From IMG/VR virus record IMGVR_UViG_3300009161_000021: a stretch of 64,000 bases of DNA; one strand, 5' to 3'. Source of the DNA: a virus. Its lineage: Duplodnaviria; Caudoviricetes. Shown here one piece after another: positions 1 to 64,000 of the stretch. Numbering within the stretch: the stretch's first letter is position 1; every line of letters starts with the position of its first letter. Below the pieces are notes generated by a model. The model had not been told where the DNA came from, did not search any database, and saw only the letters and a program-made list of their open reading frames with translations. The position numbers and the translations under genes were made by a program.

Positions 1-1692
1 AAGTCCGCCAGCACCGAGTGTCTCGGTGGAGGTCGAGACTCCATCGTTAGGACGAGTCGTTGAGTTGTAGAGGCCGAACTGGGGACCCCAGTAGAGCTTG
101 CTCTCGCCCGTGGCGTTCGCGCCACCGGCAACGTCTCCTACGTTGATGCTGCGACGGAAGAAGACCGGCGCCTCACGCGCGTTCGTCAGGGGAACGTTGA
201 GGTGAGCCGACGGGCCCGATGAACCAGTCGACATGAAACCAGACCCAGAGGTCACTAGGTGGTAGAGACCACGTGAACCGACGGGAATAGTGTTCGACGG
301 GATGACCTTGTTGATGACTTCATCAGAGAGCTCAACTCTGACCCGACGTGAGACCTTGCCGTAGAGTCCTTCCTCAATGATCTTCTGGGCATCAGCGGTA
401 CGATCGAAATCGAAGTAGGTGTTCTGGTCACCGATCTTCTTTCCAATGAAGTTGTCGCTATCAGGATCAAGATCGCATCCAGAGTATGTCTCGTATACGG
501 TCGCGTAGCCGTCCTCTCCGGTAAAGCTAAGAATCTTCACGGTGAACGTAGCGTAAGAGCCAGCAGCAGGGTACTTGATGCTTTCGATCGCGACCCTGTA
601 CAGTTCATTGGTCGCTGCACCGTCGCCACGAGCGTGGATCTTGAAGAGATTGTAGCGAGTCCCACCGAAGTTCTGGGATGTTACGTACGGGGTCATCGGA
701 TGACCGTACCTGTCCTCGAATCCGTCGTAGTTCGGGAATGTTGTGGTTCCGTTGTTCCTTGACTGAGAGCCGGAAAGGCAGAACACGATCTCTTCGACAG
801 CGGCTGACGTGCTAACACGACGGATCGCAGCCTCAGCTGCAACTCCGGATCCAGTTGGGACTGCGAAAGCGTCCAGAACGTCGTAGTGATTGTAGAGGAC
901 GTAGCCGTGCTCTTCGAGAAGAAGTGGGTTGCTGTTGAACTTTGCTCCGAAGTAGGAGTCGGAAGTTGGGTTGAATGATGCCGTGAGGATGCTTGGGTAA
1001 CCAGCGGAATCGGTGTGTCCGTTCAGGAAGAGCACGAATGTCTGCTCTCCGCTCCGGAGATCGAGCGATCCGGTGAACCAGCCTTTTGCAGGGCTGGCAG
1101 TCGTCGCAGCTAATGAGTAGATATCAGATGTCGCTCCCGGCGCTGAGCTTGATACGGTGATCTGAACTCCCGACGCTGCGAAAAGAACGCCGCGAACGAT
1201 CGGCTGGGCTGCCGTCGATGTCTGGATTCCTGGCTCGGAAAGTAACCAGGAGCCCGCAGACTCGGACATGTAGCATCCGAGGAAGTACGTCCTACCTTCC
1301 AGACCGCCGGCAGTCGCGTAGGGATTGTTGCCGAGCTGACCGTTGGACACCTGAACCTTCCGGGAGCCGACCACGAATCCTGCATTTGTCACGCTTCCTG
1401 CGTTTGTGGCGCCTGTCGTTCTCTTGTTTCCGTCTCCGGCGCCGAGAACCCTGACGTATGTTCCAGCTGAGGCGTTGCTAAGCCACTGGTACAGGGCAAA
1501 GGGAGCGTGATAATTCGCATCCGGATTGCCGAACTCAGTTGTGAACTGTGTGTTATTCGCGAAGGTGATCGGCACGAACGCCGTTCCCTGCGTTGCCGTT
1601 CCAATCACACCGGCGGAGCGGCCCGAGGGTTGAACCTCCGTTACACCACCGGTGCTATCGATCTCGTTTAGTGTTATGCCTGGCGCAGCCAT
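1..1692 (-). CDS. gp18: Tail sheath protein, second paralogue (runs off window at position 1)
   Basis: Absent from the ORF track, translated by hand. ATG at 1692 preceded by an AAGGAG RBS; open for 564 codons to the window edge. MAAPGITLNEIDS...AFVPITF...FTTEFG...YQWL..ASAGTYVRVLGAG...NAGFVV parallels the N-terminus of 1732..4842. Confidence 0.88.
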   Translation of the reverse strand, partial: MAAPGITLNEIDSTGGVTEVQPSGRSAGVIGTATQGTAFVPITFANNTQFTTEFGNPDANYHAPFALYQWLSNASAGTYVRVLGAGDGNKRTTGATNAGSVTNAGFVVGSRKVQVSNGQLGNNPYATAGGLEGRTYFLGCYMSESAGSWLLSEPGIQTSTAAQPIVRGVLFAASGVQITVSSSAPGATSDIYSLAATTASPAKGWFTGSLDLRSGEQTFVLFLNGHTDSAGYPSILTASFNPTSDSYFGAKFNSNPLLLEEHGYVLYNHYDVLDAFAVPTGSGVAAEAAIRRVSTSAAVEEIVFCLSGSQSRNNGTTTFPNYDGFEDRYGHPMTPYVTSQNFGGTRYNLFKIHARGDGAATNELYRVAIESIKYPAAGSYATFTVKILSFTGEDGYATVYETYSGCDLDPDSDNFIGKKIGDQNTYFDFDRTADAQKIIEEGLYGKVSRRVRVELSDEVINKVIPSNTIPVGSRGLYHLVTSGSGFMSTGSSGPSAHLNVPLTNAREAPVFFRRSINVGDVAGGANATGESKLYWGPQFGLYNSTTRPNDGVSTSTETLGAGGL

Positions 1693-1716
1693 TCGTTGAA
1701 CTCCTTAATCTCTTCG

Positions 1717-1725
1717 CTTAACTAT
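1717..1725 (-). promoter_or_regulatory. Putative late promoter motif (AATAGTTAG)
   Basis: Ends 24 nt upstream of the sheath-2 ATG; matches the recurrent ATA-N-YTA-R motif. Confidence 0.5.
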
Positions 1726-1731
1726 TGTTGA

Positions 1732-4700
1732 TTAGACGAACTCGACGCCCGCCGGTGTGATGATAAAGTCGACAGCGATGAATTCTACCGCTCTTGTTGG
1801 AACCACAACAATTCGACCATTCAACCTGTACGCGGCAACATCGGCAGCAGTGTTATTCGTTGAATCCATGACGATCCTGAACTGCTCGATACCAGCCTGC
1901 GCCTTGATGAGACTCAGAAGCGGGGTGGCTCGATCGATGAAAGACTGCCTCGTTGTCGCGTCGTTGGGCTCGAACAGAAGGCCACGTGCCACGTCCTGGA
2001 TAACGCGCTTGAGCTCGAGGAAGAGCCTGCGAACGTTGACCCTATCGAAGGCCGACTTCGAAACCTGGAGTGTCTTCTGTCCGAAGATAACGAAACCGTT
2101 ACCAGGGAAGGTCGCGATTGGGTTAATTCTGTTATCGTACAGGTAGTCGCGATCGGATGTGTTAAGCCTTACTTCAACGTTGGTGACGAAGTCAAGAGCA
2201 GCCCTGTTGAATCCAGCCGGCGCGTACCATGGGTAGGCGACTCTGTCGCTGTACGCAAGAGCGCCGAGAGCAGCGATGGAGGCGGGCGCCTTGACCCTTC
2301 TGTTCGTTGTTGTATCATTGACGAACACATCCGGGAAGTAGGTAGCGACGTAGTTGTTGTTGAGTGACCTTGCGGTAACAGCGTCAGCGGTCTTCGTGAC
2401 GTTCGGCTTCAACGCAGAATCCTCAAAGATTCTAACATTTGCGTCGGAGTAAGCCGGAGCATCAAGAACGTACATTCCAAGAGCGTAGGACGAAAGCCTG
2501 CGAGCGAGGTAGTCGGTCACGAGCGGCTCGCGGACGCCGGGCGTTGCGATCACATTGACATTGACGGTGTACTTGTCAGTCATGAGCTTCGAAGCGACCC
2601 TGTAGGAGTTCACAGCGTTGTTGCTAAGGCTGCTGCCCGCCGGGTCGTAACCGAGACCTGATCTTGCGATCGGCTCAACACCACCTGCCGCGAGCCCACC
2701 GGACTCCGTTGAGGTGGCACGATCCCCGAGCTTCGCAGAAGCTGCGTCGAGGATGTTGACTCCGTCGAATCCACCGTAGAACATCGTCGAGAACTTTGCG
2801 TACTCAGCGAACTTGTTGAATGTGTTCGCCGAACCTGAAAGCAGTGAGGCGAAGGTGATTCGGCTTCCACCAAGAGCGGCATCAGCGATCCTGTAGTCCG
2901 TTGTGCTCGGAACTCCATTCCTGATGTAAGCCGTCTCCTTCATGTGAGCTTCGACAGTTCCCGTGACATCCGTTAGTGATGTGTTGGAAAGTGCGACCCT
3001 AGCGAGAGTGAACTTATTCGCGTTGAAGATATCGGCATCGGATCCAGTCACGAGAGCGTCGAGCTTCTGGATTCCCTGCATCTTCGAGTAGGAAAGGATA
3101 AGAGGATTGAACTCGGTCCCATCGTTGGAGTTCATCACGGCGCTTGAGATGGAAGCTGTCGCAGGCAGACGCTCGAACTTCACGCCCCAGTGGTAGCGTG
3201 AGTCAGGAATCTCGAGGAGACCCGGCGATCCGATGTAGGCAGATCCGTCCACGGTTCCCTTCGTCGCCTTGAAGCGGAACGGAAGCGGTGGAACGATCGA
3301 GCCCGTGAGGGTTGTCGCAACGGAGCTGCTGCAGTAAAGTCTCGGGAGAGCGTTCGCACCAGCACCGTAGGTTCTCGTTCCCTCGGTGAGAGCCGAGGAA
3401 GTGTCGGTCAGGGTCTGCGATGTTCTGACAACCGGGATACCCTTGAATCCGAACGGAAGGGCGCTTGCGGGAACAACACCCGTCGTGAGACCAGCTGCCG
3501 TGATGACCCTGATCCTGCGACTTGCGTTCGGGAAGTTTCCATTGATCACAAGACGCTGCTCGGACTCGTCGCTTGCGTCGAAGTTGTAAGAGACCTTGAG
3601 GTCACCGATCTTCTTAGCGACGTAGTTCTGGCTCGCTGGGTTGATGTCGCAACCTGCGAAGGTCTCCAGAATCTGGGGAGAAGTGTCAGAGTCGTACAGG
3701 TCGCGAACGTTGACATCGAAGGTGCCGTACGGATTTCTCGGATCCGTCGAGGCCTTCACGTTGGAGATCGAGACCTTGTAGAGAGCGTTTCCTGACTCTC
3801 CGTCGGTGAGAGTCTCAAAGTAGAAGAGCTCATGCTCGAGGCTTCCGAAGGGCTGCGAGATGATCGCGGGAGTCCGGGCTGTCGTGTAACGTGTGTCGAA
3901 CCGCCCAAAATTCTGGAGGTATGTGTTCGACGATCCTGAGGCGACCGCGACGCAGCTGTCACCCGTGACATCGAGACCGACGAGCTCGTCCTCGATCGGG
4001 AAGTCGAGGTAGAGCACGTGCTGCTCAGCCTGGAACTTCTTCGGGTCCGTGTTGAAGACCTTACCGAAGTAATCATTCGCGCTCGGGTTGAGAGACGCTG
4101 TCAGGATTCGAAGCCCGCTGTAGCCGTCTGTCGTCCCGAAAGATGAGCCCTGCGAGCTCGAGATCACGAACTTGAACTTCTTGTAGTTCGAGGAAGCAGC
4201 ATTGAGATCCGTTGAGGCAACATCATCGATCACCGAGCCGCCGCCGGACCACTGGGAGTTTGCTCCCGTCATGTCGAGAACCATTCCTCGCGCACCGGTC
4301 GGGAACATGAGAACGCCACGAACGATGTTCAGGGTGTCTCCGATGGAGGGCGGGTTGAAGCTTGGGTTCTCGCTGAAAATCGGGAATCCCTTCCACTCAG
4401 AAGGTGTGGTTGAGCTTGCTGGGATCGAGTGACGGGCGACAAGGAACTGCACGGCTCCTGTCTTACGGGCGTCGCCAGCCGGGAGGGCGACGGTTGATCC
4501 TGTCACCTTGAATCCAGCGTTGCGCACCACACCCTGAGTCAGGGTCGTTGCGACGTCGGACATGCTCGCGTTTGCACCCGCGCCGAGGACGCGGATGAAG
4601 GTGAGGGCACCCTTGTGCTTCAGCCACTCATTGGCGGCGTAAGTTGCAGGACGATCCGGGTCAAGGCCGCCGAAGCGAGCCGAAAAATCCGAAAAAGACG

Positions 4701-4842
4701 ACACGGTCGTCGGCACAAAGGCCGGCCCCGAGGCTGCGGCTCCGATGAGCCCACCTGGGACGCCCGTCGGTTGCGCGCCCGGGGCGGTAAGCTCTATCTC
4801 CCGTTCAAAGAATCCAGGAGAGCGAAAGATTTGTTCCGACAT
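1732..4842 (-). CDS. gp18: Tail sheath protein (T4 gp18-like), 1036 aa with large inserted domain
   Basis: N-terminal SPGFFEREIE; C-terminal sheath motifs WYAPAGFNR, INPIATFPGNGFVIFGQKTLQ, DRVNVRRLF, LFEPND, VVPTRAVEFIAVDF. Confidence 0.95.
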   Translation of the reverse strand: MSEQIFRSPGFFEREIELTAPGAQPTGVPGGLIGAAASGPAFVPTTVSSFSDFSARFGGLDPDRPATYAANEWLKHKGALTFIRVLGAGANASMSDVATTLTQGVVRNAGFKVTGSTVALPAGDARKTGAVQFLVARHSIPASSTTPSEWKGFPIFSENPSFNPPSIGDTLNIVRGVLMFPTGARGMVLDMTGANSQWSGGGSVIDDVASTDLNAASSNYKKFKFVISSSQGSSFGTTDGYSGLRILTASLNPSANDYFGKVFNTDPKKFQAEQHVLYLDFPIEDELVGLDVTGDSCVAVASGSSNTYLQNFGRFDTRYTTARTPAIISQPFGSLEHELFYFETLTDGESGNALYKVSISNVKASTDPRNPYGTFDVNVRDLYDSDTSPQILETFAGCDINPASQNYVAKKIGDLKVSYNFDASDESEQRLVINGNFPNASRRIRVITAAGLTTGVVPASALPFGFKGIPVVRTSQTLTDTSSALTEGTRTYGAGANALPRLYCSSSVATTLTGSIVPPLPFRFKATKGTVDGSAYIGSPGLLEIPDSRYHWGVKFERLPATASISSAVMNSNDGTEFNPLILSYSKMQGIQKLDALVTGSDADIFNANKFTLARVALSNTSLTDVTGTVEAHMKETAYIRNGVPSTTDYRIADAALGGSRITFASLLSGSANTFNKFAEYAKFSTMFYGGFDGVNILDAASAKLGDRATSTESGGLAAGGVEPIARSGLGYDPAGSSLSNNAVNSYRVASKLMTDKYTVNVNVIATPGVREPLVTDYLARRLSSYALGMYVLDAPAYSDANVRIFEDSALKPNVTKTADAVTARSLNNNYVATYFPDVFVNDTTTNRRVKAPASIAALGALAYSDRVAYPWYAPAGFNRAALDFVTNVEVRLNTSDRDYLYDNRINPIATFPGNGFVIFGQKTLQVSKSAFDRVNVRRLFLELKRVIQDVARGLLFEPNDATTRQSFIDRATPLLSLIKAQAGIEQFRIVMDSTNNTAADVAAYRLNGRIVVVPTRAVEFIAVDFIITPAGVEFV

Positions 4843-4875
4843 CAGTTGCTCCTAATCATATGGGCTAATCAAAAG

Positions 4876-4884
4876 CTAAGTATC
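4876..4884 (-). promoter_or_regulatory. Putative late promoter motif (GATACTTAG)
   Basis: 33 nt upstream of the sheath-1 ATG. Confidence 0.5.
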
Positions 4885-4907
4885 ACGAAGGAAGCGAAAC
4901 GACGACA

Positions 4908-6164
4908 TCATTTTAGATCCCTGTCCGATTTTAATGGGTTGTTTATCGTTGTCAGGATCTCCTCTCCGTGGGCCCTGGAGACACTTCTCACTTTGACCAT
5001 AACGTCCATCTGCTTTCCCGTCAGAGGGTCCTCTGTGAGCTTCCTGGTGGTGCTACGTGATGAGATGGAGGATGACTCGGTACCGCCCACAGCGGTTGAA
5101 GCAGCTGGGAGCTGGGCTGACTGCCTCTTGTCCACACCACCCGCGGCAGTTTCAGCTTGTCGGGCGGAGCTCAAGGATGTCATGCCCATGATTGTCGGGT
5201 CATCGACAGTCGAGATTGGGTCCAGGATCCTTGAATCGATCCTCATATCGTCGACATTCCCAGCTGGCAGCTCGTCATCGACTCCCGCAACGATACCGAA
5301 AGTGAATTGGGTCGCGGAGACAAACCTCCGCAGCCCGTTCGGAACGCCCGGGGACGTGGGCAGAACTATAAAAGCGGGAACATTGACGGTGAAGGAGTGC
5401 TTTATCGTCCTCTCATCATCCGTCATGTTGTCGAAAGTTGTGTCCGAGGAGATGTCCGGGTCGAACATCGCATTGAACCAGTACCCGCTCGGGGTCTCTA
5501 TCCTGTAAGATCTTGCGCGGACGTTGTGGTACCCACTCATGATCGTCGTGAGGATGTCGTTGCTGTGCTGCATGAACTGGGTCCAGAGAGTAACCTCGTA
5601 CTTCGCGGTGAAAAACTTCGGAACAGGTATCGAGATCGTCTCGTATATTCCAGCCCCCAGGTTCGGCTCAAGTAGCCTACCGTCGAGTGTCCTTCCCGGA
5701 CGATCGAGGTGCGGTCTCCTAGATTCGATGCCCGTGTTTCTGAGACCCTGCGCGTTTATTATTCTCTGGTAGAGCGGGTCATCCTTCGAGAGCCTTCTCT
5801 TGATGTCTATTGTTCCGAGATCTCCCATCTCTATCGACTTCGCAGCCTGCTGCTCGATCCCGCTTCTCACTATCGTTATCAGAGGGACGATAAGCGCACC
5901 GTTCTTGTCACGTAGGGGATCCTTTCTCCTGTTGATAGCGAAGCGCTCACCGGTCGCGAATATGACCGGAACCTTCTTCGTGCTTCCATCCTTGAGAGCG
6001 TATATCAGTGGAAGGTCCTTTTCGAACAGGCTGAATATCGCGCGATCAACGTCCTCCACCCCACATGATGGTACGGTGATATCCTCGGGGACTGAGGTTC
6101 CCTCGTACCCAAGGCTGATCGAATCTCTGCCGTACTTTTTCCTAGTTGAGTATCTCGTGCTCAT
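4908..6164 (-). CDS. Tail terminator / sheath stabiliser-like protein (gp15-like) with C-terminal extension
   Basis: KKVPVIFATGER...LIVPLITIVR...ISIPVPKFFTAKYEVTLWT pattern resembles gp15; lies between neck and sheath genes. Confidence 0.55.
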   Translation of the reverse strand: MSTRYSTRKKYGRDSISLGYEGTSVPEDITVPSCGVEDVDRAIFSLFEKDLPLIYALKDGSTKKVPVIFATGERFAINRRKDPLRDKNGALIVPLITIVRSGIEQQAAKSIEMGDLGTIDIKRRLSKDDPLYQRIINAQGLRNTGIESRRPHLDRPGRTLDGRLLEPNLGAGIYETISIPVPKFFTAKYEVTLWTQFMQHSNDILTTIMSGYHNVRARSYRIETPSGYWFNAMFDPDISSDTTFDNMTDDERTIKHSFTVNVPAFIVLPTSPGVPNGLRRFVSATQFTFGIVAGVDDELPAGNVDDMRIDSRILDPISTVDDPTIMGMTSLSSARQAETAAGGVDKRQSAQLPAASTAVGGTESSSISSRSTTRKLTEDPLTGKQMDVMVKVRSVSRAHGEEILTTINNPLKSDRDLK

Positions 6165-6814
6165 TCGTCACCGTAGAAAGATGAATTGATCCCATCGGGT
6201 GCGACCTTCTTCGGACCGGTGAGCGGGGCCTCAAGTTTTCCGTCAGCCTGCAGCTCACGCCGGTCCGCAGTCTCGCCAGACTCGTTTGATGCTGCACCTC
6301 GTTGCTGAACGAACGTCGTCTGCGTGATCTTTTCCTCCTCGAGATTCTGAGCGGCGGGACCCGGAGCGGTCCTGCTGATGAGATCCTGCCTTGCCTGCTT
6401 ACCCATGAGCTTGTAGCCGGTGACATGTTCCACCTGCCCGAATATCTTGCTGATCGTCACGACCTGTGTGATCTCAAAGAAAACGGATCCGTACGACATG
6501 AAATCGCCCATCTTCATACGAAGACCTCGGTCCGTGAGATCCTGAGCGTGCACCCTGGCCTCGATCGAGTGAAATTTCTCGCTTCCGAACTTGCTCGTCT
6601 TCACCTCACCGGGTGACCATTCAACGAGAGCATCGATCTCTATCGGAGGATCGAACACCTTCTCGGTCGATTCCTCGTAAACATCGTGAACCTGGGTGAC
6701 GTCCGTCCTGATAGGATAGTAGTATATCTTCTGACCGATGACGTCCTTGATGATCTCCTTCGTGAGGTCGCTTATGAGATCAAGCTCACGAGGGGTGATG
6801 AAAAGTCTTGCCAT
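6161..6814 (-). CDS. Neck / head-closure protein (gp14-like)
   Basis: LISDLTKEIIKDVIGQKIYYYP...VYEES...FDPPIEIDALV...GDF pattern; directly follows the gp13-like gene; ATGA overlap with the next gene. Confidence 0.65.
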   Translation of the reverse strand: MARLFITPRELDLISDLTKEIIKDVIGQKIYYYPIRTDVTQVHDVYEESTEKVFDPPIEIDALVEWSPGEVKTSKFGSEKFHSIEARVHAQDLTDRGLRMKMGDFMSYGSVFFEITQVVTISKIFGQVEHVTGYKLMGKQARQDLISRTAPGPAAQNLEEEKITQTTFVQQRGAASNESGETADRRELQADGKLEAPLTGPKKVAPDGINSSFYGDE

Positions 6815-6818
6815 CTGA

Positions 6819-7991
6819 TCACCCGATCGTTATGACACGACCCATCGGTATCGGTGTCGCCTTGAGTATCTTCTGAACATTGTCAACCTCTGCTGCCTTC
6901 GTCTCGATGAGCTTGTTGTAAGTCATCGAGTCCAGCATTTCCTTGAGATCTGTTCGAAGCTTATCTTTCTCCTCTTTCGCCGATGACTTCAGATCTCCGC
7001 CGTCCAGTTGAAGCTCACCCCCCGGGATCGGAACGGACCCAAACTTGGACCTGATCATACCCAAAAGCTCCTTGGCGAGGGCAAGCGCGTACTGCCGGAC
7101 CCACTGACGAGCCATGGAATTCACCCTCGCGTAAACGAAATTACCGTAGGGAACGTTGGATAGATTTGAGACACCCGACACCGAGGCATCCGGTATCGAT
7201 GGGTTTAACGGGTTGGATTCGAATCCCACACGGACCCAGAGCTTCAGGGGGTTTGTCGCTGTCGGTGATGGGAATATCCTGATCTTCGTTCCCGTTACAC
7301 GGTAGCTGTAGTTCGAACGACGGACCCTGTTCGAGATGTTCATCTGACCGCCACGGAGGATGTCCTCGAACACCGGCAGCACATAAAAGACGGTCTCTGG
7401 CGTGAACGACTCGAAGCTGAACTCGTTGTTGAGGTAGTTGATGGCCGATGTCGTATCGAAGAATCGATACGCTGCGGATGGGTTGAAGTGCATGATCTCG
7501 AAGATCCTCATCTTTCGATGCTCTGGATTTAGAGATGAGCTCACGACAGGTGTTCCGGTCGATGGATCCACAAGATCAGTGTAGAGATCATAATCCTGCA
7601 CATTCTGACGAAGCTGAATCGCGCCCGAAACTGCATTGTAGGTTCCACCGAGACCAGCCTCGACGGCGTAGGGCTCAGCCAAACGCACGATGTAGTTGAG
7701 GGTGTCACGAGGAAGCTTCTGGGTTGCCTCATCGAGACTTCCAGTCTGCATGCCGAGAAGCGAGAGCAGCTGGCTCTTCGCCTGGTACTGATTAACGATC
7801 GATCCGTATTCGAGGAAAGCTTCCTCGAAACATGACCAAATCTGCTTCTTCGTCAACTCGACAGACAGAACGTCATCTCCAAGACGACGTTTCACAAATG
7901 CCACCATCGCATCAGCTTCAGCCTGAAACGCGGTGTCGGAATCGAAAAAACCGAATGGAGTTGGGTTTAAGGTGGTCGTGAATGTTGACAT
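6819..7991 (-). CDS. Neck protein (gp13-like head-tail adaptor)
   Basis: VKRRLGDDVLSVELTKKQIWSCFEEA and WVRQYALALAKELLGMIRSKFGSVPIPGGELQLDG motifs typical of gp13-like proteins. Confidence 0.85.
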   Translation of the reverse strand: MSTFTTTLNPTPFGFFDSDTAFQAEADAMVAFVKRRLGDDVLSVELTKKQIWSCFEEAFLEYGSIVNQYQAKSQLLSLLGMQTGSLDEATQKLPRDTLNYIVRLAEPYAVEAGLGGTYNAVSGAIQLRQNVQDYDLYTDLVDPSTGTPVVSSSLNPEHRKMRIFEIMHFNPSAAYRFFDTTSAINYLNNEFSFESFTPETVFYVLPVFEDILRGGQMNISNRVRRSNYSYRVTGTKIRIFPSPTATNPLKLWVRVGFESNPLNPSIPDASVSGVSNLSNVPYGNFVYARVNSMARQWVRQYALALAKELLGMIRSKFGSVPIPGGELQLDGGDLKSSAKEEKDKLRTDLKEMLDSMTYNKLIETKAAEVDNVQKILKATPIPMGRVITIG

Positions 7992-8005
7992 CTAGTGTCT
8001 CCGAC

Positions 8006-8014
8006 CTTAAATAG
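8006..8014 (-). promoter_or_regulatory. Putative late promoter motif (CTATTTAAG)
   Basis: About 15 nt upstream of the gp13-like ATG, directly after a hairpin. Confidence 0.5.
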
Positions 8015-8041
8015 GAACGAGCGGCGTGAAGCCGCTCGTTC
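8015..8041 (-). terminator. Perfect 11-bp hairpin, probable terminator
   Basis: GAACGAGCGGC-(5 nt)-GCCGCTCGTTC downstream of the PG-binding gene; followed by CTATTT, only a short U tract. Confidence 0.55.
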
Positions 8042-8060
8042 ATTGATCAACGTGTGAAAC

Positions 8061-9128
8061 TTACTTCACGCTGGCCTGATTGGCCAAGTACGTCTTCTTC
8101 GCGGACTGTGAGGTCATGGCACCTGCAACCCCGACCATGGTTCCACCGCCCAGAGCGTACGGCTTCTTGGCAAGGATCAGGAGGCTGTCAGCCGTTGGGT
8201 TGTTGACGATGTAGATGAATCTGCTAGCCTCACGATTGGTGCCAGATGTCATCTCAACCGCGCTGTCCTCTCCCTTCGTTATGTCACCTGTAGCCGGAAC
8301 TCCTAGATGATTTGCGAATAGGACTTTGATCTCGGTCAGCTTCTGGATGATCATGCTTAACTCACTGCGGGTCGCAACGGTTCCAACAGATCTCGCCGTC
8401 TGCGCTGCATTTGCGAGGAGGACTGCGAACCGCAGGTTATCGCGGGCGAACAGCATCTTCTGGTCAAAGATGTTTCTGCCGTTTGTGGTATCCTGATACT
8501 GATCGATCGCCGTCTGGACCGACCTTGCCAGCAGGTTCATGACCGTGTTCACATCGCGCGCGGTCTGATCCTGACCGATCGGAGTGTTGGGCGCCTGAAC
8601 CTGCAATGTCGACTGCACAGGAGCCGTGTCGATGCCAGTCTTACCCGTGATCGCGGCCTGCTTTCCAATGAGAGCTGCAATAACATTTCGACCTACGACG
8701 CCGTCCACTGGAAGGCTAGCGGCGTTCTGGAAGGCTATCGTCGCTTTCTGAGTGTTAGGACCGTAGTCACCGTCGACCTTGAATCCTTTCGGCAGTGGAA
8801 TGCCTGAGGCGTTCATGGCAAGCTGCAGAAGCTCCTGATAGATGCTGACAGCGGTTCCCTTGGATCCGGTCTTTAAGGTGACCTGTCCCTGCCCTGCACC
8901 GGCGCCAGCATGAACCTGTAGGAACGTCGGGTCATTACGCATCCTATCGGCTAGGCTCACAGGAATCGTCCAGTTTCCAGCGTTGATCGGGGTACCTGGC
9001 ATTCCCAAGGGAATTCCCTGTCCGACCTTGATCGCACCGGAAATAGTGCGTGTGGCTGCCTGCTCTCTCATCGCTCTGTGAGCTTCCTCGCGTATGATAC
9101 GACGCAGCGTGGACTCAGAAATTAACAT
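8061..9128 (-). CDS. Peptidoglycan-binding (PG_binding_1) domain protein, putative internal virion protein
   Basis: TLKTGSKGTAVSIYQELL...VDGDYGPNTQKATIAFQNAASLPVDGVVG matches PG_binding_1; N-terminal leader MLISESTLRRIIREE. Confidence 0.8.
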   Translation of the reverse strand: MLISESTLRRIIREEAHRAMREQAATRTISGAIKVGQGIPLGMPGTPINAGNWTIPVSLADRMRNDPTFLQVHAGAGAGQGQVTLKTGSKGTAVSIYQELLQLAMNASGIPLPKGFKVDGDYGPNTQKATIAFQNAASLPVDGVVGRNVIAALIGKQAAITGKTGIDTAPVQSTLQVQAPNTPIGQDQTARDVNTVMNLLARSVQTAIDQYQDTTNGRNIFDQKMLFARDNLRFAVLLANAAQTARSVGTVATRSELSMIIQKLTEIKVLFANHLGVPATGDITKGEDSAVEMTSGTNREASRFIYIVNNPTADSLLILAKKPYALGGGTMVGVAGAMTSQSAKKTYLANQASVK

Positions 9129-9131
9129 GAT

Positions 9132-10934
9132 TTATCTCCCTTTCTTGTATTTATTTTTGTTCTTGACACTTTCAAAAAGAATCTTAAGCAGAGATGACCT
9201 TCTGCGGGAATCGACAATCGCTCCGTGCTCACCCTTCAGGATGGACCAGTACTTGTCCTTCATCTCCGGACTCAAGGTCTGGGGCACGTACTGGTCGAAT
9301 GACTGCTTATCATCGGCGGCGAGAAACTGCCTCATCCTTGTCCCTGAGATCTGGACGGTCTCAGCTCTCGATACCGGACGCTGCTCGAATTTCTCTATGA
9401 CAGCTGGATCCCTGATGTTATCAGCCATCTTCGAGGGTGAGTATTTCACCCGAGCGTCCTCATCGTCAGAGTAGAACACGAACTTGCTGACAACGTTCTT
9501 CAGCTGACGCATCTTATCGACAGCGAGGCTCAGCGGAGATTCCGGTGAGATGATGAGGGTCGCATTCGGAAAATCACGGTGAAACTGGGGCTCCAGCACC
9601 GCCTTCCACGCGTCGATCATCACGCCCGGTGGCAGCTCATCGCGGCCAGCGGTCGAAGTGATTATGAGAGCCTCGTCGCACTCCTGAGATGCGAGGCTGA
9701 TCATCTGCCAGTGACCAGCGTGGACGGGCTTTCCAGAGACTACGAAGATTCCAATGCTGATTCCGTTCTGCGTCCCAATCTCGAGACGCTTCATCACCTG
9801 CGTCTTCGTTGTGAGGAACAGGTCCTCCTGACGTTGTATGAGAGTCTTCGGATGATTTAGAGCACCCAATCGATTCGAGATCGCAGCGTCGAAGTAACAC
9901 TCCGCGTGGATCCTCTCGAAAATTTCATCGAGATCGCTCTCGGGCACGTTTCGACGCTGGGCGGGAGCGTGCTCAGACGAGATCTCATTGGCGATGCTAA
10001 CGATGCCGTTCCAGTAAGCCTGTTCGTCCTCCTTCGTCGCAGCCCTAAACTTCTGCTTGATCGCCTGTCGATGCTCAACATCGTGCTGGTCAAAACGAAG
10101 TGCCTTGTACAGGGCCTGGGTGGCCGACGTCCTAAAGACAGATCCCTCTGCTGGTGAGCGCTCGCTCTCTGTTGAGAGCGATGTATCGAAGTCAGAGAAT
10201 AAATCGTAGATAGAATCGACTATCTTCAGAACTCGATCAGGACCAGAGTCTCCGTAAGCTGCTCTTAGCTTTGAATCAAGGTCGGCAGCCCGTCGCTCGA
10301 TGGAAGCGCTCTTGATGCCCGACTTCAATCCCTGGAATGACTCGAGGTTACCTTCGAAGAGAACGGGATATGTCTGAACTCCGAGCAACCTGGCATACTC
10401 CTCGAGCTTTGCCTCATCGTTCTGCGGAGTGATGTTCGAGACAAGATAGGTTCCTGTCACCTTGTACCTTGAAGGACCGAAGAGGGTCAGGAAGATCCCA
10501 TGCTTCCGAGGATACTCACGGCTGATCGTTGGCTTCCGCTGAACAAACTCGAGAAAGAATTCGGTCCCGGGAGGAATCGCAGCGGTGTTTCTATGAACCT
10601 GCGCAAGGTGAGAGTGAACGAGAGAGTACTGAGCTGTTCCGGATGATCCTGAACGAACCTCCTCCTCGCGTGCAGCAAGGCCGCGTGCCTCACCCGGATA
10701 GATGACGTTGCCCTTGTAAGCGATGTACCAATTCTTGGTGTAATCTTCTGGATCGAACGCGTTGTTTCGACGGAGGAGCGTGAGCTTCGTGCCGTCGATC
10801 TTCTCTACGATCTTGATGCTGGGATCACTCAGGAACACCTGGGCTTTCTTTATATCATTGGCCCGCGCGCGTGGAGACGCGTCAGGACGAACCATGACCT
10901 TCTTGAGATCTTCGATCGAGATATCGGTTGACAT
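9132..10934 (-). CDS. Fusion of an ATP-dependent RNA-ligase-like nucleotidyltransferase domain and a C-terminal HxGH cytidylyltransferase/adenylyltransferase-like domain
   Basis: Ligase motifs: I EKIDG (10791-10805), III FFLEF, IV AEGSVFR, V LYK. C-terminal GKPVHAGH (HxGH) followed by a Rossmann-like region and a QISGTRMRQFL motif. Confidence 0.75.
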   Translation of the reverse strand: MSTDISIEDLKKVMVRPDASPRARANDIKKAQVFLSDPSIKIVEKIDGTKLTLLRRNNAFDPEDYTKNWYIAYKGNVIYPGEARGLAAREEEVRSGSSGTAQYSLVHSHLAQVHRNTAAIPPGTEFFLEFVQRKPTISREYPRKHGIFLTLFGPSRYKVTGTYLVSNITPQNDEAKLEEYARLLGVQTYPVLFEGNLESFQGLKSGIKSASIERRAADLDSKLRAAYGDSGPDRVLKIVDSIYDLFSDFDTSLSTESERSPAEGSVFRTSATQALYKALRFDQHDVEHRQAIKQKFRAATKEDEQAYWNGIVSIANEISSEHAPAQRRNVPESDLDEIFERIHAECYFDAAISNRLGALNHPKTLIQRQEDLFLTTKTQVMKRLEIGTQNGISIGIFVVSGKPVHAGHWQMISLASQECDEALIITSTAGRDELPPGVMIDAWKAVLEPQFHRDFPNATLIISPESPLSLAVDKMRQLKNVVSKFVFYSDDEDARVKYSPSKMADNIRDPAVIEKFEQRPVSRAETVQISGTRMRQFLAADDKQSFDQYVPQTLSPEMKDKYWSILKGEHGAIVDSRRRSSLLKILFESVKNKNKYKKGR

Positions 10935-12469
10935 CAGCTTCCCCAGATTGCAGATTCTATGAGACGATTGAGACGATAAGCTTTCGATTCATCGACTTCA
11001 CCTGGAGCTGTGTCGTCCTCAGTGAATCCTTCCTCTCCACGAACCTTGTACTTCGCGTAGAAGCTTGCCTTCATACCCTCGATGTCCATCGTGGAGGATT
11101 CAGCTTCGGGAAGGATTTGCCTGAAGACCTCAAGGATCTTTTCCTTGACGCTCATATCTTCGTTCTTGTCAGTTGCTGAAATTTGCTGGGCAACTGCACC
11201 GAAGAGCCTGATTGCCATCTCCTCGTAAACCCTAACAATTTCAGGTGGAGTCATCCTGTTTTTCATTATATCGAGCGTACCGAGGAATGATCCAAAGTCC
11301 TCCATCTCTTTTTCCGTAGGCGGCGGATTATCTCCGAACATCCCTGTGAATATTTGTCTGATATCACGAATCGCTTGGGTTCTCTCAACTCGTTTCAAGT
11401 ACTTGTAGACATCATTCCCGTTGTGCTGCCAGTCGAGCTTCCTGTACCTGTCGGAGTATCCAGTCACAAGATCGAGGGATTTCATGGGTCTCAAACGAGC
11501 GGGCTTCTTCTCAGCTGCTGAGAGCTCAGCCTTGACCTCGGTCTCAGCTTTACGGCGAGCGGTCGCCGGGCTTATTCGAGGCTGCTGTGATTCGATCTCG
11601 GACGCACGAGCCTGGATCTTGCTCTCGATCTCCTCGGCGCTGGGTGGCACGTACTTCCTGTCCTTGGTCATCGAGATCTTCGGATTCTCGGCCGAGGCTG
11701 CGTCCGTGGCAAGACGTGCATCGATGGGTGGGGGAGAACGAACTGCAGCAAGCGAGAATAGAAGGATCTTGTGCGCGAGACCTTTCACACCCGCCTCGAT
11801 GTCTCTCCAGGAGGACGAGTATGAAAACTTTGCCCACGGAGAGGGTCGACCGCCCTCGTACTCAGATCCTTCGAAGTCAATCTGAAAGAACGTATCCCCC
11901 TCACCGGGAGGAGCGGAGGGATCCCATGTGTAAGCGAAGAGAGCGTTGATCTGGTGCTGACCCGGGCTCTTTTTGTTGTGACCGACGTACGCAATTCTTG
12001 GGGTGAGCTGCTCATCCTCACGACGGTTGAGCGTTGAAAAGAGCCCGTTCATCTTATCAACTGGAACCGTGAGGTCGATGTCCCCCACTGTCGGCTTAAA
12101 CTCTAGGAACTTCTCGTCCGACAGAGTCTCTGGAGGGGCGAAGAGATGCGCTGATGATCCGTTAAAGGCGAATCCGGAACCCAGGACATCATCGCGTTGG
12201 GCTCGATCCCAAAGCGGCTCACCGTGGTCGTTGTTGAACTCATCATCGAGGACCTGAAGCATCTCAATGACGTCGCGTCTCAGATCCTGACGATTTATCC
12301 TGCCGGATCGAAGATCTATTTTTTCAGCAAAAGCAGATCGACCGCGGAACTGCCTGACCTGGTCAGGACCCGAAACTAGGCCCGTCTCTGGGTCTCGAAC
12401 GAGTGCTCTGGTGTTGCCCCCCTCATTGACGGGAGCAGCACCGAACATGAACTTTGAGATGCTAAACAA
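10934..12469 (-). CDS. Pol-beta-superfamily nucleotidyltransferase-like protein
   Basis: TTG start with AAGGAG RBS; NEGGN near N-terminus; GSS...GDIDLTV...FQIDF fits the hG[GS]x(n)DhD...D triad. TGATG overlap with the next gene. Confidence 0.65.
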   Translation of the reverse strand: MFSISKFMFGAAPVNEGGNTRALVRDPETGLVSGPDQVRQFRGRSAFAEKIDLRSGRINRQDLRRDVIEMLQVLDDEFNNDHGEPLWDRAQRDDVLGSGFAFNGSSAHLFAPPETLSDEKFLEFKPTVGDIDLTVPVDKMNGLFSTLNRREDEQLTPRIAYVGHNKKSPGQHQINALFAYTWDPSAPPGEGDTFFQIDFEGSEYEGGRPSPWAKFSYSSSWRDIEAGVKGLAHKILLFSLAAVRSPPPIDARLATDAASAENPKISMTKDRKYVPPSAEEIESKIQARASEIESQQPRISPATARRKAETEVKAELSAAEKKPARLRPMKSLDLVTGYSDRYRKLDWQHNGNDVYKYLKRVERTQAIRDIRQIFTGMFGDNPPPTEKEMEDFGSFLGTLDIMKNRMTPPEIVRVYEEMAIRLFGAVAQQISATDKNEDMSVKEKILEVFRQILPEAESSTMDIEGMKASFYAKYKVRGEEGFTEDDTAPGEVDESKAYRLNRLIESAIWGS

Positions 12470-12485
12470 TTTACGCTCCTTGAGC

Positions 12486-13448
12486 TCAGATGCCCCAGTT
12501 GATCGAGATCTTCCGACGGCCTTCCGTCAATGTACCCCCTGAGCCTCTTGCTATGGGTGCGGTGTCCCTGCGTTGGAGAGCAGCACCATTCACAGTTATA
12601 GACGTCGGAAGAGCCAGCTTCTCATTGACTTTTATCACGTTGGGGTCTGGTTTGTTAAGAGCAGCTGCAAGCGCTTTGTAAGCTGGAGGGGTTCCATTTC
12701 CGTAGAAACGAAGGCAGATCTGCGACAGAGTATCTCCTCTTACGACGGTGTACGTCTTCGTTCCAGGAGTTGGTGTCGGACCAGGACCTGGAGTTGGTGT
12801 GGGAGAAGGTGCCGGAGCGACGGCGCCGCCGGGCTTCCCGCCCGCTTTTTTCCACTTCATGATCGCCGCGCTAATAAAACGCCAGAAGAAATCTGTTCCC
12901 AGAGCGTACGTTCTGTCCTCTCTCTCTAGATTGTCCAGAGCCGGGAAAGCTTCCTTGTACTTGTCGTTAACGATCTTATACAAGCTATCCGCATTGAGAG
13001 TTCCAGACTTAGCAGCGGAGAGAACTTGATCGAATATCTCCTGCTTGTAAGCAGACGGAAGGTCATCAAGGTCACCGTCGTCTTGACCCTCCATTCCACC
13101 TGAAAGTGGGCCCAACGCATCGACATTCATATCACAGTAAAGAAGTGGATCAGTTCCCGTTAGGGTCGAATTGCTAGCTGAATCACGACCCGTCTCTGCC
13201 GTTCCACCTGCGCCGAACATAATATCTTTGAGGTCAGCTTCAAGCTGCGCGTCCGCTGCAGCAGCAGGGTCGACGGGAGCGGAAGGCGCTGCCGGTGTTG
13301 CTGGCGCGGCTGGTGCTGCTTGAGCTGGTGCTGGTGCAGATACGCTCGCTGTTCCTGTATCACCGTCGTCTGCAGGTGCTTCAAACAATCTAACGCGACG
13401 TGATTCCTCACGAAGGATCTGGCGAAGTCTCGCCTCGGTAATCTTCAT
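12486..13448 (-). CDS. LysM domain protein, putative internal virion protein
   Basis: YTVVRGDTLSQICLRFYG...NKPDPNVIKVNEKLALP is a LysM domain after a Pro/Thr linker; leader MKITEARLRQILREE. Confidence 0.85.
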   Translation of the reverse strand: MKITEARLRQILREESRRVRLFEAPADDGDTGTASVSAPAPAQAAPAAPATPAAPSAPVDPAAAADAQLEADLKDIMFGAGGTAETGRDSASNSTLTGTDPLLYCDMNVDALGPLSGGMEGQDDGDLDDLPSAYKQEIFDQVLSAAKSGTLNADSLYKIVNDKYKEAFPALDNLEREDRTYALGTDFFWRFISAAIMKWKKAGGKPGGAVAPAPSPTPTPGPGPTPTPGTKTYTVVRGDTLSQICLRFYGNGTPPAYKALAAALNKPDPNVIKVNEKLALPTSITVNGAALQRRDTAPIARGSGGTLTEGRRKISINWGI

Positions 13449-13507
13449 ACGTTATTTCTCCATACAGGGATACATATTCCGCTCACGAGCAAAAGCGTGC
13501 ACCGAAA

Positions 13508-13542
13508 ACTACAACGGCCACCCAAAAGGGTGGCCGCGTAGT
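13508..13542 (-). terminator. Rho-independent terminator after the major capsid gene
   Basis: Minus strand ACTACG-CGGCCACCC-TTTT-GGGTGGCCG-TTGTAG-TTTT: perfect 9-bp GC-rich stem, extendable, followed by a U tract, about 20 nt after the MCP stop. Confidence 0.85.
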
Positions 13543-13561
13543 GTCCTGAGGACCCCCTACA

Positions 13562-15448
13562 TCAGATGATGTTGAGGTCGAGGCAGGTGACCGTACCGTA
13601 GAAGTCCGACCTGACCATCTTCTTGCCGTAGCGAGTCATGACACCCTTTCTCGGGGTGAAGTCCTCAGGCGCGAAGATCGTCGGGGTGACAATCAGCGGG
13701 ACGTACGGAGCGTAGACGTAGCCGGTCTCGAGGTAGCTTCCGCCCTTGAAACCAACAAGGATCTTGTTGCGGGGGAAGTACGGATCCTTGTACACCGTGA
13801 AGCGGTTGCTCAGGGTACCAACCTTCTCGGCGCCGATCGAGAACGGAGCGCCGACCTGGCCGGAGCCGTCGATGCTGTAGCTCGGGCGGTAGTAGGTCGA
13901 GGCCTCGAGGATCGTGGCGACGTCCGGACCGACCACGATGAAGTTCGCGGAGCCGCGAAGCGTCTTGCGGTGGATCTCGTTGGCGACGTCGATGATCGTC
14001 TCGGTGAGGGTCTCGTACCACTCGCGGACGGTACCGGTGAACATCGGGCCGATGGTACCAGCGCCGCCGGTCGTCTGGAAGACGCCCGTGGTCTTGTTGA
14101 CGAACTTACCAGGAGCGCGGCTCCAGAAGTAGTTCGCGCCGGAGGCCTGCACGAGGAGGTCGTTGAGGATCTCGCGATCCAGCTCGAGGGCAATCTGCTC
14201 GGAGAGGATCTGAGTAAGCTCAACCTCAGCGTCGATGCTGTGGTAAGCGTTCAGATCCTGCGCGAGCTCCGGAGACCAGCGAGCGCGGAGCTTGCGGGTC
14301 GTCGCGGTGACGGCGAGGGACTCGATCTTGATGTCGATCTCGGGGATGACCGGGGAGGGGGTCGTGCCGAAGTTCGACTCGAAGACCGGGATGGTCGCGG
14401 TGGAGCCGGTTGAGGTCTCGACGTCCAGTGAGGAGGCGAGCGGGTAGCTGAGCCTCATCTGACCCGAGCCGCTTGACATGTCGGTGGTGAGGGCACCAGA
14501 GACGACGGTCAGGAGGTGGGTTCCGGAGAGCGGGGTGGGGGTGAAGACGCCGCCAGCCCAAATGCCGATCTGGTTCAGACGACGAAGGTTGAGGACACCG
14601 CTGCCGCCCTGGAATGCCTCGCCGAACACCGTAGCGTCGCCATAGGTCGTCCTCGGGAAGAGAGCGAAATCCTTGGCGAGGCTCTGGTCAGTGGAAGCCG
14701 AGCAAGCGCCGAGCTGCACGACCGCGAACTTGAAGGCGCCGGTTCCGACACCGTTGCCCGGGTTGACGCCCGCCTCGATGAGGGAGGTCATCTGCGGGTC
14801 GAATCCGAGGAGACGACCGTCGGTGCCCGTCGCGAAAGCGAACTTTGTCGCCGCGAAAGCTCCGTTACCACCGAAAGCGCCTGAGGCCTCGACCGTGACA
14901 TTCGTGAGAGCGTGCACGCGGCTGTAAGCGGTTCCGACGAGATCGTACATACCACCCACGGCGAGAGATCCGCTCTGGATTCCCTTACCAACCGGGTTGT
15001 TGTAGATCGACTGGCCGGTGCTGTAGGTCGCCTGGGTGCTATTCGGGGTTCCGTCAACGCCTGAGTTACCACCGCGGTCGTTACCGTAGGTGTAATCCAG
15101 GTAGAACAGGAGACCGGATGGGAGGCTCATTGGCTGGATCGAAACGAGCTCGTTCGCCACTAGACCACCGAAGACGCGGCGGACGATGGGGAACGCGATG
15201 TTCGAGAAGCCGCGGATGTCGCCACCGCCGGAGGTGGAACCGCCACCGGATGACATCGAGTTGCTCTCGCGGAGGAGGTTGGCAGTCTGGTTCTCGAGGA
15301 GGCGAGCCATGTTCTCGCGATTGACGCCCTCAAGGCCACGAAGCAGGCCGGTGCGGCTCCACTTCTCGACGAGACGGCCGTTCTCCGCCCCGACGTCGCG
15401 CCCGCGGATTCCTTCCGAGAGCTGCTCTAGTGTGAAAGTCTTTGACAT
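13562..15448 (-). CDS. gp23: Major capsid protein (T4 gp23-like), 628 aa
   Basis: PIVRRVFGGLVANELVSIQPMSLPSGLLFYL, TATTRKLRARWSPELAQDLNAYHSIDAEVELTQILSEQIALELDREI, YAPYVPL, KGVMTRYG motifs; strong codon bias. Confidence 0.97.
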   Translation of the reverse strand: MSKTFTLEQLSEGIRGRDVGAENGRLVEKWSRTGLLRGLEGVNRENMARLLENQTANLLRESNSMSSGGGSTSGGGDIRGFSNIAFPIVRRVFGGLVANELVSIQPMSLPSGLLFYLDYTYGNDRGGNSGVDGTPNSTQATYSTGQSIYNNPVGKGIQSGSLAVGGMYDLVGTAYSRVHALTNVTVEASGAFGGNGAFAATKFAFATGTDGRLLGFDPQMTSLIEAGVNPGNGVGTGAFKFAVVQLGACSASTDQSLAKDFALFPRTTYGDATVFGEAFQGGSGVLNLRRLNQIGIWAGGVFTPTPLSGTHLLTVVSGALTTDMSSGSGQMRLSYPLASSLDVETSTGSTATIPVFESNFGTTPSPVIPEIDIKIESLAVTATTRKLRARWSPELAQDLNAYHSIDAEVELTQILSEQIALELDREILNDLLVQASGANYFWSRAPGKFVNKTTGVFQTTGGAGTIGPMFTGTVREWYETLTETIIDVANEIHRKTLRGSANFIVVGPDVATILEASTYYRPSYSIDGSGQVGAPFSIGAEKVGTLSNRFTVYKDPYFPRNKILVGFKGGSYLETGYVYAPYVPLIVTPTIFAPEDFTPRKGVMTRYGKKMVRSDFYGTVTCLDLNII

Positions 15449-15503
15449 TTTATATTCTCCAATATGGAAAGTTGTTACAAAAAACGATTAAACCAACGGG
15501 TAA

Positions 15504-17234
15504 TCACTTACCCGGCTTGATACCTGCGAGGATGCCCCAGCGATCGACCTCAACGGATTCATTCAGGTTGCTTGCGCTGCCTGACCGTGTTGATCTGGAC
15601 GATGAGCCCAAAACGCGACCCTCGTTGACTGTTCCCGACTTGGACTTGAGTGACTCAGTCAAGCTCGTGAACAGAAGCTTCGCTTCCCTAACGGACTTCG
15701 CGGCGTCAAGCGACTCAACGATCGCCCTCTGCTGACGCGGCGTGAGGTCGCGATTCTGCATAAGCTTATTAACGTAGAGAAGCTTAGCGTTGAACAGGTT
15801 GACCTCTTCGAGCTGCTCGCGCAGGGTAGCATTTGCGCGCTCAGACTCTGACAGTTGAGCCTTGAGCTCACGATTCTTGCGTGACTCCTCGACTCTCGCT
15901 GATCTTTCATTTTTCGCGGCGTCGGTTGCCTTCTTGGCAACTTCAAGCGCCTTGCTTGCGACGGCCTCGGCCTCATCGGACTCCGAGAGGTGGTTGAGCT
16001 CATCGGGAAGACCCGTGACGCTGCCGCCACCGAATGCCTTCGGCATCGGATCCTTGATTCCCTTCGCGTTCTTGCCCTTTGAGCTCCTGCCCTTCGCCTC
16101 ACGAAGTCTGCTCAGCTCACGACGGAGCATGGACTCATCGACGTTGAAGTGAACGCTCTCGTTCTCGTAGTCTTCGTCCTCTTCAAGCTCGTCATCTTCC
16201 TCTTCGAGCTCGTCGTATTCCTCGTCCATCTCTTCGTACTCATCGAGATCGTCCATCATCTCATAGACTCCCTCGTCTTCCTCAGAGACAGGCGGCGAGG
16301 CACCAGCTGGTGGGGCCGGCGGAGGGGCTGCACCAACAACATCGACCGGCATATCCTCTCCACCCTCAGCACCGGGCTCTTCCTCACCGGCGAACTCGAT
16401 ACCGAAGGACATCCCCTTCAGCTTCTCCTTGAAATCTTCATCGTCGAGTCCCTCGAGATCGGTGGGCTCGAACACGAGCTTCGCCTCTCTACGAAGACGC
16501 GGCTTTCTATCCATTTCCTCTAGGAGGCGACGGAATCTCGCGTTTGTTGACATTTGCTTCATCTCCTTAACTAATGTGTTGAACTTTTGCTTGACTGCAG
16601 GCGTTCCACCATTAGATAGTAGTTGACTCTGCAAATCATGCGTATTTTTCACTAAAATTGCATACGCTGCCCTAAAATTGCTGCTCTCAGAGAGCGGGAG
16701 ACTCTTGGAGACTCTCTTCAGAGACTCGAACTGGCGACGAACCGTCCCGTATGAAACTCTCTGCTTTCTTTCTCCAAGAACCATATCAGCGAGCGCTTCG
16801 AGACCTTCCTTGTTAAGGGAGATATCGACATCGTCTCCTTCAGCAGCATCGGCCTCGGCAGCAGCTGATGCTTCACCGTGCTTATCAACGCGAACGTTTA
16901 TCTTCACCTCAGTCCCAGAAGCTGTCTTCGTGGTGACCGTGTGAGTGACCTCCTCGTCAGGGTCAGGAGCACCTGCGGCTGGTACCATGCCCGCATCGGC
17001 TGCCATGGGTGGTGCTGCGGGAGCGTTCATTTCATCCGGAAGCGCTTCGAGGTCGAGATTCGGAGTCTCATCGTCGGCAGGAACATCCTCATCCTGCTCA
17101 GCGAGCATCTGCTGCTCGATGAGTTGCCTGATTCTGGGTGATATGGATTCAATGATCTTGTTGCGTGCGTTTGCTTCAGCCATCTCTCTAAGGGCCTTTG
17201 CATCTGCTATCGCTTCGTCGAAAAGATTCGGCAT
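15504..17234 (-). CDS. Prohead core / scaffolding protein
   Basis: Immediately upstream of MCP; acidic low-complexity tract, coiled coil, NLFNAKLLYVNKL...AKSVREAKLLF motif, C-terminal RWGILAGIK; many L/V-x-E sites. Confidence 0.75.
   Translation of the reverse strand: MPNLFDEAIADAKALREMAEANARNKIIESISPRIRQLIEQQMLAEQDEDVPADDETPNLDLEALPDEMNAPAAPPMAADAGMVPAAGAPDPDEEVTHTVTTKTASGTEVKINVRVDKHGEASAAAEADAAEGDDVDISLNKEGLEALADMVLGERKQRVSYGTVRRQFESLKRVSKSLPLSESSNFRAAYAILVKNTHDLQSQLLSNGGTPAVKQKFNTLVKEMKQMSTNARFRRLLEEMDRKPRLRREAKLVFEPTDLEGLDDEDFKEKLKGMSFGIEFAGEEEPGAEGGEDMPVDVVGAAPPPAPPAGASPPVSEEDEGVYEMMDDLDEYEEMDEEYDELEEEDDELEEDEDYENESVHFNVDESMLRRELSRLREAKGRSSKGKNAKGIKDPMPKAFGGGSVTGLPDELNHLSESDEAEAVASKALEVAKKATDAAKNERSARVEESRKNRELKAQLSESERANATLREQLEEVNLFNAKLLYVNKLMQNRDLTPRQQRAIVESLDAAKSVREAKLLFTSLTESLKSKSGTVNEGRVLGSSSRSTRSGSASNLNESVEVDRWGILAGIKPGK
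16150..16290 (-). repeat. Glu/Asp-rich low-complexity repeat in the scaffold gene
   Basis: EEDEGVYEMMDDLDEYEEMDEEYDELEEEDDELEEDEDYENE, with repeated DE(Y/L)EE units. Confidence 0.7.
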
Positions 17235-17260
17235 GCTTTCTTCCTATTTCCTACGCTGAA

Positions 17261-17269
17261 TTAAGTATA
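17261..17269 (-). promoter_or_regulatory. Putative late promoter motif (TATACTTAA)
   Basis: 26 nt upstream of the scaffold ATG. Confidence 0.5.
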
Positions 17270-17272
17270 TCG

Positions 17273-17857
17273 TCACGGGTCTTTTTCGAGCTCTTGCTCC
17301 AAATGAATTGCACGTATGAGCCTGCGGAGCCTGCTGGCGGTCAGCTCATCCGAATCCGGGATCTCTGCAAGGGTGTATGCTGGTTCCATGGATCCCGCGT
17401 CCCTGAGTGGAAGCGAGCTGGAGTATCCGGCCTTGGACCCAGAAAGTGAGATTCGAGCGGGAGCTGGTCTTATCGATGGACCGTCAGCACCGACCCCGAG
17501 GACGCCCTGCTTATTCTTATACAGATCAGGCATCGGCGAGATACCACGACCCGTGGTCTGCTCGTGCATTCTGAAATCGGGACTGACCATTCTTCTGTTA
17601 TCGGCCGCACGATCCGCGTAGGAGTCCCAACGGATGTGACCCTGTCCAGCCTTGTTACCGATCGCGACCTGCGTTCGCAGATCTTCCTCGTCCTCAAGAT
17701 CTTCCTCATCATCAACGTCATCTCGAACTATCTCGATATAGGGCCATGAGCCCTGTGACATCCGAGGCAAATCACGACGCCCGTCCGTGCCGTATCCCAG
17801 GCCGGTGCGAGCGTCGTGATTCGGATTGTTAGCCTCGTCGAGGCGACGACGTGACAT
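17273..17857 (-). CDS. Hypothetical protein (head region)
   Basis: 194 aa ORF in operon orientation; begins MSRRRLDEA, ends RLRRLIRAIHLEQE. Confidence 0.8.
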   Translation of the reverse strand: MSRRRLDEANNPNHDARTGLGYGTDGRRDLPRMSQGSWPYIEIVRDDVDDEEDLEDEEDLRTQVAIGNKAGQGHIRWDSYADRAADNRRMVSPDFRMHEQTTGRGISPMPDLYKNKQGVLGVGADGPSIRPAPARISLSGSKAGYSSSLPLRDAGSMEPAYTLAEIPDSDELTASRLRRLIRAIHLEQELEKDP

Positions 17858-17865
17858 TGGGACCC

Positions 17866-18471
17866 TTACGTTAGGGCGCCTGGATTATCGATGTGGGTTG
17901 TCTTCGTTGACCCGTCTGGGAGATTTGCTCCGCTCTGTCCACGGGGCGCGATCGGTCCCGTTGCTTCGATGGTCGTCTCGGCAATTTTCGCAGATGTGCT
18001 CTCGGGAAAGACTGACGTGATAGAGTTACCGCTGCCGAAATTGTCGTTCGCCAATCTTTCAACGCCAGTCGACGTTCCATCGACTTCTGCGGCGGGGTCG
18101 GTCGGGACCACGAGGAATGGATAGTAGCGACCTTCGTACTGACCAGACGTCAGCGTGCCGAACGTGGGAGCTGCAGTCGCAGAAACAACTACGCCGGACG
18201 AATCGACCGGTCCCTGATAGTCAAGATTGACGCCTCCCGGGAATTGGTCAGGATCACCACTCTGCAGCGTTGGCTGCAGATACGTCTTCGCGTTCGCGCG
18301 AACAGTAGCTTCTGTCTCTCCAGCTGTGTACAATGGAGAATTCGGAAACATCGCGCTTAAAGTCGCCGTGTTAGATCTTGCTTCTGATAGCGGAAGCGGC
18401 GTCCCTGCGACGATGACCGTCTGTGTTGTCTTTGGACTAGCGACAATTCTCGTAGGATATTTTCCAGGCAT
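17866..18471 (-). CDS. Hypothetical protein (possible capsid-associated)
   Basis: 201 aa ORF with GGAGG RBS and an upstream promoter-like motif; Pro/Thr/Gly-rich. Confidence 0.8.
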   Translation of the reverse strand: MPGKYPTRIVASPKTTQTVIVAGTPLPLSEARSNTATLSAMFPNSPLYTAGETEATVRANAKTYLQPTLQSGDPDQFPGGVNLDYQGPVDSSGVVVSATAAPTFGTLTSGQYEGRYYPFLVVPTDPAAEVDGTSTGVERLANDNFGSGNSITSVFPESTSAKIAETTIEATGPIAPRGQSGANLPDGSTKTTHIDNPGALT

Positions 18472-18488
18472 TTTTGATTCCCTCCCCT

Positions 18489-18497
18489 CTAACTATT
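18489..18497 (-). promoter_or_regulatory. Putative late promoter motif (AATAGTTAG)
   Basis: 17 nt upstream of the ATG at 18471; identical to the site at 1717. Confidence 0.5.
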
Positions 18498-18501
18498 CCG
18501 A

Positions 18502-18798
18502 TCAGAGCTGTTCGAGGATGTGGGCGCGAATCTCCTGACGAGCCTCGTTAATCTCCGAGAGACGCCGCGCGATACGTGCTGCTTCGTTCTGGAGATCCTT
18601 GTAATGAGCGACTTCCTTCGCGAGCGTGTGAGCGAGCTCAGTGGGCTCGACTTCCTTCGTCTGCTTCGCAGCATCGCGGGTTGTGCCGGGCTTACCGGAT
18701 GGCATCTTCTTGGACGCGCGCTTCTTAGCAATCTTCTGCTTCTCTTCCTTGATGATGAGACGAAGAATTTCAGGGGTGAGATTTACGACCTTCGACAT
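18502..18798 (-). CDS. Small hypothetical protein with leader-like motif and coiled coil
   Basis: AAGGAG RBS; NLTPEILRLIIKEE motif. Confidence 0.8.
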   Translation of the reverse strand: MSKVVNLTPEILRLIIKEEKQKIAKKRASKKMPSGKPGTTRDAAKQTKEVEPTELAHTLAKEVAHYKDLQNEAARIARRLSEINEARQEIRAHILEQL

Positions 18799-18826
18799 AT
18801 TGACTCCTTTGTAGGCATATCAATTG

Positions 18827-18835
18827 TTAACTATC
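18827..18835 (-). promoter_or_regulatory. Putative late promoter motif (GATAGTTAA)
   Basis: 28 nt upstream of the ATG at 18798. Confidence 0.5.
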
Positions 18836-18839
18836 TTCA

Positions 18840-19292
18840 TCACTTCTTTTTTTCTGCCGAGAAAGCAAGTTCAGCCCAATTTGACGACCCTTCAAAAAGT
18901 GACATGGGATCAACATCTGGAACCCCCTGGGCGACTGACATTGCGGCAGCTGGATTCCGTTCAGCGGTCATCTGGGCTGGTAGCGTGTTTCGTGCAGTGT
19001 CCTCGAATATCTGCTGCATGATCCCGCGTTCCTCCTTCGGAAATTCGGACGCAAGGTTCGCGACAGCAGGTATTGGAGCTCTGCGACCTTGCGCTTGCTC
19101 TGCGACTCTGCTCGCCCCTGCTGAGAATGCTATGCTATCGAGATGCTTCTTCGGTGCTGGCGCGGGTCGGTTCAGAGATTCGCGTTGGGGACGAGCAGGA
19201 GGCTCCTCACCGCCCCGGAGACCCTCGAGAAGAACCTCCAAGATGCACTCTTTAACAATGTCCTTTAACTCAGCCTTAGTCAACGATGCCAT
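18840..19292 (-). CDS. Hypothetical protein (head region)
   Basis: TAATG-coupled to the protease gene; LTKAELKDIVKECILEVLLE motif. Confidence 0.8.
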   Translation of the reverse strand: MASLTKAELKDIVKECILEVLLEGLRGGEEPPARPQRESLNRPAPAPKKHLDSIAFSAGASRVAEQAQGRRAPIPAVANLASEFPKEERGIMQQIFEDTARNTLPAQMTAERNPAAAMSVAQGVPDVDPMSLFEGSSNWAELAFSAEKKK

Positions 19293-19903
19293 TAAGCCTT
19301 CCAGGTTAGAATATCGTTGAATATTCTATCAATCCGATCGCTTCGATTAAATGTTCTTGAAAGTTCCGAGGCTTTTACTTCACGACCTTCCCTCATCATG
19401 AAAGCGCCGGGGGTGCTCGGCTCCGAAACGAAATCCCAGCAGATAAGCTGGAAGTCATCCTGCACGACCTGGGAGTCACCCGACTTGCTGGTCGATCCGA
19501 CACCGCGGGAAGAGATTCCAAGCGTGACGCCAGCCTCGACAAGGCTTTGAAGGATCTTGCCGCAGGGAGTGTCAAGGATCTCAACTGTTCCATAGCAGAC
19601 GTTTCCCTCCATGTAAGCTTCCCTGATGATGTGACTCACCTTTTTCAGCTCCACTACGGACGAATCGGGGTGATCGCATTCGCCCAGCGCTCGATTCTCT
19701 CGAATGAATTTCTGGTAGTTTCTTACCTCACGTTCGAGAATATCACGAGGATAGATTCTCCCGTTCTGGTTCAGTGTTTCAGCCTTCTGAAGGATTCCCT
19801 TCATGATAAGGCGACCACCGCTCTCCTTCGCCTCTCTGATCGATTTGTTATCGTAAGAGAATGGCATCCATTCCGTCAAAAGTGTCAGGGATCTATCACT
19901 CAT
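19292..19903 (-). CDS. gp21: Prohead protease (T4 gp21-like)
   Basis: GILQKAETLNQNGRIYP, ALGECDHP, ILDTPCGKI, GISSRGVGS, DFVSEPSTPGAF motifs. Confidence 0.96.
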   Translation of the reverse strand: MSDRSLTLLTEWMPFSYDNKSIREAKESGGRLIMKGILQKAETLNQNGRIYPRDILEREVRNYQKFIRENRALGECDHPDSSVVELKKVSHIIREAYMEGNVCYGTVEILDTPCGKILQSLVEAGVTLGISSRGVGSTSKSGDSQVVQDDFQLICWDFVSEPSTPGAFMMREGREVKASELSRTFNRSDRIDRIFNDILTWKA

Positions 19904-20732
19904 CTTTTGCCTCTAATTCTTGCTGTAGTTGCGTTAGCTGCATGAACTTAACGATTCCTGCGTCATCCAACTTCGTGACGTCAGCGCTTTCGACAATTTT
20001 GAAGACGTGATCGATCTTCTCAAGGAGCACCTGACTCTTTGTCGACTCTTTAAGACGTTGCAGTCCCCTGCTCGTCCTTCTTTTTATATTGTCGAGCATA
20101 GAAGCATCAACTTTGCCATGAACATAATCTCGAATCAGCTGATGCTGAACCTCGGTTAACTTTCCAGCCCACTTCTTCTCGAACTTTTCGTTCATGATCT
20201 TTACTGAAAGAGGAGAAACGCGCTCGTTCTTCAGCTCGGTCAGAACAGGCGTCTCTGATTTGTCGGAACCGATCCACTCAAGCAGCTTCTGCTCATACTG
20301 AATGACTCGACCCAGGCTTGCCTCATCGTCCTTGCGCCAATCATTCATCAGAGTCTGAACCGTGGCGTAGAGTCTGTAGTTCTTAACGTGCTGGTTGAAG
20401 AACTTGACATCATCTATCGATTTGTTTATCTCCCTAATCAGCTGTGATTTTTCAATTTCAAGCTGACGCGTTGAGAACATATTCGAGCCACGTTTGGCTT
20501 CCTGCATAATGCGAAGACCAACATTCTCAGATTTCACGGTAGTGTTCAGCAACGCCTGAAACAACCTGTGCTCTTTGAATATCTCGGTCCCGGGCTTGTA
20601 GTACTTCTTAATGATTCTCGAGCATTCCTGGACGGTCTCGAAGTCATTATCGATGAGAGCGGACGATGCTTTTGAGAGCAGCTGCTCGTAGATGATCCCG
20701 ACGTTTCTTTTTTTGTTGTGAGAGTTACTCAT
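19896..20732 (-). CDS. Hypothetical protein between portal and protease
   Basis: Likely start MSNSHNKKRNVGIIYEQL at 20732 (ATGAGTAA overlap with the portal stop), shorter than the track ORF ending at 20780; helical. Confidence 0.8.
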   Translation of the reverse strand: MSNSHNKKRNVGIIYEQLLSKASSALIDNDFETVQECSRIIKKYYKPGTEIFKEHRLFQALLNTTVKSENVGLRIMQEAKRGSNMFSTRQLEIEKSQLIREINKSIDDVKFFNQHVKNYRLYATVQTLMNDWRKDDEASLGRVIQYEQKLLEWIGSDKSETPVLTELKNERVSPLSVKIMNEKFEKKWAGKLTEVQHQLIRDYVHGKVDASMLDNIKRRTSRGLQRLKESTKSQVLLEKIDHVFKIVESADVTKLDDAGIVKFMQLTQLQQELEAKDE

Positions 20733-22632
20733 CGAAGCTTCCTGATTTGCTGGGTGACTCTGGTGTCTCGAGTAAGACATCCGTACTTTGCTTACGTATT
20801 CTCGAGCGAGCTTGTTTAAGGGCTGAATCTAACTGAGCTGACATTCTCGGCTTCGGGAAGGGAGGATTATCATAGAGCTGCTCGACCAAGCTCAAATTCG
20901 GTCTTGACTCTGTTGCTAGCGAGAAGAGCTCATCTTCATCGAAGACTCTGTTTGAAGTATCCTGATCCCTCGCCCACTTTCCAGTTCCCGCCATCTTGAA
21001 CATATCCGGCATTTCCACGGAAGCTGCGGTCGAGCGGTCACGTTCCTGCTCGACGTCTTTTCCGAAAGCGTTTCTTATCTTCTTCTCCGCGCGAAGTGGA
21101 AGCTCATCATTCTCTATCGACATCACAGCAGGTTTCTCAACACCAGCAGAGACGATCTCACCCTCTCTCTCGTAGCCAGCCGTGATCGGCGCTGCTCCGC
21201 CAGCGCCACCTCCGCCACCGACTCCGCCCTCGCCACCAGGCATCGACTCGAGCTCAGCGTCCTCTTCCTTATCCTTCTTCCTACCCTCTTTCACAGCTTC
21301 GATCTCTTCATCAGAGAACCCAAGTATGTTCTTCCTTACCCAACGTCGATCGACGATTCCCTCAGGAGCTTTTCCAGCAATGTCGAACCTTGATGAAATC
21401 AGCTCAAGCTTTTGCTGCTGAGCTATTGTGGACGGGTTGGAGAGCTTGAGCGTGAAGTTAAGCAGATCCTCACCCTCATACCCATGCGAGTAGAGGTGGA
21501 TCATCGCCATCTTGTTCAGCTCTGAAATGACCACCTTCTGAATCCTTGAGATCGTGCGTGAGAATCGAATGTCTTCCTGCGCGAGAGTTGCCTTCGCTCC
21601 GATCTCCTCATCGTAACCGAGGTAAGCTTTCGGAATTTTCAAAGCTGCGAAAAGCTTCTTCTGTATGTACTGGACGTCCTCGATCGCAGCAGCGTTGCTT
21701 CCGCCCGCCAGCGAATCGATCTTTGTACCTGTCTCGCCACCACGAACGGGAATGAAGTAATCCTCGTCAACAGCGAGCGGATTGTAGCGAAGGTCCATCT
21801 TGCCGTTCGCCTTGTCGGATACTTTATTTCTCTTAAGGCTTGTCTGCGCCTGCTCCATGAAGTTGGCAACCTCTTCTGGAGGAACGTTTCCAACATCGAT
21901 GTAGAATACACGCCGCTCCGGAGCGCGGACGATACGATACACGAGCATCGCATCCTCCATCAGAATCATCTGACGCCAGATTCTACGAGCTGACTCCAGG
22001 ACTGATGATCCGTAAGGAAGGAACGCATCATTACCGAGAAGCCGAAAATGTGAGATCTGCCAGTTCTCCAGGACCTGGTTGCCTCGAGTGATCCAACGAA
22101 AACGAACCGCCATCGGGTCCTTAGGGTCATACCCTTCCTCTCGCTCCATCTCGGAGATAGGGATAGGATAAGCGTTGATGATCCCGTAACCTGGATGAAC
22201 ATCGTTGAAGAGGAAGAAGTCTCCGTACTTACAGAGATTTCGGGTCCACATCGGAAGGTTAAACTCAATGTTCAGAGTATCGGAGAATAGCGTGTCCAGT
22301 AGCTCCTTAACGCGTCTGTTCTCCGAATGAACGTGAAGAACCTGGCTCTTCTCGTCCTGTGAGACAGTCTCTTCCGCGTAAATGTCGAGAGCGGAAGCGA
22401 TCTCAGGAGTAGCCTCCATTTCCGAGAAGTCAGAGTAGCGCGACATACGATCGAAAGCACCATACGCAGCTACCGTGCTTGAGTAGATGTCAGATTGATT
22501 CTTCCTGAACATCTCGTAAGCGGACGAAGCTGTGGGTTCTGAATAGTTCTTCACCTTCCGTCTGATTACGGGGCCCGACCTAAAAAGTTGGGTCAGTCTT
22601 TGGAATAGATCTCTGTTTGTTTTTTCTGCCAT
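20725..22632 (-). CDS. gp20: Portal protein (T4 gp20-like)
   Basis: PEIASALDIYAEE, YGSSVLESARRIWRQMILMEDAMLVYRIVRAPERRVFYIDVGN, EDYFIPVRGG, KLFAALKIPK motifs. Confidence 0.96.
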   Translation of the reverse strand: MAEKTNRDLFQRLTQLFRSGPVIRRKVKNYSEPTASSAYEMFRKNQSDIYSSTVAAYGAFDRMSRYSDFSEMEATPEIASALDIYAEETVSQDEKSQVLHVHSENRRVKELLDTLFSDTLNIEFNLPMWTRNLCKYGDFFLFNDVHPGYGIINAYPIPISEMEREEGYDPKDPMAVRFRWITRGNQVLENWQISHFRLLGNDAFLPYGSSVLESARRIWRQMILMEDAMLVYRIVRAPERRVFYIDVGNVPPEEVANFMEQAQTSLKRNKVSDKANGKMDLRYNPLAVDEDYFIPVRGGETGTKIDSLAGGSNAAAIEDVQYIQKKLFAALKIPKAYLGYDEEIGAKATLAQEDIRFSRTISRIQKVVISELNKMAMIHLYSHGYEGEDLLNFTLKLSNPSTIAQQQKLELISSRFDIAGKAPEGIVDRRWVRKNILGFSDEEIEAVKEGRKKDKEEDAELESMPGGEGGVGGGGGAGGAAPITAGYEREGEIVSAGVEKPAVMSIENDELPLRAEKKIRNAFGKDVEQERDRSTAASVEMPDMFKMAGTGKWARDQDTSNRVFDEDELFSLATESRPNLSLVEQLYDNPPFPKPRMSAQLDSALKQARSRIRKQSTDVLLETPESPSKSGSFDE

Positions 22633-22648
22633 CTTGCTCTCAATTCTA

Positions 22649-22657
22649 TTAGATAAT
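22649..22657 (-). promoter_or_regulatory. Putative late promoter motif (ATTATCTAA)
   Basis: 16 nt upstream of the portal ATG. Confidence 0.4.
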
Positions 22658-22670
22658 TCGCGAACTTAAA

Positions 22671-24266
22671 TTAGCCCCTGATGAGCCACCCAAAATGAGC
22701 GTAAGGGTTGGCATTTCCAACCGCGCTCTTCGGGGCTGCGTCCATCATGATCGGAGACATGGTGTTTCTTGCGTGAGGAACAAACGGCTGCTCGTCATGG
22801 TCGCGTTTGTTGACCGCAAACGCTGAAAGCATCGCTCGAGTCATTTCCTGACTTTGCTTAGAGTAATCGATGTTGGTGTCGTAAAGCCATATCCCGATCG
22901 CGAGAGCCATCACGAGATCATCGTTGTATCCTTTCATCGCTTTTGCAGTCTGCCCGATCCAAGTGAATGTCTTGAGCTCCTCAGACATCCGCGTGGATCT
23001 GATCCTGATCTGCTTGTTTCGAATAACCTCTTCGAGCTTTGTGAGAATCTTTGTTCTATTGGAAGGACCGGTCGTGAATCCGATGTTGGCGATGTCCTCA
23101 GAGCCAGCCGTGGCTCCCATGTACATGTACTTCTTGTCCTTGTAGTACAAGTTTGGATACCCAAGCTCTTTGAGCTTCATGCAGACGGCGTAACCGTAGC
23201 TGTTATTCTCTGGGCAGACAAGGGCTTTTCCGTATCTCAGACCCACCTCGTTAAGAACAACGGCAAATTGGTCTGGTGGAACCTTGCCCTTGAACTCGCA
23301 AACCTGCTCGCCTGCCGTTGTGTCGATGACGTGAAAGCTTGAGTAGTCTGCTCCGTCTCCTCGAGCGACGTCCGCAGAGACAATGTACTTGTGATCCGGC
23401 AGGAAGTAACGCCAGACCCACACTCCCATCTCTGGACCCCATCTTTCGATGGGAGTTTGCGTATGCGAGATGATGTACTCCAGATCGTTCGCATTGAGAA
23501 ACGTATCACCTGAGGCTGCGAAGTCGCAAAGAAGCTCCTGCGCAACCTGCTTGCGGGTCATATTCTTCGACTCGTTGTCGAACCATACTTGATCACGCTC
23601 TGGATGGACGTCCCAGGGAAGCTTAATCGCGTTGAACTCGTTTAGACCGGCCTCTCCCTCAACGTAGAGCTTGTGATACTGGCCGCCGACACCGTTAGGA
23701 GTGGAGAGAACGATAGCACGACCACCTGTTGACAGGGTCGGATACAGACCGGTCCAGAGCTCATCGAAGTTTCCAATGAATGCAGCTTCGTCAACGATAA
23801 GGAGAGTAAGAGCTTCTGATCGACCTGCGTCGTCCGACGTTGGAATCGCTTTAACGGACGATCCGTTGCTGAATTCGACGACTTGCTTCGTGTCCGACTT
23901 CACTGTCGGCATAATCAACCAAGACGGAAGATTCTGAAGCATGACCTTCACCTTCTTGATGAAGTTCTGAGCGACAGCAAGCTTCGTGGCAATGATTAGA
24001 ATTGCCTTGTCTTTGTAAAAGAGCGCGAGCCAGAGAGCGTAAGCGGCTGCGAGAGTCGAGATTCCTAGCTGTCTCGATTTGAGAATGACGTTGAACCTGT
24101 GCTCCTCGAATTGAGTCAAGCAGTCATCTTGGAATTTGTACGTGTCAAATCCCACAAGGCCTCGGGTTGGGTGCTGAATTTTCACGTACTTGTTGATGAA
24201 GTACGATGAATTCTTACCACAAGCGACAATCTCGGCGATCTGCTTTTCTTTCGAGAGCACAGCCAT
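22671..24266 (-). CDS. gp17: Terminase large subunit (T4 gp17-like)
   Basis: KSRQLGIST (Walker A), LLIVDEAAF (Walker B), STPNG, ADVARGDGADYS and DDLVMA nuclease acidic motifs. Confidence 0.96.
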   Translation of the reverse strand: MAVLSKEKQIAEIVACGKNSSYFINKYVKIQHPTRGLVGFDTYKFQDDCLTQFEEHRFNVILKSRQLGISTLAAAYALWLALFYKDKAILIIATKLAVAQNFIKKVKVMLQNLPSWLIMPTVKSDTKQVVEFSNGSSVKAIPTSDDAGRSEALTLLIVDEAAFIGNFDELWTGLYPTLSTGGRAIVLSTPNGVGGQYHKLYVEGEAGLNEFNAIKLPWDVHPERDQVWFDNESKNMTRKQVAQELLCDFAASGDTFLNANDLEYIISHTQTPIERWGPEMGVWVWRYFLPDHKYIVSADVARGDGADYSSFHVIDTTAGEQVCEFKGKVPPDQFAVVLNEVGLRYGKALVCPENNSYGYAVCMKLKELGYPNLYYKDKKYMYMGATAGSEDIANIGFTTGPSNRTKILTKLEEVIRNKQIRIRSTRMSEELKTFTWIGQTAKAMKGYNDDLVMALAIGIWLYDTNIDYSKQSQEMTRAMLSAFAVNKRDHDEQPFVPHARNTMSPIMMDAAPKSAVGNANPYAHFGWLIRG

Positions 24267-24267
24267 G

Positions 24268-24639
24268 TCACATCACCTGAAGCGTGACCTGTCTCCTGTA
24301 ATAGGCAACGCGGCGCGGTGATAGATTCGTAGCTGCGATAACTTCGATAGAGTCGGTGTTCGAAGCCTCTTTAAGCTTCAAAGTCTTTCCAGTCGCTTCC
24401 TTAAACTTCGCCTTTGTGTCCGCAACACACTTTGTGATAATGTCGATCGATTCGTACTTGATCCTGTCGACCTGCGCACGAAGAGCTTGATCAGCGGCAA
24501 AGTGAACTACCGTGAGAAACTTAAAAGTTATGGTCTCACCGTTGGTGGAGCATGTAACAGAGTTCGGCATGGACGAAACGCCCCATCCCTTCTGGGTTAT
24601 ATGCCCCAACGCGTTGAGTTCTTGTGTTGATAAGTGCAT
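24268..24639 (-). CDS. Hypothetical protein upstream of terminase
   Basis: 123 aa ORF, GGAG RBS, ends 1 nt before the terminase start. Confidence 0.75.
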   Translation of the reverse strand: MHLSTQELNALGHITQKGWGVSSMPNSVTCSTNGETITFKFLTVVHFAADQALRAQVDRIKYESIDIITKCVADTKAKFKEATGKTLKLKEASNTDSIEVIAATNLSPRRVAYYRRQVTLQVM

Positions 24640-24657
24640 GTCTTATATCTCTCCCAA

Positions 24658-24666
24658 CTTAAATAT
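24658..24666 (-). promoter_or_regulatory. Putative late promoter motif (ATATTTAAG)
   Basis: About 19 nt upstream of the ATG at 24639; overlaps the upstream stop codon. Confidence 0.45.
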
Positions 24667-24940
24667 GCCTTCTCGAGTGAGGCGATGAGAGTCTCTTAGA
24701 TATGATCTCATTAAGGCTCTCTGGTCCTGGTCTCCAGCCCTCCATCCACCTTGACCTGTTGGGATCAGCGACTTCATTTTCACAGTCAAAGCAGCAGCCC
24801 GTCCTCATGATAGAAATCGTGTCAAGTTCATCTATCGCGACGCTTCGACAAAGTGGGCAATCGATGGGTGATGGATTCACCTTGATATCGCCTCGCTTGA
24901 CGATCCTGTACCCGTTCTTCTCTTTCACTTCATTTCTCAT
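24659..24940 (-). CDS. Small Cys-rich putative zinc-binding protein
   Basis: CPLC...CCFDC motif; TGATG-coupled to the Mre11-Rad50 gene. Confidence 0.75.
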   Translation of the reverse strand: MRNEVKEKNGYRIVKRGDIKVNPSPIDCPLCRSVAIDELDTISIMRTGCCFDCENEVADPNRSRWMEGWRPGPESLNEIISKRLSSPHSRRHI

Positions 24941-27900
24941 CAGTACCTCACATTCGCATCGATCCCATCATGAGAGATCTCGATGACATTATCAACAATA
25001 TCCTTGATGCTGTCAACGTGCGAGATCACAAGCATGTTCTTAAAGTTACGCTTGAGTGAAGTGAGGAGGCGGGCACACGATTCCAGATTGGTATCGTCCA
25101 GAGCTCCGAACCCCTCATCAATAATGAAAAGGTCGGGCTTTGGGATCGCAGACACTTCGATCAGAGCTGTCCTGATCGCCAGGGACGAGATCATCTTCTC
25201 CATACCGGATGAGAGCTCGATGGGACGCTTGGAATCCCCATAGTCGATAAAGATCTCGAGGTCTCCATCCTCCTCGTTCGCGAGCAGCTCAACATTGAAG
25301 TTTGCAACGCCGGTCAGGACCTTGGCAATCTCGTTGTTGATCCTGGGGAGCTGAGACGCGATAATCTGCAGCGGAATGCCATCCTTACCAGTTGCAGCGA
25401 GTATCGTCTCAAAAACCTTCCAGTCAGCCTGAAGCTTATCGATTCTCTCGATATCCTGCTTGAGCCGGGAGATCTCAGCTCCGATCGCTCCGATCCACTG
25501 GTTGTCCTTTAGGATCTTCTTCGAAATCTCCTGAGACTTCCGCTCCTGCTCGTCAACCTCGAGCTGCATCTTCTTGACCTCCTCGAGCGCGGAGACTGAG
25601 ATTGCTGCACGAATCTCCTGTAACAATTTGTTCACTCTCTGAAATTCTTTCTCAAGAGACTCTCCGAGAGACTCCAAACTCTTCGCCTTACCCTCGTGAG
25701 CAGTGAGCGAGGTTCGAGCTGCAGGGAGTTTCGATTCGATCGAGACAAACTTCTCGTAACGTGATTTCATCTCGTTCAAACTGCTTGGATCAAAGCTCTG
25801 CTTCAGCTCATCGATTAACGCTGTAATCTCGTCTAGGGAAGCTCGATGCTTCGGGATCAGAAGACGATCAGCGTGAGAGTCCTTGATGTACTTGCAAGTT
25901 GGGAACTTGTCGCCGCATGGAACATCGGAGAGTTTCGTGACAGACCTCTCCAGGCGTTGGAGAGTCTCACTCTCGAGCTTAAGCTTCGTCTGCGCGTCAT
26001 TTATCTTGGTCGAAATTCTCTCAGTACGCTCGATATCTGCTTTGAGAGCAGCGATGTCAACTGTTGCGAGCACGCCCTCGGTCTTCTCGATCTTCGCCCT
26101 GAGCTCATCGCGCTCGGCAATAGATCTTTCAAGCTCATCACGATTCTTCTTGATCTTGAGGTGGAGATCGATGATCTCCTCGTCGTACTTCTTGATGTCA
26201 TCTAAGGTGTGAGAAGATCCCGGCGACTCTCGCTCGAGGATAGCGCGAATCTTCTTGACGTGGGATTCGATGGAGCTCTTCTCGCGTTCGAGAACTGCTA
26301 TGTCATCATGAAGAGCTTCCTCCTCCTTCTGCTTCGCCTCGATCGCAGCCTTAAGATCGAGAGCAGGAGTCCTACGAAGCTCGGACTTTATCGAGCTCGA
26401 GCTTTCCTTTGCAAGGGTGTTCAGGGAATCGAACACCTGGAGATTCAGGAACTTGGAGAGGATATTCTTTCTTGCGGTGGCACGCTCCTTGAGGAAAGCG
26501 TTCATCTCGCCCTGAGCCGCGAAGGAGGTCAGAAGGAAGTCATCCGAGGTGCCGATGAGCGATCGAAGCGCCTTGTCGGAATCCTTACGCTGCTCTCCAG
26601 AAATGTCCTCAACTGGATTACCCTCATGATCGAGTCTGAAAAGATTTAGGTGAGTGATCGCGTGATTTAGACCCGCCTTCGTCTGATGCTTCACCGACTG
26701 GCGTTCAGAGAGGTAAGTGTCAGCCCCAGCTTGGAACTCGACCGAAGCCTTGCAGTAATCCTTCCGTGTGTTGATGATGTGGAGATTCTTGATCGGTCCA
26801 CGGTCAGTTGTGTTGAACAGCGAGTACATGATCGTACCGGGAATGGAAGACTTCCCTTGCGCATTTCGACCGAAGATTCCGGTGATTCCGCTGAGATTCT
26901 CGAAATCAATCTCGTTGTCCTTACCATATGAATAGGTGTTATCCCACTTCAACTTCTTAATGGACCACTTGACGCTTCCGAGACGTTCATCCTCTGGTAA
27001 GGAGTCGATAAGTTTCGAAACTGCCACGTCAAGCTTCACCAGCGAGTCACCTTCCAAACCCTTCGACTCAGCATAACTCTTAAAGAGACCCTTTATTGTA
27101 GAGGGATCGCGAAGGTTCTCCCGGGAGAGGGTGGTCGATCCTGCTCGCATCTCCTCCTTCGACTGCTCACCCACGAACTTCCAGACGACTTCGGAGGCAG
27201 TCCTCTTCTTCTTGAGTTCCCCAGCGAGCTGACGAGACTCAGAGATAGTGATGTTCTCATCGTTCAGGATCCTGAACCGGGAACCAGTCGGAAGCTTCTC
27301 GCAAACCTCCATCGTGGAGGAAACATCGCCCTGCCACTCGACGGTATGAAAAGGACGAGGATTCTTGAGCTTGACGAAGTTGACCCGGTACTCATCCCGG
27401 TTCTTGATCTGCCAGAAAAGGAATCCCTTCTCAGTTTCCTCACCGTAGTTCTGCTGGACGGTCGAACCGGGATACGCAATTCGAGTGTCTCCATCCAGGA
27501 ACTGGCGACGATGGATGTCGCCGAGGAGTGAGAAGTCGTACGGCCGGAACATGTCAACCGTCACCTCACCTTCGATCGGCATGCCAGTGTCCAGAAGTGA
27601 GCCACCAACAGCGCCATGATAGAGGGCGATGTTGAGCAGATCGGGATTGGGACTGCATTTGCTCCACCCCTCCTCGTCGAAGCACGAGAAATTGGCGAAG
27701 TTTACCCCGTTGATCTCATAACTTCCAGAGTCCTTCAGGAAATGGATGTTATGATGGTTGAGCGCCGCGATGATCGGGGAGATCGCATCGAGACGTGACT
27801 TATTATGGATGAGACCGTCATGGTTTCCAAGGATAACGACCGTCGGCCAGTTCGATAACTTTTGGAACCACCAGCGAAGACGATCGACAAGCTCGGGCGT

Positions 27901-28062
27901 GATGCCCTGAGTCTTGGAGTGGACAATGTCGCCACCCACGACGATCATATCCGGACAGAGATCATCTAGCTTCTTGAAGAAATCCTCGAAAACTTCGGTG
28001 TACTCATCATGACGCTGGAGACCACGCCAATGGATGTCTGCGATATGTGCGATCTTGATCAA
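24940..28062 (-). CDS. Fused Mre11/SbcD nuclease and Rad50/SbcC ATPase (gp47-gp46 fusion)
   Basis: N-terminal IAHIADIH, GGDIVH, GNHD, GDIH, YPGS metallophosphoesterase motifs; then GRNAQGKSS (Walker A), coiled coil, LSSGME signature, IIDEGFGALD (Walker B), ISH; one ORF with TTG start. Confidence 0.92.
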   Translation of the reverse strand: MIKIAHIADIHWRGLQRHDEYTEVFEDFFKKLDDLCPDMIVVGGDIVHSKTQGITPELVDRLRWWFQKLSNWPTVVILGNHDGLIHNKSRLDAISPIIAALNHHNIHFLKDSGSYEINGVNFANFSCFDEEGWSKCSPNPDLLNIALYHGAVGGSLLDTGMPIEGEVTVDMFRPYDFSLLGDIHRRQFLDGDTRIAYPGSTVQQNYGEETEKGFLFWQIKNRDEYRVNFVKLKNPRPFHTVEWQGDVSSTMEVCEKLPTGSRFRILNDENITISESRQLAGELKKKRTASEVVWKFVGEQSKEEMRAGSTTLSRENLRDPSTIKGLFKSYAESKGLEGDSLVKLDVAVSKLIDSLPEDERLGSVKWSIKKLKWDNTYSYGKDNEIDFENLSGITGIFGRNAQGKSSIPGTIMYSLFNTTDRGPIKNLHIINTRKDYCKASVEFQAGADTYLSERQSVKHQTKAGLNHAITHLNLFRLDHEGNPVEDISGEQRKDSDKALRSLIGTSDDFLLTSFAAQGEMNAFLKERATARKNILSKFLNLQVFDSLNTLAKESSSSIKSELRRTPALDLKAAIEAKQKEEEALHDDIAVLEREKSSIESHVKKIRAILERESPGSSHTLDDIKKYDEEIIDLHLKIKKNRDELERSIAERDELRAKIEKTEGVLATVDIAALKADIERTERISTKINDAQTKLKLESETLQRLERSVTKLSDVPCGDKFPTCKYIKDSHADRLLIPKHRASLDEITALIDELKQSFDPSSLNEMKSRYEKFVSIESKLPAARTSLTAHEGKAKSLESLGESLEKEFQRVNKLLQEIRAAISVSALEEVKKMQLEVDEQERKSQEISKKILKDNQWIGAIGAEISRLKQDIERIDKLQADWKVFETILAATGKDGIPLQIIASQLPRINNEIAKVLTGVANFNVELLANEEDGDLEIFIDYGDSKRPIELSSGMEKMISSLAIRTALIEVSAIPKPDLFIIDEGFGALDDTNLESCARLLTSLKRNFKNMLVISHVDSIKDIVDNVIEISHDGIDANVRY

Positions 28063-29015
28063 AGGATGCTCCCGCTTCTCATGATTCTTGAGAGGTTAAT
28101 AATACCCTGAAACTTGTCCCAGTTTCGAGCTTTTGACTTCGCTTCCAGAAATTCCTGCTTGCTCATCTCACCGACGTCTTTTCGGTCGCCAAGATCGAGC
28201 ACCTTGACGGAGACGTCGAATTCGGAAAGAGCTTTTGCCCATTTGTGCTGCTTCTCCGGCATGTCACTGTCAAGCGCGAGAATGACCGGTGTTCGATTCC
28301 TCGTGATAGCCTGAAACAGTGCTGACTTTCTTGACATGTTAGACCCGAGGATCGCAGTAGCATTGCTATCGCACTTCGTCAGGTCGAACGGACCTTCGAC
28401 AAGAGTCAGCTCCTGGCGCCAATCTATGTTGAGCTCATTGAAAATGAACTCTCCACGAGGAACCGGAGGATTCACGTACTTTCCGACCGACTTGTCATCT
28501 ATCGCTCGTGCCGTCCAGTAATTGATCTTACCGTCGGAATCGAACGACGGCATGATGACCCGTCGAGACAGACGACCACGCTTGACGTAGCCAAGACGAA
28601 AGTACCACATCTCTCGAAGACCCAACCCACGATCGCGAACGTACTCAAGGCAAGCTCGAGTATCAGGGTCATGTGATTCGAGTGATTCAGCAAGAAGCCT
28701 GAAGCCATATGGAAGCTCGACCTTCGGTGCTTCCACCACCTCGTCGAGGAACCGGCGCTGGTGTGATCCAGTAACCCCCTCCCACCTCGCGGCCGCCTCG
28801 GATGATATTCTCCTCAGGATCTTAGCCACCGAGGCTCCGCGGGCATCGCAGACCCAGCAGTGATACTGTCCAGTATCGATGCGAACAACGAGTTTCTGCT
28901 TCTTCGAGTCCTTGCACTCGGGACAGCGGAATGCTACGTTAATTCCCTTTCGATCTACTGCCCCGACGCCGAGTGCTCGGCTTAGGATCTCGATTCTTTC
29001 TTTGGTGTCTATCAC
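28059..29015 (-). CDS. DNA primase (Zn ribbon plus TOPRIM)
   Basis: CPEC...HCWVC zinc ribbon; LVEGPFD, LALDSD and KDVGE TOPRIM motifs; GTG start. Confidence 0.9.
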   Translation of the reverse strand: MIDTKERIEILSRALGVGAVDRKGINVAFRCPECKDSKKQKLVVRIDTGQYHCWVCDARGASVAKILRRISSEAAARWEGVTGSHQRRFLDEVVEAPKVELPYGFRLLAESLESHDPDTRACLEYVRDRGLGLREMWYFRLGYVKRGRLSRRVIMPSFDSDGKINYWTARAIDDKSVGKYVNPPVPRGEFIFNELNIDWRQELTLVEGPFDLTKCDSNATAILGSNMSRKSALFQAITRNRTPVILALDSDMPEKQHKWAKALSEFDVSVKVLDLGDRKDVGEMSKQEFLEAKSKARNWDKFQGIINLSRIMRSGSIL

Positions 29016-29571
29016 AACTAATACTAGGCTGATCGTTTCGATTTAACAAGTAAGCAGCTCGAGCCATCACGTAGGCGTCAGCTGCATCGTTGACTCCCTT
29101 GTCGTAGACTGTCTCCCCCTTCTTCTTCCCAGCTTTGACGGTCCGTTTCGGAAGCTCTTTGCCCGTCACAACCTCAACCCACTCCATGATCTGGTCTTTC
29201 GTGTCGCGATCCTTGCTGATCGTGATCCCGAGCCCCTTTCTCGCGACCGATGAGTTGAAGAAAGTTGGATCACGACCGAAGACAACGAACGACTGCCACG
29301 AGACCATTCCGTTGAATCTTCCGAGGGTGAGCAGAGTAGAGGCTGAGCTCAGCCCTCGACGAAATCCCTGAAGTGGTTCCTCTATCGAAACAGTGGATAT
29401 TTCTGGAAAGCGGGCACGAAGCTCGAGCAATCCTCGATTGACCGCGTCAGCTTTGCTAAAGAGGCCCTCGAGCTTGTCAAGCGCGAAGCTGCCCATCTCT
29501 ATCAGAGAGCCCTGAGAGTCAAGGACTGCCCAACCAGTTGAGCTTGTGGAAACGTCGAGCCCCAGAATCAT
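28939..29571 (-). CDS. ruvC: RuvC-like Holliday junction resolvase
   Basis: ILGLDVSTSSTGWAV, VSIEEP and DAADA acidic motifs; C-terminal tail overlaps primase by 77 nt. Confidence 0.85.
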   Translation of the reverse strand: MILGLDVSTSSTGWAVLDSQGSLIEMGSFALDKLEGLFSKADAVNRGLLELRARFPEISTVSIEEPLQGFRRGLSSASTLLTLGRFNGMVSWQSFVVFGRDPTFFNSSVARKGLGITISKDRDTKDQIMEWVEVVTGKELPKRTVKAGKKKGETVYDKGVNDAADAYVMARAAYLLNRNDQPSISCDRHQRKNRDPKPSTRRRGSRSKGN

Positions 29572-31895
29572 TACCAGTCCATCTTGATTCTAAAGAGATA
29601 GCGATCCTCACTTCTCTTGATGATCGGCTGGGCAAGCGAAACTCTTGCGACCACGTTCAGGTTGTCATCGTGAAGGTTAACTCCCGTGATGATGACGGGA
29701 CCCACCGACCTCTCGTCGGGATCATCGCTTGCCGTGAGAGGCATGAAAGTTGGGTTCGAGCTTGAGTTGATCTGGCCTGCGGGGCAAGGAACGGTGATCT
29801 CCATCACGTGAACGGTCCGCTCGCCCCTCATTGAAATTTCGAACTGATCCTTTCCGAACATGAATATCAGAGGAGATTTAACGACAGCGATTCCCTCATC
29901 GTAAAGAACGGTCCCCAGCGCAGCCCATTTGGCGTGCGGTGTGAGAGCATCAGCCCGGTGCAGGCCTCCCCTGCCGTTGTCCTGTAGGGTCATTCTTACG
30001 GTGCCAGCCGAACCTGTCATCGAGCTGTCGATAATCTCGAGACTTGTCGGGTGTATCCTACCTCCGTAGAAGAGGTTGCTTGTGTCAAAGAACACCACAG
30101 AGTTGGATGAGTTGTCCCTTTGACGTTGGAATATCGTAAGAACGTCGCCAACCTGACTTCCGCTTGCGAGTGAGTCCGGTCCTACACCCTCTATCTCATT
30201 CGATATGGAGGAGGGAAGGTCATCACCGGATGCGATGAGACCAGGATAAAGAGATGACGTGGGAATGAGATTGTTGAGGCTCACCATCGAGAGATCAAGA
30301 TTTCCAAAATCGTTGACGTACTTCGAGAGAGGAGAGTTCTCAAGTGGATGGCTGCTGACCGTCCCTGAAACGAGCAGGCTATAGTTCGGTTTCGTCAATC
30401 CGTTGTCGCAGGGGAGAACTGTCAAGTTTCTCTTGATAAACGATCCAGTCGCGTAGAGAAGTGTGTTTGCCTCTTCGAAATCAGTTACGTTCCAAGTGAT
30501 CTCAGATCCTGTTAGATTATAGAGAACTGGATAACGACCCTGCACGAACTCACGGACAAAATTATCAACGTTGACCTCATGACCTCCGACCCCAAAGGAC
30601 ATCGAGACGTTGTGGGCGTCCATCGTTGAAAGAGTTGTGGTCTGAAACGGGGTCAGAAACACGTCACGGGTGGGTGACTGCTTCGTAAAAAGAACCGGGA
30701 GATGGAAAAGAAGACCCGTTAACGATCCGGATCCGATTCCGTTCGACTTGTAGGACGAGATCTCATCGTCATTTAGAGCTTTGCTCCAAATTCTCATCTC
30801 GTGCGTCTCAGCTCTTAGCGGGAAGTCAAGGTTAAACCGCGGAAGCGGGCCGACGACAGGGTCGTGCGGGAAGAAATTAAACGTTCCACTGCTCCCCAGA
30901 TTGGGACCGGTGAAGAAATTACCAACAAAGAGAGCATCCTGATCTTGGCGATCCGTGTCCCCAGAGCCCGTGAAGATAGGGGCTATTGACGAGCTTGGAA
31001 TCTCGAAAAGTCCCCTCTCAACTCCATCGATCACAAACGATCCAGTTCCGTTATCGTAAGTTGGTGACCACCTAACCGCGATGTGGTGCCAGTTGTTCAG
31101 GCTCAGGCAGTTATCATCAGAGAAAAATGTATAGCTTCCGCTCACCGCAGCGTCCGGTCTCACCTCTGCGGATGACGAAAGCTGGAGCATCAAACGAAAC
31201 TTGTCAGCAACACCGTTCGCATCGAGCGAAGATCCAGAGCAAAGTGATAAAGCAAAAGTCGAAGACAGGTGGTAGATTGTTCCCGGCCTGAATCCTTGGC
31301 CCGCTGTCAAGCTTTGATAACGTGGATTAAGGTAGCACTCGAGCGTGAATCCGCTGTCAGGAGTGTAGGGTCCCCGAGTTCCTGACGTCACACTATTATC
31401 GTAGATTATCGCAGACCCGGTGGGAACGCTCGATGCTGTGAAAAAATTCAAGCATTGATAGTTCGTAAACGACCAATGGGCAAACGAATTCTTAACCCTG
31501 TAGTATGGGAACAGAGTCTGGCGTATGTTCGACTTTCGAAGAAAATCCGAGTTAAGAGAGAACGGAGGTTCGAATCTAAGCGACTCCATTTTCTTGTCAC
31601 GAGAAGTGGATCTGGTGAGTGAGTTGACCCCGGAAAGATAGCTCGTGAGCTGCGAGTATAGATTCGTCGATCCTGTGGCAGCCAAAGCTGTGACCCTGAT
31701 CGATTCAGGATCGTCAGAGGTGAAAGCGGTGTCCGTGAAGACGGGCTTTTCTATGTCTTTCTCTATCTGCGATGATCTAGCGAAAACTGGAACGGATCCT
31801 GTAACGCCTGCAGAGCTCGACAAGAACGTTCTTCTCGGTCTCGCAATAACCGAGAAGCGTTCAAAATTGTCACGACCTAGCTTTATGATCGACAA
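29571..31895 (-). CDS. Structural protein with LamG/concanavalin-like domain and C-terminal tail-fibre-attachment-like motif
   Basis: FTLECYLNP, NNWHHIAVRW, IDG, HEMRIWSKAL LamG features; C-terminal ITGVNLHDDNLNVVARVSLAQPIIK; TTG start with AAGGAGG RBS. Confidence 0.7.
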   Translation of the reverse strand: MSIIKLGRDNFERFSVIARPRRTFLSSSAGVTGSVPVFARSSQIEKDIEKPVFTDTAFTSDDPESIRVTALAATGSTNLYSQLTSYLSGVNSLTRSTSRDKKMESLRFEPPFSLNSDFLRKSNIRQTLFPYYRVKNSFAHWSFTNYQCLNFFTASSVPTGSAIIYDNSVTSGTRGPYTPDSGFTLECYLNPRYQSLTAGQGFRPGTIYHLSSTFALSLCSGSSLDANGVADKFRLMLQLSSSAEVRPDAAVSGSYTFFSDDNCLSLNNWHHIAVRWSPTYDNGTGSFVIDGVERGLFEIPSSSIAPIFTGSGDTDRQDQDALFVGNFFTGPNLGSSGTFNFFPHDPVVGPLPRFNLDFPLRAETHEMRIWSKALNDDEISSYKSNGIGSGSLTGLLFHLPVLFTKQSPTRDVFLTPFQTTTLSTMDAHNVSMSFGVGGHEVNVDNFVREFVQGRYPVLYNLTGSEITWNVTDFEEANTLLYATGSFIKRNLTVLPCDNGLTKPNYSLLVSGTVSSHPLENSPLSKYVNDFGNLDLSMVSLNNLIPTSSLYPGLIASGDDLPSSISNEIEGVGPDSLASGSQVGDVLTIFQRQRDNSSNSVVFFDTSNLFYGGRIHPTSLEIIDSSMTGSAGTVRMTLQDNGRGGLHRADALTPHAKWAALGTVLYDEGIAVVKSPLIFMFGKDQFEISMRGERTVHVMEITVPCPAGQINSSSNPTFMPLTASDDPDERSVGPVIITGVNLHDDNLNVVARVSLAQPIIKRSEDRYLFRIKMDW

Positions 31896-31904
31896 CGGTC
31901 CTCC

Positions 31905-33212
31905 TTAGAAGTCTAGGCGGACCCTTACCGTCAGATCCTTCTCATCATTCTTCTCTATCGGACGAGAAAGCTTTGCAACCGCCAGCAGGTTGTCGTTCGC
32001 GTCGTACATTCCAACCGTTGTGACGAATGAGAAAGCGCGCTGCGTGTCCTCCTGGCCATCATCGATCACAATGATCTTTCCGTCTCCGTCAACGTACGTT
32101 GGATTTGAGGAGTAGTTGAACTCGTCCGCGGTTGCTCTGCAGAAGAGCAGTGTGCTGTTGATGTTCGTGACGTTTTGGAACGTAACAGCAGTGTTAGATC
32201 CAGAGCTGAAACGACAGGATGAAAAATAATCGACAATGTCATCGATGCTTCCCGAGGTCAGGAAGTCAGGGATGAAACGAGCGTATGGATTTGAACCGTA
32301 AGCTGTCTGCATCGTACTTCCCGATCCAATTATGGTCTCATTTGTCGCGAGACCCGTCACAGTCGGATTACCGACAACCGAAGAGATTGTTCCAGAGACG
32401 TGCTGGTCTCCCCAAATTATCTTCGAGATATCGAGAACCGCGGTTCCAGCGTCATAGAACATAAGTCCAACTTTTCTGGTCGTGTTGGATGCATCAACGA
32501 TCTCTCCAACCTCTCCTCCGAAAGTTGTTCTCTTTGAGCTTGCAGCTCCAACATCCGTGAAAATTGCAGACCCTGAAGGCGAAGTCCTATTGAGATTGCT
32601 TCCAGTAGTGTTGAAGGACGATAAACCAAGCGCGTTCTCTGCGGAGGACTTGTTAGCGACGGGAGCTCCGTCAAGAACACCAGTCGTGTAAAATCTCATC
32701 GCGAATGTTTCACGCTTGATCTTGTCACGAGCAAACAGTCGCTTGAAGTCTAGAAACAGCGCGTTGTCGATCCTGTCCGCGGAGGTCAGGGTCGGGTCGG
32801 TCGAGACCTGGAACGGTGAATAAAAAGCCTGCGAAGAGTCACCGAGAAGCTTTCCGGCGTGCTGCCTGTACACGTCAATCTTCTCTCTCATCTGCATTGA
32901 TGAGCTTGGAAACTGGAGCTTCCCTGCTGTGTCCTCACCAATTTTTATGTTCTGAACGGTCGACCCTGAGTACCAGAGTCCCACCGACATGTCGAACATC
33001 GGATTTGCGGTCTGCAGCGCGTAATCCTGGTCGTAAACTGTCTGAAACAACGAGGCAGTAACGCTTGTCGCTCCCGAGCCTGTGACGAAAACTTGATAAG
33101 AGCGGCGGCTCGCTGAACCAGACACGTCCTCTTGAATTATATCAACGAGTTGGTTCAGGGCAGACTTGCTAGTCTTGACATCTGCAGCTGAAATTTCTTT
33201 AAAGGTCGCCAT
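31905..33212 (-). CDS. Structural tail/baseplate-associated protein
   Basis: C-terminal FVTTVGMYDANDNLLAVAKLSRPIEK...VRVRLDF is paralogous to the end of 29571..31895 and resembles tail-collar fibre attachment domains. Confidence 0.65.
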   Translation of the reverse strand: MATFKEISAADVKTSKSALNQLVDIIQEDVSGSASRRSYQVFVTGSGATSVTASLFQTVYDQDYALQTANPMFDMSVGLWYSGSTVQNIKIGEDTAGKLQFPSSSMQMREKIDVYRQHAGKLLGDSSQAFYSPFQVSTDPTLTSADRIDNALFLDFKRLFARDKIKRETFAMRFYTTGVLDGAPVANKSSAENALGLSSFNTTGSNLNRTSPSGSAIFTDVGAASSKRTTFGGEVGEIVDASNTTRKVGLMFYDAGTAVLDISKIIWGDQHVSGTISSVVGNPTVTGLATNETIIGSGSTMQTAYGSNPYARFIPDFLTSGSIDDIVDYFSSCRFSSGSNTAVTFQNVTNINSTLLFCRATADEFNYSSNPTYVDGDGKIIVIDDGQEDTQRAFSFVTTVGMYDANDNLLAVAKLSRPIEKNDEKDLTVRVRLDF

Positions 33213-33223
33213 TTATTTCCTCG

Positions 33224-33934
33224 TTACTGTGAGATCTGCACTTCGAATTCTTTCGTGGCACCGGATTGCAGTCCCGTGACGCTCACCACTGTCGTAATGA
33301 TCGATTTATTACTTGAGTTGCCGTACACAGTAAACTGCGTGTCAGTGATGGAGCGAACAGCGAGCGGAAGAACTATTGAAGATCCTCCAGCTGCTGTTTC
33401 CCCTGAAGCTCTGAGGAGTATGTACGTAGCGACGCCGTCCTTGTCGATAGTGTCGGGAGTGAAACCCGTCAAGCTTACAAATTGATTGGCCATCTTGACG
33501 ATGTAAGCTTGATCTCTAAGCTCAGGATCGATTAACGATTCTCCCGAGATTGTCTGTGTCAGGGTTACCGACCTCGAGGAGCCAGATCCTGTCCTTGTCA
33601 TCGCGATGAGCGTGCCTGTTGAGTCAAGTCCATCGCTCGTGAGAGAAACTTTGGGCATTCTCACGAGATTGGGATTTGAGACCGAGACGGATCTAAACTT
33701 TAGAGCGAGGTTGGCGTTTGTCTGAGCTTCGAATACAGGTGTATTCTTCTCAATTTTCTCCTTACCGACAGTTCTTCCGAACTTTCGGATCATCGTGTAG
33801 TCAACCTCATCGTCTCCAAGAGCAAACTTCACGATAGAGAAGCTTCCATCATTTCTCGCGAGAAATTCGCGACCGATGTCAGTTAGTACGGCATCGACAA
33901 TGATGTTGTTAGTAGAATGGTCCAGATATCCCAT
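33224..33934 (-). CDS. Structural tail/baseplate-associated protein (MGYLD family)
   Basis: VDAVLTDIGREFLA...VKFALGDDEVDY resembles the N-terminal part of tail-collar fibre attachment domains. Confidence 0.6.
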   Translation of the reverse strand: MGYLDHSTNNIIVDAVLTDIGREFLARNDGSFSIVKFALGDDEVDYTMIRKFGRTVGKEKIEKNTPVFEAQTNANLALKFRSVSVSNPNLVRMPKVSLTSDGLDSTGTLIAMTRTGSGSSRSVTLTQTISGESLIDPELRDQAYIVKMANQFVSLTGFTPDTIDKDGVATYILLRASGETAAGGSSIVLPLAVRSITDTQFTVYGNSSNKSIITTVVSVTGLQSGATKEFEVQISQ

Positions 33935-33949
33935 GTTGTTTGTCCTAAG

Positions 33950-33958
33950 CTAGATATT
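33950..33958 (-). promoter_or_regulatory. Putative late promoter motif (AATATCTAG)
   Basis: 15 nt upstream of the ATG at 33934. Confidence 0.45.
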
Positions 33959-33988
33959 AAAGTTTTTTAGACTCCGGATAAACTTTTT

Positions 33989-35767
33989 TCAGTCTTTACC
34001 GGAAGATCCGTCCTGGCGAAGATTTCGAAGATCTTTAAGCGAAACATCAATGTTCGACTGAAGCTGCCTGTCGGTGTTTAACAGAGAGAACCTGTAAAGC
34101 CCACCTCGAGCATCAGTTTTTAGAAACTTCAAATCTTTGTTGTCTCGATCTTTCACCGCAAGGTACTCAGGATCGAAGAAAATTCTCATTTTCTCTGTTT
34201 TCGTTGACTTGACGCTATCCAAACTCAGCTCTGCCTTCAGGTAAGTATTCGGATACTGCTTTGCTGCGCCCGACTCTGACACAAGAGATTTGATTAATCT
34301 GTTCTGAACTCTGTCGAACCTTACCCTAAACTGAGCGCTGTAATTGGACGTCATCGCGTGAGCGTCTATTGAGCAAATCGCGTAGATGAAATCCGAGTCT
34401 TTATTAAACTCCGGCTCAACGTAGAAAGTGGTCGAAGATGTAAATTTCTTGATAAGGCTTTTGTCTATTGTCTCAGCAGAGGGTGTCTTTATGACCGAAT
34501 CATCAAAATCGAGCTGAGCGATAAGCGAAAATGGCTCGTCTATCGTCTTTCGTCTAAAAACTTGCCAACCCTTGACGTCGCGCTGCGGATTGGACGGAAA
34601 TGCCCAATTGATCTGAAGAGCAGCTCGCTGATAGTCCCAGTAGAAATTAAGGTCCGCTGGTGAGGGCGGGGGAACGTACTCCTCGGTCAAAATGGAAGAG
34701 AATGTTGAGGGTCTTGAAGCGACAAGAAATTTTGACTTCTGGAGTCTTGAATTTTCGTCGACTGCCGTTACGAAGAAAGCAGCGACCGACCTAACGCTGT
34801 AGACATACTGTACTCCATATCTGATATTGAGATCTTTGTAATTACAAATTCTAGGATTTGAGATGTAGAAGGTTCGCTTTGAGCCGATGCGGTCTCCAGA
34901 GCCTATCTCGAATCTCTCTATCATATAGCCCAGATGCTGCACTTTCTCGATATTCGAGGTTGCCTCTGTGGGAATGTCTTGTATGGATGGCATCTCGATT
35001 TCTGTCTCTGAGTCGTTTACCATCTTGCTACGTCTTTTTCTCATCTTACCGGTCATCATTCTCGAGTTATTTCTCACTTGAGAGCCGCATGATGAGACTG
35101 GTGAAACCGGTGTTTCTCTCGTAGAGTTCAGAAGAAAGTCGTTGTCGATAACAATCGCGAGCTGATCAGCAGCTGAAGCATCGACCGGTTCTACTTTCTT
35201 GTCTCCATCTATGAACAATGATCTGCTCTGCGATGCAAGGCTGAGAAATCTTTGCATCGAGTTTCCCTGCTGAGACAGAATCGTCGTGTCACCGTTTTGG
35301 TCAAGAGCTGAGGAAGCATTTGAGGCTCGGGACGTCATCAATTTCGCAGCGATGTCAGTGCTAGATCCGCTGGCAAGACCTCTTAGCCGCGCTGAGGATT
35401 CATATCTCTCACCGATCCTGTTGAGATAGTCAAAGTCCTGGAAATAAAGCATTGAAAAATCAGCGAGAATTTTCGATTCGTCAACAATTTCTAGCTTGTT
35501 GTCTTCGAGAAAGCTCTTCTGGTATGCAAATTCAGTCGATCGTCGAGGATCAAAGCTGGATTTCTTCCAGCTAACGGTGACGTATCTCGGTATTTTTATG
35601 CTGATCTCGCGAGGCGTCAACGCCGACAAGGGCTTCTTAAGAAATGGCGGGTTATCATCAACGCGCTCGTCAGCTTCAAAAAAGTTATATGTGAACTTTA
35701 CGATCGGCTTTGAGGGAACAGGAACGTCGAAAATCTGAACGGGTCTGCTAGCGTAAGTCGGTTTCAT
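33989..35767 (-). CDS. Hypothetical structural protein with Fn3-like beta-sandwich region
   Basis: 592 aa; YVYSVRSVA and PPSPADLNFYW...INWAFP...GWQVFRR resemble Fn3 strands. Confidence 0.6.
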   Translation of the reverse strand: MKPTYASRPVQIFDVPVPSKPIVKFTYNFFEADERVDDNPPFLKKPLSALTPREISIKIPRYVTVSWKKSSFDPRRSTEFAYQKSFLEDNKLEIVDESKILADFSMLYFQDFDYLNRIGERYESSARLRGLASGSSTDIAAKLMTSRASNASSALDQNGDTTILSQQGNSMQRFLSLASQSRSLFIDGDKKVEPVDASAADQLAIVIDNDFLLNSTRETPVSPVSSCGSQVRNNSRMMTGKMRKRRSKMVNDSETEIEMPSIQDIPTEATSNIEKVQHLGYMIERFEIGSGDRIGSKRTFYISNPRICNYKDLNIRYGVQYVYSVRSVAAFFVTAVDENSRLQKSKFLVASRPSTFSSILTEEYVPPPSPADLNFYWDYQRAALQINWAFPSNPQRDVKGWQVFRRKTIDEPFSLIAQLDFDDSVIKTPSAETIDKSLIKKFTSSTTFYVEPEFNKDSDFIYAICSIDAHAMTSNYSAQFRVRFDRVQNRLIKSLVSESGAAKQYPNTYLKAELSLDSVKSTKTEKMRIFFDPEYLAVKDRDNKDLKFLKTDARGGLYRFSLLNTDRQLQSNIDVSLKDLRNLRQDGSSGKD

Positions 35768-38700
35768 TATCGCTGTATCCCCTTGCTAATTATGCTTTTC
35801 GAGATTTTGGAAGAATCCTGATTCTGAGATCCTGCTTTGATCTTCTTTTCAGACTTATCTTTTTGAGTAAGAACAGCTTTCGCTATCTTAAGCATTGAGC
35901 CTTCGGTCTTACTTGACGTGTGAGGTATGAATTGGCAAGAAATGTCTCCAACAGAGAATCCACCGTTTAAGGGATCTCTCGGTATCACCAGGGTCGAGCC
36001 GTTAGACTCGATTAGGTATCCGTTTTTTTGAAGAGATTTCAGCATGCTCTTTCCGACCTCTCCGTTTTTCTTAGTCGTCTCTTCTTTATCGACAGCGAAA
36101 GTATCAGGATCGACAGCGACAAGAACGACTCTGTCAAAAAGAGAGTTTGCAAGAAGACGATCGATCGGCTTCTCTTCTCTCATAAGATACGATGAGACTA
36201 AAGCGGCGATTAGCTCCTTGTCTCCAGTCGTTACGTCCTCAGCTTGATTCAGGTAGTCGATATCTCCAGTATCAAGCAGGAAAGAAGAAAGTTGAGCTGG
36301 GGTTGGAAGGACGAGATCTGTCAATTTCTGCTGGGAGACCGAATTGAGCGCAGCGAGAGCGGTCGACAAAACGGTGTCTTTCACGTCTAGCGTGACAGAT
36401 TCATCGAAAACTAATCCTGTCGTCTTATAGAGGTAGCTTTCCATGAGATATGAAAACGTCGCATTTTTGACTATTTCATCTATCTGCTTCGATGTGAGAT
36501 CCTTGTATCTTGAATTTGAAGCGAAGTCCTGATAGCTAAGCGTTTCAGACCCCTCACGAGAGTAGAGCTTGTAGCTTATTCTTTTGGCAATCTCGAGCGA
36601 TCGATCAGAAGTTGAGGAAGTTTTTGATCTTCTGTAAGTGTCGAATGATCCTGGAACAACGTAAAGCTGCGGATCGAACAGGAATATTTTCTCTTTGAAA
36701 ATCAGATCATCAAGCTCGTGGTCACGACGGTGTACGACCATCTCGACCATTCCCGTATAATTCTGCTGGCCCAAGTCTGGGTCTCTGTACTTTTTGCTGT
36801 TGTCAATTGTTCCAGCTGGAATAGCCGCTGCGATCAGCCTGATATTTTCCGATGATCTGTCAGAGAACTGTGGAGCTGTTAGCAACGATTTGAGAGCGAT
36901 GGATTCAGGAAGCGAGAAAGCAAATTTCGCGGGTAGATAACCCGATTTTTCGATGGGTCTGTACTTGTCGAGAAGAGACCTACGATAAACGATTTGCTGA
37001 GTTGTTAAACTCGACATCATCTCCCTTCCTTTCGGGGTGTCGAGCACGTCTTTACGTGATGAAGTTTCAAGTATATTCGAGAATGCATCGATAAGATCAT
37101 TCTTCGAATTTTGCATTACTTTCGAGAATGCAGTGAGGTAAGCCACAGAATTCTGGTAAGATGAGACGTCAGATCTCAAGTAGCTTAGAGCTTCGCTTGC
37201 GAGAGTTGCTGAGCTGAACTGAAAGAGTTTTGTCTCGCTCTCCGTCATGTCAGATGTCAAAAGCGTTAGCTCTTCTCTGTAATCTTTGATCAAATTCGAA
37301 GAGAATCCGATCACCGCCATCTCGTTTCCCTTCAAAAACGCGTCGAGAGCATCAGCTATATCTCCGCTGTTGACAGCATTAACAAACTCCTGAATTCTTC
37401 CTTGCGGTGTCTTGTAAGATCTAGCGACACTGATTCCAAGCGGAGCTGAAAGAACAACAAAGCATCTTACGATCATGGCGAGAAGTCCGAACTCGTCAAA
37501 ACCTCCGTAGAGAGTTCTTCCCAAAGCGTCCGTCATCTTTTCACCGTCTGGTAAACGCTTTTCAGCTTTCTGAACTATTTCATCGTAAGCTTTGACGATA
37601 AATGACCAGAAAGTTCCGCTCGTCTTTTTCATAGCATCTTCGTAGTATTTAGCGATGACTTTTTCTTCAGTGTAGGGAGGAGTTCTCGCAGCTTGAGCTC
37701 TTAGATCCCTAATGTAAGATTTGACAGAATCGATTTGCTTGTTTATCCGATCTGTTGCAATTTTAAGATCATCTTTGTCTTCAATGGTTAAGACAAAATC
37801 AGTCTTAAAGCTTTCGAGATTTTTCACGAGAGCAGTCGCGATAGTCGCTCTTTGGTTTAACTCTTCGCCAGTGAGCTGATCTGATCCTGCAATCAATCTC
37901 ATGAAGGCGAGCATTAAGCCCGACATGTCAGCGCTTGGGGGCGAACCTCCGGCGGTCCTGGTGATAGTTCTGGTCGTTGGAGTGTCCGATTTGTTCTCAG
38001 TTTGAGTTGTCGTCGGAACGGCATCGCTCTTCAAACTTTCGCTTTTTTCTGAAACTTTCGCAGTGACCAGCTTTGTTGTGGTCGTTGCGTCCTCACCCGT
38101 ACCGGTGCCAGATCGTGATTTTACTTTGTAGTATTTGATTCTGCCGGCGATTCTTAAAATCTGATGGTTAAGCGATGCATTACTGTTTCCCGAATTTCCT
38201 GCTAGGCAAGTGTAAAGAAGCTGGTACTTTGAGCTTTCATCAGAACTTGCAAGACCAAGAGCTTCGTTGAAATTTGATAGTATCGTTCTAAAAACTTCTA
38301 CAGTTGTTATCCCGTTAGTGGGATCGAGAAGACCCAACATCTTTTCAGAATACGCTTCAATATCGAGACGACCTTCTTCGAATTTTGAGATGAAAGAATC
38401 TAGATCAGAGAATTTGTAATCTCCTGCCAGCAGCGGCTCTCTGATAAGAGCGGTTGGACCAGATTTGTAGTCTCTTTTCTCGGGTGCATCCTCAATTTCA
38501 ACGGGAACGATCCAAGTCCCGTCAGAGCTCTTATACTGTAGCATTGAAAGAGCGATAAGGCTCGAGCTCGCAGAGTTCTTCTTAAAAGGAAGCGGATCTG
38601 CAACTTGTCCTCCGTTCGCAGCGGGTTTTGTCCCTTCGAACATTGAACCAAGATTCCCCATCTTGAATGAAAGCTTCTGAGCTAAGCTGTCCTGCTCGAC

Positions 38701-39579
38701 TCTTACGATTCCAGTTGATATGCTTAGGGCTCTCGTAAGAATCTCTACAGGTTCTACTAGAGATCTAACCCCAGTACTGGAGAAATACTTCCAATATCTG
38801 CCACCGTCTATTCCAGATTCAAGACCCGCTGGGTTTAGGTCCTTCACGTCTCTTCCCTGTCCCCATGAATCGAAAAGAACCCCGAATGGCTTCGTGTCAA
38901 TTTTCGATCTGATCTTTTCGTTTAGAATCTTTTTGAGAGCGGTGGCGTTTCCACCTGTCGAAGAGAAAGTCTCTGATGGAAGAGGGGGATTAGGATCCGA
39001 CAGAGTCGGTAACTTAACTAAGATGCTGTCAATTTCGAACTTCCTTTCGGAAGCTGGAGTTTCATAGTCCCTAAGTTTCGACGTAAGGTAGTCTTGCCCA
39101 GCCTGCTGAATGTCTGGATCTCCGGGACGAATGAAGTCCAGAGACTTTATCGCCTGCTCAAGCTTCTCATCAATTCGAGCAAGATCTTCCACAAAATCAT
39201 CGGCATCTTCTATCGCAGATTCTAGAGAAGTTTTAAGAGATGACCACTGGCCGCTGGTGTCTTTTTCGATGCATTTTGATGTTGCGTAAGAGACGTCATC
39301 GGTGGTGACAGAGTGAACGGCGTCCAACGCTTCGTAGTATCTCCCGTAAGGAGTAAGAAACCCACCGGGCTCATATACCCTATTGAAATCAGCGAGCGCA
39401 ACAATCTCAGTTGGTTTCGATTCCTCGACTTTTTCGATGCTAACGTTAGTGTTACTGGATTGCTTGGAGAGGCTCAGACTTGAGGCTGCGATAGCAGTCA
39501 CGCCGGTCGAAGACTTTATCGTACCGGTAGCTGGGCTTGAGACCTTGACTCCCTTTCCTATTGCTGACTTAGGCGGCAC
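35767..39579 (-). CDS. Large hypothetical protein (1270 aa), largely helical, probably virion-associated
   Basis: Long uninterrupted ORF, GTG start, coupled to neighbours; no recognised motif. Confidence 0.75.
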   Translation of the reverse strand: MPPKSAIGKGVKVSSPATGTIKSSTGVTAIAASSLSLSKQSSNTNVSIEKVEESKPTEIVALADFNRVYEPGGFLTPYGRYYEALDAVHSVTTDDVSYATSKCIEKDTSGQWSSLKTSLESAIEDADDFVEDLARIDEKLEQAIKSLDFIRPGDPDIQQAGQDYLTSKLRDYETPASERKFEIDSILVKLPTLSDPNPPLPSETFSSTGGNATALKKILNEKIRSKIDTKPFGVLFDSWGQGRDVKDLNPAGLESGIDGGRYWKYFSSTGVRSLVEPVEILTRALSISTGIVRVEQDSLAQKLSFKMGNLGSMFEGTKPAANGGQVADPLPFKKNSASSSLIALSMLQYKSSDGTWIVPVEIEDAPEKRDYKSGPTALIREPLLAGDYKFSDLDSFISKFEEGRLDIEAYSEKMLGLLDPTNGITTVEVFRTILSNFNEALGLASSDESSKYQLLYTCLAGNSGNSNASLNHQILRIAGRIKYYKVKSRSGTGTGEDATTTTKLVTAKVSEKSESLKSDAVPTTTQTENKSDTPTTRTITRTAGGSPPSADMSGLMLAFMRLIAGSDQLTGEELNQRATIATALVKNLESFKTDFVLTIEDKDDLKIATDRINKQIDSVKSYIRDLRAQAARTPPYTEEKVIAKYYEDAMKKTSGTFWSFIVKAYDEIVQKAEKRLPDGEKMTDALGRTLYGGFDEFGLLAMIVRCFVVLSAPLGISVARSYKTPQGRIQEFVNAVNSGDIADALDAFLKGNEMAVIGFSSNLIKDYREELTLLTSDMTESETKLFQFSSATLASEALSYLRSDVSSYQNSVAYLTAFSKVMQNSKNDLIDAFSNILETSSRKDVLDTPKGREMMSSLTTQQIVYRRSLLDKYRPIEKSGYLPAKFAFSLPESIALKSLLTAPQFSDRSSENIRLIAAAIPAGTIDNSKKYRDPDLGQQNYTGMVEMVVHRRDHELDDLIFKEKIFLFDPQLYVVPGSFDTYRRSKTSSTSDRSLEIAKRISYKLYSREGSETLSYQDFASNSRYKDLTSKQIDEIVKNATFSYLMESYLYKTTGLVFDESVTLDVKDTVLSTALAALNSVSQQKLTDLVLPTPAQLSSFLLDTGDIDYLNQAEDVTTGDKELIAALVSSYLMREEKPIDRLLANSLFDRVVLVAVDPDTFAVDKEETTKKNGEVGKSMLKSLQKNGYLIESNGSTLVIPRDPLNGGFSVGDISCQFIPHTSSKTEGSMLKIAKAVLTQKDKSEKKIKAGSQNQDSSKISKSIISKGIQR

Positions 39580-41926
39580 TGTCCCTCTCCTTAACAGGAC
39601 CGATCAATCGACCCTGCGAAAAATTCTGAAAAATCGGTTGTATGTAGTAAGAAACGTCGTTTAACGAAGCTTTAAGTCTATCGTCAAGGTACACCATCGA
39701 ATCGTTTCCAAAAAAGTGAAGAGCTCGAAGCGGAGCTAGCTTTCCATTATACTCGGCGAAGATGATTATGTGATCTATCTTCTGCAGTCCTTCGTTGACT
39801 TTCCACCTAACGACGTTTCCCCTAACAGTTTCTTCAACAGAGGGATCAGTTATGTCAGTATCGACGTGAGGGACAGTTACTATGACCTCACCCGTGAGCG
39901 CAGTCCTTCCCTGGATCATTTCACTCGCGCTTCCAGCCGCTGGATCCAGCTTGAAGCTAGCTCTTGAAGTAACTCTTAATTGCTTAGAGTTCGAAGTTAG
40001 TGTCCCTTTTTTTAGAACAACCGGAGAATTAAATTTCTTCATTAAGACCGGATAGCTTTTTCCCGTTTCGAGGTCGTTTTTGCTAACGCTCGACTCTGAA
40101 AAGATTGTTCCAGGAGCTCTGACAAGAAGGCGAAACTGGTAAATGTACTTTCTGCCACCGACAAGCGATGAAACGTTTGCTGCCCTTTGCGACCTTGAGT
40201 CATCTTGAAAAAGTCCAGTTTTGACAACTCCGAAAGATTCATTCAACCCCGTAACAGTATCAAATCTAAGCATCTCGAGAGAGACTATTTTGTTAAAGAG
40301 CTCTTTGTTACTTTTGATCTCATCAGTGTAGAGACTGTCAAGACCGGCGTCTATCAACGTGCCGTAAATGAGATCAAGAGACGCTTGGTTGGTGGGAGCG
40401 TCAACCTGAAATGACACGCTAAGAGATCCTGCGTCCCCAACCCTAAGAGAGTTTGAATAAAGTGAATAGCTCTCTTGATCCTCAATATCACCAGAAAAGT
40501 GAATGATGGCTCTATTTTGTGATTCTCTCTCGTCTCCGTAGGAATCTATCATTACGATCTTATACTCGTAAATTGCAGAAACTCGACTTGGGACATCCTG
40601 AAATTCAATATTTGATGTTGTCTTGTCGAACTTTCTAAGACTTCCTCCTAAAACGTTCGAAAGATTTGTAAATGATGACTCATGAGTTGTCAGATTCTTT
40701 CTGATCAACCTGATCGCGATGACTTCGGAGGGTATGTTAAAAACAGAAACTTTGACTGCGCCTGAAACTTCAGAAGCAAGCAAAGTTAGATTGTCAGGCT
40801 CAATTTTATTATTTTTAGACTTGATACCTGGGGCTACAACGCTGGAAAATTCTCCTGATGAAATCGAAAGTTCGTTGAAAGGAATAACTCTATAAAGCGT
40901 TTTTTCTGACTGGCTGGGGCGATCAGTGAATTGAATCTCTTCTCCAGGAAGCAACGGAATTGTCGTTATTTTCTTAAAAGTCTCTTCATCGTTTCCCGTG
41001 ACTGACTTACGATAGACAGCGATAGAATTGCTGTTCTTATCTTCCTGCTTGATCTTCATCACTCTGTAGTTTCCGACATTGGTGAGATGCAGGCGCGGAG
41101 CTTGAGTCGGTATTATGTGTTTCTCAAAAGCATCTCTAAAGTTCACCTTAAATTTGAGAACTTGGTTCCTCGAATCAACTTCAACTGTGTAATTTTTTAG
41201 TTGAAATTTTCTGATCTTCACAGTGAAAGGTATTTCTATCGTTGTTACGTCTTCCCCATCGAATGAAGATTTCACAGCGTTTCCAGAAATCTTGACGAGA
41301 GACGCACGAACTGATTCGAGCTTTTTATCAATCTTTGACATATCGGAAGTTGTTCGAACTCCACGAACAGAGCTGAGAATAGGAGCGTGAAAAGACGCAG
41401 AATTTATTTCTTGAGCTGGGTCCTTTGTTTTTCTATGAAGAAGGTCGAGGTACGACGACTTTAGAGAAAGATCAACCTCGACATCTGAGTGTTTCGAAGA
41501 GTCAAGATTTGAAACGCTCTTGCTTTCAAGAGATGAATTGCTTTCTGACTTCAGTCTCTTTTTACGACGAACAGGTCCGCCAGCAAGTATCTTAGCGATC
41601 TTGTCATTGGGAATCTGCTTGCTAAGATCAACTACTCCCTTAAAAATCGCCCTTGATATCTCTGAGATAGCAGACTTTTTCTTTGAAGCAGATCTGTGAA
41701 AAGAAGAGCTTGCTTCAAGAGCTTTTAGCTTAAGCTTCGGAGGATCGAGCTTTCTCTCATCGTACACTCTAAAGTTGCAAGTTGTCACTTTCTCTTCGAT
41801 AGCAGCCTCTGGGTCGATCTCAAAGAAAACTTGAAAGAAAACAATGTCATCTTCGATTCTCATGACCTCAGCTGGCCTTGAGCTGACTGACATGATCTGC
41901 TTCTTTGGCTTCGACTTAATCTTCAC
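39569..41926 (-). CDS. Hypothetical structural protein, 785 aa, with repeated beta-sandwich (Fn3/Ig-like) segments
   Basis: GTG start; IAVYRK...FTD...LYRVIP and IRLIRK...FQD...YEYKI repeated pattern. Confidence 0.6.
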   Translation of the reverse strand: MKIKSKPKKQIMSVSSRPAEVMRIEDDIVFFQVFFEIDPEAAIEEKVTTCNFRVYDERKLDPPKLKLKALEASSSFHRSASKKKSAISEISRAIFKGVVDLSKQIPNDKIAKILAGGPVRRKKRLKSESNSSLESKSVSNLDSSKHSDVEVDLSLKSSYLDLLHRKTKDPAQEINSASFHAPILSSVRGVRTTSDMSKIDKKLESVRASLVKISGNAVKSSFDGEDVTTIEIPFTVKIRKFQLKNYTVEVDSRNQVLKFKVNFRDAFEKHIIPTQAPRLHLTNVGNYRVMKIKQEDKNSNSIAVYRKSVTGNDEETFKKITTIPLLPGEEIQFTDRPSQSEKTLYRVIPFNELSISSGEFSSVVAPGIKSKNNKIEPDNLTLLASEVSGAVKVSVFNIPSEVIAIRLIRKNLTTHESSFTNLSNVLGGSLRKFDKTTSNIEFQDVPSRVSAIYEYKIVMIDSYGDERESQNRAIIHFSGDIEDQESYSLYSNSLRVGDAGSLSVSFQVDAPTNQASLDLIYGTLIDAGLDSLYTDEIKSNKELFNKIVSLEMLRFDTVTGLNESFGVVKTGLFQDDSRSQRAANVSSLVGGRKYIYQFRLLVRAPGTIFSESSVSKNDLETGKSYPVLMKKFNSPVVLKKGTLTSNSKQLRVTSRASFKLDPAAGSASEMIQGRTALTGEVIVTVPHVDTDITDPSVEETVRGNVVRWKVNEGLQKIDHIIIFAEYNGKLAPLRALHFFGNDSMVYLDDRLKASLNDVSYYIQPIFQNFSQGRLIGPVKERDSAA

Positions 41927-41928
41927 TT

Positions 41929-42843
41929 TTAGTCCATCTCTAGTGTAAAAATATTGATGAAAGTAGGATTACCAAACCCATCTCGTAGTATCTTTCCCGC
42001 GAAGAGCGTTCTTACCATTTTCGACTTGTCTTTTGTCGAAGGGCGTGAACCGTAATCTATCACGTCCAGCTTTATCATCCCGTCGTCGCCAGACAGCTCG
42101 AACACTTGCATGATGAAGTTATTTTCGATTGAAGTCTGAACAAATTCAACATCAGCAAACTCAAGCAAGCTCAATCTCTTCTCAAGCTCTTGAACATTGG
42201 TTCCCAAAGTTTCGTTTGTATTTGGAAACTTTCCGATCTCTTTTCCCGCAAGGACACCTGAGCTGTTAACGGGAGGAAGGTACTTGAAGTTCTGAAGCTT
42301 TGAAAGTCGTACATCATCGCTTAGATTCTCAATATCATCGAGTACGGCAACTTTTACGTCCTTCGAGCTAAACGGAAATTCTTCACGAATTGAGAAGGTT
42401 ATAGAAGCACGAGAGAGTGTGAAACCCTGCTCATCATCAAGAGGATCGTCAGTTCCGATGACCTGCAGGTTGTTCCAACTCTCAAGGATCGCTTTCGAGA
42501 TCGCCTCAGCAGATCCTGAAACGTTAGACTCTTCTCTAACAGACCCAGAGAGGATAAGATTCTTTCCGGAAGCCGCGAAAGAATCAGCCCTGTATGGGAC
42601 CAGGAACCCAGAGTCGTCGGTCTCGAAAGTTATGAGATCCGAAGGAAGGTCTGACGGAGCCTCAAAGTAGATCCTACCCGTCGGGTCCTCTATCACTCCG
42701 TCCTCGTCTCCGGAGTAGAACGCACCGATGTCGGTGAACGTCGCGTACTCGATCTTCATCTGACCGCTCGCGAGTTGGCGACGACCCTGCTCGGTGATCA
42801 CCACGTCCATTATCCTTGACTTCGAATCGAGTATGCCAGCCAT
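41929..42843 (-). CDS. Structural protein, paralogue of 33224..33934
   Basis: MAGILD...MDVVITEQGRRQLASG...IEYATFTD parallels MGYLD...DAVLTDIGREFLA...VKFALGD. Confidence 0.6.
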   Translation of the reverse strand: MAGILDSKSRIMDVVITEQGRRQLASGQMKIEYATFTDIGAFYSGDEDGVIEDPTGRIYFEAPSDLPSDLITFETDDSGFLVPYRADSFAASGKNLILSGSVREESNVSGSAEAISKAILESWNNLQVIGTDDPLDDEQGFTLSRASITFSIREEFPFSSKDVKVAVLDDIENLSDDVRLSKLQNFKYLPPVNSSGVLAGKEIGKFPNTNETLGTNVQELEKRLSLLEFADVEFVQTSIENNFIMQVFELSGDDGMIKLDVIDYGSRPSTKDKSKMVRTLFAGKILRDGFGNPTFINIFTLEMD

Positions 42844-42861
42844 CTATTGGTACCGCCAACT

Positions 42862-42870
42862 CTAATTATC
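42862..42870 (-). promoter_or_regulatory. Putative late promoter motif (GATAATTAG)
   Basis: 18 nt upstream of the ATG at 42843. Confidence 0.5.
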
Positions 42871-42888
42871 GGTGAGAGCAGTTCTCAG

Positions 42889-44142
42889 TTAAAGCTTGGT
42901 GATGGTTATGACAGTGTCCTGACCGTCTCCCGTTTTATCGATCGCATTCGCGTAAACGTTTAGATTCGAGACGTTGGAGGCTAAATTAACCTTCACTGTG
43001 ATGGTCGATCCTGCTCTCAGGTACGAAGTCTTGCTCACAGAGATTGTCTTGTAACGTGTTGTGTTGTTAGGTACAAGCCCTCCAACGATCGACGTTCCTG
43101 TTGCTCTCTCAACCTCGGATGAGCTTACGAAAATAGCTGCTTCAAGATTGACATTAGTCGAGCTTAAGTTCGTAGTTGGGGCAAGTTTGTAAGCAGCATC
43201 AAAATCGATTCGATATCGTCCCTCTTTTCCCGAAGCTATCGTGAAGGTTGAGCCAGCAGAAAGGTTTCCAGTCTTTGTTAGCAGAGCCCCAGTATTAGTC
43301 TCAACATCGTTAAAATAAAGCTGCTTGTCGGAATTGTATGTCAGGGACGTGTCAGCGCTTAAAGCATCAACGTATCTATTAATTCCAACTCCAGCATCTC
43401 CTTGATCACCTTTCACGCTAGTAGTTTGACTTGTCCAAGCTCCGCCCGTATACTTGTGAATCACGTTGTTGATGATCGCAGTGTCTCCCTCTATACCCGA
43501 CAACCCAGTGGAGGAGGCAAAAGCTCCCTTGAAAACCGTTCCTTTGAACGTACCTCCGATTGCAGTCCACGTGAAAGAAGCGCCCGACGCTGATCTTCTG
43601 TAGATCTTGTGATTTGTTGCATCGATTAGGATGTCACTTCCCTGCGTAGTTGAGTACGCAGTGTTGGAAGCTGGACTTCCACCGTCGGATATCGATGTTG
43701 TCGTGTAGGTGGCTTTTCCGTCGGTTCCGTTGCTGCCGTCGGAGCCCTTAACACTGACCGATTGATTCACCCACGACCCAGCGACTCGCTTGTAGATCAG
43801 ATTGTTATAGATCGCTGTATCGTTCTCGTTTCCAGTATCGCTTAAAGATGAGAGAATTCCCTTGAAACTTAAACCAGCCGCTCCGTCAGTTCCCTTGAAG
43901 ATAGACCCAGCGCTCCAAACACCGTTTGACTTTGTGAAAAGCTTGAAGTTTGTCGTGTCGATGTAAACTTCTCCATCACGTCCAACGCTTGAGCTCGGAT
44001 CACCGCTTCCAGTTAGAACTGATTTTCCATCAGCGCCTGAAGAAGAGGTACTCGCGGGTCCTATCTTTTCAGTAACTCCGAGCTGAGATTGAATCAGGTA
44101 GCTTTGACCTGATTGCTGAAGAAGGAGTTTATTCGATTTCAT
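42889..44142 (-). CDS. Fibre-like protein with short collagen-like repeats and C-terminal C1q/BclA-like head (putative receptor-binding)
   Basis: Repeated modules (D-T-A/Y-I...Y-K...G-x-W...KG), GxxGxxG tracts; C-terminal FTI...GRYRIDF...LRAGSTITVKV...ITITKL. Confidence 0.6.
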   Translation of the reverse strand: MKSNKLLLQQSGQSYLIQSQLGVTEKIGPASTSSSGADGKSVLTGSGDPSSSVGRDGEVYIDTTNFKLFTKSNGVWSAGSIFKGTDGAAGLSFKGILSSLSDTGNENDTAIYNNLIYKRVAGSWVNQSVSVKGSDGSNGTDGKATYTTTSISDGGSPASNTAYSTTQGSDILIDATNHKIYRRSASGASFTWTAIGGTFKGTVFKGAFASSTGLSGIEGDTAIINNVIHKYTGGAWTSQTTSVKGDQGDAGVGINRYVDALSADTSLTYNSDKQLYFNDVETNTGALLTKTGNLSAGSTFTIASGKEGRYRIDFDAAYKLAPTTNLSSTNVNLEAAIFVSSSEVERATGTSIVGGLVPNNTTRYKTISVSKTSYLRAGSTITVKVNLASNVSNLNVYANAIDKTGDGQDTVITITKL

Positions 44143-47100
44143 GCGATCACCTGAACGAGAGATTCATCGGGATTATCTGGTCTATTACGAGCGACGCTAT
44201 CGTCGAAATAGGGCATTGATGATGTTGCAAAAGTGCTTAAGTTCTGAGAGTACGTTAACATCGGATCAATCGCCGTCGATCCTGAGACGAATCTAGCTTT
44301 AACAGGAGGAGGAGCATCAAACAACGCTGTCAATTGTCTTGGTTCAAGAATGTCTCGAAAATGACCGAAGTGATCAGACTTCCAGCGACATGACGAGAAC
44401 TCTGGCTTCGTATTGGAAATACCGTACCTAAATGGTCCTCTGACCTCGCCCCTGTTGGACTCGTCAGAAGATCTATGCGTTAAACCGAAATCGAAAGGTA
44501 AAGGTAGTGAGCTGTAGAAAGTCGAATATCCAACTCTAAATGCATGGTCAGCCGCAGTCATATTATTTCCAAAGATCGATGCTAGCGCAGAGTTGTCAGT
44601 CGACCAGGTAAAAACGTTGCCCCTAATGACACCATTCGAAGATAGTTTTCTAACTGGATTTCTTTGAAACGGAAACTGATTGGGAAAGAAGTTTGCTGGA
44701 AGAAATTCGTTGGGGGTTGTAATTCCAAAATTTACTTCTTCAGCGAAGTTGTCGATGTATGACCCGGATCTAACACCGATACGCACAGTCGCGTCTGTTG
44801 ATCCGCTAAAAAAATCAGAGTAGCTCGGAAGACAGCTATCGTACGTTCTTTCAGAAGAGTCTGAGATTTTAGAAAATCTCTGAAATGATCCTGTAGTCCC
44901 CGCTTGACCCAGTGAGACTCGAGAGATAACACGTCTCGATTGATCCTGGCTGGCTGTCGAGAACAGGACACCACCTAAAATCGGATTTGCCATGCTACCA
45001 GTAACGATCTCATCAAGGTACGAGCCGTAGTACGATGATACAGGCTCGATCTGAAACTGATCTAGCAGGGGTTCAGCTCCAATAATCTCATGAACAGAGT
45101 TTGATGAAAGATCCTGATTCAGAGTATTAGCGTGAGCAGCGTCATTTTTTATCTCTGACCCGAATAAAGTTACCTTAATTTGACTACCTTCCGTGAACCT
45201 CATGAAGAAATCATCAAAAGTTTCAAAATCATCCATCCCGTGATGAACCGAAATTCCAGCATCGACTCCGAAAAATATCTCATCGTGAGGCATAAGAATG
45301 TAAGGAGAAATTGCAGAAATTTCGCTTACTGCGATATACGACAGAAGATTATCACTTTCGATAAAATTGTCAGAGTTTTCTCCTCCAAATTTTCGGAACG
45401 CTCTACTCGATATATCGGAAGTCACCCGTGTTTCATCGAGCTCAAGAGGAGATGTAAGAGTCGTTGTTTTTGAGAAGAAGTTGCCAGATGACCTTGATGA
45501 CAACGAGCCGGTTGGGAACTCTGCCATCACGGTAAACTCAAAAATTGATGCTGTAAGGACGTAGTTAGATGGACTGTACTGGACGTCTTGTATTGCTAGC
45601 CCACCCGGAAACGCATCGAATTGTAACGTTATCTTTTCTGTTGAAACGAGCGTAGGCCCTGCTATTAAAGTTGAATTTGGAATGGACCTCAATCCGATAC
45701 TTTGCAAAGGGGGAGCTGTCGTCGGATAAAATTCAAGATTTATGGACCCACTGTACGTCGAGAACGTCCCGCCACCCGTGGTTGCAAAGATTTCACCGCC
45801 GGGTGGGTAAGAAGCGACGGTCACTTCGGATGAGAAAGGGGTAGCTCCTCTGAAAATAACAGTATTTGGATTAGCAGAAACCGTGTATTGGGCTGTCTCA
45901 AGGACTGAGACGTAAGTAGGGTTTGCTAGTATTGCGTTGACGATATTCGTAGCAGTCTGCCCAGAGGCTATCACAAAGTGAGTTCCCGCTATCAAAGGCC
46001 CAACTGAACCCCCAGGTGCGAATATCAATTGCACTGGCTGGCCAGGCGTAAGGCTGTCGGGATTGGGAAGCGAGATTAATGGTTTTGAGATCGAGCTGTT
46101 GAAGTTGTGGGAGAACGCAGGAGAATGTGTGGGACCAGACATGTTGCTGAACGTTAGATACGTCGGCAAATTATAGAAGCACGCCGATGCTGTCGCAAAA
46201 ATCTCGCGAATAGACGAGCTTACTTCCCACGCAGCGTCGACATTTGAAGAGTTGTTGTATCCTGATAGACCATTTCTTCTTCCCACGAACTGACGACCGA
46301 GGAAAAAAACATAGTTATCCTGCAGCCTAGAGCTTACTCCGTAAGTCCGCGGATTCAGCGCGGTAGATTCTGGAAACGCCGCATCTGTTGAATTTTTTGA
46401 TCTTTGAACTTGAGCGTTCGATACCTCTATCGATATCTTTTCCAGTAAGAATGGGCTTCTTATCAAATCAGACATCTTCAGCAGCTGGGACGATGTAGCG
46501 TAATACTTGTTGTCTGCTGGTGCGAACGCGGAGATGGTCGGCAATCCTACGTAAGAATTGTTTACCGCGTCATCGTAAAAAGGAGTATCATACTGATTTT
46601 CAGGCTTCACGAACATTTGAACCATGCTCTGAGACCCTGTCGATCTGTAGAACTTTTTTAATCCGTTAACCACCTGTATTAAATCTGCGCAGATGTCAAA
46701 ACTAATAGAACTCGCACGAGATGATGGATCATTTAAGCCCTTGTATTCAAACTTTGATTCATCAAAATTAAAATATGCGACGCCGGTTCGATCAGCTGAA
46801 TTTCCTCTGGACGTGAGACCAATTCCTAGTTGAAATTCACTAGAATTGACGATAGACTTTTGCAAAATAATTTTAGATCTTGCAGGAGCGCTGAACCCTG
46901 GCACAATATCGGGATCAGTCCCGTTCAGGAAGAAATCCGTCGCAGGAATCGAGCGATTCTCATTGAACGGCCCGACGTTCTCAGTCGGTGAGTAATGCAA
47001 GTGATTCGGCTGTTGGAATGATCTGATCGGCAGCGAAGCGCTGATATCCGATTCCTGTCCGATGATGTCGACGGCCTGCGATGCGAACGAGCTGCCCTTC

Positions 47101-48146
47101 GGAAGCATCGTCGGGAAGACAATGTTCCCGGATTGGGAAAATACGATTGATGTGGCATCATTAAAATTTGATGATAGGGCACCTGTTCGGGTAGGATCGC
47201 CGGTGCGACGGACGGTCGAGTATGATCCAGGAAGGTCATCGAGCTCACGGAGCATGAGGCGAGGAGAACGTGAGATGAAACCTGAGCTGCTGTTGAGTTC
47301 AAGACCACCTGATCTTGATCCTGAATAGATCGCCGATACCTCTGCCGATGAGAGCTGCCGTCTCCAAATTCCAACTGCGTAGATATTTCCATCAACATCG
47401 GAGGTTGCATCGATGTTTCCAGAGCTGTTAATGTGAGCTCCAAGACGTGTTAATCCACTTGAGCCCGAGACTCCTGGGTAAGCCCCCACAGAAGCGTTAT
47501 TCTCTGCTACCGATACACCATCAACGTACATGGCAAAGCTATCAGTTGAAGAGTTTGCTATCACTCCATCGTAAGTTACAACAACATGATGCCATGCGCC
47601 ATCTACGATAATGCCGCTATTAGATCTGATGGACTTAAAAACACCTTCATTTGTTCCGTTCCCAAGACGAAAGTTGACCTGATTGCTCGAGTTAACGAAA
47701 AAATCAAGTTCTCTTTTCCCGGCTGCGTATTTTTCAAATATGACACTTACTGCCGAGGTGCTGTTCAGCTTAAACCACACAGAAATGCTAAATGGGACAT
47801 CTCCAGTGCCATCGTTTCGACGCATGACGTGATCTGGTAATTCTTTCGAAGACTCGACATAGTCAACCAAGTTGTTTGTCGTGTCAGACTTGAAAACTAA
47901 GCTAGTAGCAACTCTGCTTGCGATTATATTCGATTCCGGATTGTCGGATGAAATACCCGGACTCAGTCTCCCTGGTTTTAGGTAAAGATCATTGCCTCTT
48001 CCAGTTTCGTCTCGTAGTATCCCGTTTGTCGCGTATGTCGGTCGGTAATAAGAGACTAAATCTTTGCTGACATCCCAGGTAGTCCCATTCAGAAGTGTGA
48101 ACGGTCTCGAAAGGTTGATCGGGATCTCTTGGTTTATTCTTGGCAT
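44139..48146 (-). CDS. Large structural protein (1335 aa) with N-terminal LamG domain
   Basis: FSISVWFK, DGAWHHVVVTYDG, MYVDG, GIWRRQLSSAEVSAIY LamG motifs. Confidence 0.7.
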   Translation of the reverse strand: MPRINQEIPINLSRPFTLLNGTTWDVSKDLVSYYRPTYATNGILRDETGRGNDLYLKPGRLSPGISSDNPESNIIASRVATSLVFKSDTTNNLVDYVESSKELPDHVMRRNDGTGDVPFSISVWFKLNSTSAVSVIFEKYAAGKRELDFFVNSSNQVNFRLGNGTNEGVFKSIRSNSGIIVDGAWHHVVVTYDGVIANSSTDSFAMYVDGVSVAENNASVGAYPGVSGSSGLTRLGAHINSSGNIDATSDVDGNIYAVGIWRRQLSSAEVSAIYSGSRSGGLELNSSSGFISRSPRLMLRELDDLPGSYSTVRRTGDPTRTGALSSNFNDATSIVFSQSGNIVFPTMLPKGSSFASQAVDIIGQESDISASLPIRSFQQPNHLHYSPTENVGPFNENRSIPATDFFLNGTDPDIVPGFSAPARSKIILQKSIVNSSEFQLGIGLTSRGNSADRTGVAYFNFDESKFEYKGLNDPSSRASSISFDICADLIQVVNGLKKFYRSTGSQSMVQMFVKPENQYDTPFYDDAVNNSYVGLPTISAFAPADNKYYATSSQLLKMSDLIRSPFLLEKISIEVSNAQVQRSKNSTDAAFPESTALNPRTYGVSSRLQDNYVFFLGRQFVGRRNGLSGYNNSSNVDAAWEVSSSIREIFATASACFYNLPTYLTFSNMSGPTHSPAFSHNFNSSISKPLISLPNPDSLTPGQPVQLIFAPGGSVGPLIAGTHFVIASGQTATNIVNAILANPTYVSVLETAQYTVSANPNTVIFRGATPFSSEVTVASYPPGGEIFATTGGGTFSTYSGSINLEFYPTTAPPLQSIGLRSIPNSTLIAGPTLVSTEKITLQFDAFPGGLAIQDVQYSPSNYVLTASIFEFTVMAEFPTGSLSSRSSGNFFSKTTTLTSPLELDETRVTSDISSRAFRKFGGENSDNFIESDNLLSYIAVSEISAISPYILMPHDEIFFGVDAGISVHHGMDDFETFDDFFMRFTEGSQIKVTLFGSEIKNDAAHANTLNQDLSSNSVHEIIGAEPLLDQFQIEPVSSYYGSYLDEIVTGSMANPILGGVLFSTASQDQSRRVISRVSLGQAGTTGSFQRFSKISDSSERTYDSCLPSYSDFFSGSTDATVRIGVRSGSYIDNFAEEVNFGITTPNEFLPANFFPNQFPFQRNPVRKLSSNGVIRGNVFTWSTDNSALASIFGNNMTAADHAFRVGYSTFYSSLPLPFDFGLTHRSSDESNRGEVRGPFRYGISNTKPEFSSCRWKSDHFGHFRDILEPRQLTALFDAPPPVKARFVSGSTAIDPMLTYSQNLSTFATSSMPYFDDSVARNRPDNPDESLVQVIA

Positions 48147-48147
48147 C

Positions 48148-48993
48148 TTACCTCTTCATCCCTGCGTATGCGATTGAATCTGTACCCGGAGAATCCTCCA
48201 AGTTAACCAGCTGCCCACTGCGAGCTGATATTGAACCTCGAGGGAAAAACTGTTCCGACGACTCTCTGCTCTGGTACAGTGCGCTTCTGATATCTCCCTG
48301 AAGCTCGAGAGCTGCGTCCTCCCGATCGGTTCCATCTTCGAATGGTGGCGCAAGATCCGAGGGATCGGAGAGATATGCGGGCTGCGGCAATCCGAGTGTG
48401 TCCTGTTCAAAGCACTCATCAAGGTAAGGTTCGACCGGTCGATCGATCGGGAAAACGTAATCTACAATCATGTTCACACGACGTCTGACGTCCTCAGCGG
48501 CATTCGAGACTGCTCCACGTACGTCGTGTGGATCATAAGGCCAATCGATGGAGTTTCTGGATGCACGAGCTCGAATTGTGAGGGGCTCGATCACTCCGTC
48601 GTAGGAATCCGTATCTTTTGCGGAAAGATTCCAAAGCACCTGCGGATAGATGAGGGTTGATCCCTCATCCTGAATGAAGGTGACCGGGTTGAAGTTCGCC
48701 ATATCTTCAAGTGTCGTGTCGTCCCTAAAGTCTTTCGGCATTCCAAATGAGAGAACTTCAAGCTCAAAATTTGGGAATTGCTCAACTTTTTTTGTTCCAA
48801 CCTGGGTTGACAGATTCTCGTCAAACAGTTTGAGATTATCGATCCTCTGTCCGTCAACAATCATGACAGGAGAATTCAAGGGTCTTATCTTGGGCATCAT
48901 GCCCTGATAGACCTGCCCGAAGGTTCTTAGCTCAACTCCCTGCAGGCTACCCGAGATTGACTCTGCGCCGATTGTTATCGCCTGTGATGCCAC
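48148..48993 (-). CDS. Hypothetical structural protein
   Basis: 281 aa ORF, GTG start, 1-nt spacing to both neighbours. Confidence 0.75.
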   Translation of the reverse strand: MASQAITIGAESISGSLQGVELRTFGQVYQGMMPKIRPLNSPVMIVDGQRIDNLKLFDENLSTQVGTKKVEQFPNFELEVLSFGMPKDFRDDTTLEDMANFNPVTFIQDEGSTLIYPQVLWNLSAKDTDSYDGVIEPLTIRARASRNSIDWPYDPHDVRGAVSNAAEDVRRRVNMIVDYVFPIDRPVEPYLDECFEQDTLGLPQPAYLSDPSDLAPPFEDGTDREDAALELQGDIRSALYQSRESSEQFFPRGSISARSGQLVNLEDSPGTDSIAYAGMKR

Positions 48994-48994
48994 C

Positions 48995-51900
48995 TCAGAT
49001 TCTCCTAACTGTTGCCGTCACCTGACCGAGCTTGATAGTTCCGCGAAGACCGCGACGATCATTCTCACCGATGTATATTCCGCTCTGTAAGTAGTTAAAT
49101 TTCGACCTTTCGAGCGAGTGGGGCTCAACAACGTAGTTTGATCCTAGAAATCTAGTGTTGCTGGGAATAAACTTCTCTATCATCGCGCCCATTGAAGCAT
49201 CGAACCACTTGAAAAACTCGTAGAGCTGCTTCATCTTTATCTTCTCTGTCAGACGATTGAAGTAAACATCTCTCAGGGCGTCAAGACGAGGATAGTCAGG
49301 TGAGAATTGAAGCTCGGGCGACCCGATCGCATCGTCTATCTCATCCAGGGTCGCAAATATCTTGGAGATATCCTCGTCTAGAACTCTGGTCGCTGAGACC
49401 TCTATCGAGAATCTAAGGTCATCAACTGGAACCTCGGACCTTACGGTTTCATAAACAGGAGAGATCTCCGCATTGTCACGAATCGCCTGATCGTAATCCT
49501 GGAATCCTCGTATTCTTATCTTGTTCGTGGTCTGCGCCTCGTCAAATTGCATCGAGATCACTGACGATGCGACCCTTTCATTAACGATCACCTGCTGTTG
49601 ATTTCCGAAACCCGAACCGATGAGATGAAGGTTGTTTTGCGAGAAGTCGATCAACCTAAGCGATCCACCAGCAGCCGATGATGTCAGCTCTTGGGTGCAT
49701 GCAGCGTCAAATCTCAGCCTCTCCCATGATCCAGACATCGTGCGAACGAAGTTGTAGTTTGTGGCTGGATTTTCCACGCCGACGGATTCGACGTTTCTAG
49801 CATGCTCGAGAAGCTCATCGTTGGTGAGAGCTTTTGACCAGAACTTGATCCTTGAAATCTTTCCGCTGAACATCGACTCTTTCGCGTCTGCGGGAATCGA
49901 CGTTGCGTTAAGGAGCTTCGAGCCTGCCTCGTACAAGGCCTGCGGACCAACGCAGAAGAACGCTCCTGATGTGTTGTATGACGAGATGGTGTCAACTACA
50001 GTACCAGCATCGAAGTAGGATCCAGTGACACGCAGGTAGTCGGAAACACTTGGACCCTGGCGAGCAGCCCAGACGTAGTAGGATGAGCTCGGTTCATTCT
50101 CAGTCATGTCGCGACCGAATGAGACATGCCACGTAGAACCGTCGAAAAGATCGCTTCCAGTCAAAGTAAGACGAAGGTATGGGTTTGATGATCCGTTCGA
50201 AGTTGCGACATAGAGATCGAGAGATGATGTCGCTATTCCGGACGTGGCGACAAGATTTGCGAAAACTCCGTGATGGTTGCTTGGAGATGAGGTTCCGGTG
50301 ACATGAAACCGGGCCAAGCTCTGAACGGGCGCGTGATTTACTCCTGGCTCGAATTTGTAGAAAGCTTCGTATGACCATGAACCTGAGGTCATCAAGCCGT
50401 CTGAAACCGTGTTTGATTTTGTCGGAAGACCCGGTTCAACTCGTGAGGCGCTCAAGTATGAGCTTGAAACGAACGGAAGATAGTTCGGGATTCCAGTGAT
50501 AGAATTGTAGCTGACTGCACCTTCGAAGAGAGAACCGCTGAAATTCAGCATTCCCTGAACAACGGATTTGTTGGACCTGTTTGGAAGTATGTACCCGCTC
50601 TTTGTTCCGCCGTACTCTTTAAACTTTAGTATGCTGTCGGGTTCGATTCCAGCAGAACGAATCAGGCTCTTAACAGCGTGCAGGGTTCCTTTCGATTTCA
50701 TGATGAAAGGAAACTCTTTGAGAACTCGCCTCCAAATCGTATTTTGAACAGCTTGATACGAAGCTTCTAGATCCATAACTTCGGAGGCCATTGATTCTCC
50801 AAGAACAAACCTTGAAGTTTCAACGTTCCTAAACATGTTCGGTAAGTTAAGACCGTAATGTTGAGCTAGAAATGGAAGCATCTGATCGGATATCGTTCCT
50901 GCATCAGAGTAATCCGTTGTTCTTAGCTTCGAGAAGTGATCAATGAAGCATTTTACCTCATCGAATTGCTTCGCCCAAACATAGAGCAACGAGCTTATGA
51001 GCTGAACAGACCCCAGCCTCGTGTCACGAGGGAGTGTGTTTCCAGAATCGATGCTGTCTCCGACACCTCCGTCTATCGAATCTAGAACGTAGAAGTCCTG
51101 CTCCCTGGTAAGATAGTGCTGCGGGATTAGCTTTGTGATAAGATTCGGGTTATTGGCATCGTATTGGGACGCTGAGGTCAGCAACGACGTGTTAAGAGAG
51201 ACCACGTCCGGATGATCTGGGAAAAGAACCGGTGAGTGCTCTATCTTCTCAAAAGTTAAGGGTGATGCAGCGTGCGCCACTCGTTGCGAAGTCGAGTAAT
51301 TGCTAATAGTGGCATGAAGTCCATTACCCGAGCTGTCGATAACCGTTGAGTTGTTCGTATACGATCCTGTAGGCTCGTTGAACCTATACAGCAATTTAAG
51401 AGATTGCTCAGAGTACACAGTCGATCGCATGCTGGAGCTTATCTCAAGAGCAGTTCTATTCCTGTGGAAGATACGAAGATCATCAATAGATCCTGAAAGC
51501 TTTGAGGCTGGTATGAACGTGTACGAGCTCCCAACACTGTGATTGGTGCCAGAACCTATCAAAAGAGGGCTCGACTTAAAATCTATCTGACCAATGTACG
51601 TTGAGTTGCTAGACGATGAAACTAGCTCTCCGTTCTTGAAGAGGTAAAGTCGATCGACGCCCGGGCTTCTGTTGAACTGTGCAGCAACAGATTGAAATGT
51701 GCCTTTGCTGACCTGCACCGATGAGGTCATGAAAGCCGATCCGGATGAGACGAAAAAATTTAGATTGCAGGTGCTTCTTGAAGAGCTCTGCGAAAGAGCT
51801 AGTGTGAACCCTTTATCAGAACCGCTTAGCTTTTGCAGAATTATTTGGTTTCCGTTGATCGCCGATGGGACGAACAGCTGCATCTCGACTGTCATCGATG

Positions 51901-52381
51901 ATAAGCCCGGATCAAGTTTCGGAGCACCAGATTTGTCTCTCGACATCACGGGTATTTCAGAACCAGCACTGTCGACAACTTTAACGTAATTACTTGTGTC
52001 AAAGTTTAGATAACCGACGCTCTTCGGTGATGAGTCGAAAACGTATTTCTCGAAACCAGTTAAGTTATCAAAGAAAGTCTCAATCTCTAAGCGAGGACCA
52101 TCGAAAGGAAACGAATTGAAGATAGTCTCAAAAGCTACGTTCGTTTTTGCCTGAGCTGAGTTAAAGAACGTGTGATTCTCAAAAAGAGACCAGTCAAGTG
52201 GCAGCTGCTGTGTGGACTTAAAACCGGAGCCCGGGGGATCAAAACGAAAAGATGAAGAAGTTGAGAGGTTCAGCTCTTCAACATCAGCAGCGGTGACATC
52301 GCGAATAACAGAGCTGTTACCCTCCAGCTCTTTCGTAAGCTGCTCTTTGGCGAATCCGCCTGCGTAGAAGCTGTTAGGCAC
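48995..52381 (-). CDS. Baseplate wedge subunit (gp7 / P2 gpI-like core) with two LamG domains
   Basis: MLPFLAQHYG...WRRVL...KSKGTLHAVKSLIRSAGI core motif; LamG motifs SIDDLRIFH and WHVSFGR...RIKFWSKAL; follows gp6. Confidence 0.65.
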   Translation of the reverse strand: MPNSFYAGGFAKEQLTKELEGNSSVIRDVTAADVEELNLSTSSSFRFDPPGSGFKSTQQLPLDWSLFENHTFFNSAQAKTNVAFETIFNSFPFDGPRLEIETFFDNLTGFEKYVFDSSPKSVGYLNFDTSNYVKVVDSAGSEIPVMSRDKSGAPKLDPGLSSMTVEMQLFVPSAINGNQIILQKLSGSDKGFTLALSQSSSRSTCNLNFFVSSGSAFMTSSVQVSKGTFQSVAAQFNRSPGVDRLYLFKNGELVSSSSNSTYIGQIDFKSSPLLIGSGTNHSVGSSYTFIPASKLSGSIDDLRIFHRNRTALEISSSMRSTVYSEQSLKLLYRFNEPTGSYTNNSTVIDSSGNGLHATISNYSTSQRVAHAASPLTFEKIEHSPVLFPDHPDVVSLNTSLLTSASQYDANNPNLITKLIPQHYLTREQDFYVLDSIDGGVGDSIDSGNTLPRDTRLGSVQLISSLLYVWAKQFDEVKCFIDHFSKLRTTDYSDAGTISDQMLPFLAQHYGLNLPNMFRNVETSRFVLGESMASEVMDLEASYQAVQNTIWRRVLKEFPFIMKSKGTLHAVKSLIRSAGIEPDSILKFKEYGGTKSGYILPNRSNKSVVQGMLNFSGSLFEGAVSYNSITGIPNYLPFVSSSYLSASRVEPGLPTKSNTVSDGLMTSGSWSYEAFYKFEPGVNHAPVQSLARFHVTGTSSPSNHHGVFANLVATSGIATSSLDLYVATSNGSSNPYLRLTLTGSDLFDGSTWHVSFGRDMTENEPSSSYYVWAARQGPSVSDYLRVTGSYFDAGTVVDTISSYNTSGAFFCVGPQALYEAGSKLLNATSIPADAKESMFSGKISRIKFWSKALTNDELLEHARNVESVGVENPATNYNFVRTMSGSWERLRFDAACTQELTSSAAGGSLRLIDFSQNNLHLIGSGFGNQQQVIVNERVASSVISMQFDEAQTTNKIRIRGFQDYDQAIRDNAEISPVYETVRSEVPVDDLRFSIEVSATRVLDEDISKIFATLDEIDDAIGSPELQFSPDYPRLDALRDVYFNRLTEKIKMKQLYEFFKWFDASMGAMIEKFIPSNTRFLGSNYVVEPHSLERSKFNYLQSGIYIGENDRRGLRGTIKLGQVTATVRRI

Positions 52382-53893
52382 TTAGGACCCCACCGTGAAT
52401 CTTACGTTTTTATCTTCGACAATGTACTCCGATCCTTGATCGATTACCAGATAATCTACTGTCATTAGCTTACCAGCTGGTAAGCCGTCGGTGTAAAGAT
52501 CAAAGAACAAACCTGAAGCATCATTTGAAAGTCTTGTTCCACCTCGATCTCTCTCAAAAGGAACATAGACATTACTCTCTATGTCTCTTATCCTGTAGTA
52601 CATCTCTGGAAGCGCGCTCTTAACGGGCTTGGGAACACGAACAGCAGACGGTTCGTAGTTCGAATCATACGCGAAGACTCGTAAGCGATGGGACGAATTA
52701 GCATCGTACTTCGACCTGAAGTTTGTTGTCTTAATCGAAAGTTGCCGCGGAACTGCACTCAGAGCTGTTCTCTCTGGCATCGAGCATGTTAGAAAAGTTG
52801 AGAGATAGACCACGCTTCCATCTATCGATTGCCATTTTTCGCTGAAAGTGATGGACCCTGAGGCTCGCGCGTAATCAGAAATTTTGAGAGTCCCTGTTAC
52901 GACCGAGCTGTCTTGCGCCGAGATGAAGAAGGATCCAACGTAAGAACCTGGTTTTTGGAACGAACTGACTGTCTGCTGTGAAGCAGAAATGATCTTTGTG
53001 AAAGATCCAGTGGAAAGAACGATGCGCAAGCAGTTCGATCCCGTGATACTCTGGGAAGATGAAAGCAAGTTGCTCGCCACAGACCCGACCACGTTGTTGA
53101 GATATAAAGATCCAGAAGCATCAAAGAAAGAAGATATATGCGCATCGAAGATTGCACTATTCGAGCTGACTTCTAAGTGAGGGACCAGCTCTTTGTTAGT
53201 CACATGCCTTGAAGCAAACCTCTTGACGAACCTCGTCGTCTGATCAGTCTCCTGGCTGGATGTGAAAGCTACGACAAAACCATAGTTCGGTATCAAGTTT
53301 GAGATTGTTGCGGATACCACGTCGGTTACGTCAACGAAAAGATCCTCATTACCAACAACAAACTGCTGCTTTGACTCAAGGCTTCTAAGTCCTAGACCGT
53401 CTTGAAGATTACCTGATGAGAAATAATCTACCCCGGTGTCTCCTACAGCTCCAGATCCGTAAGCTCCGGAGATCGACCATAGAACTCCAGATGAAGAGCT
53501 AAGATAGTTGCAAGAGTCGATATCCGTGAATGAAGCTACATCACGACCGAAACCTTCACTAAAGTCTCTCGCGAGCGGAAAAACTGAGACGGTGAAATTT
53601 TGCGGAACAGGCAAGTTCGTTGCAACTGATCTCAATCTAAGACGTGCCGTGAAAGTGCTAGAATTCACGTCAAGAGACCCAGAAGAGAGAGAAACCAAAC
53701 GAGAGATGTCAAACTTTAGGAGCAGTCGAGAGAGTTCTGTGTGTCCGCCTGTTGATCCAGAGAGAGTCTCGTCATAGAGCTTAAAAAGATCAAGAGTTCC
53801 CGCTCGTCCGACGTTAGCGTCTTTAACGCGAGATCCATCGACTATCTTATTCGTGATGTAAGTGTCAGCTGAAGCTGTTGCGATTATGTACAT
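52382..53893 (-). CDS. Baseplate-associated protein with DNRLRE/CBM96-like N-terminal domain
   Basis: ASADTYIT...SRLLLKFDIS...ARLRL...F.EG.G pattern; lies between gp6 and the gp7-like gene. Confidence 0.5.
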   Translation of the reverse strand: MYIIATASADTYITNKIVDGSRVKDANVGRAGTLDLFKLYDETLSGSTGGHTELSRLLLKFDISRLVSLSSGSLDVNSSTFTARLRLRSVATNLPVPQNFTVSVFPLARDFSEGFGRDVASFTDIDSCNYLSSSSGVLWSISGAYGSGAVGDTGVDYFSSGNLQDGLGLRSLESKQQFVVGNEDLFVDVTDVVSATISNLIPNYGFVVAFTSSQETDQTTRFVKRFASRHVTNKELVPHLEVSSNSAIFDAHISSFFDASGSLYLNNVVGSVASNLLSSSQSITGSNCLRIVLSTGSFTKIISASQQTVSSFQKPGSYVGSFFISAQDSSVVTGTLKISDYARASGSITFSEKWQSIDGSVVYLSTFLTCSMPERTALSAVPRQLSIKTTNFRSKYDANSSHRLRVFAYDSNYEPSAVRVPKPVKSALPEMYYRIRDIESNVYVPFERDRGGTRLSNDASGLFFDLYTDGLPAGKLMTVDYLVIDQGSEYIVEDKNVRFTVGS

Positions 53894-55731
53894 CAGAGTG
53901 CCGTCCCGATAATGTCATTCTGGGGATATCTAAGCTCAAAAATACTTCCGGGTGGTCCAAAGACCACACCTCGCTTCGTGTACTGCTTGACGTTATGAGT
54001 CACGTTCGAGTACGTTCTTTCCTGAATCACCCCACTAAGACTTTCGACCTTAAGGTCGACTAGGGTCAATACCCCGGGGGTGTTGATTATGACGTTCTGC
54101 ATGTCTGATAGCATGATCGGCTGATCGATCTGGAAGTTATTTACGGTCAGAATTCCAGTAAGTCTCGAAATAACGGACTGCAGTGTGGTTGATTTGTTGG
54201 CGTTAGGTGAAATGAAAACAGTGAACTTAACGCGGAAGTTGATCACTTTAGCGTCAAGAACGTCTATCGCATCGCTGATCAGTCTATACTCATTAAGATA
54301 GACTCGTAGGTTCTTCTTAAGAGTATCAGGAGAGACCGTTAAGAATCCCGAGCTGTCCTTCGAACAGATGAAGAGTTGGCTTGCCAGAGGATTGTCTGGA
54401 TTCGGCCTAACGGCAGCTCGATAGGCTCTCCCGAGCTTTGTTGGAAGCGTGTACACTCTAGAGATCAGGTCCTCTTTTGTAACGATTCTCTCTTGCTGAT
54501 TTCTAGCGGCAGGAATCTGAGAACGAATTTCTTCGAGAGTCGGCGCATTGCTGCCTCCTGAAGCAGGCGAATCGTTTCTAACATCGAACGTGGTTCTGAT
54601 GGAGGAAGCGACCGACGCAGGACATGCATCCGGAAATTCCATCTTAAGCGTCTGTATTCCACGAATTGTTCGCGCGGCAACGTTATGAGATGCTCCGCCT
54701 CCGTATCGATAAGTCACTGTTATTGTAGTATTCTCGGGTTTGACGCCCAAAGTTTTCGTGTTTAGAAGCGAGCTTGGGTCGATGCTAAAACGACTTAAAG
54801 TTGAAGTTCCGTAGAGCGGCAGAGCCAAAGTTTCAGGATCTGGAATCGCATCATCAGCCGTGGTAAGAGCAGTTCCACCCCCGAACTGTATCTTGGACTT
54901 TCTAGATGTCACATCGAAGTTATGAACAAATCTTCTTGGAGCCGGAATAACCTCGATGGATCTGGAAACTTCTTCGGAATCGACAGAAAGATTTGGGAAA
55001 GTTCTAAAAACGGTGTCCTGACTTAAAGTTTGAACTTCGTAGTAAACATTCCCTTCTGAGTCAACGACCTCCACAATTTCGCTCGGGTCAGAATTTCCAA
55101 GTGAAATTGTGAAAAATGGATCTGGATTTGCTGCTATCTCGAAAGATTCGATCGCAATCTTTCCGGATACGCATGAGACGTCACGCTTCATTACGAAGCT
55201 TGAGGGATTTCCGGATGCGTCAACGTTTCCAACCACGTATTTCGACGCAAGCCCACCAAGTCGATTTTTCTCAGCAAAATCGACGTCCTCGGCAGTCGAG
55301 AATATGATTCCAGCTGATGACGCCAAAAGCGTGCTCTGGAGAACTTTAGGAAGAGTGTCCTCATCTGGGACGTATTCCCCATCGATAAATCTTGAAGGAA
55401 CTTCTACGAACATCGATACTGTAGCGACCGAAGGAGAAGCTCCTTTCGGTTTGATTCCAGCTTCAGTTATCATCCTTGAAACGTTCGCGTTCTCGACAGC
55501 TGTCGACCATGACATTTCTCTGAACTGGTGATCGAGATAAAATGACATCGAGTCTGCCACGGAAGCAGCCATATCGAGCATCAAACCACCGACGCTTGCT
55601 TCCGAGAAGTCTTGTATTTTGTCTCCGAAATACGTTCTAGCGTATCTCAGGAGATCGCCTCTGAAAGAATCGAAATCTTTGTTAAGATACGTTCGATTTC
55701 TCAAGTTCTTAAGCTGCTGGTCACCCGCCAT
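53893..55731 (-). CDS. gp6: Baseplate wedge protein (T4 gp6 / baseplate J-like)
   Basis: YLNKDFDSFRGDLLRYA...DFSEASVGGLMLDMAA...SFYLD, YRYGGG...N, ASGGSNAPTLEEIR...QERIVTKEDL motifs. Confidence 0.88.
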   Translation of the reverse strand: MAGDQQLKNLRNRTYLNKDFDSFRGDLLRYARTYFGDKIQDFSEASVGGLMLDMAASVADSMSFYLDHQFREMSWSTAVENANVSRMITEAGIKPKGASPSVATVSMFVEVPSRFIDGEYVPDEDTLPKVLQSTLLASSAGIIFSTAEDVDFAEKNRLGGLASKYVVGNVDASGNPSSFVMKRDVSCVSGKIAIESFEIAANPDPFFTISLGNSDPSEIVEVVDSEGNVYYEVQTLSQDTVFRTFPNLSVDSEEVSRSIEVIPAPRRFVHNFDVTSRKSKIQFGGGTALTTADDAIPDPETLALPLYGTSTLSRFSIDPSSLLNTKTLGVKPENTTITVTYRYGGGASHNVAARTIRGIQTLKMEFPDACPASVASSIRTTFDVRNDSPASGGSNAPTLEEIRSQIPAARNQQERIVTKEDLISRVYTLPTKLGRAYRAAVRPNPDNPLASQLFICSKDSSGFLTVSPDTLKKNLRVYLNEYRLISDAIDVLDAKVINFRVKFTVFISPNANKSTTLQSVISRLTGILTVNNFQIDQPIMLSDMQNVIINTPGVLTLVDLKVESLSGVIQERTYSNVTHNVKQYTKRGVVFGPPGSIFELRYPQNDIIGTAL

Positions 55732-55734
55732 TTA

Positions 55735-56217
55735 TCATCCCGTAAAGTTGAATGTGATTGATAGTGTCTGCTGCGTCAAGTTTGCGCGTGGCACAGAGTA
55801 AGTAATTGCTAATTTTATCTTTGAAAGAGCTGTTAGCCCAGCATCCTGGGGAGTTGCGATAAAATTTTCAAGAATTACGAACGGCATATACTTCGAGACA
55901 GCAGCGCTGATCCTTCTCATTGCTTCCTGGTCACCGTCTTCTGAAGCAAGCTCATGTAGAATGGGCTTTAGATTAGCTCCGAAATCCACAAATCCGAGCC
56001 TCTCATTACGATTAGTGAGGATCAAGTTCGCTAGATTGTCTCTTATCTGGTCCCCAAGAGAACGATGCATCCTGAAGATTCCATCCTCGGTACTTCCAAG
56101 CTCTAGCGGAGTCTTAATTCCGATCGGAGGGGCGGTGACAACCGCTTTGCTGCGCTCATCAAAGTCAGATTTTTTTGTTCCGACACTGTTGAAGCTGTAA
56201 GATCTTGCTTGTGCCAC
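55735..56217 (-). CDS. gp25: Baseplate wedge protein (gp25-like)
   Basis: QIRDNLANLILTNRNERL...FGANLKPIL...AVSKYMPFV motif. Likely GTG start at 56217 with GAGG RBS (track ORF starts at 56235). Confidence 0.88.
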   Translation of the reverse strand: MAQARSYSFNSVGTKKSDFDERSKAVVTAPPIGIKTPLELGSTEDGIFRMHRSLGDQIRDNLANLILTNRNERLGFVDFGANLKPILHELASEDGDQEAMRRISAAVSKYMPFVILENFIATPQDAGLTALSKIKLAITYSVPRANLTQQTLSITFNFTG

Positions 56218-56233
56218 CGGAGTTCCTCTCAAC

Positions 56234-56256
56234 ATAAATAGAGCGATCCTCTATTT
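56234..56256 (-). promoter_or_regulatory. Putative late promoter motif (CTATTTAT) in the 3' arm of an 8-bp hairpin
   Basis: AAATAGAG-GATCG-CTCTATTT hairpin; the motif ends 16 nt upstream of the gp25 GTG. Confidence 0.4.
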
Positions 56257-56273
56257 TCGTGAATCGCTTAGCG

Positions 56274-57746
56274 TCACTCTCCGTAGATGATCGTTGAACC
56301 AAGACCTATAGCTGCAGTCTTAAGCTGTACTTGTTTCGTCAGAATTGAAGCTTGCAAGCTCGTTGCTGCTACAGTCAATGTTGTTCCAGCGATAACTGCT
56401 CCAGGGACGGGACCTCCTGCATTCGCTGACGTCGTAAGAGAGCTTGCGACAGTTGTGAGCTGCGTGCAGAAATTGTTGATATCAGCCAGTATGCTATTAA
56501 GGAAATCGACGAGAACGCTGTACTTGACGTACGGTTCTTTTGCTCCTTTCGAAGCGTATGACATCAATCTAATTTGCTTTCCAGACAGATGTAGAACTCC
56601 AGTTTCATGAAGGATAACTGAAGCGCCGTCGAGCTTTGCCGCTCCAGACTCGTTCGTACTCGGTTCCTTCATGATTATGATTGAACCAGGATCTTTTTTC
56701 TCTCTGTTAAAAAGACCCTCGAACCCCTTCGCTTCAGGTAACGTTCTACTTCCCCTTGAAATTAAGCGAAGATTGTCAGCTTTTAAGACGGCGAACGATC
56801 CGTTGCTCTTCTTACTCGCAGGAAAACCTAGAAATCCAGCATCCGACGGAAGCTTAAGAGAAAGAAGATTGTCTGGATGATTCTTTTTGTCTTGTGAGGT
56901 TCCAGCAACTAGATAAAGTCGGGCTGCGTCCTCTTTGAAATCTGCATCGCCTTCGGTCGGTCTATTGGTTCGCTTATCGTTCTCTGGAGTATTCAAAAAT
57001 GAATCTTTTATCTCAGTTGCAGCTGTAACTGGTCGACCGCCTCTACCGACAACGATGTCAATGGCTCCCATATTGGGATCAACGTCGTCGTCGTTTGCGC
57101 TAAACTTGATCGAATCAGAGTTAGCTGCAAAATGACCTCGAGCCTCTCCTAGCATTATCAACGTGTTGTTGGAACCTTGAAGGATCAAGTCACCAGCTCT
57201 CTTGTTGTAACGAGGAACTGCCTCAAATCTATGAGTTTCTTTCGCGTACTCAAGAACTTTGACCATTTCTTCAGGATCGGTCGTTGGGCTTTCTATCGTT
57301 GATTGATCATCAGACTCATCTTCTTCATTAGAAAATTTTGCAGAGAGAGATTTTGGCTCTTTGACAGCGGGTTGTCCGTACGTTCTCTTAAAGAAAGTGA
57401 AGTTTGTGTCTTCAACGTGATTAGGAGCACTGACTCTTGACATCCAATAGCCGACACCTCCACCCTTGTTGTCTGCATTCTCATACACGAACCAGACTTC
57501 TTCTCCGGGTTTAAGAGGAAGGCAAAAGTGAGAAGAGAAGAAAGGATAGCAAACAATCTCTCTATCACTCTGCTTTGACTCTCCCATCGAGATCGGCTTC
57601 ACAACTGCTGAATTTCTTGGAATCTCTGCGTAAGCAGGTGTGAAGACAAGCGATTTATAGTCGCTAAGAGATCTTCTGCGATCAGTAAGTCCTGAAACTG
57701 TGTTAACAACATCAACGACAAGACCGCGAAAGAAAACTGTCGACAT
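56274..57746 (-). CDS. Baseplate hub / spike protein (gp5-like OB fold), no lysozyme domain seen
   Basis: CYPFF...LPLKPGEEVWF...YW OB-fold-type motif; GDLILQGSNNTLIML; directly upstream of gp25. Confidence 0.6.
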   Translation of the reverse strand: MSTVFFRGLVVDVVNTVSGLTDRRRSLSDYKSLVFTPAYAEIPRNSAVVKPISMGESKQSDREIVCYPFFSSHFCLPLKPGEEVWFVYENADNKGGGVGYWMSRVSAPNHVEDTNFTFFKRTYGQPAVKEPKSLSAKFSNEEDESDDQSTIESPTTDPEEMVKVLEYAKETHRFEAVPRYNKRAGDLILQGSNNTLIMLGEARGHFAANSDSIKFSANDDDVDPNMGAIDIVVGRGGRPVTAATEIKDSFLNTPENDKRTNRPTEGDADFKEDAARLYLVAGTSQDKKNHPDNLLSLKLPSDAGFLGFPASKKSNGSFAVLKADNLRLISRGSRTLPEAKGFEGLFNREKKDPGSIIIMKEPSTNESGAAKLDGASVILHETGVLHLSGKQIRLMSYASKGAKEPYVKYSVLVDFLNSILADINNFCTQLTTVASSLTTSANAGGPVPGAVIAGTTLTVAATSLQASILTKQVQLKTAAIGLGSTIIYGE

Positions 57747-58108
57747 TACTTCTTGATCCTTTCAAAGATTTCTTCTTCTGAGATCTCAACGCTTGAGCTC
57801 TCTGATTCAGAGATTTGCTTTGATAAGTTAAGTAACTGCTCGTTGCTTTTTGACATACGCTCAAGGTACTTGGTTAAAGTTTGTCCAAGCGTTGCGTGAT
57901 CAGCAGCCGACCCACCCATCTGTGAATAAAGATCAGTGAAAAGAATGTGAGCGTTAGTTCGATCTACTACAGCATTCTCGTAGATTTCTTTCCAAAGCAT
58001 CTTTTTCTTTTCTGAAGCATTCTCGATTCCGTCCAAAATATCAGAAAACTGCTCGACTTTCTTGTCGTTTTCCTTCAGCTTCTCGAGCATCTTGTCTATC
58101 GTTCCCAT
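57746..58108 (-). CDS. Hypothetical helical protein, possibly terminase small subunit-like
   Basis: 120 aa; YLERMSKSNEQLLNLSKQI loosely resembles the gp16 C-terminal helix as recalled; coupled to the sigma gene. Confidence 0.35.
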   Translation of the reverse strand: MGTIDKMLEKLKENDKKVEQFSDILDGIENASEKKKMLWKEIYENAVVDRTNAHILFTDLYSQMGGSAADHATLGQTLTKYLERMSKSNEQLLNLSKQISESESSSVEISEEEIFERIKK

Positions 58109-58827
58109 CAGAGAAACCCTCCAGTACCTTTAGTTATTGTCCTGTAGTGTTTCCTGATGACTGACATCGCAGATCCTAACTGCTTTTGATTCAAATTCGA
58201 GATGTTCTTGACGTAGACAAAGACAGCTCTCTTATTCAGGAAATCAAGATCGTCGATCTGCTCAAACACAGTTATGATAGCATCGATGCAAGCCTGCTCA
58301 TGTGGTTGATTAAGAGACTTCTTGATCTTTCGAAGCATCTCAAGTATAGCATCTCGTTGTCCAGCACTTACTATCTGATCCTCTGGCGTTGATCCGATGA
58401 GAGTATTGTGGTACATCTCAGCTTCAGCTGATTTGCTTTCCTTCAGATCTTCTATCGATACGAATCTCTTAATCTTCTTCTGACGGTTCTTTGATGATAT
58501 TACGAGCCAATTTCTAGCCACAACGTTGAAGTACGAAAAAGCTTTTGTCCCGCGAGTCGCGTCAAATTTATGCAAAGACTCGTAGAGAAAAGTGACGCAG
58601 TCATTCTTCATGTGCTCAATTGGCTCATTGGGACTAGCGAAACCGTAGATGAAGATCAAACTTTCAACCAGCTTATCAAAAGCTGGCATAATCTTCCTGA
58701 GATAAAGCTCGTGTCGAATCTCATTCTCTGTAGCTAGCTGAAACAGCTCGATCGCTTTCTGAGTGTTAGCATCAAAGTATAGGGTTCCCGTTCCGTTACC
58801 CCTCTTTATTATTCTCTTCGTTCCCAC
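58108..58827 (-). CDS. Phage late sigma factor-like protein (gp55 / sigma-70 region 2)
   Basis: YFD..TQKAI...MKNDCVTFLYESLHKFD...KAFSYFNVVARNWL resembles gp55 region 2. Start uncertain (GTG 58827, ATG 58866 or track start 58929). Confidence 0.7.
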   Translation of the reverse strand: MGTKRIIKRGNGTGTLYFDANTQKAIELFQLATENEIRHELYLRKIMPAFDKLVESLIFIYGFASPNEPIEHMKNDCVTFLYESLHKFDATRGTKAFSYFNVVARNWLVISSKNRQKKIKRFVSIEDLKESKSAEAEMYHNTLIGSTPEDQIVSAGQRDAILEMLRKIKKSLNQPHEQACIDAIITVFEQIDDLDFLNKRAVFVYVKNISNLNQKQLGSAMSVIRKHYRTITKGTGGFL

Positions 58828-59110
58828 TGTCTTCTTCCTGTATTGAGGTAAGTTGATTTGCGACATACAGCACGGCTTCACGTGATTTTCTGATGTCTTC
58901 GACTGCCCTCTTGATCTCGGGAGAATCATAGAAGAGGGGAATTTTCAGTATCTTAGATATTGATTCGTAGCGTTTATCGAGAACATCAAGTGATTCCTCA
59001 ATCGCATCTTGAACCCTAAAGATTGCTGACGCAGCTCGAAATGCAAAAATCGAGACAAACGCAAGCAAAACAGTTTCTAAGAAGATTATCGTACCAAGAG
59101 CCCAGATCAT
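58796..59110 (-). CDS. Small membrane-anchored protein
   Basis: N-terminal hydrophobic helix MIWALGTIIFLETVLLAFVSIFAF followed by a coiled coil. Confidence 0.7.
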   Translation of the reverse strand: MIWALGTIIFLETVLLAFVSIFAFRAASAIFRVQDAIEESLDVLDKRYESISKILKIPLFYDSPEIKRAVEDIRKSREAVLYVANQLTSIQEEDSGNEENNKEG

Positions 59111-60267
59111 GCTAAAAATTGACCCAGCGCTCTTTCGTATTCTTCGTTGATAGCTTGAGGGCTGTGGCTTACCTTTAACTTCTCAGCAAGCTCTTGTGCC
59201 CACTGACGAGGAACATCCGGCGAAGACTTCAGCTTTCTTAGCTTTTTCTTAAAATCTTGCTCTCTAACATTTGCCCACTTTGATCCACGCATCCAGATGT
59301 GCTCATCGCATCTAGACTCATGGACTTCTTCCAGGTCGTACTCAAATTTGACGAACTTTCCTAACTTCATGAAGTCCATGTGTCCAGTACCGTCAGTTGC
59401 CGCGACTGGGAGACCTGATGCTGATGCCTCAAGAAGTGGTAGCCCGAAACCCTCTCCACGAGTTGGAGAAACAAGAGCTTTGATCTTTGGATGCTTGTAA
59501 AGACCAACAATCTCATCGTTAGACATCATTCCGTGAATAATATGAACTTTCGGGAACGGTCCTCGTCTGACCTCTGAGACAGCTTTCGAGATCATATTCT
59601 GAACTCCGTCCCAATCGACACGCGTTCCACGACCCACGTTGGTCTTAAGGACTATTCCAACGTCAGGATCATTCGCAAATTCCTCACAGAGCCACTTCAA
59701 CGCAAAAAAGATATTCTTTCTGTCGTTGAAAGGGTTGTTCCCTGTCATAGTTCCTAAAATCAAGAAATTGAAATTTGTTTCAAGCTGCAAATCAAGCTTG
59801 TGATTTGATGTGATAACTTCGTTGGTGAAGCTTTCAGGAATCACAAGAACAGGTGTCCTCACGTTGCCTGAATTTCTTAAGGTCTTTTCACAAAACGTTG
59901 ACGGCATAACGACGACATTCATTCTGTTGCAAGCATCGACCCAGCCAGAATAGCACTTGTCAGCTTCCACAAGTGCAGTGATTCCTACGTTAAAATTAGC
60001 TAGATTGGTGTCCCACTCGTTTGGGAGTTGAATCTGAAATGAAACATCAAATTTTTGGTCAACAGCTCCAGTTCTCTTCATGATCTCGCTGACAAGACCA
60101 CCCTCGGCATCAGGATTCACGTACCAGCTCGTGCTGCCCCAAGGAAGCACCTGAACCACTATCTGGTCCTCAGAGTGCTTGCTAAGTAACCAACGGAAAA
60201 CTTGACGCGCATGATTTCCGTAACCAGACTCGCTAAGAAGCGGACCACGTACTAGAATCTTCTTCAT
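59107..60267 (-). CDS. Glycosyltransferase, GT-B fold (GT4-like)
   Basis: SGYGNHAR N-terminal motif; TRGEGFGLPLLEASASGLPV is the EX7E motif. Confidence 0.9.
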   Translation of the reverse strand: MKKILVRGPLLSESGYGNHARQVFRWLLSKHSEDQIVVQVLPWGSTSWYVNPDAEGGLVSEIMKRTGAVDQKFDVSFQIQLPNEWDTNLANFNVGITALVEADKCYSGWVDACNRMNVVVMPSTFCEKTLRNSGNVRTPVLVIPESFTNEVITSNHKLDLQLETNFNFLILGTMTGNNPFNDRKNIFFALKWLCEEFANDPDVGIVLKTNVGRGTRVDWDGVQNMISKAVSEVRRGPFPKVHIIHGMMSNDEIVGLYKHPKIKALVSPTRGEGFGLPLLEASASGLPVAATDGTGHMDFMKLGKFVKFEYDLEEVHESRCDEHIWMRGSKWANVREQDFKKKLRKLKSSPDVPRQWAQELAEKLKVSHSPQAINEEYERALGQFLA

Positions 60268-61505
60268 ATCGTGACTTTCTCCCAGGACTTGTAACGACTT
60301 TTCCAGTTTTCTATTGTCTCGTTCAGAGTTTCATGCCATCTATCAATCACATTTTGGTAAGAGAACTCGCTCTGAACGTATGCTCTTGCCTTTTGACCAA
60401 GCTTCTTTCTTTCGTCTGGATCCATTCTGTACATCTTCTCTATCGCATCAGCCACAGTTTCATTTGAAACGTAGTCTTCGTAAATGTACGGAACAATTTG
60501 CGAGCCGACGCAAGTCTTGAATTCAACTGGAAGAGCTATTCCATTCTCAGTTCCATCTCGATGATCGACAACCTGCCTAGTCAGGCCTCCAGTTTTAACA
60601 GCGATAATCGGATTTCCACATTGCATAGCCTCAAGAGTCGGGAGACCGAATCCCTCTGCGTATGAGATGTTCATGCAAGCATCTGAGATGTTGTGCAGGA
60701 CATTCATCTTTTCAAAGTCTATTCTGTCAGTTGAAAAGATAACGCTATCTTGAACTCCGAACATCTTGACAACTTCGTGAAGATTCGGGCCCTCTTGGTC
60801 GAAAGGATCTGTGTGCATGATAAGAACTGCGTCTTTCTTACCTTGAGCGATCATTCTCTTAATGAAGATAGACCAAGCTTCGATCACATCAGAGGGTCTC
60901 TTACGACGGGCATTTCTGTTGACCCAAAAAAGAGTGAAGAAGTCCTTCTTGCTCTCTCCTAAAATTTCACGCTTGTTTATCTTGATCTGAGATTCTGGAA
61001 GCGGGTAAAAAAGCTGATCTGGAAGAGCGTGCGGAACGAAGTTTGTCTTCTCTGGAAAGTCTTGCTTACAGATTTCGTATGTAAGGTACGAGTGACAGTT
61101 GATTAGATCTGTCGATTTATAGAAGGGAGCATTGAACGAAGGCTTCGGCCAGTTGTCCCAAACGTGCCACCATGCTATTGGACAGACCTGGTGTATCTCG
61201 TCTTCCATCTCAAAAAGCCACGTAAAGAAACGCGGGTCCGTGAATATTAGGATAAGATCGGGCTTCTCTGTTGCTAGAGTGATCCTGAGCATCTCCTTCG
61301 TACCGAATCCGTCAATGGGTTTGATGATGAAATCTTCATTAACGACAATGGTTCGATAATCAGCGTGCTTCATCGCTGCTCCGAACTGCCTAAATGTCCA
61401 TTCTCCCTTCTGGAGAAGTCCATTTATGAGATGCCTTGTTTGAGTTCCAACGCCAGACGTTGAAAGAGCATGATCTGATAGGACTAAAATCTTCTTCTTA
61501 CGCAA
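60264..61505 (-). CDS. Glycosyltransferase, GT-B fold (GT4-like)
   Basis: TTG start at 61505 with AAGGAGG RBS; ILVLSD...SGVGTQ, NRNARRK, EGFGLPTLEAMQCG (EX7E). Confidence 0.9.
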   Translation of the reverse strand: MRKKKILVLSDHALSTSGVGTQTRHLINGLLQKGEWTFRQFGAAMKHADYRTIVVNEDFIIKPIDGFGTKEMLRITLATEKPDLILIFTDPRFFTWLFEMEDEIHQVCPIAWWHVWDNWPKPSFNAPFYKSTDLINCHSYLTYEICKQDFPEKTNFVPHALPDQLFYPLPESQIKINKREILGESKKDFFTLFWVNRNARRKRPSDVIEAWSIFIKRMIAQGKKDAVLIMHTDPFDQEGPNLHEVVKMFGVQDSVIFSTDRIDFEKMNVLHNISDACMNISYAEGFGLPTLEAMQCGNPIIAVKTGGLTRQVVDHRDGTENGIALPVEFKTCVGSQIVPYIYEDYVSNETVADAIEKMYRMDPDERKKLGQKARAYVQSEFSYQNVIDRWHETLNETIENWKSRYKSWEKVTI

Positions 61506-61552
61506 GAAATTGCCTCCTTGAAGAAAACTATGATTTCTGCGCAATAAGTAAA

Positions 61553-62347
61553 TTAGGTGCAGTGTTCTGTGTTCACGTAAGGGCAGTACAAGCATGACTG
61601 TCGATTCTTGACTTTCACGCCCTTACGCATCCCAGCGATAGTGTTCGAGACAAGTTTGTTCGCTTTCTGCATCGCCACAGGTCCGACAGATACAGTGAAG
61701 AGTTCAACGCACTTTCCGGGTTTCGCTCCCTTCTTCAGAAGGATGTATCCACACTTAACATAGCGAGCGCCGTCAAAAAGATCCCTATGCTTGTTCATCA
61801 GGTAGGACTTGTAGAGAGCAACCTGCGCTAGGGTGAGTGGGTTCTGCTTCTTGTCTGCTGACCAGCCCCCTGCGCCCGCCGTCTTCCAGTCTAGAACCCA
61901 GAGATCGTAACCACCCTTCTCACGAGGAACCTTGATGATGCAGTCAACGAATCCCTTGAAGTAAGCATCTCGATCCTCAATCGACTCGTAGAGCGCTTCC
62001 TCGGCAGACACCGTCTCCCACCCTGGGAAAGTCTCATCAAGCCATGCAGGAACTTCCTCGAGCGCATTCTTTGCCCATGTCGCCCACTTCTCAACCTCAG
62101 GGAATCCCTTGGAATCCCAAGCTGAAACGATGTCCATCAGGCAACGATCGACGTCCATGACTCGTGTCTTCAGGTAACCTTCACAGGCTGAGTGAACAGA
62201 CGTTCCAAAATCAAGATGCTCACTCGGCTTATCGAGGTTGATCTTCTTGATCTGCTGGAGATAGTGCCTGAATGGACACTCATTCCAATTTCGGACTTCC
62301 GAGTACGAGACGTGAGCTTTACCAGTAGGTAGAAGAGTATCAGACAA
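61553..62347 (-). CDS. PD-(D/E)XK nuclease, Cas4/AddB-like with probable Fe-S cysteines
   Basis: SYS...ECP, FGTSVH, GFVDCI...VLDWKT, QVALY, C-terminal CLYCPY....HC. TTG start at 62347 with GGAGG RBS. Confidence 0.85.
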   Translation of the reverse strand: MSDTLLPTGKAHVSYSEVRNWNECPFRHYLQQIKKINLDKPSEHLDFGTSVHSACEGYLKTRVMDVDRCLMDIVSAWDSKGFPEVEKWATWAKNALEEVPAWLDETFPGWETVSAEEALYESIEDRDAYFKGFVDCIIKVPREKGGYDLWVLDWKTAGAGGWSADKKQNPLTLAQVALYKSYLMNKHRDLFDGARYVKCGYILLKKGAKPGKCVELFTVSVGPVAMQKANKLVSNTIAGMRKGVKVKNRQSCLYCPYVNTEHCT

Positions 62348-63437
62348 GCTCCCTCCGCGACTTCTGCAGGGCGGATCCAACAACCTGATGCATGTCGTAG
62401 TACTTGTACTCGGCAAGACGACCACCGAATATCACGTTTGACTCACTCTCAGCTGCTTCCTTGTACATTCGATAAACCTCATTGTTTTTTTCATCGCCGA
62501 TTGGATAGTAGGGAGTCGCGTCTCGACTCCACGCGATCGGGTACTCTCTAGTATAGATCGTGCTTGTCAGCTTATCAAGACGTTCTGGGGTGAAATGCTT
62601 GTGCTCAGTGATCCGTGTGTATGGGATCCCAGCTTCACCGTAGTTGATGATAGCGTTGCCTTGGAAATCACCATCACGGCGTTCCTCCTCAAACCGAAGC
62701 GAACGATACTCGAGATCGCCGAACTTGTAATTGAAGAACTCGTCAATCTTTCCAGTGTATACGATACGCTTCGCCATCGAGTTCCAACGATCTCTATCCT
62801 TAAAGTAATCCTCGTTAAGAGCGAGATCGCATCCCTGCAGCATCGACTTGAAGATACTGGTGTATCCCTCCTTTGGAATTCCCTGGTACGTATCGTTGAA
62901 GTAGTTGTCATCAAAAGTCATCCTAATCGGAAGACGCTTGATGATCGATGCAGGTAGATCTTTAGGATCGCGCATCCACTGCTTCATCGTGTAGCCTCGA
63001 ATGAAGATCTCGTAAATTTCAGGACCAACTTGGGAGAGGATCCACTCCTCAAGATTACGAGGGTTCTCGCATGGAACACGAACCTCATTCAGCTTTTTGA
63101 CTGCCTCATCCGGGCTGGTCACTCCCCACACCTGATGCAGGGTCATCAGGTTGATCGGGAACGAGTACAGCTTGTCCCCGTGCTTGACCTTCGGTCGCAA
63201 CGTGAAATTGTTGAACTCAGTGAATTGATTCATGAACTTCCAGATCCGGTCATCGGATGTATGGAAGATGTGTGGGCCGTACTTGTGAACGTCAATTCCT
63301 TCACGACGCTCGCTGTAGCAGTTTCCGCCGATGTGCTCGCGTTTGTCTATCAGAAGAACCTGCTTGCCCTTACGACGAGCTTCATGAGCAAAAACACTTC
63401 CGAAAAGACCGGCGCCAATAATGAGATAGTCGTACAT
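62340..63437 (-). CDS. glf: UDP-galactopyranose mutase
   Basis: IIGAGLFG (FAD binding), HIGGNCY, YGPHIFHT, YQGIPKEGYT, LEYRSLRF, TRITEHKHF, PYYP, GRLAEYKYYDMHQ. Confidence 0.96.
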   Translation of the reverse strand: MYDYLIIGAGLFGSVFAHEARRKGKQVLLIDKREHIGGNCYSERREGIDVHKYGPHIFHTSDDRIWKFMNQFTEFNNFTLRPKVKHGDKLYSFPINLMTLHQVWGVTSPDEAVKKLNEVRVPCENPRNLEEWILSQVGPEIYEIFIRGYTMKQWMRDPKDLPASIIKRLPIRMTFDDNYFNDTYQGIPKEGYTSIFKSMLQGCDLALNEDYFKDRDRWNSMAKRIVYTGKIDEFFNYKFGDLEYRSLRFEEERRDGDFQGNAIINYGEAGIPYTRITEHKHFTPERLDKLTSTIYTREYPIAWSRDATPYYPIGDEKNNEVYRMYKEAAESESNVIFGGRLAEYKYYDMHQVVGSALQKSRRELV

Positions 63438-63483
63438 GGCTTATATTAAACCACGTACGACCACTTTTTAAGCTCCAGATCAG

Positions 63484-63999
63484 CTACTGCTTAAGATAGT
63501 CCTCTAGCACAACCTTCGGAGTCCAGCCGAGCTCCTCACGAGCTCGCATGTTGTTTGCTAGGGTCTCACGAGTCTCTCCGACTCTCTCAGCAACGTAGAT
63601 ACGGTCTCCTCCGATCATAACGGCGAGATCATTGATAGAGTAGTTTCGACCCGTTCCGATGTTCACTGGACCAGTTACATTCAGCTTCTCTGCTGCTAAC
63701 AAGTTCGCCTCAACAGCATCGCTGATGTGTGTGAAATCCCGACGCTGCTTCCCGTCACCCACGATCGTCATCGGTTGTCCAGCTTCCTTCTGTCGTTTGA
63801 ACAGGCCCATAACTGGTGCGTACTCACCCTTCAGAGGTTCACGAGGACCGTAGACATTGAAGTATCGCAGAGACACAGTCGAAAGACCGTACAACTTGGT
63901 GTAAAGATCGCAGACTTCTTCACCCTGCCATTTGGAAAGAGAATACGGGGTAGCGCAACCCTTTGGAGCATACTCAAGAAACGGTGGCAGCGATGCATG
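63484..63999 (-). CDS. NAD-dependent epimerase/dehydratase (extended SDR), 5' end outside window
   Basis: Frame is open to the window edge; PYSLSK (YxxxK), LRYFNVYGP, GDGKQRRDFTHISD, NIGTG. Confidence 0.92.
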   Translation of the reverse strand, partial: HASLPPFLEYAPKGCATPYSLSKWQGEEVCDLYTKLYGLSTVSLRYFNVYGPREPLKGEYAPVMGLFKRQKEAGQPMTIVGDGKQRRDFTHISDAVEANLLAAEKLNVTGPVNIGTGRNYSINDLAVMIGGDRIYVAERVGETRETLANNMRAREELGWTPKVVLEDYLKQ

Positions 64000-64000
64000 A

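Follow-up and report, generated by a model that had tools for sequence, protein, structure and literature searches.

A candidate set of leader-tagged head cargo in an uncultured T4-like phage

An uncultured T4-like phage has a block of four genes, here called A to D and all on the minus strand, between its capsid and its neck genes. We consider it fairly probable that their products are head cargo, trimmed by the prohead protease and delivered to the next host together with the DNA. This reading was first offered in an initial annotation of the DNA, and it is now backed by an S77 protease in the head module, a leader that recurs on unrelated proteins, an [LI]-x-E/GGN junction in the family of B (a slash marks a predicted cut) and homologues of B and C in the virions of Campylobacter phage IBB_35; from these features we infer packaging, cleavage and ejection in the present phage.

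Layout of the locus

The window is the whole stretch of DNA that was analysed, 64,000 nucleotides long. Its head module contains a terminase, a portal, the S77 protease, a gene in scaffold position and a gp23-type capsid gene. The features discussed below are the following.

19292..19903, minus strand: prohead protease of the T4 gp21 family (phrog_207, 3e-51; Peptidase_S77, 91 bits against a cut-off of 27)
15504..17234, minus strand: scaffold-position protein, 576 aa, with DESMLRRELSRLRE in its interior and RWGI close to the C-terminus
13562..15448, minus strand: gp23-type major capsid protein, predicted maturation site L-R-E61/S (Glu codon 15266-15268)
13514..13537, minus strand: hairpin resembling a terminator, following the stop codon of the capsid gene; 10 pairs, 8 of them G-C, with a T-rich tail
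12486..13448, minus strand: gene A, 320 aa; a leader, then an acidic linker rich in Ala and Pro, a LysM domain and a C-terminal tail with INWGI at its end
13380..13448, minus strand: leader of A, residues 1-23; [LIVM]-x-E ends at 5, 14 and 23 (RLFE/A)
12606..12752, minus strand: LysM domain of A, residues 233-281 (scoring 21.6 bits where 20.9 is required)
10934..12469, minus strand: gene B, 511 aa, TTG start; putative PolX-like nucleotidyltransferase of the Pol-beta superfamily, from a large phage-only family
12422..12469, minus strand: predicted propeptide of B, residues 1-16, closed by V-N-E ahead of GGN; modelled as disordered
10937..10993, minus strand: C-terminal tail of B, residues 493-511, DES..RLNRLIE/SAIWGS; helix after a disordered linker
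9132..10934, minus strand: gene C, 600 aa; putative Rnl2-like ligase domain fused to an HxGH adenylyltransferase-like domain
9135..9212, minus strand: C-terminal tail of C, residues 575-600, DSRRRSSLLKILFE/SVKNK...; low model confidence
8061..9128, minus strand: gene D, 355 aa; leader, PG_binding_1 domain, helical C-terminal region
9063..9128, minus strand: leader of D, residues 1-22; [LIVM]-x-E ends at 5, 14 and 22 (AMRE/Q)
8670..8837, minus strand: PG_binding_1 domain of D, residues 98-153 (39 bits against a cut-off of 23)
8015..8041, minus strand: perfect 11-pair hairpin between D and the gp13-like adaptor gene

The positions that the initial annotation had given for the four genes, the two hairpins, the two leaders, the two tails and the VNE/GGN junction were all confirmed. 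The S77 (gp21-type) protease is presumed to be the processing enzyme of the cargo, and the 576-aa protein, judged by the position of its gene, is presumed to be the docking partner. The predicted capsid site, LLRE61/S, is invariant in the clade, aligns with ISE/A and VSE/A of two cultured relatives, and matches the I[IL]RE/E of the leader in type.

A recurrent leader on A, D and proteins of relatives

The leaders of A and D read as they had been quoted earlier. The consensus is roughly M-x-I-[ST]-E-x-x-L-R-x-I-[IV]-R-E-E...h-x-E, extends over 22-23 residues and includes three protease-type [LIVM]-x-E sites. With a PSSM trained only on the leaders of relatives, A and D scored 29-33 bits against 14.6 for the next-best match; the corresponding HMMER profile found them at iE 7e-8 and 6.5e-6, and none of the other ORFs among the 45 in the window gave a significant match.

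Where slots A and D are occupied by substitute genes in relatives, these genes bear the same 22-23-residue leader, and their products are alike over the first 20-30 residues only. The 25 leader proteins in relatives, matched by the profile at E 7.5e-13 to 1e-3, form 16 unrelated sequence clusters with no similarity past residue 30. Most of them have [LIVM]-x-E at residues 5, 14 and 21-24, all 25 have it at residue 5 or its equivalent, and in most leaders the conserved block stops at the site of residues 21-24. This motif is short and common, and it gains weight only from its fixed position and conservation. The protein sequence of the leader is kept despite synonymous change in the DNA. A homologue of D that is 52% identical retains 14 of 15 leader residues. 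Two relatives that lack slots A and D (G001 and G002) have tandem arrays of leader genes elsewhere. The arrays hold up to ten such genes, and the nine contigs examined contain at least 16 tagged clusters. No match to the leader profile was found in four more distant T4-like phages with other scaffolds, which fits co-evolution of the tag with a clade-specific core.

Wall-binding domains of A and D

In Pfam, A and D match only LysM and PG_binding_1, with no catalytic muramidase, amidase or peptidase domain, and their PHROG endolysin matches are confined to these binding domains. The C-terminal part of D is helical, without a recognisable fold. The earlier description of both proteins as lacking a recognisable catalytic domain and a signal peptide is borne out: no catalytic domain was found in either, and their N-termini, as read from the sequence, are charged helices. 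A role as endolysins is not supported, since no catalytic domain appeared in Pfam or PHROG, or in the fold comparison of the C-terminal part of D. Similar domains seem to occur in the slot proteins of relatives: L001 has a marginal Pfam LysM match at 17.8 bits, short of the 20.9 cut-off, and in L006, L007 and L009 motifs resembling LysM or PG_binding_1 were seen by eye.

The putative nucleotidyltransferase B and its N-terminus

Gene B encodes the motifs NGSS..GDIDLT..QIDFE. Across 53 diverse members of the family, G104, S105, G129, D130, D132 and D198 are invariant or nearly so, corresponding to G-S, D-x-D and a third carboxylate, with a spacing between G-S and D-x-D that exceeds the usual. 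Neither B nor the 53-member sample matched a nucleotidyltransferase family in Pfam, and the sole match was PHROG 19290, to which no function is assigned. The model of B aligned to Pol beta, Pol mu, TdT and ASFV PolX with Z 7.1-7.6 over 164-194 residues (VIA-align, where Z under 8 can reflect a common arrangement), and Foldseek matched it to the palm and thumb of family X polymerases at E 0.03. We therefore regard B as a putative PolX-like nucleotidyltransferase, with a middling fold match (Z about 7.5) and without a Pfam family.

The B family comprises 604 clusters at 50% identity and is phage-only. Among the best 150 of the 604 clusters, 64 have an N-terminal extension of 4-42 residues and 71 others start M-GGN. 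Glu occupies P1 in 63 of the 64 extended clusters; at P3 there is Leu in 42, Ile in 21 and Val in one. The VNE/GGN noted earlier near the start of B is present, and its residues E16, G17, G18 and N19 do not vary among the orthologues; in the family as a whole the junction takes the form [LI]-x-E/GGN. The M-GGN start of a Vibrio phage is a true start, and in the present clade the extension of B is translated. In the models, the propeptide of B and the two C-terminal tails, of B and of C, stand out as appendages that are disordered or of low confidence.

The predicted ligase fusion C and the C-terminal tails

The motifs of C are Lys45 in EKIDG, HAGH (His405, His408) and ISGTRMR. In all 31 members compared, K45, D47, G48, E129, E263, G264 and K277 are invariant, covering ligase motifs I, III, IV and V; PF09414 matches five of the 31, and C of the window falls below the Pfam threshold. 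The best Foldseek matches of the ligase domain are T4 Rnl2 structures (2hvr, 2hvq and 1s68, E 5e-7 to 2e-5). In the second domain, H405, H408, S530 and R535 are conserved; a profile search of the PDB finds PPAT at E 1.4e-4, PF01467 matches 4 of the 31 members, and Foldseek comparison with PPAT/NaMNAT folds gives a target TM-score of 0.63-0.73. On motifs and models, C is predicted to be a fusion of an Rnl2-like ATP-dependent RNA ligase with a PPAT/NMNAT-like HxGH nucleotidylyltransferase.

The C-terminal tails of B and C had been described as related. Both exist and are conserved in orthologues, but their likeness to each other is modest and not significant, nor is either significantly like the leader by PSSM or HMMER. 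Both are helical and each holds an L-x-E site. Instead of addressing the proteins, the tails could pair B with C.

Gene order and the partnership of B with C

Synteny had been proposed as a check on the cassette, and it holds for one half of it: B and C lie between the capsid and neck/adaptor genes in 14 of 14 related contigs, whereas slots A and D are variable, being absent or replaced in most of the 14 and fused in some. The four genes were accordingly rejected as one coupling module. The earlier proposal that the cassette couples wall anchoring to nucleotidyl transfer does not stand, since the wall binders can be exchanged or dispensed with, and B and C occur elsewhere without a wall binder.

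The association of B with C extends beyond these relatives, as C is present in 21 of the 23 phage records that contain B, and B, C and a Metallophos gene adjoin in two unrelated contigs. In other phages, B and C are found among replication, repair and recombination genes together with a metallophosphoesterase, and B starts M-GGN; this company suggests nucleic-acid end repair, as does the set of predicted activities, a polymerase, a ligase and a phosphoesterase. In Vibrio phages and two metagenomic contigs, B and C are in early or replication regions, again with B starting M-GGN, so the enzymes do not need packaging.

Homologues in published virion data

Virion mass spectrometry of Campylobacter phage IBB_35 detected gene 1-56, a homologue of B, at 17% coverage, and genes 2-25 and 2-24, together the homologue of C, at 2.9% and 23.7% coverage, the ligase part of the C homologue being covered at only 2.9% (PMC3322345). 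The same virion list holds an ExsB-like regulator and may therefore include contaminants.

A proposed route from prohead to host

In the mechanism we propose, A to D would be built into the prohead core of this distant T4-like myovirus and trimmed there by the S77 protease; the trimmed proteins would stay in the DNA-filled head and enter the next host with the genome. The same mechanism is known for the T4 internal proteins and Alt. The N-terminal address tag of A and D would be removed after docking, and the two proteins would be interchangeable cargo, with other tagged proteins held in the slots and arrays of relatives. B would be made as a pro-protein in which a cut after V-N-E16 exposes Gly-Gly-Asn, and untagged members of its family would obtain the same N-terminus by starting M-GGN. 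Together with a phosphoesterase, B and C might heal the ends of nucleic acid, fill its gaps and seal it at the onset of infection. Against the cargo reading stand the peptidoglycan-binding domains, which have no obvious use in proteins injected into the cytoplasm.

A bolder form of the proposal, which we hold only tentatively and think has the odds against it, makes the prohead protease an arming switch and the tag a programmable delivery system. The [LI]-x-E/GGN cut, predicted in about half of the 600-cluster family, would free the GGN N-terminus that untagged members gain when Met is removed. The enzyme would then lack activity in the producer cell and acquire it only within the capsid, in time for the next host, and over its history the family would have changed dozens of times between a packaged and a cytoplasmic form. 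The position-independent helical tag would load unrelated proteins, peptidoglycan binders included, into the heads of environmental T4-like phages.

Alternative explanations

B and C might instead be late repair enzymes of the producing cell, filling and sealing nicks or gaps in concatemeric DNA before or while it is packaged, with tails that pair B with C and virion detection due to carry-over on DNA. This would agree with their place beside the phosphoesterase among replication and recombination genes of other phages, where B begins at M-GGN, with contig L030, in which the tails of B and C are similar although B has no propeptide, and with the presence of some non-structural proteins in the IBB_35 list. 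We nevertheless judge it unlikely: it leaves unexplained why half the family has extensions that end in [LI]-x-E before GGN, even when these are only 4-5 residues long, and why B and C sit between leader-tagged genes of the head module. Moreover, T4 Alt, which is cut at ITE-6 and LTE-619 (PMC5694885), shows that a packaged enzyme can be trimmed at both its N- and C-termini.

For A and D, the domains themselves raise the thought of outer capsid decoration or adhesion, in which an uncut helix anchors each protein to the shell and LysM or PG_binding_1 sticks virions to walls and debris. Wall-binding domains make more sense outside the particle, they recur in slot proteins, and A and D have no catalytic domain. 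Such a role is improbable in our view, given a leader carried by at least 16 unrelated clusters, most without a binding domain, in arrays of up to ten genes, more than the few distinct sites on a capsid surface could readily accommodate; the conserved leader block also ends exactly at a protease-type site. Least probable of all is a general tag unconnected with the head (for assembly with a host or phage factor, timed degradation or localisation, for instance) whose likeness to protease sites is incidental. The tag is found together with an S77 protease and matches the capsid site predicted for that enzyme, and its absence from the four more distant phages fits a tie to the clade-specific core. 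In T4, moreover, the genes of the internal proteins and of Alt lie apart from the head genes.

Comparison with known systems

The closest parallel to the head-cargo reading is T4, whose internal proteins have nothing in common but a targeting sequence (PMC3012670). As in the present phage, IPI, IPII and IPIII combine a short N-terminal leader with unrelated, fast-evolving proteins (PMC3012670, PMC5694885), the leader ends at a post-Glu site (here a predicted one), and the genes occupy variable loci alongside a gp21-family protease and a scaffold core. The leader here differs from that of T4 in sequence, in its length of ~22 residues with three candidate sites against ~10, and in that a related helix also seems to be present at C-termini; furthermore, some of the presumed cargo here has peptidoglycan-binding domains, and its packaging is a prediction. 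T4 Alt is a head-carried enzyme trimmed at both ends, resembling the predicted propeptide and tail of B and the tail of C (PMC5694885). It is an ADP-ribosyltransferase with no sequence relationship to the PolX-like nucleotidyltransferase and ligase-adenylyltransferase described here.

Phages phiKZ, SPN3US and 201phi2-1 package many proteins in the head, including enzymes, and a related protease makes post-Glu cuts in them, frequently more than one in a single propeptide (PMC5694885). Their propeptides are mostly longer than 100 residues, and the sites are A/S-x-E rather than L/I-x-E. No shared short tag is known in these giant phages. Bacterial LigD and Pnkp-type systems unite the same implied activities of polymerase, ligase and metallophosphoesterase; the homology is at the superfamily level only, and the ligase here is Rnl2-like with an extra HxGH domain. 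The T4 internal-protein and Alt system was already known, and the form that tagged cargo appears to take in this phage is new.

Implications

With the proteins that it packages and injects, a phage makes its opening move against the host, and outside T4 and a few giant phages such cargo is hard to recognise from sequence. The combination of a clade-specific leader with a post-Glu site would provide a rule that picks out the cargo set of uncultured phages, and it suggests that the T4 principle, a constant tag with variable cargo behind it, holds more widely as a general one. The B and C families become candidates for virion-delivered enzymes of nucleic-acid repair or modification, with the prediction that protease cleavage creates the functional N-terminus of B. 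The T4 targeting sequence has already been used to load foreign proteins into capsids, and the leader described here could serve to load them into capsids of this kind.

Gene content of the cassette and its surroundings

The window comes from a distant T4-like myovirus and includes its late module, whose genes all lie on the minus strand, in the following order.

Late module of the window, in gene order
First half, minus: large terminase, gp20-type portal (PF07230), unknown gene, Peptidase_S77 prohead protease (19292..19903)
Middle, minus: four small unknown genes, 576-aa scaffold-position gene (15504..17234), gp23-type capsid gene (13562..15448), then A-D
12486..13448, minus: A, LysM protein
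10934..12469, minus: B, PolX-like nucleotidyltransferase
9132..10934, minus: C, ligase/HxGH fusion
8061..9128, minus: D, PG_binding_1 protein
After the cassette, minus: gp13-like adaptor, two further neck-position genes, two sheath paralogues

Identity of the capsid protein to its counterpart in Microcystis phage Mel-JY01 is 35%; no close phage was found in the reference collection, and no DNA match to the cassette in the phage collection. Two hairpins flank the cassette: a strong one with a T-rich tail 3' of the capsid gene, and a perfect one of 11 pairs 5' of the adaptor gene. The sheath paralogues (1-4842) are tandem and strongly diverged, and the pair is kept in relatives. In two cultured, distant relatives, Mel-JY01 (L027) and Flavobacterium phage immuto (L028), the capsid-to-neck interval also holds non-structural genes, including PhoH.

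Domain, motif, fold and hairpin checks recovered all of the elements named in the initial annotation, including LysM in A and PG_binding_1 in D; no catalytic domain could be recognised in either protein. The ligase lysine motif, HxGH and ISGTRMR are all present in C, whose AlphaFold model (pLDDT 86.6) resembles T4 RNA ligase 2 as well as PPAT/NaMNAT enzymes. In B, a third acidic residue accompanies G-S and D-x-D, and the model of this protein (pLDDT 90.9) best matches the family X polymerase palm and thumb, with a middling Z of 7.1-7.6. For B, the PDB sequence search and Pfam returned nothing, and a locus search with the single protein found no distant relatives.

A fixed pair between variable slots

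The four genes had been proposed to form one coupled module. Synteny across 14 IMG/VR contigs with relatives divides them into two kinds. B and C are found in the capsid-to-adaptor interval of every contig (61-90% identity), and the slots of A and D vary. Both flanking slots are empty in three contigs, and in others they are filled by different genes, including homing-endonuclease-like insertions. A and D are thus not functionally tied to B and C, and a coupled module of four is unsupported. The slot-D protein of one relative (L007:3794-4861) is 100% identical to D while the flanking C and adaptor are 84% and 91% identical, which points to a recent exchange of this single cargo gene. In another (L008:11533-14490), C reads in frame into the slot-D gene to give a 986-aa ORF (P0032 in the protein database), with the leader at the junction and a separate ribosome-binding site for the slot gene.

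The capsid-to-B junction is an insertion hot spot. Some relatives have endonuclease-like insertions there (L002:122-739, L003:122-739, L004:595-2025), comprising a TnsA-like 205-aa gene and a 476-aa Cys/His-rich gene. Three relatives encode a leaderless, Ser/Thr-rich protein of 147-156 aa after the capsid gene (L005:151-603, L006:4703-5146, L011:9425-9895), which may be a decoration protein.

The leader as a portable tag

A and D begin with a shared leader of 22-23 residues. The same leader opens the proteins that take the place of D, as well as one slot-A replacement, all of them otherwise unrelated. Leader DNA varies among relatives at synonymous sites, which shows selection on the peptide. 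A D homologue with 52% identity overall keeps 14 of the 15 leader residues. A profile built from nine leaders and searched against three long relatives revealed leader genes in tandem arrays well away from the head module, in those relatives that lack slots A and D.

Leader-gene arrays
L023, G002 contig, 145.0-151.0 kb, minus: 9-10 consecutive genes, each leader-first
L024, G001 contig, 164.5-171.3 kb, minus: 6 consecutive genes, each leader-first

These arrays are similar to the hyperplastic locus of T4 internal-protein genes. The 25 tagged proteins fall into 16 clusters with no similarity past residue 30, and Pfam domains are nearly absent from them, arrays included. With profiles trained on relatives alone, A and D were the only matches among the 45 window ORFs. 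The leader profile did not match four more distant T4-like phages (Mel-JY01, immuto, CPt10 and phiKT1024), nor did tblastn with the 22-residue leader match any phage record.

Within the conserved leader block, [LIVM]-x-E occurs at residues 5 and 14 and then at 21-24, where conservation ends, and this supports RLFE|A and AMRE|Q, the candidate cleavage sites initially suggested for the two flanking proteins. Leader-like helices in the protease-to-scaffold genes (18502..18798, 18840..19292 and 17273..17857), in the scaffold and in the B and C tails were non-significant candidates (0.6 to 7.5 bits or below) and were therefore not counted as tagged. The scaffold-position protein has a leader-like internal stretch, DESMLRRELSRLRE, at residues about 364-380 (window 16090-16140; 1 bit with the leader profile).

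Predicted processing of the capsid protein and of B

The capsid protein of the clade has an invariant L-L-R-E61|S, a predicted cut site, aligned with I-S-E|A and V-S-E|A of two cultured relatives. The site lies at the position where T4 gp23 is cut. T4-type proteases cleave after Glu (PMC3012670, PMC5694885), and the targeting sequence is the sole feature common to T4 internal proteins (PMC3012670). The packaged enzyme Alt of T4 is trimmed as well, by six residues at ITE-6 and by 63 residues at LTE-619 (PMC5694885). A complex prediction for the S77 protease with residues 1-45 of A scored 0.00, which weighs neither for nor against processing.

Within the cassette, B is the strongest case for packaged cargo. 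An exhaustive profile search gave 604 clusters of B relatives, none annotated. Among the best 150 of these, 71 begin M|GGN and another 64 are extended N-terminally by 4 to 42 residues; GGN is preceded by Glu in 63 of these 64 extended forms, and two positions further towards the N-terminus all 64 have Leu, Ile or Val. Cleavage at this junction would regenerate the N-terminus that the short forms have after Met removal. The M|GGN start of B is genuine in a Vibrio phage, with in-frame stops upstream, and in the clade of the window the extension is translated: its start codon, ATG or TTG, has a ribosome-binding site and occupies one and the same position. In the model this segment is disordered. 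A quick tree of 138 representatives, made with FastTree only, implies no fewer than 34 changes of the extension trait, compared with 45-48 when labels are shuffled; the B family has moved often between extended and short forms. In other phages, certain B extensions and C-terminal tails are leader-like, and N-terminal extensions of a similar kind occur in a few relatives of C.

The start codon of B is TTG wherever a slot-A gene precedes it (window 12467-12469, L005, L009), and ATG after ATA[CT][AT]TAG in most relatives with no visible upstream slot-A gene (L001-L013 starts compared). The same octamer lies 5' of the sheath gene (window 4876-4883). ATAYWTAG was rejected as a promoter motif, being present as a single copy in the window, fewer than expected by chance.

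Homologues of B and C in a virion proteome

A literature search for virion proteomics of the B and C enzyme families gave nothing useful. In the virion mass spectrometry of Campylobacter phage IBB_35, Table S2 lists gene 1-56 at 17% coverage, together with genes 2-25 (2.9%) and 2-24 (23.7%) (PMC3322345). Coordinates and alignment identify gene 1-56 as the homologue of B (E 4e-29), with the junction ILE|GGN, and genes 2-25 and 2-24 as the two halves that make up the homologue of C. Since a likely non-structural protein is also on that list (PMC3322345), we regard these data as supportive and not as proof.

Function of the pair and its tails

C is present in 21 of the 23 phage records containing B. 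In two unrelated contigs (L029:7796-11045 and L030:4472-7972), B, which starts with M|GGN in both, and C are directly adjacent to a 187-188-aa metallophosphoesterase, amid replication and repair genes (gp32, RecA-like, exonuclease, helicase, polymerase). In Vibrio phages, the neighbours of B and C, in an early region, include RNA ligase 1 and a CCA-adding enzyme. A polymerase, a ligase and a phosphoesterase in one set would suit end healing, gap filling and sealing, a role we propose tentatively.

The B and C tails are conserved and helical, are joined to the body by a disordered linker and have an L-x-E site each. Their likeness to one another, noted at the outset, and to the leader is without statistical support; they could instead serve B-C pairing. 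A ends in INWGI (window 12486-12500) and B in IWGS (10937-10951), and RWGI stands twelve residues before the end of the scaffold-position protein (15504-15545). WG within the last 8 residues is found in A and B only (2/45 window ORFs), and these ends may be a second, C-terminal docking motif.

The cassette as probable head cargo

In A, D and several replacements, the peptidoglycan-binding domains have no evident use for cargo that should reach the cytoplasm. Such proteins may be released into the periplasm early in ejection; alternatively, they may be displayed on the capsid. Packaging of the cassette proteins as cargo is the best-supported reading, and we consider it fairly probable. So read, the cassette belongs with the T4 internal proteins and Alt as a variant of that system, and its family-wide cleavage signature is directly testable.
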